A stretch of 64,000 nt of DNA from Candidatus Omnitrophota bacterium (lineage in GTDB: Bacteria; Omnitrophota; Gorgyraeia; Gygaellales; Profunditerraquicolaceae). The notes below the pieces were generated by a model, which had not been told where the DNA came from, ran no database searches, and saw nothing but the letters and a program-made list of their open reading frames with translations. Positions 1 through 64,000 of the stretch are shown here, in pieces. The stretch's first letter is position 1. Each line of letters opens with the position of its first letter. The stretch spans positions 2,296 through 66,295 of the forward strand of contig JBAZGA010000005.1 of the NCBI GenBank assembly GCA_041653115.1, read 5' to 3'. The translations under genes were made by a program, and so were the position numbers.

Positions 1-1383
1 TGGTGGATGCTGCCCTTAGGTTTAATGGCAGTTTTAGCCACAGTCGGGCCGTTTATTTATATCTATCTCAGCCGCCGGGCTGAAGATAAATTACTCAAAG
101 AGCAGAGGCGCTACCAGAATACCTTAAAACAAGCCTCCTTAGGGATGACGCGCATCCGTAATTTAAGGAGACTCCTGGATTTAATCGCCCATATCATTAC
201 TAAGACCGTCAAGATATCCTATGCCGCAATTTATCTCTATGACGAGGAGTCTGATAAATATCGTCTGCAGGTCAGCCGCGATAAGGGCAGGGTGCCTATC
301 CCGGAATTGCGCTCAGATAATACCCTGATTAATTGGATATTATTGGAGCATGACCCCCTGATTTACGAAGAGATCAGGCGCCAGATGCAGGATGCCCGAG
401 ATGCTACCTACAAGCATCTGGAAAAAGAGATGCGCCTTTTAACCGCCTCGGTAATTATACCTTGTTTCTTAGAAGATAAGTTCTTAGGTTTTATTGTCTT
501 GGGCGATAAACTCTCTGGAGGCATTTATACTCCTGATGATCTGAATGTTTTCCAGGTGTTGGCCAGTCAGGCTGCCTTAGCCATAGAGAACGCCGAGTTT
601 TATGAAGAGACCAAGAAAATACACGAGCAGATTGCCCAGGCAGAAAAGATGGCGACTATTGGAACAATGGCTGATGGCCTATCGCACCAGATCAATAACC
701 GTTTTTACGCGCTCTCCCTGATTGCCGGCGATACTATCGATACTATAAAGCTTACCGATACTTCCAAATGTACCCCTGAAATCAGAGAAATGATCGATTC
801 TGTTAACCATGCCCTCGGCCGCATCAAGACTAATGTGATGCAGGGAGGCGAGGTAGTAAAGGGGATACTCAAATATACCCGTAAAGGCGAAGAAAGCTTC
901 GGGCCGTTAACCTTAGACCAGGTTTTAGACGGGACACTGGAGATGGTGCAATACAAGGTAAAACTCTCCGAAATTGACATTGTGCGGGATTACCCGAAAG
1001 ACACCCCCAAAATCAAAGGTAACCTCACGCAGTTAGAAGAGGTCTTTTTTAACTTTATTGACAATGCCTACGATGCAATCGTGGAGCGCCGCACGCTTTT
1101 TAATGAAGAAGGCTACCGCGGCAGGATCAGGTTCTCTGGCCGCGAAAAAGACAATAAATTAGAAATTACCATTGAGGATAACGGATTAGGGGTTAAGGAC
1201 GATAATATGAAGAAGATCTTTACGCCCTTTTTTACCACCAAGGCCTCATCGCATAAAGGCACCGGCCTTGGGCTTTACGTGATCAATAAAATTATCACCG
1301 AGACGCACCAGGGGACAATTAATTTTGAGTCGGCTTATCGCGTCGGCACCAGGTTTATTATCGAGCTGCCGATTGCCAGATAA
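1..1383 (+). CDS. Sensor histidine kinase (TM, GAF-like region, HisKA, HATPase_c); 5' end probably truncated by the window edge
   Basis: C-terminal HATPase_c motifs (DNGLGV, GTGLGLYVINKI) and a conserved His in a HisKA-like segment; the ORF begins at nt 7 but reads open to the window start. Confidence 0.8.
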   Translation, partial: WWMLPLGLMAVLATVGPFIYIYLSRRAEDKLLKEQRRYQNTLKQASLGMTRIRNLRRLLDLIAHIITKTVKISYAAIYLYDEESDKYRLQVSRDKGRVPIPELRSDNTLINWILLEHDPLIYEEIRRQMQDARDATYKHLEKEMRLLTASVIIPCFLEDKFLGFIVLGDKLSGGIYTPDDLNVFQVLASQAALAIENAEFYEETKKIHEQIAQAEKMATIGTMADGLSHQINNRFYALSLIAGDTIDTIKLTDTSKCTPEIREMIDSVNHALGRIKTNVMQGGEVVKGILKYTRKGEESFGPLTLDQVLDGTLEMVQYKVKLSEIDIVRDYPKDTPKIKGNLTQLEEVFFNFIDNAYDAIVERRTLFNEEGYRGRIRFSGREKDNKLEITIEDNGLGVKDDNMKKIFTPFFTTKASSHKGTGLGLYVINKIITETHQGTINFESAYRVGTRFIIELPIAR

Positions 1384-1400
1384 AATAAGGAGGAGGTAAA

Positions 1401-1760
1401 ATGCCAAGGTTATTAATCGTAGACGATGAAAATGACGTCAGGGAATTTGCCGCGAATTTTTTCCGCAAGCGCAAAATCGACTGCCTCACTGCTTCCAGCG
1501 GGGAAGAGGCGCTGGGGATTGTAGAGGAGCATAATCCGGACCTGGTATTGCTGGATATTAAAATGGAAGGTATCGACGGGATTGAGACCTTAAGGCGGAT
1601 TAGGGAGAAGCACAAGGATGTTAAAGCGATTATGGTTACCGGCAGGAAACCGGAAGAGCAGGAGGCTTTTGATAAATGCCGGGAGCTGGGCGCTTTGGAC
1701 TATATCCATAAGCCGCTGGAGCTGGATGAATTAGAGAAGATAGTGCTGAAAAACTTATAG
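1401..1760 (+). CDS. Single-domain response regulator (CheY-like receiver)
   Basis: LLIVDDE...DLVLLDIKMEGIDGIE receiver signature; RBS GGAGGAGG upstream; 119 aa with no output domain. Confidence 0.85.
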   Translation: MPRLLIVDDENDVREFAANFFRKRKIDCLTASSGEEALGIVEEHNPDLVLLDIKMEGIDGIETLRRIREKHKDVKAIMVTGRKPEEQEAFDKCRELGALDYIHKPLELDELEKIVLKNL

Positions 1761-1771
1761 AGAGGACAGCC

Positions 1772-2935
1772 ATGCCTATTGACTACAAGAAAGAGCTGGA
1801 GACCGCGGCAAAGAATATGATTCTGGTGCACGAGCCGGATGTCCTGATTAAGATGATTATCAGGATGCTGGTGCAGAAGGCAAAAGTCAAACATGCCGGG
1901 ATGTTATTGCATAACCGCGATAAAGATACTTATATTCTGGCTGTTTCGCGGGGTATTGCGGGCTTAAAAATACCTATGGGGTTTGCCCGGATGGACGCGG
2001 ATAATCCGCTTATCCGTTTCTTCAGGCAGCGGCTGGATAAGAAATTTTTCTCAAACGGCGCAATTATCCATGAAGAGGCGCAAAAAGTATTGAAAAAGAA
2101 AATCGGCGACGGCGAAAAGGAATTGTTAAGCCAGGCGTTGGCCCAAATGGAGATATTCGGGGCAGTAGTTTGTATACCCAATTATTTCCGGGATGAATTA
2201 GTCGGCCTGGTATTATTAGGCGCAAAAAAGAACGGCAGGAGATTCGCCGAAGAAGAAATAGATTTTTTTCTTGCCCTGGCTTCGGATGTGGCGATGGCTA
2301 TCCGCAACGCCCAGTTATTCCGTGAATTGGAATTAGAGCTGAAAAGAAAGCACCAGCTTTTTCTCCAGACTACGATTGCCCTGGCCGCGGCGATTGACGC
2401 CAAAGACCATTATACGCACGGCCATACCGGGCGCGTCACAAACTTGAGCCTGGATATTGCCAGGAGGCTTGCTCAGGAAAACAAAGAATTATTTGACGAG
2501 AAGTCCCTGGAAAACTTGCATATTGCCGCGCTTTTGCATGATATAGGGAAAATCGGCATTCCCGAATCGCTCCTGAATAAAGAAGGGCCGTTAAGCGGAG
2601 AAGAGCGGCAAAAAATGGAAGGGCACCCTTTGGTAGGCGCGATAATATTGCAGCCGATCAGGGACCTGCAGGAAGCTACTTTAGGCGTAAAATACCATCA
2701 TGAAAGATACGACGGCTTAGGCTATCCTGAAAAGCTGAAAGCCGAAGAGATACCTCTCTCCGCTGCGATAATTGCCGTTGCCGACAGTTTTGATGCGATG
2801 ATTACGGACAGGCCTTACCGCAAGGGTTTATCCAAAGAAGAGGCGATAGCGGAAATCAAACGCGCCAGAGCCAAGCAGTTTAATCCCCGCGTAGTAGATG
2901 CCTTTCTTGAGCTTTATCAGGAGGGTAAAATTTAG
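1772..2935 (+). CDS. GAF-domain HD-GYP phosphodiesterase (c-di-GMP hydrolase family)
   Basis: HD motifs HYTHGHTGRV...LLHDIGKIGIP...HHERYDGLGYP typical of HD-GYP, with an N-terminal GAF-like region. Confidence 0.8.
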   Translation: MPIDYKKELETAAKNMILVHEPDVLIKMIIRMLVQKAKVKHAGMLLHNRDKDTYILAVSRGIAGLKIPMGFARMDADNPLIRFFRQRLDKKFFSNGAIIHEEAQKVLKKKIGDGEKELLSQALAQMEIFGAVVCIPNYFRDELVGLVLLGAKKNGRRFAEEEIDFFLALASDVAMAIRNAQLFRELELELKRKHQLFLQTTIALAAAIDAKDHYTHGHTGRVTNLSLDIARRLAQENKELFDEKSLENLHIAALLHDIGKIGIPESLLNKEGPLSGEERQKMEGHPLVGAIILQPIRDLQEATLGVKYHHERYDGLGYPEKLKAEEIPLSAAIIAVADSFDAMITDRPYRKGLSKEEAIAEIKRARAKQFNPRVVDAFLELYQEGKI

Positions 2936-2941
2936 CCGCCG

Positions 2942-4066
2942 ATGGAAGCCAAGCGCATAATTTTGATGTATATATCCGCGGTGTCGGGCCACCGGAGCGC
3001 CGCCATAGCTATTGAAAAGGCGATTAAGCTGTTGTCTCCCGATACGCAGATTTTAAGCATCAACGCCTTTAATTATACCAACCCTATCTCGGAACGAATC
3101 ATCAACCGGCTTTATATGGGCGTAGTCGAGAAGGCCCCGGCAATCTGGGATTATCTCTATGATAATCCTCAAGTAGCCAAAAGAATAGAAAAGCTAAAAA
3201 AAGCCGTGCATAGATTTAACTCCCCGAAATTAAAAAAACTTTTTGACGAATTCCGGCCGGACGTGGTTGCCTGCACCCAGGCTTTTCCCTGCGGGATGGT
3301 CGCGGATTTCAAAAAAATATATAATTCCCGTATCCCGCTGGTAGCTGTGCTCACCGATTATATACCCCACTCTTATTGGATTTACGATACCGTAGATTTT
3401 TATATTACGCCTTCGGATGAAGTAACGGGGCGCCTGGTGTCAAGAGGGATATCCGGGGAGAAAATAAAAACCCTGGGGATTCCGTTTAGCCCCAGCTTTA
3501 ATCAGCCGATAGATAAGAAAAGCGTCTTACAAAAGCTGGGTTTAGGCGAAAATATTCCTACTATATTAATCATGGGTGGAAGCCACGGCTTGGGCCCGAT
3601 AAAGACAATTATCGGCTCTCTTGAGAAAACAGCGCAGGAAATCCAGGAAATAATTGTTGCCGGAGCCAACCGCAGGCTCTATCGTTCTTTAGCCAGGCAA
3701 ATAAAAAAATATAAAAAAAAGATTGCGCTTTTGGGTTTCGTTGATAATATTAATGAACTGATGAGCGTTTCCGATATTATTCTCACTAAGCCCGGAGGCA
3801 TTACGGTTGCCGAGGCACTGGGGAAAAAGCTGCCGATGCTGATTATCAAGCCCCTGCCCGGACAGGAGGCCAGCAATACCGCTTATTTGACAGAAAAAAA
3901 GGCCGCGCTTAAGATAGATGATTTAAACCGGATAAACCTTATTATCGATGATTTGCTGCTGGATAGAGATAAATTGAGCGTTCTCCGGGAGGCGAGCGGC
4001 CAGATCAGCAAGCCTTTCGCCAGCCGCGATATCGCCGAGCTGCTCCTAAGTTTAAACAATGTTTGA
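2942..4066 (+). CDS. MGDG-synthase-like diacylglycerol glycosyltransferase (UgtP/MurG-like, GT28 superfamily)
   Basis: N-terminal MGDG_synth-like region and a C-terminal GT-B nucleotide-sugar binding region (GGSHG, PGGITVAEALGKKLPM). Confidence 0.65.
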   Translation: MEAKRIILMYISAVSGHRSAAIAIEKAIKLLSPDTQILSINAFNYTNPISERIINRLYMGVVEKAPAIWDYLYDNPQVAKRIEKLKKAVHRFNSPKLKKLFDEFRPDVVACTQAFPCGMVADFKKIYNSRIPLVAVLTDYIPHSYWIYDTVDFYITPSDEVTGRLVSRGISGEKIKTLGIPFSPSFNQPIDKKSVLQKLGLGENIPTILIMGGSHGLGPIKTIIGSLEKTAQEIQEIIVAGANRRLYRSLARQIKKYKKKIALLGFVDNINELMSVSDIILTKPGGITVAEALGKKLPMLIIKPLPGQEASNTAYLTEKKAALKIDDLNRINLIIDDLLLDRDKLSVLREASGQISKPFASRDIAELLLSLNNV

Positions 4067-4919
4067 TTACTTCCTTTATAGGATAGGCCAGTTTATCGCC
4101 CTGTCTTTACCCTTAAAAATAGGTTATAAAATAGCGGTAATCGTTTCCGACCTGCATTACACATTTGCCGCTAAAGACCGCCGCACCGTAAAGGCTAACT
4201 TAAAAGCAATCTTTCCGGAAAAAACAGACCGGGAAATCCGGCGGATCAGGATACGGATGTTCCGTAATTTTGCCAAATACCTGGTGGATTTTTTCCGTTT
4301 TTCAAAATTGGACCGGGAATACATCAAAAGGAATATCAAAATAGAAAATATGCATTACTTTGACCAGGCGCTCGCCGAAAGAAAAGGAGTGATTACGGTT
4401 ACCGCTCACCTGGGGAACTGGGAATTGGGCGGGGCATTGATCGGAATTCTGGGGTATCCTTTCTGGGTAGTAGCGCTTGTCCACAAGGATAAGCGGGTGA
4501 ATGAATTCTTCAATTTTCAAAGAAAAAGCAAGGGGGTCAGCGTTATCCCCCTGGGCAAGGCTGCCAGGCAGTGCCTCAATGTTTTGCGGGAAAATAAAGT
4601 TTTGGGCCTGGTAGGGGACAGGGATTTCAGCGCAAACGGAGGGGTTAAGCTGGATTTTTTCGGTAAGCCTACGCTTTTTCCGGAAGGCCCGGCAATATTT
4701 GCCTTAAAGACGGGTGCAGTGATCGTGCCGGGGTTCATGCTAAGGAACGAAGACGATAGTTTCACTTTCCGTTCCGAGAAACCGATAGAATTCGCTCCGA
4801 CGGGAAATCGGGAAAAGGATATATTGGAGTTAATCAAGCGTTACAAGGTGATTTTTGAAGAGTATATCAGGAAATATCCTGACCAGTGGTATATGTTCAG
4901 GAAATTCTGGGCTGACTGA
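4059..4919 (+). CDS. Lysophospholipid/lipid A acyltransferase (LpxL/HtrB-like, LPLAT superfamily)
   Basis: HLGNWELGG (HX4D/E-type acyltransferase motif) and a length and profile typical of Kdo2-lipid IVA acyltransferases. Confidence 0.65.
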   Translation: MFDYFLYRIGQFIALSLPLKIGYKIAVIVSDLHYTFAAKDRRTVKANLKAIFPEKTDREIRRIRIRMFRNFAKYLVDFFRFSKLDREYIKRNIKIENMHYFDQALAERKGVITVTAHLGNWELGGALIGILGYPFWVVALVHKDKRVNEFFNFQRKSKGVSVIPLGKAARQCLNVLRENKVLGLVGDRDFSANGGVKLDFFGKPTLFPEGPAIFALKTGAVIVPGFMLRNEDDSFTFRSEKPIEFAPTGNREKDILELIKRYKVIFEEYIRKYPDQWYMFRKFWAD

Positions 4920-5591
4920 ATGAAGACCTGCGTAGTCATACCTACATACAATGAAGCCGGGGCAATCGGCGGGTTAATCAGGCAAGTCCGCCAACAGGGC
5001 CTGGAAGCCGTGGTTATTGATGACGGTTCTTCGGATAATACCGCGGATATCGCCCAGGATGCCGGAGCGACTGTCTTCCGGAATAAAGACAACAAAGGCA
5101 AAGGCGCTTCTTTGATAAAGGGCTTTAAGTATGCTTTGGCAAATGATTTTGACGCGGTGATTACGATGGACGGGGACGGGCAGCACCTGCCTGAAGAGAT
5201 ACCGTTTTTCCTGCGCCTGGCGCAATATTCCGACAGCGCGCTCCTTATCGGTAACCGGATGTTTAAAACTAAAACCATGCCCGGCATCAGGATTTTTACC
5301 AATAAACTGATGTCCTGGCTGATTTCCGGAGTAACAAAACAAAAAATTCCCGATACGCAGTGCGGTTTCCGGCTGCTGAAAAAAGAGGCGTTGGAAAAAA
5401 TGCGGCTGAATACCTCTAAATACGAAACCGAAACGGAAATGTTAATTCAGGCCTCGCGCCTGGGGTTAAAAATCGAATCCGTCCCGGTTAAGACTATATA
5501 CCGGGGGGAAAAAAGCCAGATTAACCCTTTTGTGGATACCTTAAGGTTTATCAAATTCATGGTGAAGGAATTATGGACTACGCGACCCTGA
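4920..5591 (+). CDS. GT2 polyprenyl-phosphate glycosyltransferase (DPM1/GtrB-like)
   Basis: VVIPTYNE...DDGSSDNT...MDGDGQH GT2 signatures. Confidence 0.8.
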   Translation: MKTCVVIPTYNEAGAIGGLIRQVRQQGLEAVVIDDGSSDNTADIAQDAGATVFRNKDNKGKGASLIKGFKYALANDFDAVITMDGDGQHLPEEIPFFLRLAQYSDSALLIGNRMFKTKTMPGIRIFTNKLMSWLISGVTKQKIPDTQCGFRLLKKEALEKMRLNTSKYETETEMLIQASRLGLKIESVPVKTIYRGEKSQINPFVDTLRFIKFMVKELWTTRP

Positions 5592-6214
5592 GGCAGAGGA
5601 TGGTTGAGGAGCAGATTATCCCGCGCGGCATAAAAGACGAGCGCCTATTGGGTGTCTTCCGTAAAGTGGAACGGCATAAATTCGTTTCCCAAGAATTAAT
5701 CACCAACGCTTATGCGGATTTTCCCGTTCCCATCGGGGAAGGACAGACCATCTCTCAGCCTTATATGGCGGCTTTAATGACTGAGCAGTTGGCATTGACC
5801 GGCCAGGAAAGAGTCTTAGAAATCGGCACGGGTTCGGGTTATCAGACGGCGATACTGGCAGAGTTGGCAAAAGAAGTATATAGCATAGAACGGCTTCCGG
5901 GTTTGGCTCAGAAGGCCGAGGGTATACTTAATGAGCTGGGTTATACAAACATCAGGATAAAGGTAGGCGATGGAACCCTGGGCTGGAAAGAAGCCGCTCC
6001 TTTTGACCGGATTATCGTTACCGCTGCCAGCCCGCGCATCCCCTTACCGCTGACAGAGCAGTTGAAAGACCCGGGTAGGCTCGTTTTACCGTTGGGTGAG
6101 ACTTTCAGCCAGGCCTTAACCGTGGTAGAGAAGAAAAACGGCCAGGTTGAGTCTGTCAAGATTTGCGGTTGCGTCTTTGTGCCCTTAGTGGGTAAATACG
6201 GTTGGAAGGAATGA
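5573..6214 (+). CDS. pcm: Protein-L-isoaspartate O-methyltransferase
   Basis: GQTISQPYMAA...VLEIGTGSGYQTA SAM-binding and PIMT motifs. Confidence 0.9.
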   Translation: MDYATLRQRMVEEQIIPRGIKDERLLGVFRKVERHKFVSQELITNAYADFPVPIGEGQTISQPYMAALMTEQLALTGQERVLEIGTGSGYQTAILAELAKEVYSIERLPGLAQKAEGILNELGYTNIRIKVGDGTLGWKEAAPFDRIIVTAASPRIPLPLTEQLKDPGRLVLPLGETFSQALTVVEKKNGQVESVKICGCVFVPLVGKYGWKE

Positions 6215-6220
6215 GCCAGG

Positions 6221-6718
6221 ATGTTAGATATAATCGTTAATTGGTTAAAAGACATACCTAAAGAGCTTCTGGTAACTATTGTAGCGGCTTTACCGATATC
6301 GGAATTAAGAGGCGCTATCCCTTTGGCATTATCTTTTAATATGCCGTTAACCAAGGCATTCTGGCTGGCGGTATTGGGAAATCTTAGCTTTGTCGTGCCG
6401 GCGCTTTTTCTCTTTGAGCCGCTCTCCAATAAATTGAGAAAATTTAAACTCTGGTCGCGTTTTTTTGACTGGCTCTTCAAACGGACAAAGAGAAACGCAG
6501 ATACCGTACAGAAATACGAGGCATTAGGGTTAGTCTTATTTGTGGCGATGCCGCTTCCCATGACCGGAGCCTGGAGCGGGGTCATTGCCGCTACGTTATT
6601 CAAAATCAGGTTTAGATACGCTTTGCTGGCGATAGTAGCGGGTGTTTTGTTTGCCGGATTAATAGTTTCCACATTGTCCGTGTTAGGCATTGTAAGCTGG
6701 AGGGCGATGGCCAATTGA
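6221..6718 (+). CDS. Small multidrug-export-like integral membrane protein (COG2426-like)
   Basis: 4-TM hydrophobic profile with an ELRGAIP motif recalled from this family; family assignment is from memory only. Confidence 0.45.
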   Translation: MLDIIVNWLKDIPKELLVTIVAALPISELRGAIPLALSFNMPLTKAFWLAVLGNLSFVVPALFLFEPLSNKLRKFKLWSRFFDWLFKRTKRNADTVQKYEALGLVLFVAMPLPMTGAWSGVIAATLFKIRFRYALLAIVAGVLFAGLIVSTLSVLGIVSWRAMAN

Positions 6719-7218
6719 TACAGGTCTATACAGGTAACGGCAAAGGAAAGACTACGGCGGCGCTGGGCCTGGCGTTACGCGCGGCAGGAGCGGGATTAAA
6801 AGTATATATAGCCCAGTTTGCCAAGGGCAGGCATTACAGCGAATTGAATTCATTAAAGAAGCTGAAGAATATAAAACTCGAGCAATTCGGCAGGGGCTGT
6901 TTTATCGGAAAAATCCCCGCCAAAACGGATATCACCCTCGCCGGAAAGGGCCTGAAAAAAATAAAAAAAATTATTTCCCGTAAGGCTTATCGCGTAGTAA
7001 TATTGGATGAAATCAATATCGCCCTAAAGCTTAAGCTGGTAGAGTTAGAGGACGTTATCGGGCTTTTAAAAAGAGCGCCTAAAAAGACGGAAATCATCCT
7101 TACCGGCCGCTACGCGCCGGCCGCGATTATCAAAATAGCCGACCTGGTGAGCCAGATACGCCAGGTAAAACATTATTATAAGCGGGGCCTCCCCGCCAGG
7201 AAAGGGATCGAGCATTGA
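6715..7218 (+). CDS. cobO: Cob(I)yrinic acid a,c-diamide / corrinoid adenosyltransferase (CobO/BtuR family)
   Basis: N-terminal YTGNGKGKTTAALGLALRAAG P-loop typical of BtuR/CobO; ATGA overlap with the upstream gene. Confidence 0.8.
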   Translation: MIQVYTGNGKGKTTAALGLALRAAGAGLKVYIAQFAKGRHYSELNSLKKLKNIKLEQFGRGCFIGKIPAKTDITLAGKGLKKIKKIISRKAYRVVILDEINIALKLKLVELEDVIGLLKRAPKKTEIILTGRYAPAAIIKIADLVSQIRQVKHYYKRGLPARKGIEH

Positions 7219-7901
7219 GTTCGGATAGAGTATTTCAGATAGCGATTTTAATCTCGCTGGTTGCCCATGCCGTTATCTTATGGCAGTCCCCCAATTTCGG
7301 CCTTTTTAGTTCCAGGAAACAGGAAAATACCAACGTAGAACTGCGTTATATCAAGCCTCCGGAGGAAACCAAGCCTCCCCTTAAGGCATTATCCCCCAAG
7401 GAAGAGCCGTTTCTTAAAATGCCGCCGAAGATTACGGCGGAAGAAAACAGGCTACGGCCTTCTATTGATAAAGAAGATATTTTCAAGAAGAATAAGGGCG
7501 GGAGTGTTTCTCAAAAATATACCTTTGCCAAGCCGGCGCTGATAAAGCCCGATATCATCGCGGTGAAGAAAAAAATAACTTTATCACCGCCGACTGCGGA
7601 GAAGACAGAAAGCCCCAATTATATTGCTTATTCCCAGATTATCCGCGAAAAGATTAAGCGCGCCCTTTATCAAAATTATAACAGCATGGAAATAGGGGAG
7701 GTCTACCTTGCTTTTATCCTCTCCAGGGACGGCTATATCAAAGAGGTGCGCCTGATAGAGGAGAAGTCTTCGTCCAGTGCTTATCTTAGAGAAACCGCCT
7801 TACGCAGCATCAGAGACGCTTCGCCGTTTCCTGATTTTCCCAAAAAATTAGATTACGACCAGCTCTCCTTTAATGTCATCGTTTCTTTCGAAATAGAGTA
7901 A
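7215..7901 (+). CDS. TonB-like energy transducer (N-terminal TM anchor, Pro/Lys-rich linker, TonB_C-like domain)
   Basis: TM helix, proline-rich spacer, C-terminal GEVYLAFILSRDGYIKEVRLIE...SFNVIVSFEIE resembling TonB_C. Confidence 0.6.
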   Translation: MSSDRVFQIAILISLVAHAVILWQSPNFGLFSSRKQENTNVELRYIKPPEETKPPLKALSPKEEPFLKMPPKITAEENRLRPSIDKEDIFKKNKGGSVSQKYTFAKPALIKPDIIAVKKKITLSPPTAEKTESPNYIAYSQIIREKIKRALYQNYNSMEIGEVYLAFILSRDGYIKEVRLIEEKSSSSAYLRETALRSIRDASPFPDFPKKLDYDQLSFNVIVSFEIE

Positions 7902-7911
7902 GCGCTTACCT

Positions 7912-7940
7912 TGACATAACCCTAATTATATGTTATACTT
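7912..7940 (+). promoter_or_regulatory. Sigma70-type promoter upstream of cvpA (TTGACA-17-TATACT with extended TGt)
   Basis: TTGACA at 7912-7917 and TATACT at 7935-7940 with a 17-nt spacer. Confidence 0.55.
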
Positions 7941-7967
7941 ACTCATAATTTAAATAAAAATAAAATA

Positions 7968-8552
7968 TTGATGGGTGTGATTAGACAGATTAACTGGGTA
8001 GATGTCTTTGCCATAATTCTTTTTGGCAGAGTATGTTATATCGCTGTAGAAAAGGGGTTTCTCTCCGAAATATTCAAGTTCTTCGGGACGATTTTAACGA
8101 TTTATTTGTCGCTGCATTATTATACGGCGCTGGGAGATTTATTGAGCGGCCGCCTGGGCATAAAGTTTATCCCCCTGGAATTCCTGGATTTCCTTTGTTT
8201 TATTTTCTTGTCCTTAGTTGGTTACCTTTTCTTTATAGTTGTTCGCCAGCTGTTCTCCCGGCTCTTCCAAATCAAAGCGGTGCCCTATCTGTCCCGCTGG
8301 GGCGGGTTAGCCCTGGGGATAGCCAGGGGAATTTTAATGGTCGGCCTGGGCGTATTTATGCTGGCTATTTCCAGCGTTACCTATCTAAGGGAGAGCGCGG
8401 TTAATTCTTATTTAGGGAAGCGCGCAATCCATATTGCCCCTGCCGTATATGGCGGGATTTGGAACGGCCTGACCTCGAAGTTTATGCCCGGCGAGAAATT
8501 TAACCAGACTGTCCTGGAAGCCCAAGAAAGCCAGCAAAAAAACCAGAAATGA
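7968..8552 (+). CDS. cvpA: CvpA family membrane protein (colicin V production protein homolog)
   Basis: 4-TM profile and a conserved N-terminal NWVDVFAIILFG CvpA signature. Confidence 0.75.
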   Translation: MMGVIRQINWVDVFAIILFGRVCYIAVEKGFLSEIFKFFGTILTIYLSLHYYTALGDLLSGRLGIKFIPLEFLDFLCFIFLSLVGYLFFIVVRQLFSRLFQIKAVPYLSRWGGLALGIARGILMVGLGVFMLAISSVTYLRESAVNSYLGKRAIHIAPAVYGGIWNGLTSKFMPGEKFNQTVLEAQESQQKNQK

Positions 8553-9424
8553 AATTACAGCATTTTTATGAAAAGGTAGTAAAATTCGGGATTGACCGCG
8601 ACCCGAGAAAGAAGGCATTGATAAGTTCTTATGCCGATACGGCTATTTTGTACGGCAAGCCGAAGACAGAGGTAAAAAGTATCCTCGTCGGCATAGATAT
8701 AGAAGCCGCAGAGCTTTTATTGGCAGACAGGCTCCGCCGCAAGCAGCGGCTGGACCTGGTTATTTCGCATCACCCCGAAGGCAGGGCATATGCCGCGCTT
8801 TACGAAGTAATGCAATTACAGGTTGATTTGCTGGCAAAGGCCGGCATATCCCGGCAGGTTGCCGGCAAGCTCCTGGAGGAAAGGAAGCGCGAGGTGGAAA
8901 GAAGGGTCCTGCCGCAAAACCATATGCGTTCGATAGATGTCGCCCGGCTTCTGGATTTGCCGTTTATGTGCATGCATACGCCGGCTGACAATCACGCATC
9001 GACTTTCATCCAGGAATTAATGCGCCGCCAAAAGCCTAAAAAGGTACAGGATATCGTTGCCATCTTGATGGGGCTGCCTGAATATAAAGAGGCGGCAGCC
9101 GAATTAGCCGGGCCGCGTATTATCCTGGGTTCGCCCCGCCGGCCTGCGGGCAAGACTTTTGTCGAGATGACCGGCGGCACAGAGGGTTCCCGCGAAGTTT
9201 ATGACAAGCTTTATAAACAGGGCATCAGGACGCTTATCTGCATGCATTTAAGCGAAGAGCATTTTAAGAAGGTCAGAGACGCCAACCTTAACGTGGTGAT
9301 CGCCGGCCACATCTCCTCCGACGCCTTAGGGCTTAATCTGCTTCTGGACAGGATAGAGCAAGAGGCAGGAGAAAAGTTCCAAACCCTTGATTGTTCGGGC
9401 TTCCGCAGGATTAGAAGAAATTAA
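8549..9424 (+). CDS. Nif3-like dinuclear-metal-centre protein (divergent)
   Basis: DLVISHHP metal-binding motif, MHTPADNH and GHISSD segments; position next to dnaG-rpoD matches the known Nif3 (yqfO) neighbourhood. Confidence 0.5.
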   Translation: MKLQHFYEKVVKFGIDRDPRKKALISSYADTAILYGKPKTEVKSILVGIDIEAAELLLADRLRRKQRLDLVISHHPEGRAYAALYEVMQLQVDLLAKAGISRQVAGKLLEERKREVERRVLPQNHMRSIDVARLLDLPFMCMHTPADNHASTFIQELMRRQKPKKVQDIVAILMGLPEYKEAAAELAGPRIILGSPRRPAGKTFVEMTGGTEGSREVYDKLYKQGIRTLICMHLSEEHFKKVRDANLNVVIAGHISSDALGLNLLLDRIEQEAGEKFQTLDCSGFRRIRRN

Positions 9425-9439
9425 CTAAGGACATAAGTT

Positions 9440-11209
9440 ATGCCAGGTCTTATTCCGGAGAATATCTTAGACGATATCTTAAGCCGGGTTAATATCGCTG
9501 AAGTGATTTCAGAATATATCCCCTTAAAGCGCGCAGGCAGGAATTTCAAGGCGCTCTGCCCTTTTCATCACGAGAAGACGCCTTCTTTTATGGTTTCTCC
9601 CGACCGCCAGATTTACCATTGTTTCGGCTGCGGGCAGTCGGGAAACGCTTTTAAGTTCCTGATGCAGTATGAGCGCATCGAATTTCCCGAGGCAGTGGAA
9701 ATCCTGGCAAAAAAGGCGGGCGTAATCCTGCCGGAAATTAAAAAACAGGATAATCAGACCCAGAGCCTGGTCAGCCAGCTTTATAAAGTCAATGAGCAGG
9801 CCGCGTATTTTTATGAGCAGGCCCTGTATTCCCGGGAAAACGAACAGGCATTAAATTATTTGTTGAAACGCAATATCAAGAAAGAGACGATGAAGCTGTT
9901 CAGGCTCGGCTTTGCCCCCGACAGGTGGGATGTCCTGATGAGCTATCTGAGGCAAAAAGCAGCCGGCTTGTCTTTGCAGGAGAAGGCGGGTTTAATCGTT
10001 TCCAAGCCCGACGGAGGCTATCACGACCGGTTTAAGAACCGGATTACTTTCCCGATACTCGACGTAAAATCCCGGGTTATCGCTTTCGGGGCAAGGATAT
10101 TCGCCGACAAGGACAATAAGCTGGCAAAATATGTTAATTCGCCCGAGACATTTATCTATACCAAAGGAAAAAACCTCTATGGCCTGAACCTGGCGAAAGA
10201 TGCAATCAGAGAGCGCGATTACGCGGTGATTGTGGAAGGCAATTTAGATTGCATTATGCCGTACCAGGAGGGGTTACGCAATATCGTGGCTTCCTTGGGT
10301 ACCGCGCTTACCGAAGAGCAGGTTAGATTATTAAAGAGATACACCCAGAACGCGGTAATGATTTATGACGCCGATAATGCCGGGCAGAACGCAACCCTGC
10401 GGTCGCTGGGGATATTTCTTGAAGAGGATATGAATGTGAGGATTGTAGCGCTCCCTGAAGGGCTTGACCCGGATTTATTTGTGCGTAAATACGGCATCCG
10501 GGCGCTGGAAGACGAGATAGAAAAGGCGAAGGGGTTATTCGATTATCAGCTGGGGGTTTTAGAGTCCCGCTATGATATCGGGAAAGAAGAAGGAAAAAGA
10601 AAGATTTTTGACGAGATGCTGATTACCATAAAAAAAGTAAAAAACGGGATTTTGCGCTCCGAATACATCAAGCGGCTCGCCGAGCACGCCGATGTGCCTG
10701 AATTCGAGGTGCGCGATGAATTTAACAAGCTCAAGGACGGCCGGCTGCGTCCGGATTCATACAGGTTTATAGAGCGGGGGAAAGCAGCGAACATAAATCC
10801 CACCGAAAAGTTATTGATTAAGCTGATGCTGGAAGAGAACGAGCTGATCGAGCATATCCGGCAGCACCTGGAGCCTGCCGATTTTCAGGATGAAAGGACC
10901 GCGCGGATTGTCTCGGTAATGTTTGATTTAATCAGCCAGGGAAAGGTTATAGAAACGAGCAAGTTGCTCAATTACCTTGACGATGAAGATACCCTAAAAT
11001 ACATCTGTGAATCGGCATTTAAATCGGAGGTATCCTCCGAGAATAAAGAGAAGGTGATTGACGACTGCATCAGGCTGATAAAGAATAAACGGCTGCTTCT
11101 TGCCAGGCAGCGCCTCCAGGAAGAGATAGAGATTGCCGAAGGTTCGGGCGATGAGGAAAAATTGAATAAACTAAAGACACAATTTTCCGATTTACTAAAA
11201 AAGAGGTAA
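9440..11209 (+). CDS. dnaG: DNA primase
   Basis: CHC2 zinc finger CPFHHEKTPSF...HCFGCG, TOPRIM (EGNLD, MIYDADNAG), C-terminal DnaB-interaction region. Confidence 0.95.
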   Translation: MPGLIPENILDDILSRVNIAEVISEYIPLKRAGRNFKALCPFHHEKTPSFMVSPDRQIYHCFGCGQSGNAFKFLMQYERIEFPEAVEILAKKAGVILPEIKKQDNQTQSLVSQLYKVNEQAAYFYEQALYSRENEQALNYLLKRNIKKETMKLFRLGFAPDRWDVLMSYLRQKAAGLSLQEKAGLIVSKPDGGYHDRFKNRITFPILDVKSRVIAFGARIFADKDNKLAKYVNSPETFIYTKGKNLYGLNLAKDAIRERDYAVIVEGNLDCIMPYQEGLRNIVASLGTALTEEQVRLLKRYTQNAVMIYDADNAGQNATLRSLGIFLEEDMNVRIVALPEGLDPDLFVRKYGIRALEDEIEKAKGLFDYQLGVLESRYDIGKEEGKRKIFDEMLITIKKVKNGILRSEYIKRLAEHADVPEFEVRDEFNKLKDGRLRPDSYRFIERGKAANINPTEKLLIKLMLEENELIEHIRQHLEPADFQDERTARIVSVMFDLISQGKVIETSKLLNYLDDEDTLKYICESAFKSEVSSENKEKVIDDCIRLIKNKRLLLARQRLQEEIEIAEGSGDEEKLNKLKTQFSDLLKKR

Positions 11210-11215
11210 AGAGAG

Positions 11216-12748
11216 ATGAAGAAAAAAATTTACACCAAAAAGGACGTAGAAAAGATTATCGCCCTTGGGCGGCAAAAAGGTTATCTTACTTACGATGAGG
11301 TAAATGACCTGCTTCCGGAAGACATCGCCTCTTCCGAGGATATCGACCAGATTTTTGAACTCCTGGGCAACGAAGATATCCAGCTTGTGGAGAGCGAAGA
11401 GGAAAGGACAGGCGGGAAAGCCGTCGCGCCCCTGGTAAAAGAGGCTATTTTAAGCGAACAGCAGGCGGTGGAAGAAAGGTTCCTGCCTCTGGATGACCCG
11501 GTAAAGATGTATCTTAAGCAAATGGGGTCGATTTCCCTGCTTACCCGGGAACACGAGATTGAGTTGGCCAAAAAAATAGAAGAGGCGGAGGATAAATTCA
11601 AGCGTGCGGCTATGGCGGCGAGGTTTGTCCGCAACGAGCTGCTGCGCGTCGCAGACGATATACTGGAAGGCCAGCTGAACCTGGATGAGGTGGTAAAAGA
11701 AGATATCAAAGCAAAGCGCTCCAGCGTCGTCAAAAGGATTAAGCGGAATAGCGAGCGCTTGAGGCGGACCAAGAGCAAGACCAAGACTATTGAGTTATTG
11801 ATGCAGTTTAATTTCACCACTTCAGTGGTGGAAAGAGCCGTGCGTAAGCTAAACCGCCTGCTCAGGGAATTGAACTCTGCCGTGTTTCAAAACGGGCGTA
11901 ACCGCTCCCGCAAGGCAGCTCTCTTAAAGCGGCTGGCAGAGCCTTACAAGAAAATCAAAGAGCAGATGAAGCTGATTAAGGCTACGCACCTGAAATTTAA
12001 CCGCACGAAAAAGCGCCTGGTCGAGGCCAATTTAAGGCTGGTCGTGAGTATTGCGAAAAAATATACCAACCGCGGGTTGTCGTTCTTAGATTTAATCCAG
12101 GAAGGCAATATCGGTTTAATGCGCGCGGTGGAGAAATTCGAATATAAGCGCGGCTATAAATTTTCTACCTACGCTACCTGGTGGATCAGGCAGGCGATTA
12201 CCCGTTCGATTGCCGACCAGGCACGCACCATCCGTATCCCGGTGCATATGACCGAGACGATAAATAAAATTATGCGTTTCTCGCGGATGTTTGTCCAGCA
12301 GAACGGCCGTGAGCCGAACCCCGAAGAAATCGCCCAGAAAATGCGCCTGCCGCAGGATAAGATAAAGGTGATTTTGAAGATTGCCCAGGAGCCGATATCT
12401 TTACAGACTCCTATCGGCGATGAAGGCGATACTCATTTCGGGGATTTTATCCAGGACAAAAAGGCAATTTCTCCCGCTAACGCCACGGTGCGCACGATGT
12501 TAAAAGAAGAAATGAATTCCGCGCTCGGCACCCTCAGTGACCGTGAAAAGAAAATACTGGTCCTGCGTTTCGGGGTAACCGACGGTATCCCGCGGACGCT
12601 GGAAGAGGTAGGTAGTGTTTTCCGCGTGACCCGCGAAAGGGTGCGCCAGATTGAAGCCAAGGCGTTAAAAAAGCTGAGGCATCCGACCCGCTCCCGCCGC
12701 CTGCGCACTTTCCTTGATATGACCCTGGCACACCAGAGGGAGTATTAA
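11216..12748 (+). CDS. rpoD: RNA polymerase primary sigma factor (sigma-70)
   Basis: Region 2 [37 protein letters not shown] and region 4 HTH; canonical dnaG-rpoD order. Confidence 0.95.
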
Positions 12749-12769
12749 AGGCAGGCAGTCAGCCCAGAG

Positions 12770-13144
12770 ATGAGCGATATCAAAGAGAAGAAGATTGCCG
12801 TAGTCGGCGTATCGCATAAAGAGGAAAAAGTCAGTTTTAAAATATTCCGGGATTTGCTTGCTGCCGGCTTCAATGTCAAAGGGGTCAATCCTTCTGACGG
12901 CGAGGTAGCCGGCAAAGAAATCTACCGCTCTTTAAAAGAGCTTGGATTTGTTCCCGATTTAGTGATTACGATTGTCCCTGTGCAGGTCACCGAGCGGATA
13001 GTTGATGAATGCAGGGAGCTGGGAATTAAGGAAATCTGGATGCAGCCGGGCTCAGAAAGCGAAGCGGCGGTTAAGAAAGCCAAAGCATACGGGATTTCCG
13101 TTACCTACAACGCCTGCTTTATGGTGCAAAAAGGCCTCTGGTAA
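12770..13144 (+). CDS. CoA-binding domain protein (YccU-like)
   Basis: KKIAVVGVS...VPVQVTERIVDECRELGIKEIWMQPGSES CoA_binding signature. Confidence 0.8.
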   Translation: MSDIKEKKIAVVGVSHKEEKVSFKIFRDLLAAGFNVKGVNPSDGEVAGKEIYRSLKELGFVPDLVITIVPVQVTERIVDECRELGIKEIWMQPGSESEAAVKKAKAYGISVTYNACFMVQKGLW

Positions 13145-13181
13145 TTCCATACTCTTTCCTCCTATTTTTTCTAATTTTCCC

Positions 13182-13210
13182 TTGCCAAATCACCGATAAA
13201 ATAGTATTAT
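13182..13210 (+). promoter_or_regulatory. Putative promoter of the tRNA-Met/tRNA-Val pair (TTGCCA-17-TATTAT)
   Basis: -35-like TTGCCA at 13182-13187 and -10-like TATTAT at 13205-13210, followed by an AT-rich discriminator. Confidence 0.45.
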
Positions 13211-13236
13211 ATAATGTTACTTTATATATAAACGAC

Positions 13237-13309
13237 GGGCCCATAGCTCAGTGGTGAGAGCAGGTGACTCATAATCACTTGGTCCGGGGTTCGAATCCCT
13301 GTGGGCCCA
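13237..13309 (+). tRNA. tRNA-Met, elongator type (anticodon CAT; Ile2/lysidine not excluded)
   Basis: Manual cloverleaf: acceptor GGGCCCA/TGGGCCC, D-loop AGTGGTGA, anticodon loop CTCATAA, T-loop TTCGAAT. Confidence 0.8.
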
Positions 13310-13327
13310 GGGTTTTCGTAAAATCCA

Positions 13328-13401
13328 GGGCGCATGGCTCAGCTGGTTAGAGCGCCACACTCACATTGTGGAGATCGTAGGTCCGAATCCTACTGCGCCC
13401 A
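13328..13401 (+). tRNA. tRNA-Val (anticodon CAC)
   Basis: Manual cloverleaf: acceptor GGGCGCA/TGCGCCC, anticodon stem CCACA/TGTGG, loop CTCACAT; the T-loop reads TCCGAAT (C at position 55), which is unusual. Confidence 0.7.
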
Positions 13402-13426
13402 CTTATAAAAGAGGAGAGGTTCAAAA

Positions 13427-14155
13427 TTGCCGATTGACGGCCTAAAAACACAGATTGCCAACCTCACTAAATTACAGACGGTGGATAGCGAAATTTACGC
13501 TTTACGCCGCGAAAAAGAATCCCATCCCCAGGCAATCAAGGCGCTGGAAACCGCCTTTGAAGAGAAGAAGCTGAGCCTGGCAAACGCGGAAAAGGCCTTG
13601 TTGGATTTGCAGAAACAGAGAAAGGAAAAGGAAATAGAGCTGGCTTCCAAGGAAGAGGCGGCAAAAAAATTACAGACGCAGCTTTATCAGCTCAAGACCA
13701 ATAAAGAATACCAGGCGATGCTGCAGCAGATACAGGATAGCAAGGCAGACGCTTCCGTAACCGAGGACGGGATTTTGCTGCTGCTTGACCAGATAGATAA
13801 GGCCAAGGCCGACATCGAGAAGGAAAAGAAGAGGCTCCAGGATGAGGAGAAGGTATTTAACCAGGAGAAGGCAAAGGTAGAAACCCGCGGCAGGGAAATC
13901 GACGACCGGATGAGCCAATTAGAGGCGCAGAGAAAACAGGTTATACCCGGCATTGACCCGAAAATACTCAGCCAGTACGAAAGGATATTGCTTAACCGCG
14001 ACGGCTTAGCTATCGTTACGGTCAATAATAATTCCTGCCAGGGGTGCAATATGTACGTGCCTCCCCAGGTAATCAATCTGATTAAGATGTATGAGAACCT
14101 GATTACCTGCGAGGTTTGCAACAGGATACTTTGTATCGGCGATGAGGCAGCTTGA
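13427..14155 (+). CDS. Coiled-coil protein with C-terminal C4 zinc ribbon (COG1579 family)
   Basis: Long coiled-coil followed by CQGCNMYVPPQ...CEVCNRILC zinc ribbon; this family is commonly found beside rnpB/RNase H genes. Confidence 0.7.
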   Translation: MPIDGLKTQIANLTKLQTVDSEIYALRREKESHPQAIKALETAFEEKKLSLANAEKALLDLQKQRKEKEIELASKEEAAKKLQTQLYQLKTNKEYQAMLQQIQDSKADASVTEDGILLLLDQIDKAKADIEKEKKRLQDEEKVFNQEKAKVETRGREIDDRMSQLEAQRKQVIPGIDPKILSQYERILLNRDGLAIVTVNNNSCQGCNMYVPPQVINLIKMYENLITCEVCNRILCIGDEAA

Positions 14156-14552
14156 GATTTATATTGACGGCGCGGCAAAGGGCAATCCCGGCCCGGCCGG
14201 GATAGGCGTAGTGATTGTCCAGGGGGGAGAGGTTTTAAAAAATATCGCCAATTTTATCGGCAACGCGACGAATAATGTTGCCGAATATACGGCGCTGATT
14301 TACGCCTTGCAGGAAGCATTGCTCTTGAAGGCGGAGTCGCTAAAGATAAATACAGACAGCCAGCTTTTATGCCGCCAGATAAAAAAAGAATATAAAGTAA
14401 AAAACGCGAATATCCGGGCGCTATATAACCAGGCATTGCATCTTTTATCGGGCTTCAAAGAGATTTCTCTGAATCATATTGCCCGCGAGAATAACCGCGG
14501 CGCGGATAAATTGGCCAATCTTGCGATAAAAAAAGCGATTAGAAAAGCTTAA
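14142..14552 (+). CDS. rnhA: Ribonuclease HI
   Basis: IYIDGAAKGNPGPAGIGVVI...NNVAEYTALIYALQEA...NRGADKLANLA RNase H catalytic DEDD context. Confidence 0.85.
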   Translation: MRQLEIYIDGAAKGNPGPAGIGVVIVQGGEVLKNIANFIGNATNNVAEYTALIYALQEALLLKAESLKINTDSQLLCRQIKKEYKVKNANIRALYNQALHLLSGFKEISLNHIARENNRGADKLANLAIKKAIRKA

Positions 14553-14574
14553 AAGTTAACGTTCTTTAATAATC

Positions 14575-14956
14575 GGGCAGGTAGAAAGTGGCCGCTCCGT
14601 TTACAAAAACGGAGAGGAAAGTCCGAGCTCCGGAGGGTAAGCGTAATGGGTAACGCCCATCCAGCGGCAGGAAACTGCCGGTGAGGATTTCCCGCCTTTG
14701 GCGGGATCCCTGCGGAAGCGTAAGCAAAGGCAGGGAAGAGCTACAGAGACGAGCCCGCCACGATTTGTGGCGGGGTGAAACGCCAGCAATCTCTACGCGG
14801 AGCAAGGCCAAATAGGAGACGAGGGGTGGACCCGCCCCGTTAATAATCTCGGGTAGGCTGCATGACTTTCGGCGGCAACGCCGGAAGCAAGAGAAATGGC
14901 CACCAGGACGCGGTTAATCGCATCCGGTACAGAACTCGGCTTATTCTATCTGCCCT
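14575..14956 (+). ncRNA. rnpB: RNase P RNA, bacterial type A
   Basis: P4 hallmark GGAAAGTCCGAGCTCC near the 5' end, conserved 3' ACAGAACTCGGCTTA, P1 pairing GGGCAGGTAGAA / TTCTATCTGCCC, T-run after the 3' end. Confidence 0.85.
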
Positions 14957-14985
14957 TTTTAAAATGTAATTAAAGGGAGGAAATT

Positions 14986-15738
14986 ATGTCAGGTCATTCA
15001 AAATGGAAAACCAATAAAGCCAAAAAAACGGCGGCTGACGCTAAAAAGGGGGCAGCCTACACTAAGCTGATTAAGGAAATTACGGTTATTGCGCGCGAAG
15101 GCGGAGGCAATCCGGAAACAAACAGCAGGCTGCGGGCGATTATGGCCAAGGCAAAAGAAGCGAATATGCCTTCGGATAACGTCAAAATGGCAATCAAGCG
15201 CGGCACCGGAGAATTGCCCGGGGTAGTTTATGAGAGCGTTACTTACGAGGCCTATGGCCCGGCGGGCGTGGCAATTATGATTGAGGCGCTCACCGATAAT
15301 AAAAACCGTACTTCCGCGGAACTGCGCAACGTGATGTCTAAAAAAGGCGGTAATTTTGCCGGCGCAGGTTCAGTCAGCTGGATGTTTACCAAAAAAGGCT
15401 ATTTTCTGATTGAGAAGAGCCAGGCCAAGGAAGAGGAGCTGATGACCCTCGTCCTGGATGCCGGAGCCGAAGATATGAAATCAGACGATAAAAATTACGA
15501 AATTTTTACCGCGCCCCAGGATTTTGAAAAGATAAAGCAGGTCATCGAGGAAAAAGGGATTAAGTGCCAGGACGCCGAGGTAACGATGATTCCTTCTTCA
15601 AGCATCAAGCTGGCCGGCAGCGACGCCAAGCAATTGCTGGAATTAATCAGCGCCCTGGAAGAACACGATGATGTGCAGCAGGTTTATGCCAACTTTGACA
15701 TACCCGATGAGATCATCGAGCAGATGGGAGATGCCTAG
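14986..15738 (+). CDS. yebC: YebC/PmpR family transcriptional regulator
   Basis: MSGHSKWKTNKAKKTAADAKKG N-terminus and overall YebC profile; RBS AGGGAGG. Confidence 0.9.
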   Translation: MSGHSKWKTNKAKKTAADAKKGAAYTKLIKEITVIAREGGGNPETNSRLRAIMAKAKEANMPSDNVKMAIKRGTGELPGVVYESVTYEAYGPAGVAIMIEALTDNKNRTSAELRNVMSKKGGNFAGAGSVSWMFTKKGYFLIEKSQAKEEELMTLVLDAGAEDMKSDDKNYEIFTAPQDFEKIKQVIEEKGIKCQDAEVTMIPSSSIKLAGSDAKQLLELISALEEHDDVQQVYANFDIPDEIIEQMGDA

Positions 15739-15742
15739 GAAG

Positions 15743-16225
15743 ATGCGCATCCTGGGGATCGATCCGGCTTTGACCATCAGCGGATACGGGGTAATTGACA
15801 ATTTAAAAAACCGCCTGGCTTTAGTAGAGGCGGGGATAATCAGGACTTCGCCCGGACAGCCATTAACGGAGCGCTTAAAAAAAATCCACCGGGGGATGGC
15901 GAAATTAATCCTGGATACCCGGCCCGATGTTGCGGTTTTGGAAAAATTATACGCCCATTACCGGCATCCCACTACCGCTTATCTTTTAGGCCAGGCGCGC
16001 GGGGTAATTCTCCTGTCCTGCGCGGCAGGTAATGTCCCGGTGGTGGAATACGCGGCTACGCGCGTCAAAAAAGCGATTGTCGGCCAAGGCCTGGCGTCCA
16101 AATACCAGGTACAGAAAATGGTAGCGAGTATACTTGATTTAAAGAGCCTGCCTAAGTTTACAGACGTGACTGATGCCCTGGCATTGGCTATCGCGCACCA
16201 TTATATCGCGGGGAAGCAGGTATGA
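15743..16225 (+). CDS. ruvC: Crossover junction endodeoxyribonuclease RuvC
   Basis: MRILGIDPALTISGYGV... RuvC N-terminus; start moved from the track's 15668 to ATG 15743 with RBS AGGAAG. Confidence 0.9.
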   Translation: MRILGIDPALTISGYGVIDNLKNRLALVEAGIIRTSPGQPLTERLKKIHRGMAKLILDTRPDVAVLEKLYAHYRHPTTAYLLGQARGVILLSCAAGNVPVVEYAATRVKKAIVGQGLASKYQVQKMVASILDLKSLPKFTDVTDALALAIAHHYIAGKQV

Positions 16226-16848
16226 TCGCGAAAATTTCCGGAAAGATTGCCGAAAGAGGCGCCAATTATTTACTCATTGATGTCGGCGGTATATGTTATG
16301 AGGTTTTTCTTCCCACCTGCGTAATGCAGCGGCTGGATGAAGGATTACAGCCGGACAATACGGTCAGCCTGATTACCTATCACTATCATCAGGTTGAGCC
16401 GTCTAAAAGCACTCCGGTTCTGATCGGCTTTTTAAATGAAGTGGAGAGAGAATTTTTTGAGTCCTTTATTACCGTATCGGGGATCGGGCCGCGCGCGGCG
16501 CTCAAGGCCCTGAATAAGCCTATCTCTTTAATTGCCCGGGCAATCGATGAAGCGGACATAGTTTTCCTGACTTCTCTGCCGGGTATCGGCCAGCAGAGGG
16601 CAAGGGAAATTGTCGCCAAGCTGCAGAACAAAGTCGGTAAATTCGGCCTGATTCAGGACGATAAAGTCAAAACGCGCAAAGTCCCGGTCAGCGATATCGT
16701 GGAAGAAGCGCAGGCCGTTTTGATGCAGCTGGAATATAAGAAATCCGAAGCCCAGGCAATGATTAAGAAGGCGCTGGAAAGGTCCAGCGGCATCCAGACG
16801 ACCGAGGAGCTTTTGAACGAACTCTATAAACAGAGGAAATTAAAATAA
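16222..16848 (+). CDS. ruvA: Holliday junction DNA helicase RuvA
   Basis: MIAKISGKI...LIDVGGICYEVF OB-fold start, HhH motifs (GIGPRAALKAL, LPGIGQQRAREIV), ATGA coupling to ruvC. Confidence 0.9.
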   Translation: MIAKISGKIAERGANYLLIDVGGICYEVFLPTCVMQRLDEGLQPDNTVSLITYHYHQVEPSKSTPVLIGFLNEVEREFFESFITVSGIGPRAALKALNKPISLIARAIDEADIVFLTSLPGIGQQRAREIVAKLQNKVGKFGLIQDDKVKTRKVPVSDIVEEAQAVLMQLEYKKSEAQAMIKKALERSSGIQTTEELLNELYKQRKLK

Positions 16849-16849
16849 A

Positions 16850-17425
16850 ATGAGCGAGGATAATGTCAAAGCGGTAATCGAGGCGCTGCTTTTTTCCAGC
16901 GACAAGCCTCTGACTCTTGAACAGATAAGAGGCGTGTTGAATAATCTGGACACCAGCCAAATCCGGCAGTCTCTGGAAGAATTAAAGTCTGAATACGAAA
17001 CCGCCAACCGGGGGGTGCGGGTTACGGAAGTCGCCGGCGGATTTCAGATGATTACCTCGCCTGTTTTTGCCTCTTTTTTAAAGAAGCTTTATAAGCAGCG
17101 CCGGGTAGAAAAATTGTCCAAACCCGCCCTGGAAACATTGGCGATGGTGGCTTATAAACAGCCGGTATCCAAGGCGGAGATAGAGTCTTTGCGTAATGTA
17201 AATGTCGATGGCGTAGTGGCGAGCCTTTTGGATAAAGACCTCATCCGCGTTGCCGGAAGGAAAAAGGCTCCGGGCCGGCCTTTTGTCTACGGGACAACCC
17301 GGCAGTTTTTGGAATACTTCGGCTTAAAATCATTGGAAGAATTGCCGAAGATAGAAAATTTCCAGGTGCCGCCAAATACAGGGGAGGGGATAGATGAGCC
17401 TAAAGAAGTTGCGCAGACAAATTGA
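16850..17425 (+). CDS. scpB: Segregation and condensation protein B
   Basis: AVIEALLFSSDKPLTLEQI ScpB N-terminal winged helix. Confidence 0.85.
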   Translation: MSEDNVKAVIEALLFSSDKPLTLEQIRGVLNNLDTSQIRQSLEELKSEYETANRGVRVTEVAGGFQMITSPVFASFLKKLYKQRRVEKLSKPALETLAMVAYKQPVSKAEIESLRNVNVDGVVASLLDKDLIRVAGRKKAPGRPFVYGTTRQFLEYFGLKSLEELPKIENFQVPPNTGEGIDEPKEVAQTN

Positions 17426-18455
17426 TAATATAGATAAGCAGATAACCCGGCTTTTGAACCTGCGTACCAGGGTAACGCTGGATATCGCCAGGCTTAAACG
17501 CAGCGCCGGAAAGAGCGGATATTCTCCGGACCGCGAAAGTGAAGTGCTGAAGAGAGTCACCGGCGCAAACAAAGGCCCGTTGAATAATTCCAGCCTCACT
17601 GCAATCTACAGGGAGATTATGTCTTCCAGCCTGAGTATGGGCGCAGCCGTAAGGATAGCTTATTTGGGGCCGCAGGCGACCTTTACCCACCTGGCAGCTT
17701 TAAAGAAATTCGGCACACAGGTGGAATATTTAGCCTGTAACAGCATCAGCGATGTCTTCTCGGCAGTGGAAAAAGGCGAGGCGAATTACGGCGTGGTCCC
17801 GATAGAGAATTCCATCGAAGGAGCAGTCAGTCATACCCTGGATATGCTCGTGGATTCGGATTTAAAGATTTGCAGCCAGATAATTTTAGAGGTGGCGCAT
17901 AATCTCCTGGCAAATTGCCCGAAGAGCAAAATCAAGCGGATATATTCTATCGCGCAGGTCTTCGGCCAGTGCCGCATCTGGCTCCAGGAGAACCTGCCTC
18001 TTACGGAAAGAATTGAGGTATCCAGCACCACCCGCGCCGCGCAAATCGCCGCCAAAGAAAAATACAGCGCCTGCATTGCCTCGCTTTTAGCGGCGAAGGT
18101 TTATAAACTAAAAGTAATCGCTTCCGATATCGAAGATTCGGCGCATAATATTACGCGCTTTCTGGTCATCGGCCGGACCGACGTGCCGGTAACCGGCAAC
18201 GATAAGACCTCGATTATGTTCTCGATTAAAGACAGGGTAGGGGCGTTGCACGATATGCTTATGCCTTTCAAGAAATCCCGGATTAACCTGACCAAGATAG
18301 AGTCCCGGCCCTCAAAAAAGAAAGCCTGGGATTACTACTTCTTTGTTGATTTAGCCGGCCACCGCAATAATCCGAAGGTGAATAAGGCAATCCGGGAACT
18401 GGAAAATAAATGTAAGTTTTTGAAAATTTTAGGCTCGTATCCGGTAGGAGAATAA
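17394..18455 (+). CDS. pheA: Bifunctional chorismate mutase / prephenate dehydratase (P-protein)
   Basis: N-terminal CM_2 helix (LRRQIDNIDKQITRLLNLR), PDT domain, C-terminal ACT. Confidence 0.85.
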   Translation: MSLKKLRRQIDNIDKQITRLLNLRTRVTLDIARLKRSAGKSGYSPDRESEVLKRVTGANKGPLNNSSLTAIYREIMSSSLSMGAAVRIAYLGPQATFTHLAALKKFGTQVEYLACNSISDVFSAVEKGEANYGVVPIENSIEGAVSHTLDMLVDSDLKICSQIILEVAHNLLANCPKSKIKRIYSIAQVFGQCRIWLQENLPLTERIEVSSTTRAAQIAAKEKYSACIASLLAAKVYKLKVIASDIEDSAHNITRFLVIGRTDVPVTGNDKTSIMFSIKDRVGALHDMLMPFKKSRINLTKIESRPSKKKAWDYYFFVDLAGHRNNPKVNKAIRELENKCKFLKILGSYPVGE

Positions 18456-19537
18456 TGGAAGAATTAGTCAGAAAAAATATACTCAGGATTATGCCCTATC
18501 AGGCAGGTAAGCCCATAGAGGAAACAAAAAGGCAGTTGGGTTTAAAGGACGTGATTAAGCTTGCTTCTAACGAGAACCCCCTGGGCGTATCTCCCAAGGC
18601 AGTGGCAGCGATAAAAAAGCACCTCTCGCAGCTTAACCGCTACCCCGACAGCAGCAGCTTTTATTTGAAAAGAAAGCTGGGTAAATATTTTAACCTGCAG
18701 CCGGGCCAGATTATTGCCGGAAACGGCTCGGACGAGCTGATTGACGTGATTATCAAGACCTTTGTCGAAGAAGATGAAAACATCATCACCTCGGAGGGCA
18801 CGTTCCTGGAATACGGCATTATTTCCCAGGTGAATAACCGTAAAATCATCACTGCCCCCCTGAAGTATTTTAAATATGATTTAGGGGCGATAAAGAAAAA
18901 AATTGACAGGAGGACCAAGCTTATTTTTATTTCCAACCCGAATAATCCTACGGGCACTTATGTTTCCCAGCTGGAACTTGAAGAATTTATGCAGGACCTG
19001 CCCGAAGGGGTATTATTGGTGTTGGATGAGGCATACGATACCTTCGTTGATACCGCTGATTTTCCCAGCAGCCTAAGCTATATCCGCGATAATAATGTAA
19101 TCGTGATGAAGACATTCTCCAAGGCTTATGGCCTGGCCGGTTTAAGGATCGGCTGCGCCTTTGCCCGTCCGGAATTAATTTCGGCGATGGAAAAGGTCCG
19201 CCAGCCCTTTAACGTCAATTCATTGGCGCAGGCAGCGGCCGTTGCCGCATTAGACGACAGGCAGTTCCTGAAAAAAACCAGGAAGATAGTTTTAGAGGGC
19301 AAGGGCTATCTTTACGATGGCCTGACGTCGCTGGGATTAGCCTATGTCCCGTCGGTTGCTAATTTTATCCTGGTTGATGTGGGGCGGGACAGTGTCCTTT
19401 TCTTCAGGGAGATGCTTAAATACGGCGTGATTATCAGGGATATGAAACAATACGGCTTAAAAAACTTTATCCGCGTAAGCGTCGGGACAAAAAAAGAGAA
19501 TGAACGGTTTATCAGAGTTTTAAAGAAAGTACTTTAA
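18455..19537 (+). CDS. hisC: Histidinol-phosphate / aromatic aminotransferase (class II PLP)
   Basis: LASNENPLG...KTFSKAYGLAGLRIG PLP-lysine context. Confidence 0.85.
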   Translation: MEELVRKNILRIMPYQAGKPIEETKRQLGLKDVIKLASNENPLGVSPKAVAAIKKHLSQLNRYPDSSSFYLKRKLGKYFNLQPGQIIAGNGSDELIDVIIKTFVEEDENIITSEGTFLEYGIISQVNNRKIITAPLKYFKYDLGAIKKKIDRRTKLIFISNPNNPTGTYVSQLELEEFMQDLPEGVLLVLDEAYDTFVDTADFPSSLSYIRDNNVIVMKTFSKAYGLAGLRIGCAFARPELISAMEKVRQPFNVNSLAQAAAVAALDDRQFLKKTRKIVLEGKGYLYDGLTSLGLAYVPSVANFILVDVGRDSVLFFREMLKYGVIIRDMKQYGLKNFIRVSVGTKKENERFIRVLKKVL

Positions 19538-19548
19538 GGAGGATGTAA

Positions 19549-20565
19549 ATGATTATCGTATTAAGGCCGGATGCCACCGAAGAGCAGATTAACCATATTA
19601 TTGAAAAAGTAGAGAAGCTGGGGCTTAAGCCTCACGTCTCAAAAGGCACAGAGCGCACGATTATCGGCCTTATCGGGCCAGAGGACGTGCTGCGCGTGAC
19701 CCCCTTAGAGGTTTTTCCGGGCATAGAAAAGGTAATGCCGGTATTAGCGCCTTATAAGCTTGTTTCGCGGGAATTCCGGCGTGAAGATTCTGTGGTTGAT
19801 TTGGGCAAGGGAATAAAAATCGGCGGTAAAAAAATAGTAATGATGGCCGGTCCCTGCGCCATTGAGAACCCGGAGACTTTATACGAAGTCGCCAAAGAAA
19901 TAAAAAAGTCCGGGGCAGTGGTTTTACGCGGCGGGGCATTCAAGCCGCGCACCTCGCCTTACAGCTTCCAGGGATTAGGCGAAGAAGGCTTAAAGCTTTT
20001 AAATAAAGTAGGCAAGGAGCTCGGTTTGGTCACGGTCAGCGAAGTGATGGATACCCGCGACGTGGAATTAGTGGCGAAATACGCGGATGTCTTTCAGATC
20101 GGCGCGCGCAATATGCAGAATTTTAATCTCCTGAAAGAGGTGGGACTGACCAAGAAGCCGGTAGTTTTAAAGCGGGGGATGTCTTCCACGGTCAAGGAAT
20201 TATTGATGTCGGCGGAATACATCTTAGCCGGAGGGAATTTTAACGTGATTTTATGCGAGCGGGGTATCCGCACATTCGAGGATTCAACGCGTACCACCCT
20301 GGATATCAGCGCGGTGCCGGTGATTAAGCAGCTTTCGCACCTGCCGGTAATCGTTGACCCCAGTCACGCTGCCGGAAAATGGGGGTTGGTTTCCCCGCTT
20401 TCCAAGGCTGCCCTGGCTGCCGGAGCCGACGGCCTGATTGTAGAGGTGCACAGCCACCCCGAAGACGCTTTATCCGACGGAGCGCAGTCTCTCTTGCCGG
20501 ATAATTTCAGCGGATTGATGGAAGAGTTGAAAAAAATAGCCAGGACCTTAGGCAGGGAAATCTAA
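19549..20565 (+). CDS. aroF: 3-deoxy-7-phosphoheptulonate (DAHP) synthase, type I-beta with N-terminal regulatory domain
   Basis: About 70-aa N-terminal ferredoxin/ACT-like domain followed by a KDO8P/DAHPS (I-beta) TIM barrel (MMAGPCAIE..., [16 protein letters not shown]). Confidence 0.8.
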
Positions 20566-21392
20566 TGCGTTTATTCGATAAAGTAGCCATTGTCGGCGTA
20601 GGTTTAATCGGCGGGTCTTTGGCTTTGGCAATGAAAAAGAAAAAGCTCGCCCGTAAAATCATCGGAGTCAGCCGGCATAAAAAAACCTTATCCCTGGCCA
20701 GGAAAAACCGGGCGATAGATGAGGGGACGCAGGATTTAAGCATAGTCAGGGATGCGGACCTGGTAATTTTAGCGGCGCCGGTTAAAACCATCTTAAGATT
20801 GGCGGAGAAAATCGCGCCGCTGGTAAAAAGGGACTGCGTCGTTATCGATGTCGGCAGCACTAAAGAGGAAATCGTCTCTAAATTAGACAGGCTTTTCTCC
20901 CGTTATGTCGGAACGCATCCTTTGGCCGGTTCAGAGAAGCGCGGCATCAATAACGCCGACCCCTTTATCTTTGAAGGTTCCTTATGTATCCTGACGCCGA
21001 CAAAAAATACCGACCCTGCGGCAAAGAGAAAAACAGAAGAGTTATGGCGCAAACTCGGCGTGAGAGTGGTGTTTTTATCCGGACGAGCGCACGATAGAAT
21101 ACTTTCTTTTATCAGCCACCTGCCGCATCTGGCCGCCTTTTCCTTGATCGGCATTGCCCCCAGGCAATATTTAAGGTTTGCCGCAAGCGGCCTGAAGGAT
21201 ACGACGCGCATTGCCGCATCCGACCCCGGGCTTTGGGCGGATATTTTTTTAAGCAACGCCGGATTATTGAAGGCAGTGAGCCTGTTTGAGGATGAGCTGC
21301 GCAAAATAAAATCGGCAATTAAAAGCAAGGATAGAAGTTTACTGATTAAAATTCTCAAGGGGGCAAAGAAAAAAAGAGAGCTTTTGGAATGA
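20565..21392 (+). CDS. tyrA: Prephenate dehydrogenase
   Basis: VAIVGVGLIGGSLALA Rossmann start and PDH_N/PDH_C profile. Confidence 0.85.
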   Translation: MRLFDKVAIVGVGLIGGSLALAMKKKKLARKIIGVSRHKKTLSLARKNRAIDEGTQDLSIVRDADLVILAAPVKTILRLAEKIAPLVKRDCVVIDVGSTKEEIVSKLDRLFSRYVGTHPLAGSEKRGINNADPFIFEGSLCILTPTKNTDPAAKRKTEELWRKLGVRVVFLSGRAHDRILSFISHLPHLAAFSLIGIAPRQYLRFAASGLKDTTRIAASDPGLWADIFLSNAGLLKAVSLFEDELRKIKSAIKSKDRSLLIKILKGAKKKRELLE

Positions 21393-22042
21393 TTGTCGCT
21401 ATCGACGGCCCTGCCGGCGCAGGCAAGAGCACGGTTGCCAGGATATTGGCCAGGGAACTGGGCTTTCTTTACATAGATACCGGCGCAATGTACCGGGCGC
21501 TGACGCTAAAGGCCCTGGAAAATAGAATTGAAACAGAGGATACCGCGCGCCTCGTAGAATTGGCCCGCAATACCAATATTGACTTGGCGAATGATTCAGA
21601 CGGCTCTTTAAAGGTTTTTTTGGACGGCGGCGATGTCTCCGCCCAAATCCGGCAGCCGCGCATCACTAAATACGTCTCCGATATCGCCAAAATCAAAGAC
21701 GTGAGAATAGTGATGCTGGGTTTACAAAGGAGGCTGGGTAAAAGTAAAGACAGTGTTTTAGACGGCCGCGATATCGGGACCGTAGTCTTTCCCGATGCCG
21801 AGAAGAAATTCTATATTGACGCCGATTTCTCCGAACGGGTAAGGCGGCGTTATCAGGAGTTAAGAGATTTAGGCCAGGACGTAACTTTAAAAGATATAGA
21901 GTCAGACCTCTCTAACCGCGATAAAATAGATTCTACCCGCGAATTCGCGCCCCTCAAAAAAGCCGATGACGCTGTTTATATCGATACGACCAGGATGACC
22001 ATCGAAGAAGTAGTAAACAAAGCGTTAAGTTACATCCGTTAA
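21389..22042 (+). CDS. cmk: Cytidylate kinase
   Basis: IVAIDGPAGAGKSTVARILARELGFLYIDTGAMYRA. Confidence 0.95.
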   Translation: MIVAIDGPAGAGKSTVARILARELGFLYIDTGAMYRALTLKALENRIETEDTARLVELARNTNIDLANDSDGSLKVFLDGGDVSAQIRQPRITKYVSDIAKIKDVRIVMLGLQRRLGKSKDSVLDGRDIGTVVFPDAEKKFYIDADFSERVRRRYQELRDLGQDVTLKDIESDLSNRDKIDSTREFAPLKKADDAVYIDTTRMTIEEVVNKALSYIR

Positions 22043-22047
22043 GCGCC

Positions 22048-23847
22048 ATGGATAAATCACCCATCCGGAATTTTAGCATCATCGCCCATATCGACCACGG
22101 TAAATCCACCCTCGCAGACAGGATATTGGAATTGACCGGAGCGGTGGAGAAGGTGCATAAAGGCACCCAGCTCCTGGACGATATGGAGTTAGAGCAGGAG
22201 CGCGGCATTACCATTAAGGCCTCAATGGTCAGGTTGTCTTACCGTTCTAAAAAAGACAATAAAGATTATATACTCAACCTGATTGATACGCCCGGCCACG
22301 TAGATTTTACCTATGAGGTTTCCAAGTCCCTGGCAGCCTGCGAAACGGCGATACTGGTGGTAGACGCCGGCCAGGGGATAGAAGCCCAGACCGTGGCTAA
22401 TTATTATCTTGCCCGCGACAATAAGCTCCAGGTAATCCCGGTAATCAATAAAATCGACTTAAACACCGCCGATATACCGCGCGTCAAGAAGCAGCTGGTC
22501 AATGTGCTGGGGTTTGATGAGGAAGAGATAATTTTGGCTTCGGCAAAGGAAGGCACCGGCGTAGAAGAAATTTTAGAGAGGATTGTCGAGCGCGGGCCTC
22601 CGCCCAGTGGCGAGGTTAACCGGCCGCTGAAAGCGCTGGTCTTTGACTGCCGCTTTGACACTTTTAAAGGGGTAGTCGTATTCGTGCGGGCGATGGACGG
22701 GAAAATCGAAAAAAATACCCAGATTAAGCTGATACATTCCGGCAAGACTTATAAGATAGAAGAATTGGGCGTATTCAAGGACTTAAAATATGCCCGGGTT
22801 GATGCTTTATCCTGCGGCGAAGTAGGGTATCTTACCGCCAATATCCGCGACCCCAGGGAAATTATCATCGGCGACACCCTGACCGACATCAAAAATCCCT
22901 GCGCGGAGGCCTTGCCGGGGTACCGCACGCCAAAGCCTTTGGTATTCTGCGGTATTTATCCGGTAAACGCCGCGGATTTCCCTAATTTACGCACGGCGAT
23001 GGATAAATTAAAATTATCGGATGCTTCATTTGTCTTTGAGCCGGAAAATTCGCAGTCTTTCGGCTCGGGTTTCCGCTGCGGCTTCTTAGGCCTGCTGCAT
23101 ATGGAAATCGCCCAGGAGCGCCTGGAAAGAGAATATGATTTAAACCTGATTTTGACCGTTCCAAACGTAGTCTACAGGATAAGGCAGAGAAGCGGGGAGC
23201 TTACCGAGGTAGATACCCCGGCGAAATTTCCGCCCCCCCAGGAAATCCAGGAGGCGCTTGAGCCATATGTGTGCTTATTGATGATTATACCGGTGGACGC
23301 GATAGAAGCGATCTGCGATTTTACCAAAGCCCGGCGGGGTATCTTTTGCACCAGCGAATACCTTACCGAAGACCGGGTAAAACTGGTCTTTGATATACCG
23401 CTCTCCGAGATCATCGTGGATTTTTACGACCGGATGAAGTCCTTGACCAAAGGGTACGGTTCCTTAGACTACGAATTCAAGGAATACCTTCCCACCAAAC
23501 TGGTAAAATTGGATATCCTCTTAAACGGGGTTATCTGCGACGCCTTTTCTTCTTTAGTCTATAAAGAAAAGGCGATGTCACGCGCTCACGCCTTGACTTC
23601 TAAACTAAAAGAATTAATCCCGCGGCAATTATTCGAAGTCGCTATCCAAGCGGCGGTAGGCAGCCAGATTTTAGCTTCGGAAAAAATACGCTCCGTGGGT
23701 AAGCATGTAACCGCGAAATGTTACGGCGGCGATATCACCCGTAAACGCAAGCTCTGGGAAACCCAGAAACAGGGCAAAAAGCGGCTGAAGCAGCTGGGTA
23801 AGGTGCAGATTCCGCAGGAAGCATTTTTGGAGGTATTAAAGATATGA
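22048..23847 (+). CDS. lepA: Elongation factor 4
   Basis: IRNFSIIAHIDHGKSTLADRILE G-domain and LepA C-terminal domain. Confidence 0.95.
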   Translation: MDKSPIRNFSIIAHIDHGKSTLADRILELTGAVEKVHKGTQLLDDMELEQERGITIKASMVRLSYRSKKDNKDYILNLIDTPGHVDFTYEVSKSLAACETAILVVDAGQGIEAQTVANYYLARDNKLQVIPVINKIDLNTADIPRVKKQLVNVLGFDEEEIILASAKEGTGVEEILERIVERGPPPSGEVNRPLKALVFDCRFDTFKGVVVFVRAMDGKIEKNTQIKLIHSGKTYKIEELGVFKDLKYARVDALSCGEVGYLTANIRDPREIIIGDTLTDIKNPCAEALPGYRTPKPLVFCGIYPVNAADFPNLRTAMDKLKLSDASFVFEPENSQSFGSGFRCGFLGLLHMEIAQERLEREYDLNLILTVPNVVYRIRQRSGELTEVDTPAKFPPPQEIQEALEPYVCLLMIIPVDAIEAICDFTKARRGIFCTSEYLTEDRVKLVFDIPLSEIIVDFYDRMKSLTKGYGSLDYEFKEYLPTKLVKLDILLNGVICDAFSSLVYKEKAMSRAHALTSKLKELIPRQLFEVAIQAAVGSQILASEKIRSVGKHVTAKCYGGDITRKRKLWETQKQGKKRLKQLGKVQIPQEAFLEVLKI

Positions 23848-24419
23848 GCACGAGAAAAAAGTCAATAGTCCGCGACTGGATTGAGTCAATCGTAGTTGCC
23901 TTTATCCTGGCGATGATTATCCGGGCATTTATCGTCCAGGCCTTTAAGATTCCCACCGGTTCGATGCGGCCGACCCTTTTAGAAGGGGATTTAATCCTGG
24001 TAAATAAGTTTATTTACGGCGCCAAAATACCGTTTACGGATTTGCGGCTGCCCCAGGTAAAGCCGCTGAAGAGAGGCGACGTGGTCGTCTTTATCTATCC
24101 CGAGAACCCGAAAAAGGACTTTATCAAAAGGCTGGTTGCCCTGCCGGGCGAGAGCGTAGAAATTAAAAACGGGACAGTATATATTAATAGCCGGCCGTTG
24201 CTTGACCCTCTGTTCAGCCAGAGGTATTATTATAACCGGGGCAGATTTGCCGAAGAAGGCGACAAGATAACCGTTCCGCCCGGTCACTTCTTTGTGATGG
24301 GCGATAATTCCGCTTCTTCCCAGGACAGCCGCTTCTGGGGTTTTGTCCCGCATAAAAATATATTGGGCAAGGCGATGGTTATCTATTGGCCGCCCCGGCG
24401 GATCAGGATTATAAAATGA
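23844..24419 (+). CDS. lepB: Signal peptidase I
   Basis: GSMRPTL (catalytic Ser box), GDNSASSQDSRFWGFV box E; conserved lepA-lepB order. Confidence 0.9.
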   Translation: MSTRKKSIVRDWIESIVVAFILAMIIRAFIVQAFKIPTGSMRPTLLEGDLILVNKFIYGAKIPFTDLRLPQVKPLKRGDVVVFIYPENPKKDFIKRLVALPGESVEIKNGTVYINSRPLLDPLFSQRYYYNRGRFAEEGDKITVPPGHFFVMGDNSASSQDSRFWGFVPHKNILGKAMVIYWPPRRIRIIK

Positions 24420-24982
24420 ACTTTGCGAATAAGATTTCTACATTCAGGATCCTCACCGTTCCTTTTTTTATCGCCAGTATCGTCTATTACGCGCCTGAGA
24501 GGGATTACTTAAGGCTGGTGAGCCTGGTTATTTTTATTGTAGCCGTGTTCTCCGACGCCGTGGACGGTTATATCGCCCGTAAATCCAAGCAGCAGTCTCC
24601 GGCAGGCCTGATTTTAGACCCGCTGGGCGATAAATTATTATTGATGAGCGCTTTTATTTGTCTGGCCTTGGGGAAATTCAGCATTACTTTCCCATTATGG
24701 GTGACTTTGATTGTCATCAGCCGGGATGTTTTAATCCTCCTGGGCGCAGCCGTGATTTATATGGTTAAGCAAAGGATTAATATCCTGCCGACCAAGTGGG
24801 GCAAGCTGACGACGATTTTTCAGATGTCGGCGGTAATCATCGTGCTGCTGCAGACGCCGATAAAAATCGCGCAGGTTTTTTGGTGGCTGGCGGTATTATT
24901 TACCGTGATCTCGGGGGCAGATTACATTATGAGGGGGTTTAAGACGCTTTATGCTTTGGATAATCCTCGCAATAGCCACTAG
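24416..24982 (+). CDS. pgsA: CDP-alcohol phosphatidyltransferase (PgsA-like)
   Basis: DAVDGYIARK...GLILDPLGDKLL CDP-OH_P_transf motif; start set at the ATGA overlap with lepB (track: 24386). Confidence 0.8.
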   Translation: MNFANKISTFRILTVPFFIASIVYYAPERDYLRLVSLVIFIVAVFSDAVDGYIARKSKQQSPAGLILDPLGDKLLLMSAFICLALGKFSITFPLWVTLIVISRDVLILLGAAVIYMVKQRINILPTKWGKLTTIFQMSAVIIVLLQTPIKIAQVFWWLAVLFTVISGADYIMRGFKTLYALDNPRNSH

Positions 24983-25601
24983 CTATCTCTTAGGCTCAAT
25001 ACCCACTGCCTATATTTTCGGCCGTTTATTGAAAGGCGTTGATATCCGTAAATTCGGCTCCGGCAATGTCGGAGCGACCAACGCCTTAAGGCTTTTAGGG
25101 AAAAGAGCGGGCCTGGCGGTATTGTCGCTGGATATGCTGAAGGGTATTCTGGCGGTAATTTTTGTGGCTGATTACGCGCTTTCTAAGAGCGCGCTATTAT
25201 CGGGGGATTTATTGCGCGCTATCCTGGGGGCAAGCTGCATCTTTGGCCATAACTGGACAATATTCTTGAATTTTAAAGGCGGCAAGGGGGTAGCCGCGAC
25301 TTTTGGAGTATTGATCGGCCTGGCCTTTAAGATATCCGGTTTTAACATCATCCTGGCTTTGGTAATTTTAGTCTGGCTGATTACATTCATTATTATCAGG
25401 ATTGTCTCTCTATCTTCGCTTTTAGCCGGCATAGCCTTGCCGGTCTTTATGCTTTTATTCAGGGATTCCCGGAATTTTTCCAACGGTTTGGTATTTTTCA
25501 GTTTATTGATTACCGTTTTTATTTTCCTGCGCCACCGCTCCAACCTCAAAAGGCTGCTCAGGGGGAAAGAACCCCGCCTTTCTTTTAAAAAGCCCGCTTA
25601 A
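24951..25601 (+). CDS. plsY: Glycerol-3-phosphate acyltransferase PlsY
   Basis: GSGNVGATNALR motif and a multi-TM profile. Confidence 0.9.
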   Translation: MLWIILAIATSYLLGSIPTAYIFGRLLKGVDIRKFGSGNVGATNALRLLGKRAGLAVLSLDMLKGILAVIFVADYALSKSALLSGDLLRAILGASCIFGHNWTIFLNFKGGKGVAATFGVLIGLAFKISGFNIILALVILVWLITFIIIRIVSLSSLLAGIALPVFMLLFRDSRNFSNGLVFFSLLITVFIFLRHRSNLKRLLRGKEPRLSFKKPA

Positions 25602-25646
25602 TCCAACCTCAAAAAGTAAGCGTTTTCCTCTAAGTCCTTTAATGGC

Positions 25647-25676
25647 TTGAAATTAGGTAAATCCGGATGTTATACT
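25647..25676 (+). promoter_or_regulatory. Sigma70-type promoter (TTGAAA-18-TATACT with extended GATGT) ahead of a structured leader
   Basis: TTGAAA at 25647-25652, TATACT at 25671-25676; shares GATGTTATACT with three other promoters in the window. Confidence 0.5.
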
Positions 25677-25807
25677 CTAAATTGAAGTTAAAACAGGCAG
25701 TTTTAATCATCCCCACCAGCCACGAGAGTAGGGGATAAGCCGGGTTGCCGGAAAAACAGGAGAAAGTCTTTTAAAGGGTAACCCGGCTTTAAATTCGCAA
25801 AGATATT

Positions 25808-26137
25808 ATGAGAGACCTATTATTTAAAAATTTAACTTCTACCCGGAAAAAAAGAAGGATAATCATCAGCTCCGAGGTTATCGATAAAGAAGGGGTGCGC
25901 AGTATTATCCGGCGCCATTTTGTTTGCCTGCTTAAGGAAGTCAAGGATAACAAGTTTCCCGCCCCCGAGCCTTACATCTATATCTTAAAAGAGCGTAATA
26001 CCCGGGAACAGAAAGAAAAATTTTTCTGCCGTATCAAGGGGAGCCTTTATGCCGTCAATAATCACAAGATATTTTTAATTACCTTCACGCATTCCTTGAA
26101 AATAACCCTCAGTGCCCTGCCCTGTATCGCGCAATAA
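25808..26137 (+). CDS. Hypothetical small basic protein
   Basis: 109-aa ORF after the promoter and hairpin leader; no recognisable motif. Confidence 0.35.
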   Translation: MRDLLFKNLTSTRKKRRIIISSEVIDKEGVRSIIRRHFVCLLKEVKDNKFPAPEPYIYILKERNTREQKEKFFCRIKGSLYAVNNHKIFLITFTHSLKITLSALPCIAQ

Positions 26138-26178
26138 AACAGAACCGATAAACAGCCGTTTCCTCTTTCCGAATATCC

Positions 26179-26209
26179 TTTGACTTTTTCTCTAAACCGC
26201 GTTATAATC
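26179..26209 (+). promoter_or_regulatory. Putative gatCAB promoter (TTGACT ... TATAAT)
   Basis: TTGACT at 26179-26184 and TATAAT at 26204-26209; the spacer is slightly long at about 19 nt. Confidence 0.4.
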
Positions 26210-26239
26210 AAAAGCTAAGTTTAAGCGGAGGCATAACTT

Positions 26240-26527
26240 ATGTCAATAGACAAAGATACAGTTAAGTATACCGCGCACCTGGCGCGCATTGAATTGCAGC
26301 CTAAAGAACTGGAAACCCTCTCCGGACAGCTTAAGGATATCCTGGGTTTTATCGATAAATTAAAAAAAATAGACGTAAAAAGTACGAGCCCCACCAGCCA
26401 TATCCTGCCGGTTAATAACGTGTTGAGGCGGGATGCCCCGGCTGAATCTTTGCCGCTGAAAAAAACACTGGAAAATGCCCCGCAGAAAAAAGAGAGTTTC
26501 TTTGCAGTGCCGAAAATCATAGAATAA
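26240..26527 (+). CDS. gatC: Glu-tRNA(Gln)/Asp-tRNA(Asn) amidotransferase subunit C
   Basis: Typical GatC start (DKDTVKYTAHLARIEL...) and size; RBS GGAGG. Confidence 0.9.
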   Translation: MSIDKDTVKYTAHLARIELQPKELETLSGQLKDILGFIDKLKKIDVKSTSPTSHILPVNNVLRRDAPAESLPLKKTLENAPQKKESFFAVPKIIE

Positions 26528-26545
26528 AAGCCTTTACCCCTATCA

Positions 26546-27994
26546 ATGGAAGAATTAAATAGATTAACAGCGCATGAGCTTATCGAAAGTTTAAGCCGTA
26601 AAGAAATTACTTCCGAAGAGGTTATTTCCCGCCTTAACCAGAGGATAAAAGATACAGACGCAAGAGTCAAAGCTTATGTCCGTTTCGATAGTTCAAACAA
26701 TCCGGCAGAGCAACAGTCCGGCGCGGCAGCGCTTCCCTTAAAAGGCCTTCCTATTTCCCTAAAAGACAACATCTGCACCGACAGCTTAAATACCGAATGC
26801 TGCTCGATGATTTTAGGGGGTTTCCGGCCGCCGTACGACGCCACAGTGGTCAAAAAATTAAAAGCTGCCGGCGCTCTAATATTAGGGGCGAAAACCAATA
26901 TGGATGAATTTGCTTTTGGTTCATCCACGGAGAATTCCTGTTTCGGGCCGACGCATAACCCCTGGGACTTAGAGTGCGTGCCGGGAGGCTCTTCAGGCGG
27001 TTCAGCCGCGGCAGTAGCCGGCGATGAGGCAATCTGGGCATTAGGTTCGGATACCGGCGGCTCAATCCGCCAGCCCGCCGCTTTTTGCGGCGTGGTCGGC
27101 TTAAAGCCGACATACGGCCGGGTTTCCCGCTACGGTTTAATCGCCTTTGCCTCCAGTTTAGACCAGATCGGGCCGATTACAAAGGACACAAGGGACAGCG
27201 CGTTATTATTGAATGTGATTGCCGGCTTTGACCCGCGGGATTCTACATCCGTAAATGAGAAAGTGCCCGATTATACGCAGGCGCTGCTTAATGATATAAA
27301 AGGGATTAAAATCGGTATCCCCAAGGAATATTTTATTGAAGGCACGGATTCTGAAGTCAAAACTATCATCAAAGAAGCCCTGGAAAAACTGAAGAGTTTA
27401 GGGGCGGACTGCCAGGAGGTTTCCCTGCCGCATACCGAATACGCGGTGCCGGTTTATTATATTATCGCCACGGCAGAGGCGAGCTCTAATTTAGCGCGCT
27501 TTGACGGAGTGCAGTATGCTTATCGCAGCAGCAGCCGCGCCTCGTTAATAGACATGTATAAAGAAACCCGGGGAGAGGGGTTTGGCGAAGAAGCAAAAAG
27601 AAGGATTATCCTGGGGACTTTTGTTTTATCCCACGGTTATTACGACGCATATTATCTTCGGGCGCAAAAAGTGCGCACGCTGATTAAGCAGGATTTTGAG
27701 CGAGCCTTTAATCAGCTTGACTGTATCGTCACCCCTACCACGCCCACGGCAGCATTTAAAATCGGAGAAAAAATAAAAGACCCCCTGAAGATGTATCTTT
27801 CCGATATTTTTACGATTTCGGTAAATTTAGCCGGGATACCCGCGATATCCATTCCTTGCGGTTTTACGAAAAAGGGCCTGCCCGTAGGATTACAGATTTT
27901 AGCCAGGCCTTTTGCCGAAGAAATGCTTTTCCGGGTCGCCCACACTTACGAGCAGAATACCGGCTGGCATAAAATGAATCCGCGACTGAAATGA
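26546..27994 (+). CDS. gatA: Glu-tRNA(Gln) amidotransferase subunit A (amidase signature)
   Basis: Amidase signature [12 protein letters not shown]...[12 protein letters not shown]. Confidence 0.95.
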
Positions 27995-29436
27995 AAGCAA
28001 AGAAGGATTACGAAGCGGTTATTGGTTTAGAAGTCCACGTGCACCTGAAGACCAAGACTAAGGCCTTTTGCGGCTGTTCCACCGAATTCGGCCAAGAGCC
28101 GAATTCACAGGCCTGCCCGGTTTGCCTGGGCTTTCCCGGGTCTTTGCCGGTGCTGAATGAAACCGCCCTGGATTACGCGATTAAGGTGGGCTTGGCCTTA
28201 AATTGCCAGGTGCAGGAATACACCAAGTTTGACCGGAAAAATTATTTTTATCCGGATTTACCCAAGAATTACCAGATTTCGCAGTATGATTTGCCGATAG
28301 CTAAAGAGGGGTTTCTGGACATAGAGGCGGGCGGAAAGAATAAACGCATCGCCATCAGGCGCGTGCATTTGGAAGAGGATGCGGGAAAGCTCATCCATAA
28401 AGAAGAGATAAGCCTGGTAGATTTTAACCGCGCCGGCATACCTTTATTGGAGATTGTCAGCGACCCGGAAATCAATTCGCCTGAAGAGGCCTATGAATAT
28501 TTGACGGTTTTGAAAAGTATCATTGAGTACCTGGGAGTTTCGGATTGCGATATGGAAAAGGGGTCTTTGCGCTGCGACGCCAATATTTCGCTCAAACAAA
28601 AAGGGGCGAAGGAGTTAGGCGTAAAAGCCGAATTGAAGAATATGAATTCTTTTAAGGCGGTAAAGGACGCGCTGGCGTTTGAAATCGGCAGGCAGGGAGG
28701 TTTGCTGGATGACGGCAAAGCAATCATCCAGGAAACCAGGCTCTGGGACGCTAAACTTCAGGAGACCGTTTCCATGCGCAGCAAAGAAGAGGCGCAGGAT
28801 TACCGTTATTTTCCCGAGCCTGACCTCGTGCCGTTTATCATCAGCCGGGAAAAGAAAGAAGAAATCAGGAAGTCTATCCCTGAATTGCCGGCTCAGAAAC
28901 TATTGCGCTTTACTAAAGAGTTTGGTCTAAGCGAGTATGACGCAAAAATCCTGGTTTCTTCCAAGCAGGACGCGGAATACGTAGAGCGTTTGATGCGTGC
29001 ATATCCCCGAGAGGATAAAAAACCGTTAGTAAATTGGCTAATTGGTCCGGTAACCGCCTTAGCGTCCGCTTCTAACTTAATTATTTCAGAATTAAAGATC
29101 CCCGGCGGCATTGACGAATTAATTGATTTAATCATTAATACAGAGGACGGAAAGATTTCTAATCTTACAGCAAAGTCTGTCTTTGCGGAATCAGTAAGTA
29201 CTGCTAATTTAGCTTCTAACATCATCCGGGAGAAAAATTTATTCCAGATTTCCGATGCTTCTGCCTTAGAATCAGAGGTTGATGCGGTGATCAAAGAAAA
29301 CCCCCAGTCGGTCCAGGCTTATCAGGCAGGAAAAAGCAACGCGATTATGTTCCTGGTAGGCCAGGTAATGAAGAAGACCGGCGGAAAAGCCAATCCCAAA
29401 GTAGTTCAGGAAATATTAAAGCGGAGGTTGCAATAA
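27991..29436 (+). CDS. gatB: Glu-tRNA(Gln) amidotransferase subunit B
   Basis: [18 protein letters not shown]... GatB N-terminus and C-terminal YqeY-like tail. Confidence 0.95.
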
Positions 29437-30704
29437 TGTTTAAAAAATTATCCTTCGGTATAATCCTGGCGCTGATTGTTTTTACGGTCAGTTCCGTAAG
29501 CTTCTCCGGGCCGGATAAAAAGAGCAAGGACAACCTTTACCGGGAAATAGAGTTGTTTGCGGATACGCTGGCGATTATTCAGACGGATTATGTCGATGAA
29601 GCCAAACCCAAGGATTTGATTTACGGGGCATTGAAAGGGATGCTTTCGTCATTAGACCCGCACAGCCAGTTTATGGACCCCGATACTTATAATGAGTTGA
29701 AGGTGGACACGGAAGGTAAATTCGGCGGGCTGGGCATCGTTATCACCATCAGGGACGGGCTTTTAACCGTAGTAACCCCCACGGAAGATACGCCTGCCTG
29801 GAAAGCCGGTGTCAAAGCCGGCGACCGGATTGTGCAAATCAACAATGAATTGACCCGCGATATGACGCTTACCGACGCGGTAAAAAGAATGCGCGGGAAA
29901 CCGGGGGAGGCGGTAAACCTTACCATCCTCAGGGAATCGGAAAAGAAACTTCTGGAATTCAAGATAGTGCGCGACATCATTAAGATAAAGGACATCAAGG
30001 AAGCAAGGATCCTGGAGGACGGCATTGCTTATATCCGGCTGGTCGAATTCAGGGAAAGCACTGCCCGGGATATGGATGCGGCTTTGGATAAGCTGAAGAA
30101 AGAGGGAATGAACGCCCTGATATTAGACCTGCGCAATAACCCCGGCGGGCTTTTGGAAGCGGCGGTAGAAGTGACGGAAAGATTCATCGAAAAAGGCAAA
30201 CTGATTGTTTCTACCAAGAGCCGCAAAAGCTCTCAGGATTTAAGGTTCTTATCCCGCGCAAAGGACCCGATCCTGGATTTACCCGTCGTTGTTTTAATCA
30301 ATGAGGGCTCGGCTTCCGGCAGTGAAATTGTGGCGGCGGTTTTTCAGGACTATAAACGCGGGATAGTCCTGGGGACGAAATCATTCGGCAAGGGCGTGGT
30401 GCAGACGGTGATACCTTTAAGCGACGGCTCGGCGCTGCGGCTTACCACCAGCAAATATATCACGCCTTTAGGCAGGATTATTCACGAAAAAGGAGTCATT
30501 CCCGATATCGCGGTGGAAGAAGGTAAAATCGAACTCGCTACCGCTAAAGCAGAAGATGTATTTGAAGAAATGGAGAAAAAAGAAACAGGTAAACCGCAGA
30601 AAAAAGAGGGGGAGTCCTGGAACTATAAAAGCGATAATCAGCTGATGCGCGCGCTGGACGTCTTAAAGGCGCTTAAAATCTATAACCAGGCTAAAAATAA
30701 TTGA
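29436..30704 (+). CDS. ctpA: Carboxyl-terminal processing protease (S41, PDZ)
   Basis: Signal anchor, PDZ domain, S41 catalytic region (GSASGSEIVAA, KSFGKGVVQT). Confidence 0.9.
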   Translation: MFKKLSFGIILALIVFTVSSVSFSGPDKKSKDNLYREIELFADTLAIIQTDYVDEAKPKDLIYGALKGMLSSLDPHSQFMDPDTYNELKVDTEGKFGGLGIVITIRDGLLTVVTPTEDTPAWKAGVKAGDRIVQINNELTRDMTLTDAVKRMRGKPGEAVNLTILRESEKKLLEFKIVRDIIKIKDIKEARILEDGIAYIRLVEFRESTARDMDAALDKLKKEGMNALILDLRNNPGGLLEAAVEVTERFIEKGKLIVSTKSRKSSQDLRFLSRAKDPILDLPVVVLINEGSASGSEIVAAVFQDYKRGIVLGTKSFGKGVVQTVIPLSDGSALRLTTSKYITPLGRIIHEKGVIPDIAVEEGKIELATAKAEDVFEEMEKKETGKPQKKEGESWNYKSDNQLMRALDVLKALKIYNQAKNN

Positions 30705-31498
30705 GAAAAGAAGAGAAGTATAAAATAGCGGTTTGGATTCTCTCTCTGGTAGTTATTCTGGAAGGGGCGTTTCTTTTTATCGCCACCCGGCCGAAAAAAA
30801 TACCTAAAAAAGCCAAAGCCCCTGCCCCGGTCGTGGCGATAAAGGGCAAGATTGCCATCGTGATTGACGATTGGGGTTATAATTTAAAGAACCTCTCCAT
30901 CCTGGAAGAGATAAAATACCCCCTCACTGTTTCGGTGCTCCCTTCCTTAAGCTATTCCCGCGCCGTGAGCAGCGGATTAAAAAAGAAGGGGTTTGAAATA
31001 ATCCTGCACCTGCCGATGGAGCCGCACGAGAGATACCGCCTGGAACGCGATACGATTATGGTTTCAATGCAGGCCGCGAAGATTACAGAGATTATCGGCA
31101 AGGATTTAGCCAGTGTCCAGAATGTATCGGGCGTCTCCAACCATATGGGTTCAAGGGCTACCGAAGACGAAAGGACGATGGAGATTATCTTCAGGGAGCT
31201 GAAAAAGAGAGGGCTTTATTTTTTGGACAGCCTCGTCTCCGGCGATTCGGTTGCCCCGGAAGTGGCTGAAAAAATCCGCCTTAAGTTCGCCAGGAGAAAT
31301 ATATTCCTCGATAACGAGGAGGACCCCGTTTATATCAAGGGCCAGCTTGAACAATTAAAGGCCGCTTCCAGGCTTCACGGCCGGGCAATCGGCATCGGGC
31401 ATGACCGCAGGGTCACCCTGCAGGTACTGAAAGAGCAGATGCCTTTATTGGAAAAAGAAGGATATAGGTTTGTTTTTGTCTCGGAGTTGGTGGAATAA
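30701..31498 (+). CDS. Divergent polysaccharide deacetylase family protein (YibQ-like)
   Basis: TM anchor and a PF04748-like profile (IAIVIDDWGYN...HLPMEP...NHMGSRAT). Confidence 0.7.
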   Translation: MRKEEKYKIAVWILSLVVILEGAFLFIATRPKKIPKKAKAPAPVVAIKGKIAIVIDDWGYNLKNLSILEEIKYPLTVSVLPSLSYSRAVSSGLKKKGFEIILHLPMEPHERYRLERDTIMVSMQAAKITEIIGKDLASVQNVSGVSNHMGSRATEDERTMEIIFRELKKRGLYFLDSLVSGDSVAPEVAEKIRLKFARRNIFLDNEEDPVYIKGQLEQLKAASRLHGRAIGIGHDRRVTLQVLKEQMPLLEKEGYRFVFVSELVE

Positions 31499-32487
31499 TG
31501 CTTGTCTTGGGGATAGAAACCTCCTGCGATGAGACCGCAGCGGCGGTAGTTCAGGACGGTAAAGAGATACTTTCCAGCGTTGTGGCGTCGAGCCTGAAGT
31601 TCCATAAAGAATACGGCGGGATAGTGCCGGAGATTGCTTCGCGCATGCAGCTGGAAACTATCGCTAACGTCGTAGATTCTGCCCTGAAAAAAGGCGGGAT
31701 TAAACTAAAAGACATAGACTTAATGAGCGTAACCTGCAAGCCGGGATTGCTGGGCTCTTTATTGGTAGGCGTATCTTTTGCCCAGGCTGCCGGCTTTGCA
31801 TCAAAGGTCCCTCTTTTGGGGATCGACCATCTGCACGGGCACATCTACGCGGCTTTCTTAAGCGGCCGGGCTCCGGCTTTACCCTTTATTGCCTTAGTGG
31901 TTTCCGGAGGCCATACGAGCTTATTCTACATAGAAGATTTTGACCGGATTAGTCTTTTAGGCTCTACTCTTGACGATGCCTGCGGCGAGGCCTTTGATAA
32001 AGTCGCCAAGATTCTAGGATTAGGTTATCCCGGAGGCCCTTATATAGAAAAAGCCGGCCAAAAAGGCAATCCGCGCAAATACAAGTTTGCCTGCAGTAAT
32101 ACGAAAAAGCCCCTGGATTTCAGCTTCAGCGGGATAAAGACAGCTCTTTGGTACGCGGCAGGGAATAAGCGGCTGGGGCAGCAGGATAAAAAAGATATGG
32201 CCGCTTCATTCCAGGAAACGGTAATCAATACTTTGATTGAAAAGTCGTTATTAGCCTGCAGGATGAAGAAGGTAAACCGGCTGGCAGTGGGCGGAGGAGT
32301 GGCTGCAAACAACCGCTTAAGGGAATTATTTTTTCAGCGCGGCAAAGCCAGCGCCTTGAAAGTATATTTTCCGCCGCGCGAACTCTGCCTGGATAACGCG
32401 GCAATGGTCGCGGGCTTGGGATACCGGCTATTCAAAAAAGGAGGTAGGCGAATATGCTTCCCGACGAACAGATTATTCTGCGTTTAA
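31498..32487 (+). CDS. tsaD: tRNA N6-adenosine threonylcarbamoyltransferase
   Basis: MLVLGIETSCDETAAAVV...HLHGHIY Kae1/TsaD signatures. Confidence 0.95.
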   Translation: MLVLGIETSCDETAAAVVQDGKEILSSVVASSLKFHKEYGGIVPEIASRMQLETIANVVDSALKKGGIKLKDIDLMSVTCKPGLLGSLLVGVSFAQAAGFASKVPLLGIDHLHGHIYAAFLSGRAPALPFIALVVSGGHTSLFYIEDFDRISLLGSTLDDACGEAFDKVAKILGLGYPGGPYIEKAGQKGNPRKYKFACSNTKKPLDFSFSGIKTALWYAAGNKRLGQQDKKDMAASFQETVINTLIEKSLLACRMKKVNRLAVGGGVAANNRLRELFFQRGKASALKVYFPPRELCLDNAAMVAGLGYRLFKKGGRRICFPTNRLFCV

Positions 32488-32900
32488 TTTTGTCCGTATT
32501 ATTAGGCGGGTTGATTGGTTTTGAGCGCCAGATGCGCCGCCGCACCGCGGGGTTACGCACCCACATCATGGTCTGCCTGGGCTCGTGTCTTATAATGTTG
32601 ACATCGCTTTATGTTTTTGATATATATAATAAGATAGCGCCCTTAGACCCGGCGCGGATTGCCGCCGGCGTAATTACCGGTATAGGTTTCCTGGGGGCAG
32701 GCGCGATTATTCGTGACAGTGAAGGAGTCAGGGGCCTGACTACCGCTGCCAGCCTATGGGTGGTTGCCGGCATAGGTTTGGCTATCGGCTGCGGTTTTTT
32801 TATGGGAGGCATTTTTACTGCTATACTAGGATTTGTAATTCTCTTCTTTTTAAGGTACGTGGAAGGGGTGCTCTTTGAAAGAGAGCAATGTAAAAAATAA
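32454..32900 (+). CDS. MgtC/SapB family membrane protein
   Basis: RLILSVLLGGLIGFERQ...RTHIMVCLGS MgtC signature. Confidence 0.85.
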   Translation: MLPDEQIILRLILSVLLGGLIGFERQMRRRTAGLRTHIMVCLGSCLIMLTSLYVFDIYNKIAPLDPARIAAGVITGIGFLGAGAIIRDSEGVRGLTTAASLWVVAGIGLAIGCGFFMGGIFTAILGFVILFFLRYVEGVLFEREQCKK

Positions 32901-32950
32901 GCAGTTTATTCACCCGTTAACAACGGGAAAATTGAGGAGGTGAGGCTGAA

Positions 32951-33457
32951 ATGGCTTTTAATAAGAAAAAGCTGGAAGAAAGAGTTATGGATGTGGACGC
33001 CTCAATGCAGGGAGAGTTAAGTTTTAGGGACCCGGTAAACCTGCGGATTAACGGCAGGTTTGAAGGGACGCTGAATACGCGGGGCACCTTGACCATCGCC
33101 TCAACCGCGAATGTAGTGGCGGATATTATCGGAGATAATATTATCGTCGGCGGCAGGCTCAAGGGCCGCGTCACCGCCAAAGAAAGCCTGACTCTTCTGC
33201 CCAGCGCGGTTCTCGAAGGCGACATATATCCTTTAAAGTTAAACGTCGCGGAAGGCGCGATATTCGAAGGCCGCTGCATCATGCTGCATGATTTTTTGAA
33301 TGCGGAAGAGCTGGCGCGTTACCTGGAAGTGGACTTGAATTCCATCCTGGAGTGGGCCAGCGCAGGCAAGGTGCCGGGGGTCAAAGAAGGGGAGCGCTGG
33401 AGATTCGAGCGTAAGGCAATAGATACGTGGGTGGCTTCGGGTAAGGTAGGAAAATAA
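32951..33457 (+). CDS. Bactofilin-domain protein fused to a C-terminal excisionase-family HTH (HTH_17-like)
   Basis: Bactofilin beta-helical repeats (GTLTIASTANVVADIIGDNIIVGGRLKGRVTAKESLTL...EGDIY) then LNAEELARYLEVDLNSILEWASAGKVPGVKEGERWRFERKAIDTWV. Confidence 0.7.
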   Translation: MAFNKKKLEERVMDVDASMQGELSFRDPVNLRINGRFEGTLNTRGTLTIASTANVVADIIGDNIIVGGRLKGRVTAKESLTLLPSAVLEGDIYPLKLNVAEGAIFEGRCIMLHDFLNAEELARYLEVDLNSILEWASAGKVPGVKEGERWRFERKAIDTWVASGKVGK

Positions 33458-33469
33458 CTTAAAAAATAA

Positions 33470-33778
33470 ATGACGGAAGAAAAACTTTTAACCATCAGGG
33501 ATGCCGCTTTAATCCTGGGCATCTCCGAAAAAGAGATTATTGATTTGGCCGAAAGCGGCACAATTCCCGCCTATAAAATCGGCGGCGTATACTTAAGGTT
33601 TAAACGCCAGCAGATAGAGGAAGCCAAAAAAACCTTAAACCTCGCCCCTAAGCCGGATGCCCGCCTGGAAAGGCGCTCGTGGAAAGACGGATTCAGCGAT
33701 TTTTTCTATTTTAACGATTTTTATATAATTTCCATCTTGATAATAGCCTTGATACTTTGGATAATATTCAAAGGGTAA
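33470..33778 (+). CDS. Excisionase-family HTH protein with C-terminal transmembrane anchor
   Basis: LTIRDAALILGISEKEIIDLAESGTIPAYKIGGVYLRFKRQQI (HTH_17-like) then the hydrophobic tail YIISILIIALILWIIF. Confidence 0.6.
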   Translation: MTEEKLLTIRDAALILGISEKEIIDLAESGTIPAYKIGGVYLRFKRQQIEEAKKTLNLAPKPDARLERRSWKDGFSDFFYFNDFYIISILIIALILWIIFKG

Positions 33779-33788
33779 TGAAAAAATA

Positions 33789-34457
33789 ATGCTTCTTAAG
33801 CGGGGGTTCTGCGATTTAGGGTTTGCCAGGCTTGACATAGACAGGCAAAAGCGCCGCGGATTTTCCGAAGCGGTATATTGCCCGGGAAAAACCAGGTCCC
33901 ACCTAAAAGATATCGCCAGGACATTCATCAGGAATAAGCAGGATTTACTCTTTACGAAGTTAGAGAAAAGCACTTTTAATTATTTAAAGAAATCATTTCC
34001 CCGCTTAAAGTATAACCCGCAGGCAAAGTTAGGCTATTTATCCAGGCAGCGTAAATCCTTGAAAAAAGGCGTGGTCGCGGTAATCTCGGCAGGGACCGCG
34101 GATATTCCGGTAGCAGAGGAAGCGGTTACCACTTTAGAGGTAATGGGGAACCGCGTGCTTAAGCTTTATGATGTAGGCGTCGCCGGCGTGCATCGGCTGA
34201 TGTTCGATATCGGGAAGATTAGGAAGGCAAGCGTAATTATCGTAGTTGCCGGTATGGAAGGGGCGTTAGCCAGTTTAGTCAGCGGATTAGTCAGCTCTCC
34301 GGTGATTGCCGTGCCGACGAGCTGCGGATACGGCGCGAATTTTTCCGGGCTTTCGGCGTTATTAACGATGCTGAACAGCTGTTCGCCGGGCGTGGCGGTG
34401 GTAAATATTGATAACGGATTTGGCGCGGGTTATATGGCAAGTTTAATCAACCGATGA
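33789..34457 (+). CDS. larB: LarB-like PurE-family carboxylase (nickel-pincer cofactor biosynthesis protein homolog)
   Basis: PurE-like core VVAVISAGTADIPVAEEA...VIIVVAGMEGALASLVSG plus a LarB-type N-terminal extension of about 90 aa. Confidence 0.65.
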   Translation: MLLKRGFCDLGFARLDIDRQKRRGFSEAVYCPGKTRSHLKDIARTFIRNKQDLLFTKLEKSTFNYLKKSFPRLKYNPQAKLGYLSRQRKSLKKGVVAVISAGTADIPVAEEAVTTLEVMGNRVLKLYDVGVAGVHRLMFDIGKIRKASVIIVVAGMEGALASLVSGLVSSPVIAVPTSCGYGANFSGLSALLTMLNSCSPGVAVVNIDNGFGAGYMASLINR

Positions 34458-34870
34458 TTTCCTTAAAGGAAGGAATAAGATTCCACGGGCATTTGGGGCC
34501 TTACCTGGTTTTGGGGATACGCGCCGGGGAACTGGCGCTGAAAAAATTAAACTGTAAAAAATATTTTGGCCTGGAGGTCAAGGTTTGGGGTGCCGGCGAA
34601 AAACCCAAATCCTGCCTGATTGACGGCTTGCAGCTTTCTACGGGAGCGACTTACGGAAAAGGCAATATCAGTAAATTTAACGGCAGGGTAATCAGGATCG
34701 GCTTTAAAAATAAGGTCAGCCGCAGGAAACTGATTTTAAAATTTAAGAATACCCTGCTGAAGGACTTGGCAGAAGCGGACACGCATCAAAAAGCAGAGAG
34801 ATTGGCAAGGCAATTATATAAAAAAAATCATGCGCAGCTTTTTAACTTAAAACTTACCTCCGGAGATTGA
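34454..34870 (+). CDS. FmdE-domain protein (formylmethanofuran dehydrogenase subunit E-like)
   Basis: EGIRFHGHLGPYLVLGIRAG N-terminal FmdE signature; 138 aa. Confidence 0.6.
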   Translation: MISLKEGIRFHGHLGPYLVLGIRAGELALKKLNCKKYFGLEVKVWGAGEKPKSCLIDGLQLSTGATYGKGNISKFNGRVIRIGFKNKVSRRKLILKFKNTLLKDLAEADTHQKAERLARQLYKKNHAQLFNLKLTSGD

Positions 34871-36201
34871 AGATGGCTTTATCAGGGCTGGATATCTATA
34901 AGCTTTTACCGAAAACGAACTGTAAAGAATGCGGGTTTGCGACCTGCCTTGCCTTTGCCATGGCATTGGCAAAGAAGGCAGTAAGCATTGACAAATGCCC
35001 TTATTTAAGCGCAGAAGCAAAAAAACAATTAGAGGCATCGAGCCTGCCTCCGGTAAAATTAGTTACTATCGGCGCGGGAGAAGATAAATTAGAGGTCGGT
35101 AATGAGACGGTGCTCTTCCGCCACGAAGAGAAATTCCACCACCCCTGCGGTATTGGCTTTATTATTGAAGACACCTTAGGCGATAACGAAATAAAGCAGA
35201 AGTTAGAAAAAATTAAGCGGTTGAAATTCGAGCGCGTGGGGCAGGAATTAAACGTAAACCTGGTGGCGATAAAACAGGCGGGCAGCGGAGAAAGGTTCGT
35301 AAAAACAGTGCAACTGGCAACACAGAATAGCCGGCTTGGCCTGGTATTGATGAGCGAGGATTTAACCGCCTTAAAGCAGGCTGCGGAATTTACGAAAGAG
35401 AGAAGGCCTTTAATCTATCACGCAAGCAAAGGCAACCTCGCCGGAGTTGCGCAAATTGCGAAAGAATTTAATCTGCCGCTGGTTGTTTCCGCGCCTGATT
35501 TAGAGGCAGTTTCCATCCTGGCCGGGGAATTAAACAGCCGAGGGCTGAATGATTTAATCCTGGAGACCGGGATTAAGCCGATAAGAGATAGAATCTGGGA
35601 TTTGACTCAGATAAGAAGACAGGCGCTGAAAAAATCCAACCGCAGCTTAGGATATCCGGCCTTAACAATTATCGACAAGAAAGACCCTGAGGAAGAAGCA
35701 GCCGAGGCAGCGACTTATATCGCCAAATACGCGGGAATTATTTTGCTGCGCGGCATTGAGCCGTGGCAGATTTTATCCCTTTTGACTTTAAGGCAGAATA
35801 TCTACACCGACCCGCAGAAGCCGCTGCAGATTGAGCCCAAGCTTTACAGCGTCGGTCAGGTAACCGATAAATCGCCGGTACTGGTGACTACCAACTTTTC
35901 CTTGAGCTATTATACGGTATTGGGGGAAGTGGAGGCCAGCAAGATACCTTCTTATATCGTCAGCGTGGATACCGAAGGGATGTCGGTATTGACTGCCTGG
36001 GCAGCGGAAAAATTTACCCCGGAAAAAATCGCGGATTCCCTGAATAAATTCGGCGTCAAAGAGGCGGTTTCGCACAACAGATTAATTATCCCCGGATATG
36101 TGGCGGTGATGAGCGGGGATTTGGAAGAGAAGTCCGGACGGGAGATTATCGTCGGGCCCAAAGAAGCCGCCGGCATACCGTCATTTTTAAAAAAATTGTA
36201 A
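34867..36201 (+). CDS. acsC: Corrinoid iron-sulfur protein large subunit (acetyl-CoA decarbonylase/synthase gamma subunit)
   Basis: N-terminal [4Fe-4S] motif CKECGFATCLAFAMALAKKAVSIDKCPYL, TIM-barrel and B12-binding regions. Confidence 0.85.
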   Translation: MKMALSGLDIYKLLPKTNCKECGFATCLAFAMALAKKAVSIDKCPYLSAEAKKQLEASSLPPVKLVTIGAGEDKLEVGNETVLFRHEEKFHHPCGIGFIIEDTLGDNEIKQKLEKIKRLKFERVGQELNVNLVAIKQAGSGERFVKTVQLATQNSRLGLVLMSEDLTALKQAAEFTKERRPLIYHASKGNLAGVAQIAKEFNLPLVVSAPDLEAVSILAGELNSRGLNDLILETGIKPIRDRIWDLTQIRRQALKKSNRSLGYPALTIIDKKDPEEEAAEAATYIAKYAGIILLRGIEPWQILSLLTLRQNIYTDPQKPLQIEPKLYSVGQVTDKSPVLVTTNFSLSYYTVLGEVEASKIPSYIVSVDTEGMSVLTAWAAEKFTPEKIADSLNKFGVKEAVSHNRLIIPGYVAVMSGDLEEKSGREIIVGPKEAAGIPSFLKKL

Positions 36202-36208
36202 CCATAGG

Positions 36209-38137
36209 ATGGAAAAGTTCAAAGTTACATTTTACCCGGACAATAAGACCATAGAGGTAGAAAAGGGCAAGACTATCCTGACGGCTGCCATTTCTGCCGG
36301 AGTCTATATTAATTCCAGCTGCGGCGGAGACGGCGTTTGCGGCCGCTGCAAAGTAATTTTAAAAAAAGGCGAGGTAATCAGCCAGCCCACCGGAAGATTA
36401 AGCCTGGAAGAACGCAGGCAGGGGGTCCATCTTGCCTGTCTTTCTACGATAGAGGGCGATTTGGAGGTGGAGATTCCTCCGGAATCGAGGTTAGACTTAG
36501 AGCAGCTCAACCCCGAAGAAGTTGATTTAAGGTTAAAGGGCCTTTATTCGAAGGCCGAAGAAATCGAGCCGGTAAAATCAATTTTAGGCGAAGAAATTTT
36601 TCACCACTCTCCTTTAGCCACTAAGCTATATCTGGAATTACCTCAACCGACCCTGGAAGATACGGTCAGCGATCTGGAAAGATTATACCGCGCCATCCGT
36701 AAAATCCAGGATATCCCGGTGATGCAGGCCGGCCTGGCCAATATCCGCGGGTTAGGCGAGTTGTTACGTGATGCTGAATGGAAAATTACCGTGACTTTAG
36801 GCAAAAGAAACGGCACCACGGAAGTCGTGCTGGTTGAGCCGGGGGATACCTCGCAGCATAATTACGGCCTGGCCTTTGACATCGGGACTACGACTATTTC
36901 CGGGCAGTTGGTGGATTTACGCACCGATAAGGTTTTAGGCAGCAAAGCCGCTTACAATAAACAGGCGGCATTCGGCAGCGATATCATCACGCGTATCATT
37001 TATGCCCGGGAAGAGGACGGCCTGGAAAAGCTCCACCATGCCGTGGTTGACGTAATGAACGGGATGTTACATGAATTAATCCAGGAGCACTCAATAGACC
37101 TGAATGACGTGAACTGCGCCCTTTGCGCGGGCAATACCACGATGATGCATCTTTTGCTGCGGGTTGACCCGACATATATCAGGAGAGAACCCTATGTGCC
37201 CACGGCGAATTTTGTCCCGACGGTGCGCGCCAGCGAAGCCGGGATAAAAATAAATCCGCGCGGGCTTTTATCCTGCGTTCCGGGCGTCTCCAGTTATGTA
37301 GGCGGCGATGTCACTGCCGGGGTTTTATCCTGCGGCCTGGATAACGAAGAAGATTTATGCCTTTTGATTGATATCGGCACCAACGGCGAAATAGTTTTAG
37401 GCAGCAGGGAGTTTTTGATTTCCGCTTCTGCTTCTGCCGGACCGGCATTTGAAGGCTCGGGTGTTGCCTGCGGCATGCGTGCCAGCCGCGGCGCCATCCA
37501 AAAAATAAAAGTCAGCCCCAAAGATTTCAACGTTGCTTACAGCGTAATCGGCGAAGAAGAGCCCCGCGGCATCTGCGGCTCGGGTTATATTGACCTGATT
37601 GCCGAAATGCTGCGCGCCGGCCTCCTGGATAAAAGCGGGAAGCTCAAGGCAATAAAGAACAGGCGTATCCGTGATGGCGAAACAGGCAAGGAGTTTGTGG
37701 TGGTTTTCAAGGAAGATACAGGCACGGCTTCCGATATCGTGATTAATGAAGCAGATATTGAGAACTTGAAACGCGCCAAGGCAGCGATTTACTCGGCAGC
37801 CGCCAGCCTGGTCAGGCGTATGAGCCTCGATTTTAGGAAAATTAAGAAATTTTTTATTGCCGGCGGGTTCGGCACTTATATTGATGTCGCCAATGCCATT
37901 GCTATCGGCTTGCTTCCGGACTTGGATAAATCAAGATTTATTTTTGTCGGTAACAGTTCCTTGGCCGGAGCGCGGCAGATTCTTCTTTCTTACGAAGCGA
38001 TGAAAAAGGCGGATGAGATTGCCCGCAAGATGACTTACTTTGAGCTCTCGGTTGACCCCGGATATATGGATGAATATATGGCGGCTTTATTTTTCCCGCA
38101 TACGGATTTGGCAAAATTCCCCAGTGTGAAAGTATAA
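36209..38137 (+). CDS. acsV: Reductive activator of CFeSP (RACo/AcsV; 2Fe-2S ferredoxin plus ASKHA ATPase, DUF4445)
   Basis: Plant-type [2Fe-2S] motif SCGGDGVCGRCKV followed by a DUF4445/ASKHA-type domain. Confidence 0.8.
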   Translation: MEKFKVTFYPDNKTIEVEKGKTILTAAISAGVYINSSCGGDGVCGRCKVILKKGEVISQPTGRLSLEERRQGVHLACLSTIEGDLEVEIPPESRLDLEQLNPEEVDLRLKGLYSKAEEIEPVKSILGEEIFHHSPLATKLYLELPQPTLEDTVSDLERLYRAIRKIQDIPVMQAGLANIRGLGELLRDAEWKITVTLGKRNGTTEVVLVEPGDTSQHNYGLAFDIGTTTISGQLVDLRTDKVLGSKAAYNKQAAFGSDIITRIIYAREEDGLEKLHHAVVDVMNGMLHELIQEHSIDLNDVNCALCAGNTTMMHLLLRVDPTYIRREPYVPTANFVPTVRASEAGIKINPRGLLSCVPGVSSYVGGDVTAGVLSCGLDNEEDLCLLIDIGTNGEIVLGSREFLISASASAGPAFEGSGVACGMRASRGAIQKIKVSPKDFNVAYSVIGEEEPRGICGSGYIDLIAEMLRAGLLDKSGKLKAIKNRRIRDGETGKEFVVVFKEDTGTASDIVINEADIENLKRAKAAIYSAAASLVRRMSLDFRKIKKFFIAGGFGTYIDVANAIAIGLLPDLDKSRFIFVGNSSLAGARQILLSYEAMKKADEIARKMTYFELSVDPGYMDEYMAALFFPHTDLAKFPSVKV

Positions 38138-38138
38138 A

Positions 38139-38891
38139 ATGAGTTATACCATCGCTATTGCCGGAAAAGGCGGCACAGGCAAAACCACTATCGCAGCGCT
38201 CCTGGTGAGGCTGCTCAAGGAAAAGAAGCTGGGTTCGATTCTGGCAGTGGATGCCGACCCGAACAGCAATTTAGGCGAGGCCTTAGGCGTAGAAGTAAAA
38301 GAAACTATCGGCTCTATCCTTGATGATATCGCGGCGCATCCGGAGAGAATCCCTTCCGGGATGCCTAAAGAGCGCTTCATCGAATATGAAGTCCAGACCG
38401 CGGTCCGCGAGGCAGAGGGTTTTGATGTCCTGACAATGGGTAAGCCCGAAGGCCCGGGCTGTTATTGCTATGTCAATAACGTCTTAAGAAACCTGATGGC
38501 GCGCCTGATTAAAGACTACGATTATATCGTGATTGATAATGAGGCGGGTTTAGAGCACCTTTCCCGCCGGACCACCAGAAGCGCCGAGGCGTTGGTGGTA
38601 GTTTCAAACATTACAGCCGCAGGCTTAAAAGCTGCCGGAAGAATCGGCGAACTAGCCAGAGAGCTGGATATAAAAATAAAGAAGAGCCTCCTGGTAGTAA
38701 ATTGCTCCGAAAAAAATCCGGCAAAAGAAACGCTTAAAGAAATGGGTTTGGATTATATCGGTAATATACCCCGGGATAGGCGGATAGAAAAAATCAGCCT
38801 GAACGGAAATTCATTACTTGCATTAGCCGATGATGCGCAAAGCATCAGCGCCTTGCGTAAAATAGGAGATAAGATATGGCAGCAGAGTTGA
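38139..38891 (+). CDS. cooC: CooC/AcsF-type MinD-family ATPase (Ni-insertion accessory protein)
   Basis: IAIAGKGGTGKTTIAALL deviant Walker A and CxC metal motif GPGCYCYVNN. Confidence 0.8.
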   Translation: MSYTIAIAGKGGTGKTTIAALLVRLLKEKKLGSILAVDADPNSNLGEALGVEVKETIGSILDDIAAHPERIPSGMPKERFIEYEVQTAVREAEGFDVLTMGKPEGPGCYCYVNNVLRNLMARLIKDYDYIVIDNEAGLEHLSRRTTRSAEALVVVSNITAAGLKAAGRIGELARELDIKIKKSLLVVNCSEKNPAKETLKEMGLDYIGNIPRDRRIEKISLNGNSLLALADDAQSISALRKIGDKIWQQS

Positions 38892-39808
38892 TGTTGGAAA
38901 AATGGCCGGGTGAGGTAGCGGTGATTACTATCGGCGCGACTAAAGGCGAAGGGGGCAGCCGCTCCCGGGCGATTAAGGTCGGCGGCCAAAAGGCCCTGCC
39001 GTTTTTATCTGCCGAAGGCGCAATCCCGCATCGGCCGGTAATCGCCTTTGAAATCTGGGATACAGCGCCCACAGATTGGCCGGAAGAATTAAACAAGGAT
39101 TACCGCGATGTTTTTAGCGAGCCCCTGGCCTGGGCGGAAAAATGCGTAAAGAAATACCAGGCAGGAATTTTATGTTTGAAATTACAGGCAGCGCACCCGG
39201 ATTTCGGGGATAAGAGCCCGGATGCGGAAGCGAAATTAGTTTCAGAATTGCTCAAAAAAATAGATGTGCCGCTGATTATCTTGGGCTGCGGAGATGACGC
39301 CAAGGATAACCTGGTTTTACCGGCAGTCTGCGAAGCAGCCAAGGGCGAACGCTGCCTGATCGGGAGCGCCGTACAGGATAACTATAAAACCCTGACTGCC
39401 GCGGTGCTGGCAGACGGCCACAATATTGTCGCCGAATCGCCCATTGATATCAATATCGCCAAACAGCTGAATATTTTAATTTCCGATATGGGCCTGCCTC
39501 TGGAGCGCATCGTGATTAATCCTACTATCGGCGCACTGGGCTATGGCCTGGAATACGCCTATTCAATTATGGAGCGCAGCCGTTTGGCAGCCCTGGCAGG
39601 AGACAAAACCGTAGCCAGCCCGTTTATCTGTCTGGCAGCCCAGGAATCCTGGCGGGCAAAAGAAGCTAAAATAGATTCCGAGCACGGGATAATCTGGGAA
39701 ATAGTGACTGCTACTGCGCTGCTTCAGGCAGGAGCGGATATCCTGGTGATGCGCCATCCCCGGGCAATCGAAAAAGTGAATAAGCATATAGATGAATTAA
39801 CCGGATAG
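38876..39808 (+). CDS. acsD: Corrinoid iron-sulfur protein small subunit (acetyl-CoA decarbonylase/synthase delta subunit)
   Basis: About 310-aa TIM-barrel protein between cooC and acsE in the canonical acs order; profile consistent with AcsD/CdhD. Confidence 0.7.
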   Translation: MAAELMLEKWPGEVAVITIGATKGEGGSRSRAIKVGGQKALPFLSAEGAIPHRPVIAFEIWDTAPTDWPEELNKDYRDVFSEPLAWAEKCVKKYQAGILCLKLQAAHPDFGDKSPDAEAKLVSELLKKIDVPLIILGCGDDAKDNLVLPAVCEAAKGERCLIGSAVQDNYKTLTAAVLADGHNIVAESPIDINIAKQLNILISDMGLPLERIVINPTIGALGYGLEYAYSIMERSRLAALAGDKTVASPFICLAAQESWRAKEAKIDSEHGIIWEIVTATALLQAGADILVMRHPRAIEKVNKHIDELTG

Positions 39809-39819
39809 AGAGCAGGCAG

Positions 39820-40608
39820 ATGTTTATTATCGGCGAGCTGATTAACGGGATGTATAATAATATAGGTAAGGCGATTAAGGCAAAGGATAAGGCCGCCATC
39901 CAAAAGTGCGCCTTTGAGCAACTTCAGGCAGGAGCGGACGCCCTGGATGTCAATTGCGGCCCGGCATCGCGCGAGCCGCTTTCGGATATCCAATGGTTGG
40001 TCCAGGCTATCCAGGAGGTAACGGATAAGCCGCTTGCTCTTGATTCCAGCAAGCCGCAGGTGATTGAATCGGGCTTAAAAGTACTGAAAAATAAAGCAAT
40101 TATCAATTCTACCACCGCAGACCCGGAAAAGCTGGAAGTCCTTGTGCCCTTAGCGCAGAAATATAATGCCAAGCTCATCGGCCTGACCATCAGTTCCAAG
40201 GGTATCCCGCAGAATAAAGACCAGCGCCTGGAATTGGCCGCCAATATCGTGGCTACCTGCGCTGACGCGGGGCTTCCTATTGAAGACCTTTATCTTGACC
40301 CGATTGTGCTGCCGGTGAACGTTGCCCAGGCGCAGATGCGCGATATCCTGGAATCCATCCGCGAATTCAAAATCATTTCCGACCCTTCGCCTAAAACCAT
40401 TGTCGGCTTAAGCAATGTCTCCCAGGGAACCTGCGTCAGAAGCCTGGTTAACCGCACCTTCCTGACTATGGCAGTGGCTTTTGGCCTGGATGCCGCCATC
40501 CTTGACCCCAAAGATAAAGAGCTGGTAGATGCCGCCATTACCGCCGAGCTGATTCTTAACAAGCAGATTTACTGCGATTCCTATTTAGAGGCCTACCGGA
40601 AGAAATAG
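39820..40608 (+). CDS. acsE: Methyltetrahydrofolate:corrinoid/iron-sulfur protein methyltransferase (pterin-binding)
   Basis: MFIIGELINGM...GADALDVNCGP...DPIVLPV pterin-binding barrel signatures. Confidence 0.8.
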   Translation: MFIIGELINGMYNNIGKAIKAKDKAAIQKCAFEQLQAGADALDVNCGPASREPLSDIQWLVQAIQEVTDKPLALDSSKPQVIESGLKVLKNKAIINSTTADPEKLEVLVPLAQKYNAKLIGLTISSKGIPQNKDQRLELAANIVATCADAGLPIEDLYLDPIVLPVNVAQAQMRDILESIREFKIISDPSPKTIVGLSNVSQGTCVRSLVNRTFLTMAVAFGLDAAILDPKDKELVDAAITAELILNKQIYCDSYLEAYRKK

Positions 40609-40627
40609 GCAAAAGCCGGTCACAACC

Positions 40628-40655
40628 TTGACAAATCTAAAAAATATGTTATATT
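40628..40655 (+). promoter_or_regulatory. Sigma70-type promoter (TTGACA-16-TATATT with extended TGt)
   Basis: TTGACA at 40628-40633 and TATATT at 40650-40655. Confidence 0.5.
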
Positions 40656-40668
40656 TTACGCAATAGGG

Positions 40669-40710
40669 CCAGGTTGACTGAGGAGAGGTCAAGGTCAATC
40701 TGGTTTTTTT
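40669..40710 (+). terminator. Rho-independent terminator (10-bp stem with one G.U, 15-nt loop, T7 tail)
   Basis: CCAGGTTGAC...GTCAATCTGG followed by TTTTTTT, about 60 nt downstream of the acsE stop. Confidence 0.6.
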
Positions 40711-40769
40711 GTCGCCGCATATATTGTAATAAAATTGATTAAATAGTAATAATATATATAAGCTGAAAA

Positions 40770-41288
40770 ATGAAAAAAGCAAAAATCAGGATAAGGTTAT
40801 TAATTTGGATACTGCTGTTTATTACCGTATCGGTTTGGCTGGCTCTTGAATTCAACAAGAAGCGGCTTTATATCGAAAACTTACAGCTGGAACTAAGCCT
40901 GGAGCGCCGCCTAAAGGAATTCGTTCAGCAGGAACTCGACTCCACAAAGAATAGGCTGGAGAGAATTAGGGCAGAATTAGGCCAGACCCGGAAACATCTC
41001 AATAAGGTTAATAACAAGCTTGCCGCAGCAGAGAGTAATAACACTAAGTTGCTTGAAGAAAAAAGGGCCCTGGAAGCAAAATTACATTCTTTAACGGAAT
41101 TAAAGGCAGCTATCCGGCAGGTCAAGAAAGAGATGCGCCAGGAACGCTGCCAGCAGATTCTGGCGGAAAAAGAAACGCAGAATGAAGCCGATGCTTATAG
41201 GTTAGCCAGCGGAAATCGCGGCTTTATTTTGAAGGATGGCAAACCGACACACAAGCCCAGAGTGAGAATTGAAGTCCAGTCTGATTAA
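40770..41288 (+). CDS. Membrane-anchored coiled-coil protein (hypothetical)
   Basis: N-terminal TM (LLIWILLFITVSVWLAL) and about 120 aa of heptad-rich coiled coil. Confidence 0.5.
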   Translation: MKKAKIRIRLLIWILLFITVSVWLALEFNKKRLYIENLQLELSLERRLKEFVQQELDSTKNRLERIRAELGQTRKHLNKVNNKLAAAESNNTKLLEEKRALEAKLHSLTELKAAIRQVKKEMRQERCQQILAEKETQNEADAYRLASGNRGFILKDGKPTHKPRVRIEVQSD

Positions 41289-41329
41289 TAACTTTCTTAT
41301 ATCCAATTCGGAAAAAGGAGCAGGTTGCG

Positions 41330-41515
41330 ATGAATAAGAAATTACTTTTGACCAAGGAAGCTGCGGAAGTTTTAAGGGTTAGCGAGGAATACCTGCGTTC
41401 TCTTATAAGGAAAAAGAAGATTCCCGCTTATAAAGAGGGCCGCCGCGGCGGCTACAGGATTCCCGCGGTGGAAATCGATAATTATATCGCAAGCAGGTAT
41501 GACAAAGGGCTATGA
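41330..41515 (+). CDS. Excisionase-family HTH mini-protein (HTH_17/AlpA-like, 61 aa)
   Basis: LLLTKEAAEVLRVSEEYLRSLIRKKKIPAYKEGRRGGYRIPAVEIDNYI; RBS AAAGGAG. Confidence 0.65.
   Translation: MNKKLLLTKEAAEVLRVSEEYLRSLIRKKKIPAYKEGRRGGYRIPAVEIDNYIASRYDKGL
41445..41505 (+). repeat. Direct repeat copy A (inside the 3' end of the HTH_17 gene); att-like
   Basis: About 80% identity to 43340-43400 over about 60 nt, including an identical GGAAATCGATAATTATATC core. Confidence 0.6.
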
Positions 41516-41579
41516 GCGGAATCCCAAAAAGCTAAAAATTTATATTGCAATTTATTAACAAATATGTTAAACTTTTACT

Positions 41580-42218
41580 ATGAAATTTGATGAATTCCTC
41601 AAGAGGGTGCGGGGCTTACCGGTAATAGATGCCGAAAACCTGCTTGCCGGAGTCGTTAACCCGGCTCCCGTTAAAGTGCAGTTGAGCCGCTGGCGTAAGG
41701 CCGGAAAGTTAATCAAACTCAAGAATAACATTTACTTATTAGCTGAAAATTTCCGCAAAGCGGATATTTATGAACCGTACATTGCTTCGGCGCTCAAAAG
41801 GCCTTCGTATATCAGCCTTGAGAAAGCTTTTGAATACCACGGGCTTATCCCCGAAGCGGTTATGGTTTATACCTGCGTTACCACTAAGCGGCCAGGAAAA
41901 ATTATTACGCCCATCGGCACGTTTGATTACCGCCATATTAAAAGTAGCCTTTTCTGGGGGTATGATTCGGTTATTGTAAACAAGCAGCAGGCATTTATCG
42001 CAGGCCCTGAAAAGGCCCTGTTGGATTTTTTCTATTTAAGGGGCCTGCGGGTTGACGAGGCCTATTTGGAAGAGATGCGGTTGCAAAATTTCAGAAAAAT
42101 CAATTGCGTTAAATTACTTCAATATGCCGGGAGGTTTAAAAGCCCCGGCGTCCTGAAGGCATCTGAGATTATTAAAAAATACGTTTGCGGGCGCAGGAAG
42201 GAAGAAAAATATTTATGA
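41580..42218 (+). CDS. abiEi: AbiEi-family antitoxin / transcriptional regulator (type IV TA)
   Basis: N-terminal AbiEi_4-like profile (LSRWRKAGKLIKLKNNIYLL) and ATGA coupling to the downstream nucleotidyltransferase. Confidence 0.7.
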   Translation: MKFDEFLKRVRGLPVIDAENLLAGVVNPAPVKVQLSRWRKAGKLIKLKNNIYLLAENFRKADIYEPYIASALKRPSYISLEKAFEYHGLIPEAVMVYTCVTTKRPGKIITPIGTFDYRHIKSSLFWGYDSVIVNKQQAFIAGPEKALLDFFYLRGLRVDEAYLEEMRLQNFRKINCVKLLQYAGRFKSPGVLKASEIIKKYVCGRRKEEKYL

Positions 42219-43021
42219 AAGATTACCTGTTGGAGCTGGTATCGCAGAAAGAGGGGTATAATGCCAGGCTGAATACTATGCGGGAGTATTTGCAGGCATA
42301 TATCTTAAGGGTAATGCAGGATGAGGGCGTATTCCGCTCGGCGGCATTTTTAGGCGGTACGGCCCTTAGGTTTTTATACGGCCTGCCGCGTTTCTCCGAA
42401 GACCTGGATTTTTCTTCGGCAAAAAAACAGGCGGTTCCCTTCGCGGCATTGCTGAAAAAGATTGCCTCCGAACTTTCAGCAGCCGGCTACGATGCTTCAG
42501 TTGTTTACAACGACAGAAAAACTGTGAACTCAGCTTTTATCAAGTTCTCAAACCTGATGTTTGAAGCGGGGATTTCGCCTGTAAAAAGCCAGAAATTTTC
42601 CATTAAGGTTGAGATTGACACCCATCCCCCGGAAGGGGCTGTCCTTACGACCCAGATTGTAAACAAATATTTCCCGGTTTCTTTTTTATCCTATGAGATT
42701 GAATCGCTTTTTGCCGGGAAGCTGCATGCGTTATTGTCCCGCAGATACGCCAAGGGCAGGGATTATTTTGATTTAGGCTGGTATTTGTCAAAATGGAGCG
42801 CTATAGAGCCGAATTTCAAACTGCTCAAGAATGCCCTTAGACAGACAGGGTGGAAGAAGGATTTTCCTGCACAAGATAACTGGAGGCGGTTAATCCGCGG
42901 GATTGTTGAAGGAGTAAATTGGGCTAAGGTTAAGCGGGACGTCGAAGGGTTCCTGGAAAACCCTTCTGATGCAGGCATATTTACTAAGGAGAATACCCTC
43001 CGCCTTTTGCAAAATACCTAA
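42215..43021 (+). CDS. abiEii: AbiEii/AbiGii nucleotidyltransferase toxin (DUF1814)
   Basis: LGGTALRFLYGLPRFSEDLDF hallmark motif; start set at the ATGA overlap (track: 42185). Confidence 0.8.
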   Translation: MKDYLLELVSQKEGYNARLNTMREYLQAYILRVMQDEGVFRSAAFLGGTALRFLYGLPRFSEDLDFSSAKKQAVPFAALLKKIASELSAAGYDASVVYNDRKTVNSAFIKFSNLMFEAGISPVKSQKFSIKVEIDTHPPEGAVLTTQIVNKYFPVSFLSYEIESLFAGKLHALLSRRYAKGRDYFDLGWYLSKWSAIEPNFKLLKNALRQTGWKKDFPAQDNWRRLIRGIVEGVNWAKVKRDVEGFLENPSDAGIFTKENTLRLLQNT

Positions 43022-43046
43022 GCTATATAAAACGAAGGAACGCGCT

Positions 43047-43337
43047 ATGCCGGAATTCACAGTCAATGAAATAGTAGATGGCGATACCTTTAAGGTAGCA
43101 GGCGGATGGGAATGGCAGGGTATGACCGGGGAATCCGTGCGCCCCAGAGGTTATGATACGCCGGAAAAAGGGGAGCCCGGCTTTGAAGAAGCAAAGCAGA
43201 AGCTATCGGATTTAATCCTGAACAAGAAAGTGGATGCGAAAGATATTAAAGCAGTAGACGTATACGGAAGGCTGATTGCGGATATCTATTGCGAGGATAA
43301 GAACCTCGCGGATTATTTCCCTGAGTATAAGAGTTAG
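43047..43337 (+). CDS. Minimal staphylococcal-nuclease-like (SNase/thermonuclease fold) protein, 96 aa
   Basis: VDGDTF, RPRGYDTPE and DVYGRLIADIY align to SNase Ca-site/catalytic segments (IDGDT, VDTPE, KYGRGLAYIY); RBS AAGGAA; start moved from 42969 to ATG 43047. Confidence 0.65.
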   Translation: MPEFTVNEIVDGDTFKVAGGWEWQGMTGESVRPRGYDTPEKGEPGFEEAKQKLSDLILNKKVDAKDIKAVDVYGRLIADIYCEDKNLADYFPEYKS

Positions 43338-43339
43338 TT

Positions 43340-43400
43340 GCGGCGGATACCGGATTCCAGCTGCGGAAATCGATAATTATATCAGGTAGCGGTATAACAA
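43340..43400 (+). repeat. Direct repeat copy B (non-coding remnant of the HTH_17 gene's 3' end); att-like
   Basis: Matches 41445-41505; lies directly after the SNase-like gene. Confidence 0.6.
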
Positions 43401-43461
43401 TAGATAAGAATGGATAGAATGGCCAATTGATAGGTTTAAGAATGAGCAATATTCAGCAGGA

Positions 43462-44352
43462 TTGAAGAGTATGGAAATAAAGAGTATCTTAAAATATTTT
43501 CTTGGTATAGAAGATAGGTGGAGTATCGGAATATATACCGGAGATTCTTTCTGTCATTTTTACCCTCCGGAAAATATTAAGAATCCTGTTTTGACTGCGA
43601 AAGATATTACAGACAGAAGGGCAGTTTTTGTTGCGGATCCTTTTATGCTAAAGGAAGAAGGTATATGGTATATGTTTTTTGAAGTTTTATCTTTTTGGCG
43701 TTCTAAAGGCGAAATTGGTCTTGCTACCAGCAAGGACGGTTTTAATTGGTCCTACCGCCAAATCGTTCTTAGCGAGCCTTTCCATTTGTCTTATCCATAT
43801 GTTTTTAAATATAATGGTGAATTTTATATGATTCCTGAGAGCTACGAAAAGAAAGCCGTGCGGTTATATAAAGCGACTCGTTTTCCTAATCAATGGGAAT
43901 TTTCAGCGAATCTTTTACTAGGGCATGATTTTCAAGATTCTTCCATATTTAACTATAGGAACAAATGGTGGCTATTTACTTGCCCTACACTACAGAATAA
44001 TGAGTTAAAGCTATTCTATGCCGAAGACCTGCGGGGGCCCTGGCTAGAGCACGCCCGCAATTCGGTTATCAAAGATAATCCTTATGCCGCTCGTTGCGGC
44101 GGGAGAGTATTGGTATTGGATAATAAGGTTATCAGGTATGCTCAAGATGACTACCCGGTTTATGGGAGACAGTTATGCGCATTCGAAATTACTAGATTAA
44201 CGACTAACGAATATGAAGAAAAAGAATGTCCCGGCAATCCAGTATTAAAGGCGAGTGGTAGCGGCTGGAATAAGAGCGGTATGCACAATATTGACCCTCA
44301 TTTTCTCGGCCAGGAGAGGTGGTTTGCCTGCGTAGATGGTAACGACCGATAA
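43462..44352 (+). CDS. Beta-propeller GH43/GH130-like protein (family also annotated as glucosamine inositolphosphorylceramide transferase-like), putative
   Basis: ADPFMLKEEGIWYMFFE...YMIPES...WWLFTC pattern typical of 5-bladed beta-propeller glycosidase/phosphorylase folds; assignment is tentative. Confidence 0.4.
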   Translation: MKSMEIKSILKYFLGIEDRWSIGIYTGDSFCHFYPPENIKNPVLTAKDITDRRAVFVADPFMLKEEGIWYMFFEVLSFWRSKGEIGLATSKDGFNWSYRQIVLSEPFHLSYPYVFKYNGEFYMIPESYEKKAVRLYKATRFPNQWEFSANLLLGHDFQDSSIFNYRNKWWLFTCPTLQNNELKLFYAEDLRGPWLEHARNSVIKDNPYAARCGGRVLVLDNKVIRYAQDDYPVYGRQLCAFEITRLTTNEYEEKECPGNPVLKASGSGWNKSGMHNIDPHFLGQERWFACVDGNDR

Positions 44353-45608
44353 TGAGCCAAAATAAATCTTTAAAATTATTTAAGGATTATTCAACAGTAA
44401 TCTTCGGAGTCGGCCTGGGGCGAGGGCTGTCTTTGCTTGCTTCACTCATTTTGGCGCGCGCTTTAGGCGTGGAAAATTTCGGCATTTTTTCATTATTTTT
44501 CACCGTAATGACATTAATTTGGCAACTACCAATCAGCATTGATTCGACTTATGTCCGTTATGTAAAGGCGGAATCGGAAGAAAATAAGATTAGCTATCTT
44601 AGGACAAGCTTTTTAATAAAAATATTAATCTTCCTATCTCTACTGATTCTGGCTTTTCCCCTGGGTTTTTTGCTGTCGTATTATGTCTTCGGCAAGCCGG
44701 AATTGGTATTTTACATAAGCATCGCCGTCATTTCTGGGGCCTTTCTAAGCGTATTTTCCAGTATTTCCGGGCTATATCAGGGCGAAGAAGATTTTTTTAG
44801 GTTCTCACTTGTAAATCTTTTGTTTTATCTGGCGGTAATTTTAGTAATAGTGCCTATGTTTTTCTTTAAACTGGGGCTTACTTTAAATGCCGCAATCTCG
44901 GTAAACTTCTTTGTTGCGGCGCTGGCCGGTTTCTTGGGATACTTTTGGATATTCAGGAGGATAAAATCATTCTCTCCGGTGCATTTCTCACTATTTGCCG
45001 ATATGCTTCATTTCGGTAAATGGCTATTGGCCTCCAATTTTACTTATATAATCCTGCAACGGCTGGATATACTCGTCTTGGCAAAATACGTGGATTTCGC
45101 AAGCATAGGCATCTATTCGGCGGCAGTTAGGGTTGCCATGCTGGCATCACTATTTACCGGAAATATTTCCTCGATACTTATGCCGCGCGGCAGCCAGGCC
45201 CTAAAGTCCCGCCAGCATTTATAATCCTGCCTTAAAGAAGCGTTGTCACTATCCGGGGTATTGGTTTTTATTATCATCCTGATAATAATAGCTTCTCCGG
45301 CAATCATTAAGTTCTTCTTCGGGATTGAATATATGGGCGCCTTGCCCTTCAGCAGAATACTGCTCTTAGAGTCGGTATTCACGGTCTTATATACTCCTTT
45401 AATGTATCTTTTTTATGCCCGGAACCAAAGTAAGACGGTTTTTGGCTTAGGGTTGACAATGTTAACGGGAACCATCTGCGGCTTACTGCTCCTCGTTCCC
45501 AGATATGGCTTGACGGGAGCCGCGGTATCAATCGTTTTTTCTTCCTGTTGTGGCTTAATATTTATTATCTTTATGTCTTATAAAACCATAAGGAATATCC
45601 ATGGCTGA
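44352..45608 (+). pseudogene. wzx: Wzx-like polysaccharide flippase (MOP/polysacc_synt family) interrupted by a single in-frame TAA at 45222-45224
   Basis: ORFs 44352-45224 and 45243-45608 are in the same frame, both polytopic membrane segments, and together have Wzx-like length (about 418 aa). Confidence 0.6.
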
Positions 45609-46311
45609 TTTCGGGGAATTATCGAGACTGGCAGCTAGATACGGTTATGACGCAAATCACAATTTGCGTTATATGGCACTGGCCCAATTAGTAAAGAGTC
45701 ACGATATTAAAGATATATTAATATTGGGTTGCGGCAAGGGTATCCTGGAATACATTCTTCCCGAAGAAGTGAGGTGTACTTCCATAGATATAGACCAAAG
45801 AGCGATAGAGATTGCCAGAGAAATAAACAAGGAAAAAAGAAACCGTAACTTTATAGTAGCAGATATATTTAGAGTAATAGACGTATTGCGTAAACAGTTT
45901 GATGGAGTGATAGTTTCGGAAGTTATAGAGCATGTGGAAGATGATAAAAGAGTATTGGACATAGCCCGGCAATTTATGAAGCCGCAAGACAGCCTTTTCA
46001 TACTGACGGTCCCAAATCTAAACCGCTTCAGAAATAAGATCCATACGGCGTTTGGAGGAAAAATCGAGTTTATGTCAGACAGTCATATCAGAGAATATAA
46101 CCGTGGCGACATAGCCAATCTTCTTATCGCTGCTGGATTTTGGATAATTAAGACCGATTATGTTTATTTTAGGTTCCCCAAAGAATGCTTAATCAGACCG
46201 TTTATCGGCCTGAATAGTTTACTGCGTAAGATTATGCTGAAGGTTTTCCGGCTCTGGGCGGATTATATTATTGTTGTTTCGGTTATGAAGCAGGATGAGG
46301 GAAGGCCTTGA
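45601..46311 (+). CDS. Class I SAM-dependent methyltransferase
   Basis: ILILGCGKGILE...IDIDQRAIEIARE motifs I/II. Confidence 0.75.
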   Translation: MADFGELSRLAARYGYDANHNLRYMALAQLVKSHDIKDILILGCGKGILEYILPEEVRCTSIDIDQRAIEIAREINKEKRNRNFIVADIFRVIDVLRKQFDGVIVSEVIEHVEDDKRVLDIARQFMKPQDSLFILTVPNLNRFRNKIHTAFGGKIEFMSDSHIREYNRGDIANLLIAAGFWIIKTDYVYFRFPKECLIRPFIGLNSLLRKIMLKVFRLWADYIIVVSVMKQDEGRP

Positions 46312-47273
46312 ATATGCAGAAAGTTTCAGTAATCGTTCCGGTAAAGAATGAAGGACGGCACATCGCGGATTTATTGGGTTCCCTCCAGGCGCAATCCGTA
46401 AAGCCCGATGAAATAATCATAGTGGACGGCGGCTCTACTGACGGCACTGCCGGGATAGTTGAAGATTGCAGGAAAAAGGGAATGCCGCTTAGGTTAATAG
46501 CCGTTACCGAAGCATTGCCGGGAAAAGGCCGGAATATCGCTATTGAAAATGCAAAAAATGAAATCATCGCGATGACCGACGGAGGGATTATCCTAGACAG
46601 GGATTGGTTGAAGAACATAGTCGCGCCTTTTGCGGAAGATTCTTCCCTTGAAGTCGTGCATGGGCTGCGAGGTTGCCGCGCCGTAACTACCTTTGAGGAA
46701 TGTTTTGCGCTGGTCTATTTGCCGGCTAATCGGGCGCTAAAATCCCCGTTTAGAAATTTCCCGTTTGTCGCATCCACGGCGCTGAAGAAATATGTTTGGG
46801 AAAAAGCCGGGAAATTTAGAGAGGACTTGCGGGCGGGGGAAGACCTGCTTTTCCTGAAGAAATTAAAGGAGTCTAAATTCAGGACTATAGTTGCCTATAA
46901 TGCTGTGGCATATTGGCGCCCGCGCTCTTCCTTTAGAGAGGGCTTTTCGCTTGCTTTCAAATATGCCGTATGCGATGCAAAGACTCGCCTCCATCTTTCC
47001 AGACATTTCAGAAAATATTTAATGTATTCGCTTGGGGCGCTACTCGCCTATGCGGGCCTAAAAAATCCCGTCTGGTTCGTTCTTTTGGCCGCCGGGTTTG
47101 TATTGGATATTCTATTGGTTTGCAGGAAGCATTGGAATGAATTCTTGAAGCTTGTCGGGAGAAATCCGGGAAATCTTTTCACCATCACCGCCATCATTAT
47201 TATCCTGGATATCGCAGGCCTTTGCGGTTTCTCGGCAGGACTTATAAGGAAGATTTTTAAGCATGCCAATTAA
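46308..47273 (+). CDS. GT2 glycosyltransferase with C-terminal TM segments
   Basis: VSVIVPVKNEGRHI...IIIVDGGSTDGT...MTDGG. Confidence 0.8.
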   Translation: MNMQKVSVIVPVKNEGRHIADLLGSLQAQSVKPDEIIIVDGGSTDGTAGIVEDCRKKGMPLRLIAVTEALPGKGRNIAIENAKNEIIAMTDGGIILDRDWLKNIVAPFAEDSSLEVVHGLRGCRAVTTFEECFALVYLPANRALKSPFRNFPFVASTALKKYVWEKAGKFREDLRAGEDLLFLKKLKESKFRTIVAYNAVAYWRPRSSFREGFSLAFKYAVCDAKTRLHLSRHFRKYLMYSLGALLAYAGLKNPVWFVLLAAGFVLDILLVCRKHWNEFLKLVGRNPGNLFTITAIIIILDIAGLCGFSAGLIRKIFKHAN

Positions 47274-48582
47274 CGTGAAACTATTTTTCGCAGCCATAAT
47301 CGGGTTAGTCGCCTCGCTCCTGACTTTATTGCCCAGGACAGCCAACGAAAAAATAATTGTTTCCACTATGTTTATTGTCGCTATGCTTACGGCCGGACGC
47401 CGTGCGACTCTCATTGTGTTATTTTTGGTTTTGCGGCCCTGCCTAGATTTGATAGCCGAACAACAAGTTGCCGGCATTTGGAATAGCGCCTCCTTAGCCA
47501 CTATTTTTTTCATCCTGACGGCAGGGCAGGCATTATTAAGGAAAGAGAGTATCGCAAAGATTGCCGCAAACCGGCTCATACTTGACGCAAATAGGGTCTT
47601 TTTAGCTTTTCTGGTTCTTTCTCTGATCTCTTTTGTAAATTCACGAGACCTCTTGACCTCTTTCTCCGATTGGCTGCGGCTGGTTTCTATTATCGTAATG
47701 TTCAATTATGCCTTCTTATACTTTTCCGAAAGCAGGGCATTTGCAAAGTTATTTATTGCGATTCTGCTATCCGGCGTTGTGCCGCTTGCTTTAGGGATGT
47801 ATCAATATCTTTTTTATAAAGGCAATCTTTACACTCCCGGGTTTAACAGAATATACGGCACCTTCTTGCACCCGAATGTATTGGCAGAATACCTGGTCAT
47901 TTTATTTGTGGCGGTCCTGTATTTCCTTAAAGAGCACAGGTCTGGAAAGTCGCTGCAGCTTGTTTTGTATTCATTCCTCGCCATAGCTCTCTTTGAAATC
48001 TTTCATACTTATACGAGAGGGGCATGGATAGCGCTGGCACTATCCCTGTTCGTCATCAGTATCACTTATAGGAAACATCAGAAAATAATTTATTTTGTCC
48101 TGATTCTTACCGTTATGCTGGTCATCTTTCCGGCTATCCAAAAGCGCTTTATGGATATCAGGGCCCATAACCCGGAATTAATGAGTTCCTGGGAATGGCG
48201 GCTGATGGTTTGGAATGATACAAAAAAAGAAATAAGCAAACACGCCGTTATCGGGCATGGATTAGGGATGTATCAAAAAGGGTTTACTTTTATGGCCCAT
48301 AACGATTATTTGCGGCTCGCCTATGAAACGGGCATATCAGGATTAATTATCTATCTATTGTTTCTCGCGACTATCCTTGGTTGCTCAATAAGGAAGATAG
48401 TGCATGAAAAGAATAAGTATGCTAAAAATAGGTATGTGGCGATATCCGGGCTTATGGTTGCTTTTTTGGTTATGGGGGCGGCTGATAATCTTGTGCGTTC
48501 CACAGTGGTCTTGTTGTACTTATTTTGTGTAATAGGCGCCTTGGTTGGTTACCATCCGGACATTTCACATGAAAAAAGTTGA
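47263..48582 (+). CDS. O-antigen ligase/polymerase family membrane protein (Wzy_C domain), copy 1
   Basis: Polytopic protein with TRGAWIALALSLFVIS Wzy_C-like core and a periplasmic loop. Confidence 0.7.
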   Translation: MPINVKLFFAAIIGLVASLLTLLPRTANEKIIVSTMFIVAMLTAGRRATLIVLFLVLRPCLDLIAEQQVAGIWNSASLATIFFILTAGQALLRKESIAKIAANRLILDANRVFLAFLVLSLISFVNSRDLLTSFSDWLRLVSIIVMFNYAFLYFSESRAFAKLFIAILLSGVVPLALGMYQYLFYKGNLYTPGFNRIYGTFLHPNVLAEYLVILFVAVLYFLKEHRSGKSLQLVLYSFLAIALFEIFHTYTRGAWIALALSLFVISITYRKHQKIIYFVLILTVMLVIFPAIQKRFMDIRAHNPELMSSWEWRLMVWNDTKKEISKHAVIGHGLGMYQKGFTFMAHNDYLRLAYETGISGLIIYLLFLATILGCSIRKIVHEKNKYAKNRYVAISGLMVAFLVMGAADNLVRSTVVLLYLFCVIGALVGYHPDISHEKS

Positions 48583-49756
48583 AAGAAAAACTTATAATTT
48601 ATTAAAAGATCTTAGGCAACCCGCCTGTATCGTGCTGGGGATGGAATCGTTTACAGGATTAAGTATAATCCGCAGCTTAGGCGTAATGGGAGTTCCGGTA
48701 ATCGGAGTGGACTGGTCACGGCTTGCCATAGGAGCATTTTCCGAGTATTGCTCGGCAGCAGAATTCTCGCGTAATGAAGAAGATTTGCTTTGTCTTCTAG
48801 GAGCGATAAGGAGGATAAGTCGGCAGAGAAACGTAATAATTTGCGAAAGCGACAAGTATCTTTTATTCTTAGATAAGTATAAGCACGAATTAGACAAGGA
48901 TTTTTTCCTAACCATCCCCAGTAGGATATTATTATCAGAGTTGATGAACAAGAAAAGGATGATGGAATTAGCCGTGGAGGCAGGTATTGATACCCCGCGT
49001 ACTTTTTCCTCCAGCCGATTTTCAGAAGAGGAGATTAAGAAAAAAGTTCTTTATCCTTGTTTTATCAAGCCACTATATACCCAAACAAATTTAAGGACAA
49101 AGGGCGAAATAGCGAAGAATGAAAGAGAGCTTGAGTATTCTTTGGCTAAAGAAAGATTCAAAGGAGGATACATTGTCCAGGAGATTATCGGCGGCCCGGA
49201 GACCGATATCTGGATTTATGCAGGTTATATAAGCAAAAACTTAAAAGTAGGGGTTACTTGTTATAAATACAGGCAAATCCCTAGGGGTTTTGGAGTAGGT
49301 ATCGTCGCTTTTAGTATGAAAAATCAGGATGTGCAGGAGGCGGGAAACAGATTTTTGGATTACTTAAATTACACCGGATTATTTTGTCTTGAATTCAAAA
49401 AGGATTCCAGGGATGGCAAATATAAGCTTTTGGAAATCAATCCGCGGATTTGCGGCCAGAATCAGCTCTTCACATTCTTAGGGTTTAATCTCCCATATAT
49501 TGCATATCTTGATGCTTTAAGCTTGAAAGCCGAATATCCTGCTGCGCAAAAAGATGGTGTTTTATGGGTTTCAGTCATAGAGGATTTTATCACCTGTTGC
49601 AGGTATTATTGCCATTACAATAAGCTGATATTTATTGATTGGATCAGGAAATCATGCCAAGCGGATGTATATGCGGATTTTTCTATGCGAGACATCAAGC
49701 CGTTCATATTCAAACTCCTCAAGCATGTATTGAGGATGAATAAAACGAGCAATTAA
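48545..49756 (+). CDS. ATP-grasp domain enzyme
   Basis: GYIVQEIIGGPETDIWIYAGY...LLEINPRI ATP-grasp fold; start uncertain (alternative ATG at 48569). Confidence 0.65.
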   Translation: MVTIRTFHMKKVERKTYNLLKDLRQPACIVLGMESFTGLSIIRSLGVMGVPVIGVDWSRLAIGAFSEYCSAAEFSRNEEDLLCLLGAIRRISRQRNVIICESDKYLLFLDKYKHELDKDFFLTIPSRILLSELMNKKRMMELAVEAGIDTPRTFSSSRFSEEEIKKKVLYPCFIKPLYTQTNLRTKGEIAKNERELEYSLAKERFKGGYIVQEIIGGPETDIWIYAGYISKNLKVGVTCYKYRQIPRGFGVGIVAFSMKNQDVQEAGNRFLDYLNYTGLFCLEFKKDSRDGKYKLLEINPRICGQNQLFTFLGFNLPYIAYLDALSLKAEYPAAQKDGVLWVSVIEDFITCCRYYCHYNKLIFIDWIRKSCQADVYADFSMRDIKPFIFKLLKHVLRMNKTSN

Positions 49757-49758
49757 TC

Positions 49759-51003
49759 TTGAGGCATATTATGAAAATTCTGCTTGTAAACAAATTTTTC
49801 TATCTGAAAGGTGGCGCTGAATTCGTCTTTTTTGAAACAGCTAAACTCTTAAAAAATAAGGGCCACCAGATAATGTTTTTCTCGATGGACCATCCGCGCA
49901 ACTTAAAATCAGAATACGGAAAATACTTTGTTTCTAACATAGATTATGGGAGAAAGGGGATAAAAAATATCATATTTTCTTCATTGCGGCTTTTATATTC
50001 TATGCAGGCCAAAAGAAGGATAGAAGAGCTTATTTCTATAGAGAAACCGGATATCGCGCATTTGCATAATATTTACCATCAGATTTCTCCTTCTATCCTG
50101 CATGCCCTTAAAAAATATAATATTCCTATCGTGATGACCATCCATGATTTTAAGTTAGTCTGTGCTTCTTATCTGCTTTTTACCGGCGGGCATATCTGCG
50201 AAGCCTGCAGAGGAGGTCGGTATTATCAGTGTTTTTTAAAAAAATGCGTAAAAGATTCCCCCGTAAAAAGCTTATTGAATACGATGGAGATGTACTGGCA
50301 TCATAAGATGCTGCATATTTATGACCTGGTGGATATATTTATCTCGCCCAGCAGATTTCACAAAGATAAGATAAGAGAGATGGGTTTTAAAGGAAAAATT
50401 ATTTATCTGTCTAATTTTATAAACCTTAAAGAGTATACGCCGTCATATAGCTCTCAGGAGAAATCAGTTGTTTATTTAGGCCGCCTCTCCAGAGAAAAGG
50501 GGTTAGGTGTTTTATTGGAAGCTATGAAGGGGATAGGCGCGAAGCTTAAAATTATCGGCGATGGGCCGCTAAAAAAAATACTTTTTGAAAAAACAAGGTT
50601 AGAAAACCAGAAGAATGTTGAGTTCCTAGGATATAAGACGCTGGAGGAATTGAAGAAAGAAATAGAAAAAGCAATGTTTCTGATTCTTCCTTCGGAGTGT
50701 TATGAGAATAATCCCCTGTCCATTATGCAGGCTTTTGCTTTGGGTAAGCCAGTTATCGCATCAAGGAACGGAGGCGTGCCTGAATTGGTCAGGGATAATG
50801 AGACTGGCTTAACTTTTCTGCCGGGAGATGTAGGGGATTTACGGGCGAAGATACTCCAGCTTTTGAAAGATAGAGCCGGACAGGAACGTATGGGGCGCGA
50901 GGCAAGAAGAATGATAGAAGAGAATTGCAGCTCAGAAGTCCATTATAAGAAATTGCTCGGTATCTATAATTCCGTTCTTCTTAAGCAGGGGGTTTTGGAA
51001 TGA
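49759..51003 (+). CDS. GT4 glycosyltransferase
   Basis: C-terminal GT-B retaining signature (ECYENNPLSIMQAFALGKPVIASRNGGVPELV). Confidence 0.8.
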   Translation: MRHIMKILLVNKFFYLKGGAEFVFFETAKLLKNKGHQIMFFSMDHPRNLKSEYGKYFVSNIDYGRKGIKNIIFSSLRLLYSMQAKRRIEELISIEKPDIAHLHNIYHQISPSILHALKKYNIPIVMTIHDFKLVCASYLLFTGGHICEACRGGRYYQCFLKKCVKDSPVKSLLNTMEMYWHHKMLHIYDLVDIFISPSRFHKDKIREMGFKGKIIYLSNFINLKEYTPSYSSQEKSVVYLGRLSREKGLGVLLEAMKGIGAKLKIIGDGPLKKILFEKTRLENQKNVEFLGYKTLEELKKEIEKAMFLILPSECYENNPLSIMQAFALGKPVIASRNGGVPELVRDNETGLTFLPGDVGDLRAKILQLLKDRAGQERMGREARRMIEENCSSEVHYKKLLGIYNSVLLKQGVLE

Positions 51004-52103
51004 GAATCGTCATCCTGGGAACGCGGGGTTTTCCAAATGTGCAGGGCGGGGTTGAAAAACACTGCGAATGCCTTTCGGTTAATCTCGTAAAATTAGGATG
51101 CGAGGTTATAGTATTTACAAGGAAACCGTATGTGGATAAAAGCCTCAAAGAATATAAAGGGGTAACATTGGTTGTTCTCCCGGCTTTCCGGAACAAATCA
51201 TTAGAAGCATTTCTTCACACCTTTATAGGAGTTTTTTTTGCTTTGAGATATAGGCCTGATATTTTACATATTCAAGCCATTGGGCCGGCGTTTTTTACTC
51301 CTTTGGCGAGGACTTTAGGGATGAAAGTTATCGTCACTTCTCACGGCTCCAATTATAAGCATCTTAAATGGGGGAGATTTGCAAAGGCAGTTTTAAGGTT
51401 AAGCGAATTTTTAGGGGTAGTTTTTTCAAACGATGTGATAGCTATTTCCGATATTATTGCAGGAGAAATATTAAGAAACTATGGTAGGAAAGCAACTGTG
51501 ATTTATAATGGCGTGACTATGCCTGAGACTTTAAAAAGCGAAGAATCGCTAAAGAACTTCGGCCTCGAAAAAGGAAAATATCTTCTTGCAGTGGGAAGAT
51601 TTGTTCCGGAAAAAGGATTCGGTGAGTTGATAGAAGCATTCAATTCGTCTTTAGGCTGGAAATTGGTGATAGCTGGAGATGCCGACCATCAGGATGAGTA
51701 TAGCCGGAGATTGAAGGAGCTAGCTAAAAAGAAACCCGGAGTAGTTTTGACCGGTTTTTTAAGCGGGCAGACTCTGCATGAATTATATAGCCATGCCGGC
51801 CTGTTTGTGCTACCGTCTTATTATGAAGGTTTACCAATATCTCTTCTTGAGGCGATGAGTTACGGCTTATCCTGCCTGGCAAGCGATATCCCGGCGAATA
51901 GAAACGTGGGCTTAACGGATGATAGGTTTTTTAAAGCAGGCGATATCTACAGGTTAAGAGAAAAGATTATTTATTTTATGGATAAACCGTTAAACGAAGG
52001 AGAAAGAGCTGCGCAGATTACAATAATAACCGAAAAATACAACTGGGAAAAAATTGCAAAGCAGACGCTGGAATTATATAGACGTACGCTTTATAAAAAA
52101 TGA
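51000..52103 (+). CDS. GT4 glycosyltransferase
   Basis: PSYYEGLPISLLEAMSYGLSCLASDIPANRNV E-x7-E-type motif. Confidence 0.8.
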   Translation: MRIVILGTRGFPNVQGGVEKHCECLSVNLVKLGCEVIVFTRKPYVDKSLKEYKGVTLVVLPAFRNKSLEAFLHTFIGVFFALRYRPDILHIQAIGPAFFTPLARTLGMKVIVTSHGSNYKHLKWGRFAKAVLRLSEFLGVVFSNDVIAISDIIAGEILRNYGRKATVIYNGVTMPETLKSEESLKNFGLEKGKYLLAVGRFVPEKGFGELIEAFNSSLGWKLVIAGDADHQDEYSRRLKELAKKKPGVVLTGFLSGQTLHELYSHAGLFVLPSYYEGLPISLLEAMSYGLSCLASDIPANRNVGLTDDRFFKAGDIYRLREKIIYFMDKPLNEGERAAQITIITEKYNWEKIAKQTLELYRRTLYKK

Positions 52104-53155
52104 AAAAGCGAATTATTAATTTAATTTTAAGTATAATTTTTATTTTTATCATAGTTATAATAGTTCTTAATTTTTTTGCAGACTTACAATTCAATTCCGC
52201 TAAAAAGCTTGAATCTCTTTACCTTTGGCAGGAAGCTAAAGAGAGATACCAATTAGCCATAAGAATCAACCCTTTCAATACGCAATACCTTAGTGCCTAT
52301 GGAGATTTTTTACGCGACAAAAGCCTTTATCAAAAAGATAGAATTGCCTGGTTATTAATGGCGGAAAAATTATATAACCGCGCTTTAGAATTAAATCCCC
52401 GCTGCGCAGAATATGCCTTATCTTCAGGCCGGGTGAAATTGGAATTATTTTTATCGGATAAGGATAAATTTAAGGATAAACTTAGCTCTGGCTTAGCTGA
52501 TTTGAAAAGAGCCTTCAAGAATGATCCGAAAGGTTTTAATATTGCTTATTCTACGGGTTATACCGGGATGACAGTTTGGGATAATCTTAATGCAGGTGAG
52601 AAGAAGTGGGTTTTGGAAAGGTTAAAATACAGTCTTAAAATTGACCCCGAATATGGTGAGCATATTTATCCTTATTTATGGCAGGCTACAAAAGACTCTA
52701 GGCTTTTGCGTAAAATCAGACCTTTAGCATCCGTACAAGAGAAAAAAGAAGAATTAAAAAGGATAGAAAGAATTAAGCAGGGTAATCTTAGTCAATCCTG
52801 GCAAGGCAAGTCTTGGTATGGAGATAATATTTATGAAGGCGGGAATATGTATTGGATGGGGACAGTGGATATGCCGGTAAATATACCTGTGGGCAAGGCA
52901 ATAGTTAAACTACAAGCCAGTGGCTCACCGGCTAACGGCGTATGGCCTCATATGATTGTAGAATTAGACGGTGAGGAAATCGGAGAGACATTTGTAGAGA
53001 ACGCGGAATGGAAAGAATACATTTTTGATATAGATACAAAGGGCGGAGTTAAGGTATTGAATATTACTTTTTCGAACGACGGAAGCAACCCCGCTAATAA
53101 TGAAGATAGAAATTTGTATCTGGGCGAAGTCAAAATAATAAAAAATGAGCGATAA
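52100..53155 (+). CDS. Membrane-anchored TPR-like protein with C-terminal carbohydrate-binding-module-like domain
   Basis: N-terminal TM, TPR-like helical repeats, C-terminal beta-sandwich-like segment ending ...DRNLYLGEVKIIK (CBM-like); very AT-rich. Confidence 0.4.
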   Translation: MKKRIINLILSIIFIFIIVIIVLNFFADLQFNSAKKLESLYLWQEAKERYQLAIRINPFNTQYLSAYGDFLRDKSLYQKDRIAWLLMAEKLYNRALELNPRCAEYALSSGRVKLELFLSDKDKFKDKLSSGLADLKRAFKNDPKGFNIAYSTGYTGMTVWDNLNAGEKKWVLERLKYSLKIDPEYGEHIYPYLWQATKDSRLLRKIRPLASVQEKKEELKRIERIKQGNLSQSWQGKSWYGDNIYEGGNMYWMGTVDMPVNIPVGKAIVKLQASGSPANGVWPHMIVELDGEEIGETFVENAEWKEYIFDIDTKGGVKVLNITFSNDGSNPANNEDRNLYLGEVKIIKNER

Positions 53156-54356
53156 AATATATAGACGCATAATTTGGTTTGGGATAGCGTTAGTCTTAAT
53201 TTTTTCTCCCCTTGCAGGGGGGGCAACAAGGGTATGGGCAATTGCGCCGGTTTTGCTTATTGAATTTACGCTGGTATTCTTATGGCTCTGGAGAATCAAT
53301 AATCGAGGAGAAAAGCCTGAACGCACAGCTTTAGATAAGCCGATATTCGCCTTTGTTGTTCTGGCAGTTATTTCTTTTGTCTTTTCTATTTATAAACATG
53401 ACAGTTTCTTCGCGCTGCTTCGGCTCTTTGGTTATGTAGGAATTTTTTATCTGGTATTAAATAACTTTGACCAGATAATGCGCAGGCGCTTATCGGGATT
53501 AGTGATATTTATCGGCGCCGGGCTTTCTCTTTACGGCTTTTTGCAATACTTCGGTCCACTAAATCATTCCTGGTGGAACCCGCCGCAATTTTTAGCCGCA
53601 AGCTACATTAACCATAACCACTTTGCCGGATACCTGGAACTGGTAATTCCGGTGACGATAGGTATGTTATTTAGCCGCAGCCTGAAGTCTGCCGGTTACA
53701 GGTTAGTAATATTAGTAGCGCTAATCATTATGTTAATGGTTTTTATTTTTGTCCAGTCGCGAGGCGGGTGGCTTTCTCTGGCGGTTGCGCTTTTGGTGAT
53801 GAATATTGTCTTGATAAAACAGGGAAGGCTGAAGAAAAAGAGTTTCTTTGCTTTTTTCATTATTCTAGGGTTAATTTTCTCTTTTTTCTATTTTAACAGA
53901 GACGAAGTATCACAGCGTATAGAAACAGTTGCAGATATTCGCGACTTATCTTTTCAAACCAGATTAAGGATTTGGGATGGAGCAGTGAAGATGGCGCGCG
54001 ATAATCCCTTAATCGGGGTGGGGATTGGCGCGCTTGACTACGCGTTTTCTCAATACCGTCCAGAGGGCTTTGACGCCCGGGCAGTGAATGCCCATAATGA
54101 ATATTTGAATGTAGCCAGTGAGATGGGCATAGCAGCTTCTCTGTTGATGCTTTGGATATTCATCGCTGTAATTATTGAAGGTTTAAAGAAAAGGCATTTT
54201 AACTCCCGGAGGCTTGGCTGCGCAATCGGCATATTGAGCCTCTGCCTGCACGGTTTGATAGATTTTAATTTCCATATCCCGGCGAATATGTTATTATTTA
54301 CCATATATGCCGCTTTCATTATGACACCTAGCAAAGGGGACATAAACAGTGTTTAA
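53145..54356 (+). CDS. O-antigen ligase/polymerase family membrane protein (Wzy_C domain), copy 2
   Basis: NHNHFAGYLELVIPV...VQSRGGWLSLAVALLVM Wzy_C core and a large periplasmic loop. Confidence 0.7.
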   Translation: MSDKIYRRIIWFGIALVLIFSPLAGGATRVWAIAPVLLIEFTLVFLWLWRINNRGEKPERTALDKPIFAFVVLAVISFVFSIYKHDSFFALLRLFGYVGIFYLVLNNFDQIMRRRLSGLVIFIGAGLSLYGFLQYFGPLNHSWWNPPQFLAASYINHNHFAGYLELVIPVTIGMLFSRSLKSAGYRLVILVALIIMLMVFIFVQSRGGWLSLAVALLVMNIVLIKQGRLKKKSFFAFFIILGLIFSFFYFNRDEVSQRIETVADIRDLSFQTRLRIWDGAVKMARDNPLIGVGIGALDYAFSQYRPEGFDARAVNAHNEYLNVASEMGIAASLLMLWIFIAVIIEGLKKRHFNSRRLGCAIGILSLCLHGLIDFNFHIPANMLLFTIYAAFIMTPSKGDINSV

Positions 54357-55797
54357 AGAAAGAGATACGGTAATCAGGCAGGCGATGATGGTGCTGGATA
54401 TGCTTATTATCAGCGCCGCGTTTTTAATTACTTTTCTTTTAAGAAAGAATTTTGATGTTTTATACAGATTAAATCTTATATCTTCCAGCCACGTTATCCC
54501 CGGATTCTCGCCGTCATTAAACGATTATTTAATAGTTTTGTTTCTTATCGTCCCTCTCTATAGCCTGATGTTTTTTATCAACGGGATGTACCGCTCTATG
54601 CGGGGAATGTCTTTTATAGAGGTATCGTGGATAATCGTAAAATCGGCATTCTTTGTCACTTTTTCCTTTGCCGCGCTCGCCTTTTTAATGAAGCTGCATT
54701 TTGTGAGCAGGGTATTTTTTATTCTTTTCGTTACCATCAGCTCCGGAGCAATATTGCTGGAGAAGGCGCTAATCTTCAAACTGATGCATTATCTGCGCAA
54801 GCAGGGATATAATTACCGGCGGCTCCTGATTGTCGGCACCGGCAGGAGGGCGAATGATTTTGTCAATAAGCTGAAAAGCCATCCCCAGTGGGGTTTCCGG
54901 ATTATCGGGGCAGTGGATTTTGAGGAAGAAAAAATAGGTAAAAATTTTAACGAAGCTAAAATTATCGGCACTATTTACGATATACCGCGTATATTGCATA
55001 CCAAAACTGTGGATGAGGTAATCTTTGTCGTTCCCCGCTCCCGCTTGAGCGAAATAGAGAATTACCTTTATGTCTGCGAAATTGAAGGGATAAAGACAAC
55101 CGTAGCCGCGGATTTGTTTGATTTGCAAATATCTCATTTGCGCCAGACAGAGCTGGATGGAACGCCTTTGATTACTTTTGATACTACTCCCGCTAAAGAG
55201 TGGCAGCTCTTTCTCAAGAGGAGCGCGGATATTGTCATTTCCGGAATAGGGATAGCCGTTTTATTCCTGCCGCTTTTAATCGTAGCGATTCTTATCAAGC
55301 TTACTTCGCTCGGCCCGGTTTTTTATCTGCAGAAGAGGATCGGGTTAAACGGAAGAAAATTCATTCTTTTTAAGTTCCGTTCGATGCACAGGGGGGCGCA
55401 CAGAAGATTGTTCGGCCTTAGCTCTCGTAATGAAATGGAGGGGCCGGTTTTTAAAATCAAGGACGACCCGCGCATTACCCCGCTGGGGAAATTTTTGCGC
55501 AAATTCAGCGTTGATGAGTTACCCCAGTTGATGAACGTCTTTTTCGGGCAGATGAGCCTGGTAGGCCCGCGCCCGCCGGTTTACCGCGAAGTAAGGAAAT
55601 ACCAGCCCTGGCAGAGGAGGCGCCTCTCCATGCGCCCGGGATTGACTTGCCTCTGGCAGATAGCCGGGAGAAACAAAATAGATTTTGACGATTGGATGAA
55701 ATTGGATTTAGAATATATAGATACGTGGTCATTATGGCTTGATTTTAAGATTTTAGCGAAAACAATTCCCGCGGTCTTATTCGGCACGGGAGCGTAA
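54349..55797 (+). CDS. wbaP: Polyprenyl-phosphate hexose-1-phosphate transferase (WbaP/bacterial sugar transferase family)
   Basis: C-terminal PF02397 signature ...DELPQLMNVFFGQMSLVGPRP... and four N-terminal TMs. Confidence 0.85.
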   Translation: MFKERDTVIRQAMMVLDMLIISAAFLITFLLRKNFDVLYRLNLISSSHVIPGFSPSLNDYLIVLFLIVPLYSLMFFINGMYRSMRGMSFIEVSWIIVKSAFFVTFSFAALAFLMKLHFVSRVFFILFVTISSGAILLEKALIFKLMHYLRKQGYNYRRLLIVGTGRRANDFVNKLKSHPQWGFRIIGAVDFEEEKIGKNFNEAKIIGTIYDIPRILHTKTVDEVIFVVPRSRLSEIENYLYVCEIEGIKTTVAADLFDLQISHLRQTELDGTPLITFDTTPAKEWQLFLKRSADIVISGIGIAVLFLPLLIVAILIKLTSLGPVFYLQKRIGLNGRKFILFKFRSMHRGAHRRLFGLSSRNEMEGPVFKIKDDPRITPLGKFLRKFSVDELPQLMNVFFGQMSLVGPRPPVYREVRKYQPWQRRRLSMRPGLTCLWQIAGRNKIDFDDWMKLDLEYIDTWSLWLDFKILAKTIPAVLFGTGA

Positions 55798-55816
55798 TTT
55801 ATCAAGGGAGGTAAAA

Positions 55817-56650
55817 ATGCCAATTTCTATTGTTAAGCGGGGAGCCGCGATTATTTTAAGCCTGATGTTTTTTGCCTTAGGATGCTCAAAAGGGCCAAGC
55901 CAGGATGAGCGGGTGCTGGCGAAGATAAACAATTATGAAATGACTGTTTCGGATTTCCGGGACGAAGTGCGGATGACCCGCGGCAACAAGAGCCTTTCCC
56001 TGGAAGAGGCCAAGGCCAAGGAACAGCTGTTGACGGATTTAATCAATAAAAAAATCCTGATTCAACAGGCCCTCAAGCTGAATTTTGACAAGGATAAAGC
56101 ATTTATGAAGGAGATAGAAAGATACTGGGAGCAGGCATTATTGAAGCTGCTCTTTCAAAATAAATCCGAAGAGTTATCGCGGAGTATCCGCGTGGATGAC
56201 GCGGATGTGCTCCGGGCTTTTGCCAAAATGAAAAAGAGGCTCCTGGCGCAGTTTGTAGTCTTTAGCGATAGGGCTTCAGCCGAGCGGTTATCCCGGGCAG
56301 GCTCAAATTTCGACGGGGTAAAAAACAGCCTCAAGGGCTCTATTACCGAAGAAACAACCGCCTGGTGGGTTTGGAGGGATTTACCGGAACCGATTGAGGA
56401 TATTTTATTCAGCTTAAGGCCCGGCCAGGTCAGCAGCGCTTTTGCCTACGCGGATAATTGGGCGGTGGCGAGGCTATTAAAAGAAGAAGCGGTAGAGACA
56501 GGGCAGTTTGAGAAAATGGCGCCTGAAATCAGGGGTGAGCTCTTAAGGCAGAAAAAAACAGAAGCGCTGGAGAAGTGGATTGATGCTGTCACGAAACAAG
56601 CCAGGGTAAAAATCAATCAGAAGCTTCTTGAAGAAATAAAAATAGAATGA
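55817..56650 (+). CDS. SurA-N-like periplasmic chaperone lipoprotein (no clear PPIase domain)
   Basis: Lipoprotein signal (LMFFALGCS) and a SurA_N-like helical region. Confidence 0.45.
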   Translation: MPISIVKRGAAIILSLMFFALGCSKGPSQDERVLAKINNYEMTVSDFRDEVRMTRGNKSLSLEEAKAKEQLLTDLINKKILIQQALKLNFDKDKAFMKEIERYWEQALLKLLFQNKSEELSRSIRVDDADVLRAFAKMKKRLLAQFVVFSDRASAERLSRAGSNFDGVKNSLKGSITEETTAWWVWRDLPEPIEDILFSLRPGQVSSAFAYADNWAVARLLKEEAVETGQFEKMAPEIRGELLRQKKTEALEKWIDAVTKQARVKINQKLLEEIKIE

Positions 56651-56660
56651 GGAGGGGACG

Positions 56661-57227
56661 ATGATAGAGCAGGACTTTCAAAATAGAAGAAGGAACTATT
56701 TTATCAAGAAAAAATTCCAGATGGACTTTATCCTTAAGTTCTGCGGCCTGGTGGTAGCCGGTTCAATCATTTCCGGAGGGATAATTTTCCTGATGTCAAA
56801 AAGCACCCTCACCACCGCTTTTGAAAATTCGCGCCTGGTGATTAAAAGCACGGCGGATTTTGTGATGCCGGCGGTATTGCTGGGCAGCTGCGTAGTTGTA
56901 TTGCTGGTGGGCTTAGCTACTATTTTTATCACCCTTTTTACCTCGCATAAGATTGCCGGGCCCCTTTACCGGATGGAGCAGGATGTCAAGGACGTAGCCG
57001 TGGGCAATCTGAAGATGAAATTTCATTTGCGCCAGGGCGATGAGTTGAAAGGGATGGCGGAGAGCCTGGAAGCAATGGCGCGCAACCTTCAGTCAAGGAT
57101 TGCCGCAATAAAGAGCGGTTTTGCTGAATTGGAATCAGTAATTATTTTCCTGAACAGGGATGATACGCAGGGAGCAAAAGCAATCCTCGAGAAAATTAAA
57201 CAGGAGCTGGATAGCTTTAAAGTTTAA
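56661..57227 (+). CDS. Two-TM protein with HAMP-like linker (hypothetical signalling membrane protein)
   Basis: Two TM helices then IAGPLYRMEQDVKDVAVGNLKMKFHLRQGDELKGMAESLEAMARNL (HAMP-like). Confidence 0.45.
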   Translation: MIEQDFQNRRRNYFIKKKFQMDFILKFCGLVVAGSIISGGIIFLMSKSTLTTAFENSRLVIKSTADFVMPAVLLGSCVVVLLVGLATIFITLFTSHKIAGPLYRMEQDVKDVAVGNLKMKFHLRQGDELKGMAESLEAMARNLQSRIAAIKSGFAELESVIIFLNRDDTQGAKAILEKIKQELDSFKV

Positions 57228-57231
57228 ACGT

Positions 57232-57876
57232 ATGCGAACATTAGCCGTAGGGAAAAATTCGCGTTCCGCGCAGACGTGCATCTTGTTTTTAATCTTCTAT
57301 TTATTTGTCTGCAATTCTTCTCAATTCGCGGAAGAATACCGGAACAGGGAAAGCCAGTTTTTTGAGGGAAAGGCGCAGCAAGAGGCTGACAGCTGTCCCT
57401 GGACCACAATCAGCAGTTCTTATTTTACAATTTATTTAGAGCCGGACGTAAGCTTAAAGAGGGTGTTCTCAAGGATTAACCGGAGGGGTTTTTATACCGG
57501 CGCCGCGCGCCAGAGGATGAATTCTTTAGACAGTCTTGAAGAGAAGATTGCCTATAGAATGGATATATTGTTGGAGCGGGTAAAGAAAGTCCTGGATACC
57601 TACCCGGCCATCGCGAACATCAAAGTCAGGGTTTTTAAGAACCGCCAGGACCTGCAGGATGAATTTTACAGGATAACCTTCAGGCGCAGCCCGGTGCGCT
57701 CCTTTTATGTCCACAGGTACCGCACGATTTATACTTCCGAGGTTGATATAAGCGATTCGGTAATCGCCCATGAAATGGGCCATGCCGTGGTGGACCACCA
57801 TTTTCAGGCTGTGCCATCGGAAAAGGTAGGGGAGATGCTGGCGACCTACGTAGATTTACATCTTGATGAAGATTGA
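57232..57876 (+). CDS. Putative secreted HExxH zinc metallopeptidase-like protein
   Basis: Signal-peptide-like N-terminus and VIAHEMGHAVV HExxH motif; start set at ATG 57232 just after the upstream stop (track: 57160). Confidence 0.45.
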   Translation: MRTLAVGKNSRSAQTCILFLIFYLFVCNSSQFAEEYRNRESQFFEGKAQQEADSCPWTTISSSYFTIYLEPDVSLKRVFSRINRRGFYTGAARQRMNSLDSLEEKIAYRMDILLERVKKVLDTYPAIANIKVRVFKNRQDLQDEFYRITFRRSPVRSFYVHRYRTIYTSEVDISDSVIAHEMGHAVVDHHFQAVPSEKVGEMLATYVDLHLDED

Positions 57877-57921
57877 TTATGTTAGAGACTTAACTTCTAG
57901 GAAATAAATGACTTAAAAAAC

Positions 57922-57950
57922 TTGACAAAGGCATAGCCAGATGTTATACT
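57922..57950 (+). promoter_or_regulatory. Sigma70-type promoter (TTGACA-17-TATACT with extended GATGT)
   Basis: TTGACA at 57922-57927 and TATACT at 57945-57950. Confidence 0.55.
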
Positions 57951-57992
57951 TATTCTAAATGTGCTTAAATAAATAATAAGGAGGAGTAAATC

Positions 57993-58490
57993 ATGAAAAA
58001 GACAGCGATTTTGATACTTTTGATTTCATTTGTCATTATGGCGGGAATAGTAGAGTTTTCTTACGCCGCAGCCGGTAAGCTGACAAGATTAGAGCTCGCG
58101 GAATGTTTATCCCGCAGGCAGGGGATTAGCTTGCCTTCAGAGAAGCTTTCTAAGGATGCTTATTATAATTCCTTAGCCAATGCCTTAGCCACAAAAGGGA
58201 TAACGATATTCCTGAATTCCAAGCCCAATGAGCCCCTTACCTGCGCCCAGGCAATTGATCTGCTTTACGGCGTGGCAGGCGGCGGGAAAGAAAATCTGGG
58301 TACTACTGCCAAGATTGATTTTCTGGTAAGAAACGGTTATCTTTCTACGGCGGCTGACCCGGCAAAAATGGCAAGCACCTGCGAACAGATATTGTGTCAG
58401 CCCCCGGTAGCCGAACCTTATGCCCCTGCGGAAATTCTGCGCACCCAAGCGCCCGGAGAAAAAAGGGATAACCCCGTAGACCAATATTAA
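57993..58490 (+). CDS. Secreted hypothetical protein
   Basis: Signal peptide (ILLISFVIMAGIVEFSYAAAG); strong RBS AAGGAGGAG. Confidence 0.5.
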   Translation: MKKTAILILLISFVIMAGIVEFSYAAAGKLTRLELAECLSRRQGISLPSEKLSKDAYYNSLANALATKGITIFLNSKPNEPLTCAQAIDLLYGVAGGGKENLGTTAKIDFLVRNGYLSTAADPAKMASTCEQILCQPPVAEPYAPAEILRTQAPGEKRDNPVDQY

Positions 58491-58523
58491 AATTTAAATC
58501 TCTCTAAAATAGAAAGGGCTAAA

Positions 58524-59765
58524 ATGGAAGAAAAAAAGAGCAGCCTGAAAGGTGTAGTTATAAGTTTAATTTTTGCCAGCTGTCTTTTTCTTACGGCAGG
58601 TTTATCGTACGCCGAGATTATCAGCGAAGCATTACCCAAAAGGGAGGGGCTAAAGGCCGGCGAAATTATTTTTCATTCCGCGCTAAAGACTTCCGTCCAG
58701 TTCGATTCTAATATTTATCTCTCGCCTAATGATGCGAAGGACGATATTATCACCATCATTAACCCGTCGTTCGGCTTTAAAATACCGCTGCGCGAGAATA
58801 ATTTCAGCCTTGAGTATGACGCTTTTATCAACCGCTTTGCGCGTTTTAATGAAAACAGCCATACAGACCACCGCATCCAGGCAGACGCCGAAATCAATCT
58901 TACCGATTACAAGATATCTATTACCGACCTTTATTACCGTTTAACCGACCGCGCCGGGACAGAAGATGTTAACCGCACCAAGCGCCAGACGAATCTCTTC
59001 AGGTCGGGCATCAGCACTGAACGCGACCAGTTAAGGTTTGACTTAAGCTACAGCAACATATTGGAGCAGTTTCTTAGCAATGATATTTTCTTCAATGACT
59101 GGACTTATAAAGCCAAAAGCAGTATGACGCACCTGGTTGATTTGGAAAGCAGTTACAGGTTCCGGCCAAAAACCTCATTCGTCTGGGAAAACGCCGTAGG
59201 ATACGTAGATTATTACAAGGACAACGGCCTTTTCCCGAATTCAACTTATATTGAATCCCTGGCAGGGATTAAGGGAGAATGGTACAGCAAGCTTACTACC
59301 GACGTACGGGCAGGCGTCAGGTTCCAGGAATACGAGAGTTCTTCCTATATTAACGATGAAAATTACTGCAACTTGGAAGCCAGGGGAAGCGTAGATTACA
59401 CTTTTACTCCGGATGATACCCTTAACCTGAGAATAACAAAAACTACTTACCCTTCCACTTACCAGGATATGAATTATTATTCGGTAAATATGCTCGGCCT
59501 GAATTATTCCCATAGATTTTATAAAATGCTGGTCAGCCTCTTTGGCGCGGCTCAATATAATACTTATCCCAAGGATTCCACGGAAGGCGGCATAAGCGCC
59601 AAAAGGAAAGATTGGCTTTATTCCGGCGGCTGCTCCTGGAGATACGATGTCCGCAAATGGGTTTCCCTGGAAGCTAAATATGAATACTCAACAAGAGATT
59701 CCCGCTTCGACACCCTTGATTACCGACAGCACCTGACTACCTTAGCCTGCACCGTGGGGTTTTAA
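58524..59765 (+). CDS. Outer-membrane beta-barrel protein of polysaccharide export loci (hypothetical)
   Basis: Signal peptide, alternating amphipathic beta-strand pattern, C-terminal aromatic residue (…CTVGF). Confidence 0.5.
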   Translation: MEEKKSSLKGVVISLIFASCLFLTAGLSYAEIISEALPKREGLKAGEIIFHSALKTSVQFDSNIYLSPNDAKDDIITIINPSFGFKIPLRENNFSLEYDAFINRFARFNENSHTDHRIQADAEINLTDYKISITDLYYRLTDRAGTEDVNRTKRQTNLFRSGISTERDQLRFDLSYSNILEQFLSNDIFFNDWTYKAKSSMTHLVDLESSYRFRPKTSFVWENAVGYVDYYKDNGLFPNSTYIESLAGIKGEWYSKLTTDVRAGVRFQEYESSSYINDENYCNLEARGSVDYTFTPDDTLNLRITKTTYPSTYQDMNYYSVNMLGLNYSHRFYKMLVSLFGAAQYNTYPKDSTEGGISAKRKDWLYSGGCSWRYDVRKWVSLEAKYEYSTRDSRFDTLDYRQHLTTLACTVGF

Positions 59766-59766
59766 G

Positions 59767-60393
59767 TTGATTTCATCTTGTAAACACCTACAGCAAAAAA
59801 CCACCGTTAGCAAAGCGGTGGTTGCGGTGGTTTTTGTTTTATTATTCCTGTTTATCGTTCCCGCATGCGCTTTATCCGCCGATACCATCTCTAAGTATAA
59901 ACTACAGCCGTCCGATATTTTAAATATAACCGTGCATGGGCACCCGGATTTGACTACCAAAACGCGCGTTACTTCCGACGGCAGCATATCCTTTCCGCTG
60001 GTCGGAAAGGTCAAGGTAGAGGGTTTAACCGTCCAGGAGCTGGAGTCTTCCTTAAAGGCATCGCTGGAAGAGAAATATCTGGTCAGCGCGCCGGTATTGA
60101 TTTTTATCGAAGAATACCATCCCCGCCAGGTTTCCCTGGTGGGCGAAGTCGCCAAACCCGGGAAATACGATATGCCTCAAGAAAAAGATATGACGCTTCT
60201 TGAAGCCATTGCCATGGCAGGGGGATTTACCAAGGACGCCCTGACGCAGAAAGTAAAGATAATGCGCACGGAAGATAGTAAAGAAAAGGTAATTACCGTG
60301 AACGCCAAGGAAATTACCCTTAAAGGGAAAAAAGAAAAAGATATAATCCTTAAGCCGGATGATGTCATCGTCGTCCCGGAAAGCTTCTTTTAA
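59767..60393 (+). CDS. wza: Polysaccharide export periplasmic protein (Wza/Poly_export + SLBB)
   Basis: ILNITVHGHPDLTTKTRVTSDGSISFPLVGKVKVEGLTVQELE Poly_export motif; apparent TTG start 2 nt after the upstream stop. Confidence 0.75.
   Translation: MISSCKHLQQKTTVSKAVVAVVFVLLFLFIVPACALSADTISKYKLQPSDILNITVHGHPDLTTKTRVTSDGSISFPLVGKVKVEGLTVQELESSLKASLEEKYLVSAPVLIFIEEYHPRQVSLVGEVAKPGKYDMPQEKDMTLLEAIAMAGGFTKDALTQKVKIMRTEDSKEKVITVNAKEITLKGKKEKDIILKPDDVIVVPESFF
59794..59840 (+). terminator. Terminator-like hairpin with T-run overlapping the 5' coding region of the Wza-like gene
   Basis: AAAAAACCACCG...CGGTGGTTGCGGTGGTTTTTGTTTT. Confidence 0.4.
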
Positions 60394-60394
60394 G

Positions 60395-62185
60395 ATGGAA
60401 GATAAAAATAAACCCAAGAATAAATTAAAGAACTTAGCCGTAAAGACGGCAGCGAAGGCAGGGGCTACGCTTAAGAATATCTCCAATAATAAGCAGGCGC
60501 TGGATGCCCTGGAGAAGTTCCAGCAGTCTATAGAAAATCCGCACTTGAGGAATTATTTCGATATCTTATTGCGCCGGCGCGAAATAATCGTGACTTTTTT
60601 TGTGACCGTAGTCCTTCTGGTGGGTATCGGAAGCTTTATCATCAGGCCGGTGTACCGCGCCACAGCCACCCTTTTAATCGATGTGGAAAGCCCGAATATC
60701 CTTACTGCTTCGGGTTCTGTGGCAATGGGCTCCGAGAATTACTATACCTATAAGGAATATTTCCAGAGCCAGATGGAGATTATTACCTCGCGGCCCATCG
60801 CGCGCCAGGTATTCAATGAGCTGGGCCTTGGCAATGCCCGGGCATATCGCCGCGCAAAAGACCCGATAAAGAGCTTTCTTAAAAGCATAACCGTAGAGCC
60901 TGTGCGGGACACCCGTTTGCTTAAATTGCACGTAGAGAATAAAGACCCTGTTTTGGCGGAAAAGACAGCCAATCTTATGGCGCGGACTTATGTGATGCGT
61001 AACCTCGCTTACATCAGCAAGAACGAGCTGCTTAACCTTTTAAAGAATGAATATCTAAAATTACAGACAAAACTCTCCGAATATAACAAGATTTATAAGG
61101 ATGAGCATCCGGAAATGATTAAGCTCAGGCAGGAAATAGCCGAGCTGGTAAAGAAAATCCAGCAGGAAAACGAGGCAGTTCCCATTGGCGAAGGCGGAGA
61201 AGGCGATAGCGGGAAGCAGGATGTTTTTCGCGGCCTGAAGGCAAACAATATCAGTATTGTTTCTCCCGCCGAAGTCCCGGTTAACCCGGTGAGGCCCAAG
61301 AAAAGGCTGAATTTGCTGATTGCGCTTATTGTTGGCGCCTTTGGCGGCGTGGGCCTGGCTTTTCTCTTTGAATATCTTGATGATACCGTCAAGGGCGTGG
61401 AAGAAATAGAGTCTTCCGCAGATGTGGCGATACTGGGGAATATCCCGGAGATTGATCCTGATGATACGATGGGCGAAAAAGAGAAAGACATCATTACGCA
61501 TATAAAGCCCAAGGACCCGATATCCGAAGCTTTCAAGACATTCAGGACGAATATTACGATGCTTTCCACGCAAGAGCACCCGATAAAGAGCCTGCTGATT
61601 ACCAGTCCCGGGCCTTCCGAAGGAAAGACTTTCAGCGCCTGTAATCTTGCTATCGCGATGGCGCAGAATAATAAGCGCGTGCTCCTGGTGGACGCGGATA
61701 TGCGCCGGCCCCGCCTCAATAGCATTCTCGATAAAGAGAATAAAACCGGATTGAGCGCTTTCCTTTGCGGGCAGGCAAAATTTGAAAGTGTAATCCAGGA
61801 AACCCAGGTAGAAAATTTATCCTTTGTTTCCGGCGGGCCGATTCCTCCCAATCCTTCGGAACTACTCGATACGAAAAGGATGAAAGAGTTTATTGCTTTG
61901 GCTGCGGCAAAATTTGACTTCCTCATATTTGATACGCCGCCCATAGCCATTATTGCCGACGCAATTATCATTTCCCGCCTGGTTGACGGCATGGTGATGG
62001 TAGTGGAGATCGGAAAGACTTCGCGCCGGGCGTTCGCGCGCGTCTCTAAGGTCGCCAGGGATATCAAGGCAAGGCTTTTGGGCGTATTCCTGAACAAAAT
62101 TTCGCCTAATGCCGCAAACCACTATTATTACGCCGCTTATTATACGCATTATTCCCAGCAGCAGGACAAGCCCGCCCCGCTTTAA
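60395..62185 (+). CDS. wzc: Polysaccharide co-polymerase / BY tyrosine kinase (Wzc-like: Wzz domain, P-loop ATPase, Tyr-rich tail)
   Basis: Two TMs flanking a periplasmic coiled coil, Walker A SPGPSEGKTFSACNLA, Walker A' VLLVDADMRRP, C-terminal NHYYYAAYYTHY; start set at ATG 60395. Confidence 0.85.
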   Translation: MEDKNKPKNKLKNLAVKTAAKAGATLKNISNNKQALDALEKFQQSIENPHLRNYFDILLRRREIIVTFFVTVVLLVGIGSFIIRPVYRATATLLIDVESPNILTASGSVAMGSENYYTYKEYFQSQMEIITSRPIARQVFNELGLGNARAYRRAKDPIKSFLKSITVEPVRDTRLLKLHVENKDPVLAEKTANLMARTYVMRNLAYISKNELLNLLKNEYLKLQTKLSEYNKIYKDEHPEMIKLRQEIAELVKKIQQENEAVPIGEGGEGDSGKQDVFRGLKANNISIVSPAEVPVNPVRPKKRLNLLIALIVGAFGGVGLAFLFEYLDDTVKGVEEIESSADVAILGNIPEIDPDDTMGEKEKDIITHIKPKDPISEAFKTFRTNITMLSTQEHPIKSLLITSPGPSEGKTFSACNLAIAMAQNNKRVLLVDADMRRPRLNSILDKENKTGLSAFLCGQAKFESVIQETQVENLSFVSGGPIPPNPSELLDTKRMKEFIALAAAKFDFLIFDTPPIAIIADAIIISRLVDGMVMVVEIGKTSRRAFARVSKVARDIKARLLGVFLNKISPNAANHYYYAAYYTHYSQQQDKPAPL

Positions 62186-62239
62186 TCCCTATTGTAATTT
62201 AAGAAATTTATGTTAAGATAACAATTTATAAGGAGGAAA

Positions 62240-62626
62240 ATGGTCCGTAAAAAAGTCCTTCGGCACATCTTTAAATTTCACGGCTTCCGCGAGAGCCTGC
62301 TCATCGCAGTCAAAGGGATTCTTTACCTTTTTCTCTATCATCGGAATATGCGCCTGATATTCATGCTCGGCGTCACGGCATTTCTTCTCGGGATCTATTT
62401 TCAATTAAAGGGCATTGAACTGGTCGCCCTTTCTGTTACCATCACCCTCGTATTTATGGCGGAGATTTTTAACACCGCGATTGAGATGCTAATGAACATG
62501 TTTACGGCGAAATACCATGTCAGGATAAAACTGGTAAAGGATATTGCCGCAGCAGTAGTAGTGCTGGCGTGTTTAAACGCCCTTGCCGCAGGATACATCC
62601 TTTTCGTCAGGAAAATTTTTAAGTAA
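62240..62626 (+). CDS. dgkA: Diacylglycerol/undecaprenol kinase (DgkA family)
   Basis: Three TMs and the EIFNTAIE motif. Confidence 0.75.
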   Translation: MVRKKVLRHIFKFHGFRESLLIAVKGILYLFLYHRNMRLIFMLGVTAFLLGIYFQLKGIELVALSVTITLVFMAEIFNTAIEMLMNMFTAKYHVRIKLVKDIAAAVVVLACLNALAAGYILFVRKIFK

Positions 62627-62638
62627 GGGAGAGGATAA

Positions 62639-63145
62639 ATGGAAATCGAAAAGCTGAAAGAAAAGACAAAAAGAGATTTTAATAATACGGTTTGCCTGAT
62701 GGGTATCATACCGTTTTTGTCGCTGGTTTATTTATTAGTCGGTAAAAACGCCTCCTTCGCGGCCATCCCCCGCGAGGCGCGCTATATTATGGCCATCACC
62801 GTAATCCTGATATTGGCCGGTATCGTTACCGGCAGAAAGCTCATCTGGGCCTTAATCGAGGAGGTCCTGGAAAAAAATAAGCTGGCGGCGATTTCCGAAA
62901 CCGTGCTTTCCCTGGGCCACGAAATCAATAACCCGCTCTTGATTATGCAGGGCAATCTTGAATTGCTTGAGCATGATTTTGCCAAAAATAATATAGCGGA
63001 TAATTTAAAGGAGAGGCTGGCCCAGGTAAAAAACCGCTGCGAGCGCATTATGGAGGTGACGCAAAAAATGTCCAGCCTCACAAGGCCGGCTTCCGTATCT
63101 ATCAGCGGCGATAGTAAAATGATAGACTTGGCGGGTTCCGGGTGA
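62639..63145 (+). CDS. Membrane protein with HisKA-type dimerisation/phosphoacceptor domain only (no HATPase_c)
   Basis: Two TMs then LSLGHEINNPLLIMQGNLELL H-box; the ORF ends about 80 aa later with no N/G1/G2 boxes. Confidence 0.55.
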   Translation: MEIEKLKEKTKRDFNNTVCLMGIIPFLSLVYLLVGKNASFAAIPREARYIMAITVILILAGIVTGRKLIWALIEEVLEKNKLAAISETVLSLGHEINNPLLIMQGNLELLEHDFAKNNIADNLKERLAQVKNRCERIMEVTQKMSSLTRPASVSISGDSKMIDLAGSG

Positions 63146-63242
63146 AAAATCCAAAGTTCTTCGGGAGAAAAATGCTTGTTTTTATGCCGGTTTTATTTAT
63201 AATATTAATAAGGAGGGGGCTGTAAAATATAAAGGAGGGAAA

Positions 63243-63554
63243 ATGAAGAATTGGAAGATTATTTTACTCGCCGTAGCCTGTGTCGCGCTGGTCATTATCT
63301 TCGGCCTGCTGAGCCAAAACCTTTATTTAAAGAAACAAAACGAATTACTGCTTGTCAGCCTCAATCGCATATCGTCACAAGTCGGGGTCCTGGAAACACA
63401 GATGACGCCCCGGGCAGTGCCTTCCGTTATGAAGCCGAAGGCGGCAACTTTAAGAAAAGCAGCTCCCTGTTTTAAGCCCGAGGCAAAAACAGCCGTTCCT
63501 AAAGGAAACCGCGGTTTTTTAACCAGAGACGGACGTTCTACTTACGGGGAATAA
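63243..63554 (+). CDS. Hypothetical single-TM protein
   Basis: RBS AAGGAGGG; N-terminal TM. Confidence 0.4.
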   Translation: MKNWKIILLAVACVALVIIFGLLSQNLYLKKQNELLLVSLNRISSQVGVLETQMTPRAVPSVMKPKAATLRKAAPCFKPEAKTAVPKGNRGFLTRDGRSTYGE

Positions 63555-63565
63555 TTAATCTTTAG

Positions 63566-63642
63566 GGCGGCGTAACTCAGTCTGATAGAGTAGTCGGCTC
63601 ATACCCGATTTGTCACAGGTTTAAATCCTGTCGCCGCCACCA
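63566..63642 (+). tRNA. tRNA with CAT anticodon (Met or Ile2), encoded CCA
   Basis: Manual cloverleaf GGCGGCG...CGCCGCC-A-CCA, anticodon loop CTCATAC; non-canonical D-loop (TG for GG) and T-loop TTTAAAT. Confidence 0.6.
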
Positions 63643-63663
63643 CTTTATCAATAAAAGGCAGCT

Positions 63664-64000
63664 ATGCGTAAAAAAATTTTAATCGCGGATGACCAGGAAG
63701 AAATCCTGAAGATGTTAGAGCAGAGCTTAAGGCAAAATAATTACTCGGTTGTGGCCGTCAGCAGGGGCCGGGACGCGCTCAGGATGGCTAACCTGGATAA
63801 GCCGGATTTGGTATTATTGGATATCGCCATGCCCGATATGGACGGCTATGCCATAGCGTCTGATTTAAGGAATAATAAATCGCTCAAGGATGTCCCGATA
63901 ATTTTCCTCACCGGCAAAGAACTGGAAAGCGCAGGCATCGAAAAGAGGATACAAGACCTCGGCGCTTATGATTATATTACCAAGCCTTGCGACCTCCAGG
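63664..64000 (+). CDS. Response regulator receiver domain (3' end truncated by the window edge)
   Basis: ILIADDQEEI...DLVLLDIAMPDMDGY receiver signature; no stop before the window end. Confidence 0.8.
   Translation, partial: MRKKILIADDQEEILKMLEQSLRQNNYSVVAVSRGRDALRMANLDKPDLVLLDIAMPDMDGYAIASDLRNNKSLKDVPIIFLTGKELESAGIEKRIQDLGAYDYITKPCDLQ

Follow-up and report, generated by a model that had tools for sequence, protein, structure and literature searches.

The window analysed here, a stretch of 64,000 nucleotides from a Candidatus Omnitrophota bacterium, carries two neighboring small genes on its forward strand. ORF1 (32951..33457, +) encodes a bactofilin-HTH_17 fusion protein of 168 residues, and ORF2 (33470..33778, +) encodes a tail-anchored HTH_17 membrane protein of 102 residues. 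Both genes lie where the initial annotation had placed them, separated by a spacer of 12 nt (CTTAAAAAATAA, 33458..33469, +) that provides no usable Shine-Dalgarno (SD) sequence for ORF2. A MAG protein labelled ‘Candidatus Omnitrophota bacterium’, P0001, has the same sequence as ORF1 (100% identity).

The N-terminal part of ORF1 is matched by the Pfam Bactofilin family (PF04519, IPR007607) over residues 14–109, with a score of 79.2 bits against a cut-off of 27.9. The right-handed β-helix that had originally been drawn across the whole of ORF1 is present, and is confined to approximately residues 12–106 (32984..33268, +), including F105, as placed by PF04519, the AF2 model, and Foldseek. The AF2 model of ORF1 has a mean pLDDT of 85.6, with values above 90 across the β-helix core, and the β-helix overlays with that of TtBac (6RIB) with an rmsd of 1.5 Å over 101 columns and is also matched to 2N3D (E = 8.7e-4). 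It is preceded by the peptide MAFNKKKL (residues 1–8; 32951..32974, +), which is disordered in the AF2 model (pLDDT <50, residues 1–10) and resembles the membrane-targeting sequence (MTS) that is typical of bactofilins, yet not universal among them. An MTS-like N terminus, as judged by sequence resemblance only, is found in 75 of 79 ORF1 orthologues; the family consensus is MAFKKKK (MAFNKKK in the window copy), and the global bactofilin consensus is MFSKKKK (PMC12448750). F105 aligns with F130 of BacA and F105 of TtBac, the hydrophobic residue of the C-terminal polymerization interface (PMC12448750), and the position is hydrophobic in all 79 orthologues (Leu in 53, Phe in 25, and Ile in 1). 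By profile, fold, MTS-like N terminus, and interface residue, ORF1 is a genuine bactofilin, which would be expected to polymerize and to bind the membrane. It also exceeds every other protein of its syntenic block in conservation, with 70–79% identity versus 57–66% for TsaD.

Only about eight residues link the last β-strand to a winged HTH of the excisionase/BldC type at residues 114–164 (33290..33442, +), which was identified by HTH_17, AF2, and Foldseek and has Glu134 at the base-reading position. Pfam HTH_17 (PF12728) scores 43.1 bits over residues 115–164 (cut-off 27), TIGR01764 ‘excise’ scores 33.7 bits (cut-off 28.8), and Foldseek superimposes the domain on RdfS, BldC, and Pukovnik Xis at 1.5–1.8 Å, with RacA also matched. 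In the AF2 model, the domain is composed of β115–117, α118–125, α129–137, β144–146, β149–153, and α154–162, and the winged-HTH topology α1-α2-β-β-α3 is present in the HTHs of both ORFs by AF2 secondary structure. A bactofilin with a C-terminal excisionase-like domain, as first suggested for ORF1, is thus confirmed, with both Pfam cut-offs exceeded and both folds matched.

ORF2 begins with a second winged HTH (residues 5–55; 33482..33634, +), recognized by HTH_17 (residues 6–51, 42.8 bits, cut-off 27), TIGR01764 (33.9 bits, cut-off 28.8), AF2, and Foldseek, which overlays it with Pukovnik Xis and BldC at 1.1–1.3 Å. Its recognition helix, SEKEIIDLAESGT, is acidic. The HTH assignment therefore survives profile searches for both ORFs, backed by the AF2 models and Foldseek. 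The term paralog, used initially for ORF2, holds at the family level, where hhalign relates the two HTHs with 84% probability and 25% identity, and does not extend to pairwise similarity, since BLASTP detects none between ORF1 and ORF2. The HTH of ORF2 is followed by a variable, disordered tether of low conservation (residues 56–70; 33635..33679, +; pLDDT <50 at residues 60–70), a juxtamembrane helix (residues 71–82; 33680..33715, +), and a C-terminal TM helix (residues 83–101; 33716..33772, +) with one or two residues outside. The TM helix coincides with a Kyte-Doolittle 19-residue maximum of 2.5 at residues 84–102 and with an AF2 helix at residues 83–101 whose pLDDT reaches 93, in agreement with the membrane protein architecture that had been read from the sequence. 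The motif DFFYFNDFY starts in the juxtamembrane helix, to which D77–N82 belong, and runs to Y85 in the TM helix; the AF2 model has a helix at residues 71–81 and a kink at N82. Residues D77, F78, Y80, N82, D83, F84, and Y85 show no variation in A4 and almost none across 75 genomes. Homologues of ORF2 are about 100 residues long and come from Omnitrophota.

The two genes differ in their translation signals. ORF1 is preceded by the SD sequence GAGGAGGTG (32934..32942, +), 8 nt before its ATG, with an anti-SD duplex of −13.5 kcal/mol that ranks 1 among the 63 ORFs of the window; the ORF2 duplex, at −3.3 kcal/mol, ranks 42. Over 65 loci, the mean duplex energies are −12.0 kcal/mol for ORF1 and −4.2 kcal/mol for ORF2, with that of ORF1 being the stronger in 64. 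ORF1 is probably abundant and ORF2 scarce. Directly 5′ of the ORF1 ribosome-binding site lies a short hairpin, CCCGTT-aac-AACGGG (32913..32927, +), and hairpins of differing sequence occupy the same position in L002, L004, L007, L010, L021, and L030. No T-run follows the hairpin, and the terminator scan did not report it. Upstream of ORF1 and near the locus, the SD sequence and the variable hairpin alone were found, with no conserved operator or direct repeat.

A phylogenetic survey places the fusion throughout Omnitrophota, with at least 1769 homologues of ORF1 and at least 1064 of ORF2. The order ORF1 to ORF2 holds at every locus where the contig continues past ORF1. In the window, the context is one of chromosomal housekeeping (GatAB, Ctp, polysaccharide deacetylase, TsaD, MgtC, LarB, and CODH/ACS genes), and the gene block around the pair is syntenic across the phylum. 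The pair is also kept amid differing neighbors in L082 (SPOR, TPR-PDZ), L085 (DnaE, HK/RR), and L089, so that it persists in at least three unrelated gene neighborhoods and behaves as an autonomous two-gene module. The pairing is not due to chance; the coupling of the two genes is real. No partner gene adjoins the fusion in two distant clades, L087 and L081/L088, and the cluster around the fusion gene of one distant clade includes an actin-like (Volactin) gene and a ParA/MinD-like gene. Elsewhere in the window, the region at 46–62 kb was considered as a dcw division cluster and rejected, being a polysaccharide cluster (Wzy, Wza, Wzc, and GT2). Candidates for an unfused ancestral arrangement were likewise rejected: the nearest HTH-less bactofilins (P0141, P0144, and P0163) are found on context-free contigs of <600 bp and are probably truncated copies.

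No copy of the bactofilin-HTH fusion was found among 72,556 plasmids and 50,697 phage records. One Leptospira plasmid match, to query residues 30–155, was rejected as a plain bactofilin of 146 residues with a non-HTH tail. The absence from plasmids and the chromosomal housekeeping context speak against the plasmid-anchoring role that was entertained in the initial annotation. They bear as well on the reading of ORF1 and ORF2 as a mobile-element excisionase, a MADS MAD1 HTH, or one frameshifted gene, which draws on matches to TIGR01764, PHROG excisionase families, and the MAD1 model and on a single frame shared by ORF1 and ORF2 in the window. That reading is refuted, with next to no chance of being correct. 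The two ORFs are separated by two stop codons, they are separate ORFs in 75 of the 75 loci at which both genes are present, and the spacer and frame vary between loci; a seeming natural fusion of the two in L043 was rejected as a run of masked N bases. The MAD1 model NF047737 scores 42.8 and 33.1 bits, well short of its cut-off of 80, the PADLOC mad1 matches are weak, and no defense genes, MADS genes among them, are found near the pair. No integrase, the expected neighbor of an excisionase or recombination directionality factor, lies beside the pair, which sits in a block conserved in order across the phylum, and the fusion is missing from the plasmid and phage collections.

Among the Foldseek matches, the structural relatives close to both HTHs are all DNA binders with the exception of CbpM. 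CbpM, which is matched to both HTHs, has a MerR-like fold whose structure was determined together with a bound protein, the J-domain of CbpA, and is offered here as a precedent for docking. In other HTH proteins, Glu or Asn on the recognition helix is able to read bases, as in the case of Glu181 of CRP. In BldC, the substitution R30A abolishes DNA binding (PMC5859096). Within the window's lineage, the equivalent position is Glu or Asp in 78 of 79 ORF1 orthologues and Asp in 43 of 75 ORF2 orthologues. At the positions of BldC K26, R30, K33, H46, R47, and R48, ORF1 has N/S, E/D, N/S, D/A/N, W, and K/R/H, and ORF2 has K/E, D, E/D, Y/F, L, and R, with E/D in ORF2 at the position of BldC T27. The mean net charge of α2, the recognition helix, is −0.9 in ORF1 and −2.4 in ORF2 (75 ORF2 orthologues), where the helix bears four acidic residues; the corresponding values for BldC, Xis, and RdfS are +2 to +3. 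Canonical DNA-reading residues are lost from both HTHs in the window's lineage and, as far as the aligned residues indicate, neither ORF presents the basic DNA contacts of HTH_17 in its recognition helix and wing. The proposal that both HTHs bind DNA is weakened by these substitutions and by the acidic recognition helices. As whole domains, the two HTHs have complementary charges, with a net value of about −2 in ORF1 and about +1.5 in ORF2. Positions that contact the DNA backbone are retained (S131, W135, K140, and K/R151 in ORF1, and the invariant R43 in ORF2), and those of the BldC head-to-tail interface are conserved (L125, V127, and W135 in ORF1, and Y35, I/V37, G38, and G39 in ORF2). The ORF2 partners in the distant L085 and L089 have Arg or Lys at the positions of BldC K26, R30, K33, and K36. 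Their recognition helices are strongly basic and canonical, with net charges of +5 and +6, which suggests that the ancestral module bound DNA.

Mirror-tree comparison of the ORF1 and ORF2 HTHs, controlled for TsaD, MgtC, and LarB, gives a partial r of 0.41, a value reached by 0 of 2000 permutations; LarB, when dropped from the controls, gives an equal residual correlation (0.41), and the HTH-HTH signal is thus not specific. The comparison values are 0.42 for the intramolecular pair of β-helix and HTH and 0.16 for the β-helix and the ORF2 HTH. Co-evolution of the ORF2 juxtamembrane motif with the β-helix was considered and found no support (partial r −0.11), and the one candidate for a charge-swap covariation, between ORF1 S159E and ORF2 D25R, fails to hold in intermediate clades, L050 and L052 among them.

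We propose that ORF1 and ORF2 form a chromosomal two-gene cytoskeletal module throughout Omnitrophota. ORF1 would polymerize through its β-helix and would be held on the inner face of the cytoplasmic membrane by its N-terminal MTS, with every subunit displaying a folded excisionase/BldC-type winged HTH that replaces the usual disordered C-terminal tail. ORF2 would be a tail-anchored membrane protein that carries the same fold on a flexible tether of ~15 residues. The two winged HTHs may dock head-to-tail in the manner in which the fold self-associates in BldC (PMC5859096), as reported also for Xis and RdfS, and the role of ORF2 at the membrane may be that of a receptor, a nucleator, or a positioning factor for the polymer of ORF1. 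In the window's lineage, with acidic residues in place of the canonical DNA-reading ones, the HTHs would work mainly as protein-protein adaptors. HTH-HTH docking, which would connect a plentiful polymer on the membrane with a tail-anchored receptor present in small amounts, is our preferred though tentative reading, to which we give somewhat less than an even chance. It is consistent with the intact bactofilin features, adjacency in 75 of 75 loci, the acidic contact positions, the complementary charges, the conserved interface, the mirror-tree, and the SD asymmetry; it is opposed by the non-specificity of the mirror-tree, the DNA-binding relatives, the surviving backbone contacts, the basic partners in distant lineages, and the partnerless L087 and L081/L088. 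There are precedents for such docking in the HTH protein BacR, a binding partner of the bactofilins BacE and BacF that is drawn by them to the membrane (PMC13649987), and in the membrane client PbpC, which binds BacA polymers and can replace the MTS (PMC12448750).

The main rival is a DNA-membrane tether, in which the HTH array of the bactofilin filament would bind the chromosome and ORF2 would be a second, membrane-fixed DNA contact, the whole anchoring or organizing the nucleoid like RacA/DivIVA, Noc, or BacNOP-PadC-ParB. HTH_17 is overwhelmingly a DNA-binding fold, with BldC, Xis, RdfS, and RacA as the best structural matches here; BldC oligomerizes on DNA, a multivalent filament could offset weak affinity per domain, and bactofilins already organize ParABS complexes in Myxococcus (PMC5703909). 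The Arg and Lys residues kept by the L085 and L089 partners point the same way, as do the Volactin and ParA/MinD-like genes beside one distant fusion clade and the DnaE gene that adjoins another. However, 99% of ORF1 orthologues have Glu or Asp in place of the essential base-reading Arg, the ORF2 recognition helix is acidic at four residues, and the net charge of the ORF1 HTH is −2. The surroundings of the locus contain no conserved repeat or operator, and in the main clade the pair has no linked ParB- or parS-like component. With close structural relatives other than CbpM binding DNA and distant partners keeping a basic helix, a chromosome tether retains a minority share of our confidence and is rather unlikely. 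Of the anchoring role first assigned to the pair, the architecture, the adjacent membrane HTH protein, and the functional coupling of the two stand, and binding of DNA by both HTHs and the plasmid role are not supported. A more specific form, which we regard as unlikely, is that the filament is a DNA-binding polymer whose non-canonical HTH array, spaced by about one subunit (~3 nm), would pin the chromosome to the membrane together with the partner; if true, it would be a minimal chromosome-anchoring or organizing machine without a ParB-type adaptor, specific to the ultra-small cells of Omnitrophota.

Two further readings would assign the HTHs to other functions. One HTH could be a transcription or nucleoid factor that the membrane-bound bactofilin sequesters, thereby controlling whether it reaches DNA and coupling the status of the envelope to gene expression, much as in B. 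subtilis, where BacE and BacF bind BacR, keep it off DNA, and retain it at the membrane (PMC13649987). The same linkage of bactofilin and HTH genes is seen here, and the acidic ORF1 HTH could mask a basic partner in distant lineages. Yet both HTHs are permanently fixed, one fused to a polymer and the other tail-anchored, so neither can reach the nucleoid without proteolysis; in addition, DUF4004 has no Pfam match in ORF1 or ORF2 at E ≤ 0.1, no conserved operator lies upstream, and conservation above that of TsaD points to a structural rather than a regulatory role. We judge such a switch improbable. The chance is also slim that the genes merely share an operon, with the ORF1 HTH binding another client or modulating its own polymerization and ORF2 being an unrelated small membrane protein. 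The two distant fusion clades without an adjacent partner would fit this arrangement, as would the placement of the HTH ~8 residues past the last β-strand, from which it could influence the C-terminal polymerization interface; against it are the adjacency in all 75 loci and in unrelated contexts, the combination in both proteins of one rare pairing of fold and membrane attachment, and the mirror-tree signal between the HTHs, qualified by the equal LarB residual (0.41).

The bactofilin-HTH fusion is an undescribed bactofilin variant that is conserved across the uncultured phylum Omnitrophota. In keeping with the earlier suggestion that this architecture had not been described, no published description was found: no paper contains both ‘bactofilin’ and ‘excisionase’, and none deals with bactofilins in Omnitrophota. 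Described bactofilins have a β-helix core between unstructured tails and recruit clients via short peptides. The present variant, which spans the whole phylum and is conserved above the universal enzyme TsaD, has a folded domain on each subunit and a tail-anchored partner of the same fold. If the HTHs dock, the pair would link a bacterial polymer to the membrane in a new way and would clearly exemplify the co-option of a DNA-binding fold for protein-protein contacts in the cytoskeleton; if they bind DNA, the fusion would be the first bactofilin to tether the chromosome directly. To our knowledge, nothing is known of the cytoskeleton of Omnitrophota, which are uncultured and have cells of roughly 0.2 µm, and a survey paper on the phylum makes no mention of FtsZ, MreB, or a cytoskeleton. 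Either docking or DNA binding would give a first handle on their cell biology, and ORF1 and ORF2 are small and amenable to study in a surrogate host.

Structural and sequence comparisons show that BldC, Pukovnik Xis, and RdfS are the closest relatives of both HTHs (1.1–1.8 Å). This family has a tendency to head-to-tail assembly, as described for BldC (PMC5859096), and the equivalent hydrophobic positions are conserved in ORF1 and ORF2. The main differences are that BldC, Xis, and RdfS are free-standing, basic, and DNA-binding, whereas the positions of Arg30, Lys26, and Lys33 are acidic or neutral here. The BldC family model NF033787 scores 15.8 bits against a cut-off of 77, and the MamR model NF040990 scores 17.2 bits on ORF2 against a cut-off of 100. 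The HTHs of ORF1 and ORF2 both match RacA structurally, and RacA-DivIVA of B. subtilis and BacNOP-PadC-ParB of M. xanthus share the logic of a MerR-like winged HTH or ParB-type binder combined with a membrane scaffold. In those systems, however, binding to DNA is established and resides in a protein distinct from the scaffold, and the base-reading Arg of the RacA/BldC type is lost here in the main lineage. Another likeness is to RodZ-MreB, in which a membrane-anchored protein uses a cytoplasmic N-terminal HTH to bind a cytoskeletal polymer and not DNA. RodZ has an XRE-type HTH, a central TM segment, a periplasmic domain, and the actin-like MreB as partner; ORF2, which is not homologous to it, has an HTH_17 fold, a tail anchor, and a presumed bactofilin partner. 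Similar to the present pair, the B. subtilis HTH gene for BacR (YhbD, DUF4004) is linked to bactofilin genes, those of BacE and BacF. There, bactofilin and HTH are physically linked at the membrane, and bactofilin binding competes with DNA binding by BacR (PMC13649987). BacR, a soluble DUF4004 dimer that is a protein in its own right, shuttles between membrane and nucleoid, whereas the HTHs described here are fused or tail-anchored. With the canonical bactofilins BacA of C. crescentus and TtBac of T. thermophilus, ORF1 shares the β-helix core, the MTS-like N terminus, and the hydrophobic interface residue. The C-terminal tail of these proteins is unstructured, whereas ORF1 continues through its short linker into a folded winged HTH and, unlike them, has a dedicated, co-conserved membrane partner in ORF2.

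ORF1 (32951–33457, + strand) encodes a bactofilin–HTH_17 fusion protein of 168 residues, and ORF2 (33470–33778, + strand) encodes a tail-anchored HTH_17 protein of 102 residues; the 12-nt gap between them contains a second stop codon, and both genes lie exactly where the initial annotation had placed them. The domain assignments made there are also borne out by Pfam: ORF1 comprises a Bactofilin domain (residues 14–109, 79.2 bits; cut-off 27.9) and an HTH_17 domain (residues 115–164, 43.1 bits; cut-off 27), and ORF2 contains an HTH_17 domain at residues 6–51 (42.8 bits). Both proteins pass the threshold of TIGR01764 "excise". By membership tests, ORF1 belongs to Bactofilin and both proteins to HTH_17, and the pair does not belong to the functional excisionases, the BldC family, MAD1, MamR, or DUF4004. 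The two HTH domains, described initially as paralogous, show no pairwise similarity by BLASTP and align by hhalign with 84% probability and 25% identity; judged by these alignments, they are homologous yet distant, such that the kinship stands but is remote.

The AF2 model of ORF1 (pLDDT 85.6) has a disordered N-terminal decapeptide, a β-helix (residues 12–106), and a compact winged HTH. Foldseek matches the β-helix to the bactofilins TtBac (6RIB, rmsd 1.5 Å) and BacA (2N3D), and the HTH to the small winged HTH proteins RdfS, BldC, and Pukovnik Xis (1.5–1.8 Å), followed by RacA and CbpM. The ORF2 model (pLDDT 72.3) consists of a winged HTH (residues 6–55), which matches Pukovnik Xis and BldC (1.1–1.3 Å), a disordered linker (56–70), a juxtamembrane helix (71–81), and, after a kink at Asn82, a terminal helix (83–101) more hydrophobic than any other part of the protein. 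The junction of the two helices is spanned by a DFFYFNDFY motif (residues 77–85, 33698–33724), which is more conserved than the HTH: D77, F78, Y80, N82, D83, F84, and Y85 are invariant in an alignment of 37 ORF2 homologues and nearly so in 75 genome orthologues. No co-variation was seen between this motif and the ORF1 β-helix.

By its sequence features, ORF1 appears to be a competent bactofilin. At the N terminus, MAFNKKK (MAFKKKK in the family consensus) is similar to MFSKKKK, the membrane-targeting consensus of bactofilins globally (PMC12448750), and 75 of 79 orthologues have an N terminus of this type. In alignments, Phe105 is the counterpart of BacA F130 and TtBac F105; this conserved Phe belongs to the C-terminal polymerization interface, and its substitution by Arg abolishes assembly. 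Only Leu, Phe, or Ile occurs at this position in the ORF1 family.

The ORF1 sequence is a 100% match to a protein of a "Candidatus Omnitrophota bacterium" MAG. There are at least 1769 homologues of ORF1 and at least 1064 of ORF2 (each ~100 residues), and all of the best 120 ORF1 homologues (166–173 residues) contain both domains. Scanning one genome per species yielded 80 loci, nearly all from Omnitrophota MAGs. The Omnitrophota-type syntenic block is also present in MAGs labeled Margulisiibacteriota, Patescibacteria, Deltaproteobacteria, and Planctomycetales (L003, L034, L055, and many "uncultured Planctomycetales/Planctomycetia" records); because gene order is the same and identity is 52–79%, these labels probably reflect taxonomic mislabeling, loose naming, or mis-binned contigs. 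When 1.84 billion cluster representatives were searched exhaustively with HMMER, ~25–30 clusters at 50% identity spanned both domains, the remaining matches being plain bactofilins; both domains persist in the most distant fusions (28–36% identity). HTH_17 also occurs in tandem, as two or three copies per chain, in proteins that score well against the ORF1 HTH (P0171, P0249, and P0179); these covalent arrays of the fold are natural, and their wings are of the ordinary basic kind (GRxWRF). Homologues are automatically annotated as "polymer-forming cytoskeletal protein" or "excisionase family DNA binding protein", so the architecture is visible in databases; the suggestion that it had not been described holds in that no publication describing it was found in literature that excludes most subscription journals.

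An origin of the pair as a frameshift artifact, or from a mobile element or defense system, is effectively refuted by the data. The genes are separate ORFs in all 75 loci containing both, and their spacer and relative frame differ from locus to locus. The one seeming fusion, at L043, is a stretch of masked bases (N).

The main-lineage pair resides in a phylum-wide block ordered Ctp, polysaccharide deacetylase, TsaD, MgtC, ORF1, ORF2, LarB, and Wood–Ljungdahl genes (CdhD, RACo, and a CooC-like protein), within which ORF1 is the most conserved protein (70–79% identity versus 57–66% for TsaD). Directly 3′ of the pair, 33789–39808 encodes LarB (nickel-pincer cofactor synthesis), an FmdE-like protein, CdhD with an FeS domain, the corrinoid activator RACo, a CooC-like CbiA ATPase, and a second CdhD-family protein; ORF2 and LarB are still neighbors even in the distant L089. 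Farther downstream (46308–62185) is a polysaccharide synthesis and export cluster with a GT2 glycosyltransferase, two Wzy_C O-antigen-ligase-like proteins, a SurA-like protein, a β-barrel porin (BBP2_2), Wza (Poly_export/SLBB), and a Wzc-like tyrosine-kinase/chain-length protein. Strand bias across 1–64000 is extreme: nearly all gene-like ORFs of at least 150 residues are on the + strand, and every listed − strand ORF overlaps + strand ORFs.

By itself, the main-lineage adjacency of ORF1 and ORF2 could be explained as inherited synteny. The pair is nonetheless a module: in three divergent cases with unrelated neighborhoods, the gene directly 3′ of the fusion encodes an HTH_17 protein of 97–105 residues with a C-terminal TM helix. 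The pair follows genes for a giant protein, a SPOR protein, and a TPR-PDZ protein in L082–84, and DnaE and a histidine kinase/response-regulator gene in L085; L089 is the third neighborhood. SPOR domains are septal-peptidoglycan-binding folds. The giant ORF (>1300 residues, cut by the locus end), SPOR, and TPR-PDZ genes upstream in L082 (1–4946, GCA_964565945.1) hint that the setting there is the envelope or division. Two distant clades, L087 and L081/L088, have no adjacent HTH partner. The latter (L081 1–5567, JGI 3300009777; L088 1–5567, ENA ERZ27245622), the farthest fusion clade at 28% identity, ends a conserved cluster containing an actin-like (Volactin) gene, an unknown of 200–209 residues, a ParA/MinD-like ATPase with an AMPK1_CBM domain, and two ~216-residue unknowns without a Pfam match, which may be a cytoskeletal or partition operon.

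The Shine–Dalgarno sequence of ORF1 is the strongest among 63 ORFs in the window, and that of ORF2 ranks 42nd. Over 65 loci, the mean anti-SD duplex is −12.0 kcal/mol for ORF1 and −4.2 for ORF2, with ORF1 stronger in 64, an asymmetry suggesting that ORF1 is the abundant polymer subunit and ORF2 a scarce partner. Immediately 5′ of the ORF1 Shine–Dalgarno sequence is a short GC-rich hairpin (32913–32927) with no T-run 3′ of it. The hairpin recurs at the equivalent position in six other loci (L002, L004, L007, L010, L021, and L030), with position and pairing held and sequence variation that looks compensatory; it could be a 5′ mRNA stabilizer, a processing site, or a remnant of an MgtC terminator.

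The initial annotation took both HTHs to bind DNA and the pair to tether DNA to the membrane. In BldC–DNA structures, bases are read by Arg30 and Lys26, phosphates are contacted by Thr27, Thr29, Lys33, and Trp31, and the wing is docked by His46, Arg47, and Arg48; R30A and H46E each abolish binding (PMC5859096). When these positions are transferred through HMMER and hhalign registers, the Arg30 position is Glu or Asp in 78 of 79 ORF1 orthologues, with Asn, Ser, or Gly at Lys26 and Asn or Ser at Lys33. In ORF2, it is Asp in 43 of 75 orthologues, and Glu or Asp occupies the Thr27 (71/75) and Lys33 (60/75) positions. Recognition-helix net charges are −0.9 (ORF1) and −2.4 (ORF2), versus +2 to +3 in BldC, Pukovnik Xis, and RdfS, and the acidic pattern is alike in all three main subclades. 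These substitutions weaken the case for canonical DNA binding, which may nevertheless occur. The tether, which we think less likely than not, ranks second, a little behind the docking pair preferred below. Backbone-contact positions do survive (ORF1 S131, W135, K140, and K/R151; ORF2 R43). Moreover, in the ORF2-like partners of L085 (5661–5960) and L089 (1447–1764), Arg or Lys occupies the Lys26, Arg30, Lys33, and Lys36 positions and the recognition helix is strongly basic (net +6 and +5, respectively), so the ancestral partner probably bound DNA; the contrast with the acidic helices of the main Omnitrophota clades suggests that the DNA-facing surface reversed its charge in a lineage-specific manner.

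We tentatively prefer a docking pair, in which the two winged HTHs would bind each other and thereby attach the bactofilin polymer, membrane-bound and abundant, to a tail-anchored receptor of low abundance. The evidence for such a contact is indirect: whole-HTH charges are complementary (ORF1 approximately −2, ORF2 approximately +1.5), equivalents of the BldC head-to-tail interface are conserved (ORF1 L125, V127, and W135; ORF2 Y35, I/V37, G38, and G39), and the two genes are strictly coupled. Mirror-tree analysis of the two HTHs, controlled for TsaD, MgtC, and LarB, gives a partial r of 0.41, reached in none of 2000 permutations, comparable to 0.42 for the intramolecular β-helix/HTH pair and above 0.16 for the β-helix and the ORF2 HTH, but it is not fully specific in that LarB shows an equal residual correlation once dropped from the controls. 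That the two proteins do not interact strikes us as improbable.

The closest experimentally studied parallel comes from B. subtilis, where bactofilins bind BacR, an HTH protein encoded alongside them, retain it at the membrane, and prevent it from binding DNA (PMC13649987). A comparable regulatory switch seems quite unlikely here: neither ORF1 nor ORF2 shows homology to DUF4004, the BacR type, and, in contrast to BacR, both HTHs are permanently fixed in place.

Follow-up and report, generated by a model that had tools for sequence, protein, structure and literature searches.

Which enzyme accepts the methyl group carried by the corrinoid iron-sulfur protein (CFeSP) encoded at this locus? The 64-kb stretch of Omnitrophota DNA analysed here (the window) carries a seven-gene set on its plus strand at 33789-40608, encoding LarB, an FmdE-domain protein, AcsC, RACo, a CooC-type ATPase, AcsD and AcsE, with no acsA or acsB gene for CODH/ACS beside it. 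The original prediction left two answers open, a CODH/ACS encoded elsewhere in the genome or a different methyl acceptor; gene order, AcsB loci from related organisms and the literature give the first the better support.

The corrinoid methyl-transfer module

All seven predicted genes were found in place and are backed by family or structure matches (Table 1), with one correction: AcsC starts at the ATG at 34873, preceded by a GGAG ribosome-binding site, and not at the TTG at 34867, from which the ORF can also be called.

Table 1. Features of the locus, with the matches on which each assignment rests
Feature	Position	Strand	Evidence
Small HTH_17 (excisionase/MerR-like) DNA-binding protein	33470..33778	+	Pfam PF12728; synteny
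LarB, pyridinium-3,5-biscarboxylic acid mononucleotide synthase	33789..34457	+	NCBIfam NF033503 equivalog (289.5 bits, cutoff 175); solved L. plantarum LarB, PDB 8SOQ/7MJ0 (E=2e-67, residues 8-222)
FmdE-core-domain protein, 138 aa, without zinc ribbon	34454..34870	+	PF02663 (63.8 bits, cutoff 22.9; profile positions 1-122 of 133); alignments to PDB 2GVI/2GLZ, the best solved relatives
AcsC, corrinoid iron-sulfur protein large subunit	34873..36201	+	NCBIfam NF003195 (568 bits, cutoff 306); C. hydrogenoformans CFeSP large subunit, PDB 2H9A (464 bits, residues 3-443); CX2CX4CX16C
RACo/AcsV, ATP-dependent reductive activator of corrinoid protein	36209..38137	+	PF00111 + PF17650 + PF17651 + PF14574
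CooC/AcsF-type nickel-insertion P-loop ATPase	38139..38891	+	GKGGTGKT + CYC motifs; 3KJE; gene order
AcsD, corrinoid iron-sulfur protein small subunit	38876..39808	+	NF003376 (401.7 bits, cutoff 280); PF03599 (142 bits)
AcsE, methyl-H4folate:CFeSP methyltransferase	39820..40608	+	NF005719 (310.5 bits, cutoff 259); PDB 2YCI, 2E7F
Intrinsic-terminator-like hairpin CCAGGTTGAC…GTCAATCTGG, then T7	40668..40712	+	Sequence + RNA fold

AcsC, AcsD and AcsE match the CFeSP and methyltransferase (MeTr) of ACS systems closely and over their full length, far better than they match MetH or other corrinoid methyltransferases. In a search of solved structures, AcsE is a pterin-binding TIM barrel closer to MeTr (2YCI, 286 bits; 2E7F, 279 bits; both full length) than to MetH, whose domains score at most 96 bits, or to DHPS. 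The [4Fe-4S] motif at the N-terminus of AcsC can be read directly in the translation. RACo has the full architecture of Fer2 ([2Fe-2S] ferredoxin), linker, middle and ASKHA C-terminal domains, all above the Pfam cutoffs; it scores 675 bits against the Moorella-type AcsV model NF040756, an 'exception' model deliberately kept narrow, with a cutoff of 800. The window proteins likewise do not reach the other narrow models of this kind, WLP_AcsD and CODH_ACS_meth. The CooC-type ATPase carries a deviant Walker A motif (GKGGTGKT) and a CxC metal-binding motif within GPGCYCY, both read in the translation, and its closest solved relative is CooC1 (3KJE, E=1.2e-19), the libraries searched holding no curated CooC-specific model and matching it only to generic P-loop families. 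Its gene occupies the acsF/cooC position of canonical acs clusters.

The canonical order is cooS-acsB-acsC-(ferredoxin/RACo)-cooC/acsF-acsD-acsE (PMC8671834). From acsC to acsE the five genes stand in the window exactly as in Moorella thermoacetica, Carboxydothermus hydrogenoformans and Desulforudis, so that acsC-RACo-cooC-acsD-acsE corresponds to the 3' half of the canonical Firmicutes cluster. The differences are that acsA and acsB are not adjacent, that the module sits amid housekeeping genes and that larB and an fmdE-domain gene stand in front of it. The label 'methyl-branch module' given to the set proved imprecise: the folate-dependent enzymes of the methyl branch are absent, and what is present is the corrinoid methyl-transfer module by which the two branches are connected.

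The flanking genes are as originally described: upstream come MgtC, a bactofilin-HTH fusion and an HTH protein. The transcription unit probably has its 3' end at a downstream hairpin with a seven-T run behind it, at about 40668-40712, as judged from sequence and predicted fold; a consensus scan of the region did not pick this hairpin up. The HTH_17 gene, which directly precedes LarB in practically every syntenic locus, may encode a regulator, and a promoter-like site (33737-33765, 10 of 12 positions matched) lies inside its 3' end. Extending a single tight operon to LarB and the FmdE-domain gene is less well founded than it seems: all genes from GatC (26240) through AcsE lie on one strand and overlap or are at most 50 nt apart, and the overlaps between the unrelated genes GatB/CtpA and TsaD/MgtC are equally tight. 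Since the whole region is packed to the same degree, spacing and adjacency alone cannot separate related from unrelated genes.

Location of the CODH/ACS genes

The predicted absence of acsA and acsB near the module extends to the whole window by tblastn and Pfam: AcsB, CooS, CooF, Fhs, FchA, FolD and MetF gave no tblastn match anywhere in the 64 kb, and these genes were also absent from Pfam scans of nearly all window ORFs of at least 150 aa. An ordinary acsAB pair just beyond the sequence would explain this trivially. However, acsA and acsB are missing from the 33.8 kb upstream of the cluster and from the 23.4 kb downstream of it, the source contig is just 3.9 kb longer than the window, and housekeeping genes lie on both sides in dozens of syntenic loci whose contigs measure 100 kb to 1.6 Mb. 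No adjacent acsAB pair was found in the window or in about 140 syntenic contigs, and in the latter AcsB, CooS, Fhs, FolD and MetF were all missing within 10 kb on either side. There is thus virtually no chance of such a pair next door, and truncation of window or contig is ruled out by the acsAB-free flanks.

The arrangement is not peculiar to this genome. About 70 of 80 species-representative loci, like most of 80 JGI metagenome contigs, have a block that runs GatCAB … MgtC, bactofilin-HTH, HTH, LarB, then FmdE, LarC or nothing, and after that AcsC-RACo-CooC-AcsD-AcsE. AcsE is 63-85% identical across the syntenic loci and at least as conserved as the neighbouring housekeeping genes, indicating purifying selection.

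CODH/ACS genes do occur on other Omnitrophota contigs, in the order Fhs-FchA-FolD-MetF-(CooC)-CooS-CooF-…-AcsB, some of which run on into the complete module; the contiguous acsC-RACo-cooC-acsD-acsE set is joined to AcsB in only three Omnitrophota loci (L070, L084 and L087). Seven independent loci instead read Fhs-FchA-FolD-MetF-(CooC)-CooS-CooF-oxidoreductase-AcsB-AcsC', AcsC' being a divergent second AcsC, and then continue into housekeeping genes. These seven have no RACo, AcsD or AcsE, which implies that the complement is encoded elsewhere. PgsA-PlsY follow AcsB-AcsC' in these separate loci and LepA-LepB in the window, so that the ACS locus of the window genome, if it exists, would lie at yet another place. 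As a separate observation, AcsB of Omnitrophota can contain inteins, the split ORFs being annotated as homing endonucleases.

Alternatively, the lineage could have lost both AcsB and CooS, in which case CFeSP, MeTr and RACo would supply some other methyl acceptor or a methyl shuttle between folate and corrinoid, and CooC, possibly with LarB and the FmdE-like protein, would serve a different nickel enzyme. Consistent with such a loss, no AcsB among the best 120 matches listed, which reach down to about 73% identity, could be placed in the same genome as a syntenic locus, near-complete contigs such as the 1.57-Mb contig of L053 included. Among these matches, none of the NCBI accessions lies near that of a syntenic AcsE, and none of the 14 with recent-style annotation comes from the MDD5 or MFA5/6 accession series, the source of about 18 syntenic loci. 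Genomes with partial pathways are also on record, both within Omnitrophota and in cases resembling Dehalococcoides. We nevertheless consider this alternative unlikely. The absence of AcsB is judged only among those 120 matches; the AcsC, AcsD and AcsE matches are of the ACS type over their full length; the cassette retains a gene in the CooC/AcsF position, the known clients of which are ACS and CODH; such a module is needed by the AcsB loci that are without RACo, AcsD and AcsE; and AcsB-E are reported for the family (PMC10066038).

In comparison with Dehalococcoides mccartyi, which we presume to have lost MeTr as well, the window has MeTr, CFeSP and RACo, and AcsB is the point in question. According to a secondary source (Zhuang et al. 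2014 via PMC9324843), D. mccartyi has kept AcsB/C/D and lost AcsA, a precedent for a partial CODH/ACS used for C1 supply and not for autotrophy.

Because of the canonical acsC-to-acsE order, the AcsB loci that lack RACo, AcsD and AcsE, and the family-level reports of AcsB-E, we infer that CODH/ACS is most likely encoded elsewhere in the window genome.

LarB and the FmdE-domain protein

The two genes in front of AcsC are real, conserved neighbours of the module. LarB catalyses the reaction with which synthesis of the nickel-pincer nucleotide cofactor begins, and its family and structure matches identify the window protein as a genuine enzyme of this kind. It is a close homologue of LarB of the Lar system (LarB/LarC/LarE with LarA, Lactiplantibacillus plantarum), but it adjoins the acs module and not a racemase operon, and LarA, LarC and LarE are all absent from the 64-kb window. 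LarC adjoins LarB in only three related loci (L044, L051 and L053), where it follows LarB and fills the slot in front of AcsC.

The FmdE-domain protein shares the alpha+beta core at the N-terminus and also the FHGH…C…DG.Q motifs of the FmdE family (PF02663; 2GLZ, 2GVI and 3D00; Axelrod et al. 2010) but consists of the core only. His11, His13 and Cys54 are invariant across 120 homologues, whereas the cysteine of the HxHxC motif, the fourth ligand in solved homologues, is replaced by Gly15 in all 120. The four-ligand site of the solved homologue B8FYU2_DESHY (His, His, Cys, Cys; PMC2954224) is therefore incomplete. Solved homologues bind Zn or Ni, most family members adjoin metal transporters, and just 13 of 208 lie in a formylmethanofuran dehydrogenase context (PMC2954224); the window gene adjoins neither, and Fmd/Fwd genes were found neither in the window nor in the related loci. 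We regard it as a conserved protein that probably binds metal.

Conceivably, LarB, joined in some relatives by LarC, and the FmdE-like protein contribute to the operon's function, for instance by supplying nickel or a cofactor to the A-cluster or the corrinoid protein; this would be compatible with a CODH/ACS elsewhere. With the window counted, 61 loci of the first set, and 47 of 80 JGI loci, have LarB directly 5' of AcsC or FmdE; LarC takes the slot between LarB and AcsC in the three loci named above; and FmdE adjoins AcsC even where LarB is missing (L025 and L048). Neighbouring genes overlap or abut at their start and stop codons, as in the ATGA shared by LarB and FmdE; three nickel-related genes are clustered here; and the metal binding and transporter neighbourhoods of the FmdE family fit such a role. 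However, both LarB and FmdE are absent wherever the module joins AcsB or stands in another context (L070, L076, L077, L084, L087, L165, L170 and L171), 28 loci that are identical in other respects lack FmdE, and the overlaps are no tighter than those between unrelated genes of the block. To our knowledge, the product of LarB is used only by LarA-type racemases, and the literature searched gave no link between LarB and CFeSP. A working role of this kind thus seems quite improbable, and the association is most simply read as conserved synteny in a compact genome.

Probable place in the Omnitrophota Wood-Ljungdahl pathway

An FmdE protein 100% identical to that of the window, encoded on a 67,924-bp contig of an NCBI Omnitrophota MAG, and 80 related loci assign the window to an uncultured Candidatus Omnitrophota bacterium. 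The window genome probably belongs to the class Velamenicoccia (GTDB Koll11), within the family Profunditerraquicolaceae or close to it; four members of that family (UBA1562, RBG_13_41_10, UBA6253 and QZM4-1-77) are the sources of syntenic loci L004, L015, L047 and L014. The Wood-Ljungdahl pathway described for Velamenicoccia and Gorgyraia, in the same phylum and probably for the same family as the window, comprises AcsB-E with Fhs/FolD/MetF, no formate dehydrogenase and a variable CooS; for Profunditerraquicolaceae, too, AcsB-E are reported, CooS being variable and formate dehydrogenase lacking (Seymour et al. 2023, PMC10066038). Of this gene content, the window contributes AcsC/D/E. The two-locus split, the second AcsC beside AcsB, the LarB/FmdE neighbours and the AcsB inteins were not found in that report, which gives gene content only.

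With CODH/ACS encoded elsewhere, the canonical cluster would have been cut between acsB and acsC in this lineage, its acsC-to-acsE half now residing in the conserved housekeeping block and Fhs, FolD, MetF, CooS and AcsB being expected at a second locus. AcsE would transfer the methyl group of methyl-tetrahydrofolate to the AcsC/AcsD corrinoid iron-sulfur protein, at its Co(I), and this protein would pass it on to acetyl-CoA synthase (AcsB), at the nickel A-cluster; RACo would re-reduce inactive Co(II) at the expense of ATP, and the CooC/AcsF-type ATPase would load nickel into ACS or CODH. Flux through the module would run in the direction of either acetyl-CoA synthesis or cleavage. With well over a hundred related contigs sharing it, the split layout is no indication of a new pathway: the module is the ordinary corrinoid methyl-transfer half of a Wood-Ljungdahl gene cluster.

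Gene content of the corrinoid module

The cluster at 33789-40608 consists of seven tightly spaced open reading frames on the forward strand, and the seven names assigned to them in the original prediction were all upheld by family and structure searches, as listed in the table. AcsC scores 464 bits against the solved large subunit of C. hydrogenoformans and contains the cluster motif CX2CX4CX16C; its start is the ATG, which sits behind GGAG, and not the TTG at 34867. AcsE scores below 100 bits against methionine synthase domains. Calling the cluster a methyl-branch module is imprecise, since the folate enzymes of that branch are not here: Omnitrophota Fhs, FchA, FolD, MetF, CooS, CooF and AcsB queries gave no tblastn match in the window, nor did Moorella AcsB, a query validated against PDB 1OAO (1696 bits). 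Direct folding revealed a hairpin and then T7 downstream of AcsE, which fits the terminator proposed there, though a consensus terminator scan did not pick up the hairpin. Promoter-like sites, both consensus matches only, are found just upstream of LarB and 3' of AcsE.

Features of the window and of related loci (L-numbers) discussed in the text
Feature	Position	Strand	Evidence or remarks
Bactofilin domain fused to excisionase-type HTH_17	32951-33457		
Second small HTH_17 protein	33470-33778		
Promoter-like site	33737-33765		10/12 positions
LarB	33789 onward	+	NCBIfam equivalog 289.5 vs cutoff 175 bits; whole-length match to L. plantarum LarB structure, E=2e-67
FmdE core domain, 138 aa	directly 3' of LarB	+	PF02663, 63.8 bits; structures 2GVI, 2GLZ
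AcsC	start ATG 34873	+	acetyl-CoA decarbonylase/synthase gamma model, 568 vs 306 bits
RACo	between AcsC and CooC-type ATPase	+	four of four characteristic domains
CooC-type ATPase, 250 aa	between RACo and AcsD	+	GKGGTGKT loop, CYC motif; best solved relative CooC1
AcsD	between CooC-type ATPase and AcsE	+	above curated cutoff
AcsE	ends 40608	+	above curated cutoff; full-length vs solved methyltransferases, 286 and 279 bits
172-aa ORF	40770-41288		just 3' of terminator-like hairpin
AbiEii and polysaccharide island	41580-56000		GC 38-45% vs ~48%
LarC of L051, 244 aa	L051:7848-8582		between LarB and AcsC
AcsB with intein	L070:4679-8233		outside the window
AcsC', second divergent CFeSP large subunit	L083:12434-13774		directly after AcsB
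AcsC'	L088:12352-13695		directly after AcsB
AcsC'	L089:12190-13527		directly after AcsB
AcsC'	L090:12226-13563		directly after AcsB
AcsC'	L094:12289-13626		directly after AcsB

Pfam scans, which took in nearly all other ORFs of the window, identified housekeeping genes upstream (DnaG, RpoD, aromatic amino-acid genes, LepA/LepB, PgsA, PlsY, GatCAB, CtpA, TsaD and MgtC) and an AbiEii and polysaccharide-synthesis island downstream. Throughout positions 1-64000 almost every credible gene lies on the forward strand, its ends overlapping or nearly touching those of its neighbours, and the cumulative GC skew climbs steadily, a pattern that fits a compact and streamlined genome with one replichore; operon boundaries are therefore unreadable from spacing. 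LarB and FmdE share ATGA, and 2 nt separate the FmdE stop from the AcsC ATG. Comparable overlap or abutment is seen for GatA/GatB, GatB/CtpA, CtpA/deacetylase and TsaD/MgtC. The tight spacing of the proposed operon, LarB and FmdE included, is real, but since housekeeping pairs in this compact single-strand genome are packed alike, it is no evidence of shared function.

Syntenic loci and the LarB and FmdE-like neighbours

The FmdE protein of the window is 100% identical to one encoded on a 67,924 bp contig of an NCBI 'Candidatus Omnitrophota bacterium' MAG, so the window spans nearly that entire contig. A RACo scan of species-representative genomes retrieved 80 loci at 56-81% identity, almost all labelled Omnitrophota. 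In about 70 of them the whole block is collinear with the window, in the order GatA-GatB-CtpA-deacetylase-TsaD-MgtC-bactofilin/HTH-HTH-LarB-…-AcsC-RACo-CooC-AcsD-AcsE, mostly followed by DgkA, TilS, FtsH, FolP, CdaA and PdxJ; JGI metagenome contigs, scanned next, yielded 80 further loci, most of them with this layout. With the exception of L070, a locus described below, neither set contains AcsB, CooS, Fhs, FolD or MetF within 10 kb of the module. The window tblastn searches and these 10-kb flanks confirm the initial observation of a module without CODH/ACS nearby, and an acsAB pair adjoining it on a longer contig, which would have indicated simple truncation, was not found in the flanks of the window and its syntenic loci.

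Several syntenic MAGs, namely UBA1562 (L004), QZM4-2-442 (L011), QZM4-1-77 (L014), RBG_13_41_10 (L015) and UBA6253 (L047), belong to Velamenicoccia; Gygaellales; Profunditerraquicolaceae (GTDB Koll11; GIF10; UBA6249) in the table of Seymour et al. (PMC10066038), which places the GWA2_41_15 MAG in Gorgyraia. RACo from L018 resembles the window RACo no less closely than RACo from Profunditerraquicolaceae members does, and the organism label 'GWA2_41_15' on L018 and L079 may be unreliable.

Several local variations accompany this layout. About 11 syntenic species-representative loci (L004, L017, L018, L021, L026, L034, L048, L060, L067, L079 and L081) have no CooC-type gene between RACo and AcsD, so those lineages either do without it or carry it at another locus. 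L034 also has an insert of ~5.7 kb between AcsD and AcsE that encodes signalling proteins (STAS-kinase, CHASE2-SpoIIE phosphatase, FecR-like and HD-GYP). The bactofilin-HTH_17/HTH_17 pair directly upstream of LarB is kept in essentially all syntenic loci; both proteins match the MADS1 antiphage HTH model weakly, below cutoff, and may be regulators. Downstream in the window, the AbiEii toxin-family gene and a polysaccharide cluster (Wzy-type ligases, GT2/GT4 transferases, flippase, ATP-grasp and sugar transferase) stand in place of the DgkA-TilS-FtsH-FolP-CdaA-PdxJ block usual in most related loci, and hence look like a strain-variable insertion. For the 172-aa ORF, which has no family match above cutoff and only a weak coiled-coil-type match, conservation is 100% in a Logan contig and 54% in L041 and L148.

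The slot upstream of AcsC is occupied in the first locus set by LarB-FmdE (30 loci, the window included), LarB alone (28), LarB-LarC (3; LarC is PF01969) or FmdE alone (2), and in the JGI loci LarB is present in 47 of 80 and FmdE in 36 of 80. Both are absent at every locus where the module is joined to AcsB or lies in a trp context. Across 120 FmdE-like homologues F10-H11-G12-H13, G15-P16, S53-C54, D57-G58-L59-Q60 and H111 are invariant or nearly so; LarB and the FmdE-like gene are real genes under selection. Solved FmdE homologues bind Zn or Ni through His-x-His-x-Cys and a distal Cys, and most members of the family adjoin metal transporters (PMC2954224). Whereas the solved proteins have Cys in HxHxC, the window subfamily always has Gly there. 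FmdE and LarC were considered as related occupants of one slot, an idea dropped when no sequence similarity was found. The LarC of L051 (single-cell genome AM-311-N09) is shorter than the 376-385 aa of those in L053 and L044, and may be truncated or decaying. The clustering of three nickel-related genes (LarB, FmdE-type and CooC) speaks for a nickel or metallocentre role shared with the module, which we regard as a minority possibility; LarA, LarC and LarE are absent from the 64-kb window, and a search of the literature gave no paper that treats LarB and CFeSP jointly. The association is treated here as conserved synteny.

CODH/ACS loci in Omnitrophota

In L070 an Omnitrophota AcsB lies directly upstream of AcsC. 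Searches with this AcsB, spliced of its intein, and then with one match from that search retrieved hundreds of AcsB proteins, many annotated as Omnitrophota, with at least 73% mutual identity among the matches listed. Of ten AcsB-bearing contigs read, three hold a full canonical cluster: Fhs-FchA-FolD-MetF-CooS-CooF-oxidoreductase-AcsB-AcsC-RACo-CooC-AcsD-AcsE in L084 and L087, and CooS-CooF-NuoE/F-like-AcsB-AcsC-RACo-CooC-AcsD-AcsE in L070. The remaining seven (L083, L088, L089, L090, L092, L093 and L094, from five different MAGs/SAGs and two assemblies) stop after a divergent AcsC, here AcsC', in the order (TrmD)-RplS-RnhB-YraN-Fhs-FchA-FolD-MetF-(CooC)-CooS-CooF-oxidoreductase-AcsB-AcsC', followed by PgsA, (Der), PlsY, a DinG-like helicase and TrpBA. 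AcsC' is 73-75% identical within this group and only 47-55% identical to every other Omnitrophota AcsC. As these loci are without RACo, AcsD and AcsE, a working methyl transfer chain needs a module like that of the window. In L076, L077, L165, L170 and L171 the module lies between trpCF and trpBA; since trpBA is also found in the seven AcsB-AcsC' loci, the two contexts are mutually exclusive, and the window-type layout is therefore the likely complement of the seven.

The AcsB intein is a 459-aa LAGLIDADG type that sits just ahead of the first Cys in the CGCFE motif of the A-cluster. Further intein-bearing AcsB proteins are P0127, P0130, P0204, P0206 and P0222, P0138 and P0199, which have mini-inteins, and P0135 and P0145, in which CGCFE is intact and no intact CxxCQSF motif is present, suggesting that inteins also insert at another site, close to the [4Fe-4S] cysteines. 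A literature search for inteins in acetyl-CoA synthase/CODH found no paper.

From acsC to acsE the window has the gene order known from acs clusters in Firmicutes, cooS-acsB-acsC-[ferredoxin/RACo]-cooC/acsF-acsD-acsE (PMC8671834); the module therefore corresponds to a canonical cluster cut after acsB, with the AcsB/CooS half expected at another locus. Velamenicoccia and Gorgyraia that bear the pathway encode Fhs, FolD, MetF and AcsB-E without formate dehydrogenase, while CooS varies, and Profunditerraquicolaceae are stated to 'encode this pathway' (PMC10066038). Of the two alternatives originally raised, we consider it quite probable that CODH/ACS is encoded elsewhere in this genome. LepA-LepB precede PgsA-PlsY in the window, the place held by AcsB-AcsC' in the seven loci, which puts any ACS locus of this genome at a different position again. 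The window and the seven loci share only 46-51% identity in PgsA and PlsY, and the seven thus come from a somewhat distant clade.

The other alternative, which we judge improbable, is a corrinoid cassette that serves a different methyl acceptor; it draws on what is missing among the matches listed: no AcsB appears on the 1.57 Mb L053 contig or other long syntenic contigs, and two projects supplying ~18 syntenic loci gave no recent annotated AcsB. Except in L070, no listed AcsB shares a contig with a syntenic locus, and none of the listed matches, nor one same-assembly pair, places AcsB in the same genome as a window-type locus; the comparison reaches ~73% identity, and absence from it is weak evidence. 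Three candidate pairings were rejected: AcsB and syntenic AcsE of the MFC, MFH and MDO series have protein accessions tens of thousands apart and come from different genomes; AcsB P0269 belongs to JAUSEX01, not to the L025 MAG; and L093 (Hainich) and the syntenic L079, which share an assembly, show a tetranucleotide correlation of -0.09 and GC of 0.43 vs 0.39. We find it improbable that, in the large Omnitrophota lineage with this layout, the cassette has parted from CODH/ACS and become associated with LarB (sometimes LarC) and an FmdE-type metal-binding protein bearing the Cys-to-Gly change. Under one version of that reading, some ultra-small genomes would lack AcsB and their corrinoid protein would have a different, possibly nickel-dependent, methyl acceptor; under the other, LarB and FmdE would act in maturation of ACS or CFeSP metallocentres.

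Implications for pathway calling

The module belongs to a well-known system and is ordinary within it, and the pathway has already been reported in Omnitrophota. The novelty is descriptive and consists of the two-locus architecture, the second AcsC beside AcsB, the conserved LarB/FmdE neighbours and the AcsB inteins. An orphan module or a LarB/FmdE maturation role, if true, would suggest that a well-studied methyl carrier has an additional client, or would hint at the first function for the FmdE family; neither is required by the present evidence. The main value lies in caution in pathway calling. Because NCBI names the intein-bearing AcsB 'LAGLIDADG family homing endonuclease', name-based surveys could score such genomes as lacking ACS, and because the Wood-Ljungdahl genes of Omnitrophota occupy two or more loci, a missing acsAB beside acsCDE is uninformative on the completeness of the pathway.

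Follow-up and report, generated by a model that had tools for sequence, protein, structure and literature searches.

Genes at the Locus

The window analysed here is a 64-kb stretch of a contig from an Omnitrophota MAG, and the genes under study are packed together on its plus strand. larB (33789-34457; 222 aa; called as an ORF and by the LarB profile) is followed by a gene for a 138-aa FmdE-domain protein of the HGHxGP subfamily (34454-34870; Pfam PF02663), and for both genes the ORF list gives the coordinates assigned in the original prediction. Two genes with helix-turn-helix domains precede larB, one encoding a bactofilin-HTH protein (32951-33457, plus strand; Pfam Bactofilin and HTH_17) and the other a small HTH_17 protein (33470-33778, plus strand). 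The gene downstream of the FmdE-like gene was expected to be acsC, for the large (gamma) subunit of CFeSP, and it is (34873..36201, plus strand; NF003195, 568.5 bits against a cutoff of 306; Pfam FeS and CdhD). It opens a plus-strand operon that continues with RACo/AcsV, the corrinoid protein reductive activator (36209..38137), a CooC/AcsF-type P-loop ATPase of the MinD/ParA class (38139..38891; Pfam CbiA and AAA_31), acsD for the CFeSP small (delta) subunit (38876..39808; NF003376, 401.7 bits against 280), and acsE for the methyltetrahydrofolate:corrinoid/iron-sulfur protein methyltransferase (39820..40608; NF005719, 310.5 bits against 259; Pfam Pterin_bind). RACo matches all four of its Pfam domains (Fer2, RACo_linker, Raco_middle and RACo_C_ter), and its NF040756 score of 675 bits lies below the exception cutoff of 800. 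The ATPase is a putative accessory for Ni insertion, judged by its family, and relatives keep its gene at the same place in their acs operons.

The acs cluster of acetogens has the same gene set in the same order, acsC-RACo-cooC-acsD-acsE. The window operon differs from it in that acsA and acsB are absent and that larB and the FmdE-like gene stand in front. Neither acsA nor acsB was found at 33.8-40.6 kb, and no such ORF was noticed in the 64-kb window. Partial pathways without AcsA are known in Omnitrophota, and the Wood-Ljungdahl pathway has already been described for Gorgyraia and Velamenicoccia (PMC10066038). In the literature we found no mention of larB or an FmdE-like gene ahead of acs, no link of Lar proteins to the Wood-Ljungdahl pathway, and nothing relevant on a link of FmdE to corrinoid or ACS or on a pairing of LarB with FmdE.

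Both junctions of the FmdE-like gene had been described as ATGA couplings. The first is one: the stop of larB and the start of the FmdE-like gene share ATGA at 34454-34457. The second is not. The stop codon TGA of the FmdE-like gene lies at 34868-34870, and the mechanically called acsC ORF opens with TTG at 34867, which makes a TTGA overlap. The ATG at 34873, 2 nt past this stop, corresponds to position 1 of the NCBIfam AcsC profile and to the start of homologues (MALSGLDIYK...). By this alignment, acsC likely starts at ATG 34873 rather than at TTG 34867, and the junction would then be a 2-nt gap.

Such couplings had been read as a functional sign, and this reading is not supported, because 4-nt overlaps are generic in the window (13 of 68 adjacent ORF pairs). 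Gaps of 15 nt or less are found in 53 of the same 68 pairs. Among related loci, LarB and FmdE genes overlap in only 20 of 71, and FmdE and AcsC genes in 8 of 85; in the larB-larC-acs arrangement, the stop of the upstream HTH gene also overlaps the start of larB. The ATGA overlap between larB and the FmdE-like gene probably reflects genome compaction and not a dedicated partnership. A weak sigma-70-like site lies just 5′ of larB (33737-33765). Relatives do not share it, and promoter-like sites show no enrichment in the window (28, against 20.4 ± 4.2 in shuffles). A scan for promoters and terminators gave counts near the shuffle expectation.

Identity of LarB

The first gene had been assigned to LarB rather than to class I PurE, and this assignment holds. 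Its product scores 289.5 bits against the NCBIfam LarB profile NF033503 (cutoff 175; E 1.4e-86), and its best match in the PDB is LarB of L. plantarum (7mj0/8soq; 58% identity, E 2e-67). Residues 8-222 align with residues 31-245 of the L. plantarum protein, extension included. The Pfam AIRC domain covers residues 96-219 only, so that about 95 aa precede it, and the LarB-type N-terminal extension that had been proposed is thus present. The probability that this is just a class I PurE serving purine biosynthesis is negligible. The AIRC domain and weak PDB matches to 2ywx (E 3e-10) and 1o4v (E 3e-5) are what such a reading could draw on, but the score against the PurE profile TIGR01162 is 32.5 bits, far from its cutoff of 149.6, and the alignment with the solved LarB spans the full length with the N-terminal extension and Cys221. 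On the two profile scores, the PurE assignment was rejected.

Cys221 of L. plantarum LarB is reportedly the catalytic cysteine. Its equivalent is present in all 90 LarB sequences aligned, including that of the window, where we take the conserved Cys to be the counterpart of the catalytic residue. Of the 70 columns with a conservation of 90% or more across 74 other LarBs, the window protein matches every one. One difference from the L. plantarum enzyme, with which it shares the N-terminal extension, the PurE-like domain and all highly conserved positions, is Ala at the position of Ser127. This column varies naturally among LarBs (Ser, Ala or Thr), with Ala in 18 of 67 others, and the enzyme with S127A is active and serves as the preparative form (PMC13524815). 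An exact look-up of the window LarB gave no record, probably because its source used another start. By sequence, the gene encodes a canonical LarB, and no sign of a change in function was seen in the 70 conserved columns.

The FmdE-Like Protein

The FmdE-domain identity of the 138-aa protein is likewise secure, with 63.8 bits against Pfam PF02663 (cutoff 22.9) over profile positions 1-122 of 133. Its AlphaFold model (pLDDT 88.3) has 2gvi and 2glz as the top Foldseek matches (TM 0.76, E ~1e-6, probability 1.00). With these structures, the N-terminal domain of Ta1109 (2GVI) and Dhaf_2992 (2GLZ), the protein shares the alpha+beta core fold and the His-x-His plus distal Cys; H11, H13 and C54 align with the metal ligands, 2GLZ bound Zn/Ni there, and 2GVI carries a ligand on Cys61. 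Like 2GLZ, it is without the zinc-ribbon C-terminal domain. It differs from both in that Cys19/Cys20 is replaced by Gly within an HGHLGP motif, in an extra clade-specific invariant residue, His111, and in that its gene is not beside fmd/fwd genes or metal transporters. The four-ligand His-x-His-x-Cys...Cys site is therefore incomplete, with Gly15 in place of the third-ligand Cys. This site is a trait of two of the three solved members and not of the whole family. The HGHxGP motif, with Gly for the third Cys, is found in 129 of the 150 nearest representative clusters. The HGHxGP subfamily comprises 235 representative clusters at E ≤ 1e-10 and includes fused and probably exported forms, with leader-like N-termini in about a quarter of the members.

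Within the clade of the window, the FmdE-like proteins are 53-87% identical with about 30 invariant residues, among them H11, H13, G15, C54, D57, Q60, T66, K69 and H111; N71 is conserved in at least 90%. An exact match of the window protein was found on a 1.6-kb Logan contig. In about 90 loci, the FmdE gene lies directly 5′ of acsC or one small ORF away, and nowhere else, and larB lies 5′ of FmdE-acsC in all of them but L164, where a Pyr_redox_2 gene takes the upstream place. No fmd/fwd genes were found in the window or in these loci, where larB and acsC are the neighbours. Most members of the FmdE family are found outside fmd operons (PMC2954224). From its fold, conserved residues and position, the protein may be a metal- or ligand-binding accessory.

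Gene Order in Omnitrophota and Other Phyla

A GTDB scan with the window LarB gave 80 loci, followed by tblastn and clustering of ORFs, and about 190 related loci were compared overall, with crude gene calling. In about 30 Omnitrophota loci, the block gatCAB-ctpB-(polysaccharide deacetylase)-tsaD-mgtC-bactofilin-HTH-larB is conserved upstream, and the order mgtC-bactofilin-HTH-larB is common to all five types of arrangement (A-E). The block ends in larB as its last fixed gene, and the 3′ neighbours of larB differ by lineage. Directly 3′ of larB come larC in seven loci, pilB in three, larC-acsC in two, and acsC, with neither larC nor FmdE, in five; one of the last five (L010) is labelled Pacebacteria, and MAG contigs can be mis-binned. 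FmdE-acsC follows larB in 11 loci. The complete trio larB-FmdE-acsC is counted in 14 GTDB species, and among metagenome loci it is present in 66 of 80, with most of the others being truncated contigs (66 of 66 when only untruncated loci are counted). The sister Omnitrophota with HTH-larB-larC-acsC have the same larB orthologue, chromosomal position, and upstream and downstream genes as the window; the window lineage, by contrast, lacks larC in the slot and has an FmdE-family gene instead.

Outside Omnitrophota, among about 57 LarB loci, no acsC lies within 10 kb of larB and there is no credible FmdE neighbour. The sole match to FmdE is weak and partial, about 6 kb off and on the opposite strand. 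larC accompanies larB in 38 of these loci and larE in 23. In this the larB-larC(-larE) clusters of other phyla differ from those of Omnitrophota, where larE is never adjacent.

Trees of LarB and AcsC, made by neighbour joining (NJ) only, place the arrangements in order. Both recover the FmdE type as monophyletic, with direct larB-acsC as its sister or in a basal position. The AcsC tree nests these two types inside larB-larC-acs, whereas in the LarB tree larB-larC-acs is merely their sister group. Read together, the trees make larB-larC-acs the ancestral arrangement, with larC subsequently lost from its slot and FmdE gained once after that. In a compositional test for recent transfer, the FmdE gene is unremarkable. 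The order larB-(larC or FmdE)-acsC persists over a great evolutionary distance, with LarC identity as low as 42%, which could alternatively reflect selection for co-expression.

Partners of LarB

LarC, a CTP-dependent cyclometallase, has about 400 aa. A tblastn search of the 64-kb window with 65 LarC/LarE query sequences gave neither protein (best E 0.01). The claim that larB stands alone holds for these 64 kb, in which no larC, larE or larA is seen, and in this the window differs from a larA-E operon of the L. plantarum type. In addition, neither larC nor larE was found in the 10-kb flanks of the FmdE-type or direct larB-acsC loci, nor in the 80 metagenome loci of the FmdE-type clade. LarC and LarE clusters in the loci compared were checked with NCBIfam. 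The absence of larE from the window is uninformative, since larE is near larB in none of 32 Omnitrophota loci, even where larB and larC are adjacent.

Relocation of larC was also considered. None of the 120 nearest LarC relatives examined proved to be a relocated copy. The LarCs nearest to those of the larB-larC-acs clade are, where placeable, all still in that arrangement, and five further relatives, which include the query P0168 and are 42-100% identical to it, are all in larB-larC-acsC. By GenBank accession number, no LarC lies within genome-sized distance of the FmdE-like accessions (MFA5410637.1 for the window, MDD2752787, MCM8770635, MCX5710203 and PIP20653), a result that does not count against a larC in these genomes. 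A group of 387-aa LarCs was considered as the relocated gene and set aside; its members are all but identical, come from a single organism labelled Deltaproteobacteria and sit in an unrelated context. No remnant of LarC was found beneath the FmdE gene, and BLAST detected no similarity between the FmdE-like protein and LarC.

Why larB Precedes the acs Operon

It is probable that the window carries an ordinary LarB at an inherited position, with larC lost from the slot, the FmdE gene inserted later, and the overlap due to compaction. LarB would carboxylate C5 of the nicotinic-acid ring of NaAD and hydrolyse off AMP to give P2CMN for the nickel-pincer nucleotide cofactor. Its gene would owe its position to the end of a co-directional, tightly packed Omnitrophota array. 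In the ancestral state larC would stand next after larB, and a single large clade has the CFeSP operon acsC-RACo-cooC-acsD-acsE directly 3′ of larC. In the sub-clade of the window, larC would have been deleted from the slot, and in a later step the 138-aa single-domain FmdE-family gene would have been inserted before acsC. The product of LarB would presumably still enter the usual LarE/LarC pathway, whose genes would lie elsewhere in the genome. As to the FmdE-like protein, the conserved His-x-His...Cys...Asp/Gln/Thr/Lys/Asn pocket may, we suggest tentatively, bind a metal or small ligand, and with similar caution the protein might act as an accessory that is co-expressed with the CFeSP/CooC module and not with LarB. 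Both suggestions draw on its fold, conserved residues and position only.

According to the original prediction, these genes could mean that the Ni-dependent pathway has its own carboxylation or metal-handling step, or that cofactor synthesis or maturation takes a novel route. The comparison does not bear this out: the upstream block is conserved with or without acs, sister lineages carry the canonical partner larC beside larB, and FmdE is a late insertion in a single clade whose relatives have larB abutting acsC. In its broader form, LarB and the FmdE-like protein would work with the acs genes as one functional module, supplying for example a pyridinium-dicarboxylate-derived or nickel-containing factor for maturation or activity of CFeSP/ACS. 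We regard this as most improbable. The order larB-(larC or FmdE)-acsC is strictly kept across a large Omnitrophota clade, but the order of the upstream gatCAB, ctpB, tsaD and mgtC is equally strict, so that conserved order is here no sign of shared function, and lineages without acs at the site keep HTH-larB-larC or HTH-larB-pilB. Tight co-directional packing and the weak sigma-70-like site upstream of larB would fit a module, as would the CooC-type Ni-insertion ATPase in the operon and the Ni/Zn bound at the homologous site in an FmdE-family crystal structure (PMC2954224). Against them stand the lack of enrichment of promoter-like sites and of conservation of that site, the canonical sequence of LarB, the absence of acsC and credible FmdE beside larB outside the phylum, and the lack of any paper found that links Lar proteins with the Wood-Ljungdahl pathway. 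It is also quite unlikely that LarB is truly an orphan, with larC lost rather than moved and FmdE replacing LarC or P2CMN being used independently of LarC. The absence, in the derived clade, of larC from its ancestral slot between larB and acsC, the failure to find larC or larE in any sequence examined from it or a relocated copy among the 120 relatives, the strong constraint still acting on LarB, and an FmdE fold whose His/His/Cys site is able to bind Ni (PMC2954224) all speak for it. However, parsimony on both trees puts the loss of larC before the arrival of FmdE, and in five species larB abuts acsC without larC or FmdE while LarB is equally conserved, so that FmdE is not required for the retention of LarB. 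A 138-aa FmdE domain is also unlike the much larger LarC, L164 has FmdE-acsC without larB, and the HGHxGP subfamily is widespread, with leader-like N-termini, which argues that it is not NPN-specific. Furthermore, Omnitrophota with larB-pilB lack an adjacent larC as well, and only a small part of each genome is visible. A version in which larC was deleted and never relocated, and LarB was kept for LarC-independent use of P2CMN (or a thiolated derivative) or for an FmdE-aided alternative delivery of metal, seems very unlikely. In that version, the role of P2CMN would possibly be tied to the adjacent CFeSP/CooC module.

In a further rival reading, the FmdE-like gene is a hitch-hiker whose function is unrelated to its neighbours and which became fixed at the site in one clade. 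We consider this somewhat unlikely. It accords with a single gain in one clade whose sister species have no FmdE gene, with variable spacing to both neighbours and unremarkable composition, and with a 235-cluster subfamily whose fused and probably exported forms imply a general biochemical role. Nevertheless, after the gain about 90 loci all keep the gene right before acsC or one small ORF away, and the strong conservation of the protein suggests a role selected in the context of acs expression.

Implications for Gene Neighbourhoods in Omnitrophota

The meaning of this locus is mostly cautionary. Single-strand-biased, streamlined genomes such as those of Omnitrophota pack functionally unrelated genes in conserved order. 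Because packing, 4-nt overlaps and conserved order span unrelated genes, guilt by association from one window over-reads the evidence. Two modest leads come out of the comparison. One is an uncharacterised, large HGHxGP branch of the FmdE family with a near-invariant His/His/Cys/Asp/Gln/Thr/Lys/Asn pocket. The other is an Omnitrophota clade in which larB-larC lies head-to-tail with the CFeSP operon, with a sub-clade that lost larC there. Searches for new nickel-pincer enzymes rely on the neighbourhoods of Lar genes (PMC13524815), so that whether this clade still makes the cofactor matters to the field. As for the larB and FmdE genes before acs, their arrangement is an inherited order in a very compact genome and offers no evidence of a novel pathway for nickel or a cofactor.

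Identity of the larB product

The open reading frames of larB (33789-34457, plus strand, 222 aa) and of the FmdE-like gene (34454-34870, plus strand, 138 aa) lie where the original prediction placed them, and the naming of the former as larB is borne out. Its product reaches 289.5 bits with the NCBIfam LarB equivalog (cutoff 175); PurE was rejected, the NCBIfam model giving just 32.5 bits against a cutoff of 149.6. The LarB-type N-terminal extension is also present, with the Pfam AIR-carboxylase domain restricted to residues 96-219. The closest relative of solved structure is L. plantarum LarB (E 2e-67), to which window residues 8-222 align. Cys221 is conserved without exception in an alignment of 90 LarBs (L. 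plantarum LarB, 80 GTDB species and additional loci). In the other 74 LarBs, 70 columns reach 90% conservation or more, and the window protein has the consensus residue at every one of them. The entire clade without adjacent larC likewise keeps 70/70. Where L. plantarum LarB has Ser127, the window LarB has Ala; among 67 LarBs outside the acs-linked clades, this residue is Ser in 45, Ala in 18, Thr in 3 and Leu in 1. The S127A variant retains activity, with a preference for the dicarboxylated product (PMC13524815). Judged by its residues, the window LarB is unaltered relative to the family, and Ala at this position is a common natural variant.

Gene order around larB

Loci came from scanning one genome of each GTDB species with LarB, which gave 80, and from searches via FmdE and LarC homologues; they were analysed by tblastn and ORF clustering, and LarC/LarE clusters were checked with NCBIfam. 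Omnitrophota keep the order gatC-gatA-gatB-ctpB-(polysaccharide deacetylase)-tsaD-mgtC-bactofilin-HTH-larB throughout, and the genes after larB vary among five types. larB is followed by larC-acsC-RACo-cooC-acsD-acsE in type A (loci L020, L028, L089/L090, L091, L092, L093, L094), by FmdE-acsC in type B (the window, L002-L009, L011-L013, L015, L017), directly by acsC, 2-180 nt past larB, in type C (L010, L014, L016, L018, L019), by larC in type D (L021, L022, L024, L026, L027, L068, and also L050, labelled Planctomycetia), and by pilB in type E (L025, L034, L070). Among about 57 LarB loci outside Omnitrophota, larC was found in 38 and larE in 23, acsC in none within 10 kb, and a credible FmdE neighbour in none; the sole FmdE match was weak, partial, about 6 kb off and on the opposite strand (L073). 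Thus, LarB has no general association with acs or FmdE genes.

In type A, a large Omnitrophota clade, larB-larC is fused directly to acsC-RACo-cooC-acsD-acsE (e.g., L092:9327-16983), with a larB/larC overlap of 4 nt and a larC/acsC overlap of typically 19 nt. This arrangement, of which no description was found in the literature searched, persists down to 42% LarC identity. One type A contig (L091:1-21179, ENA contig k139_909879) is palindromic, with an inverted copy of mgtC...larB-larC-acsC-RACo from 14648 on, and is probably an assembly artefact. The type C contig L010 (PFLP01000057.1) has Omnitrophota bactofilin-HTH-larB-acsC synteny and 70% LarB identity, yet it is labelled Candidatus Pacebacteria and is likely mis-binned.

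In the window, Pfam and NCBIfam identify acsC, RACo/AcsV, a CooC-type ATPase, acsD and acsE after the FmdE-like gene. Neither acsA nor acsB lies in this operon (within 33789-40608), nor was either noticed in the rest of the window; the CooC-type nickel-insertion ATPase is nonetheless present. Wood-Ljungdahl genes, at times partial, have been described in the classes Gorgyraia and Velamenicoccia, and partial pathways without AcsA have been reported for some Omnitrophota (PMC10066038). In the relatives L004, L006 and L012, acsE adjoins a diacylglycerol kinase gene; in the window an insertion of about 21.6 kb (40609-62239) separates it from that gene (62240-62626). GC there is lower, at 0.38-0.45, than elsewhere (0.46-0.50). 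Within the insertion are an AbiEii toxin gene (42185-43021), its likely AbiEi partner (41580-42218) and a polysaccharide/O-antigen cluster (GINT1_N-like, Polysacc_synt, GT2, Wzy_C, GT1, Bac_transf). The window also encodes tRNA-Met and tRNA-Val (13237-13402), RNase P RNA (14577-14957) and a second tRNA-Met (63566-63642).

Gene junctions

larB and the FmdE-like gene share an ATGA (34454-34457), as predicted. The second ATGA, claimed between the FmdE-like gene and acsC, does not exist: the FmdE-like gene's TGA stop (34868-34870) shares bases only with a TTG, and profile and homologues place the acsC start at the ATG at 34873, 2 bases past the stop. Overlaps of 4 nt join 13 of the 68 adjacent ORF pairs in the window, overlaps of any length 36, and 53 pairs are spaced by 15 nt or less. 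Since several 4-nt overlaps lie between genes of unrelated function (ctpB and the polysaccharide deacetylase gene, for instance), the ATGA junction carries little information here. Nor is the LarB/FmdE overlap conserved among type B relatives, occurring in 20 of 71 loci (gap of 1-92 nt in the remainder); an overlap between FmdE and AcsC is seen in 8 of 85. In type A, the stop of the upstream HTH gene overlaps the larB start, so that larB can as well be counted the last gene of the upstream array as the first of an acs operon. The sole candidate promoter, a sigma-70-like site at 33737-33765, is not conserved in relatives, and sites of its kind show no enrichment over shuffles. Essentially all window genes lie closely packed on the plus strand, with positive GC skew along the whole of 1-64000.

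The FmdE-like protein

The protein matches Pfam FmdE (63.8 bits vs 22.9) and no NCBIfam model; its sequence is the same as that of MFA5410637.1, encoded on a 67,924-bp contig of a Candidatus Omnitrophota MAG. Its confident AlphaFold model (pLDDT 88) resembles the FmdE core domains 2GVI and 2GLZ (TM 0.76). These have a Zn or mixed Zn/Ni site formed by His-x-His-x-Cys and a distal Cys, and in 2GVI an unidentified ligand lies 1.8 Å from the distal Cys (PMC2954224). The window protein, in contrast, has H11, H13, Gly15 and C54, and one ligand is missing. Its absence is not peculiar to the Omnitrophota clade: when 1.84 billion cluster representatives were searched exhaustively, 235 clusters matched at E <= 1e-10, and the motif HGHxGP occurs in 129 of the best 150. 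H11, H13, G15, C54, D57, G58, Q60, T66, G68, K69 and N71 are near-invariant in 114 single-domain members; invariance of H111 is limited to the Omnitrophota clade. The protein therefore belongs to a broad, uncharacterised branch of PF02663. About one quarter of single-domain HGHxGP proteins (e.g., the representatives P0362, P0365, P0380, P0384) have signal- or lipoprotein-leader-like N-terminal extensions of 35-70 residues, suggesting that part of the subfamily acts outside the cytoplasm.

The larB-FmdE-acsC trio occurs in 66 of 80 metagenome loci, most others being contigs that end early; one has a 124-aa ORF in front of acsC. In a Hainich groundwater contig (L164:85-2230), the only FmdE gene seen without larB, a Pyr_redox_2 gene (GltD-like, pyridine-nucleotide-disulfide oxidoreductase) precedes FmdE-acsC instead. 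Within Omnitrophota, the FmdE-like gene is confined to the slot before acsC and absent from all larB loci without acs, and is thus tied to acsC more than to larB. As a working model drawn from fold, conserved residues and position, it may be a small accessory protein that binds a metal or ligand and is expressed together with the CFeSP/CooC module.

Whereabouts of larC and larE, and origin of the arrangement

The nickel-pincer nucleotide (NPN) is the product of LarB, LarE and LarC; about 15% of genomes hold the larB/larE/larC trio without larA, and Lar-gene neighbourhoods are now yielding new NPN-dependent enzyme families (PMC11796402, PMC13524815). LarB is without lar partners within the 64-kb window: when 65 LarC/LarE sequences were run against it by tblastn, the best E was 0.01, and neither a PP-loop nor an N-terminal LarC motif turned up. 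No larC for type B or C appeared in the window, in the flanks of related loci or in the 80 metagenome loci, and every placeable relative of the type A LarCs is still in a type A array. Nor does larC adjoin larB in type E lineages. larE was found in none of 32 Omnitrophota loci, including 13 with larB and larC adjacent. Because larE is missing even there, dispersal of lar genes is normal in the phylum, and absence from the neighbourhood is no evidence of absence from the genome.

The original prediction named the genes correctly, and read LarB, FmdE and acsC as a dedicated carboxylation or metal-handling step tied to the Ni-dependent pathway, or a novel cofactor or maturation route. The literature searched mentions neither LarB with FmdE nor Lar proteins with the Wood-Ljungdahl pathway. 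Comparative context leaves this functional reading unsupported; conserved order and genome compaction, together with lineage-specific loss of larC from its slot and later insertion of an FmdE-family gene, account best for the arrangement. Neighbour-joining trees of LarB and AcsC are congruent, type B being monophyletic and type C sister or basal to it; B+C are nested inside type A for AcsC, and type A is their monophyletic sister group for LarB. In the simplest history, larB-larC would have stood at the end of the conserved block, the acs operon would then have come to adjoin it, and larC would have been deleted in the B+C ancestor, with a single gain of FmdE in the B ancestor.
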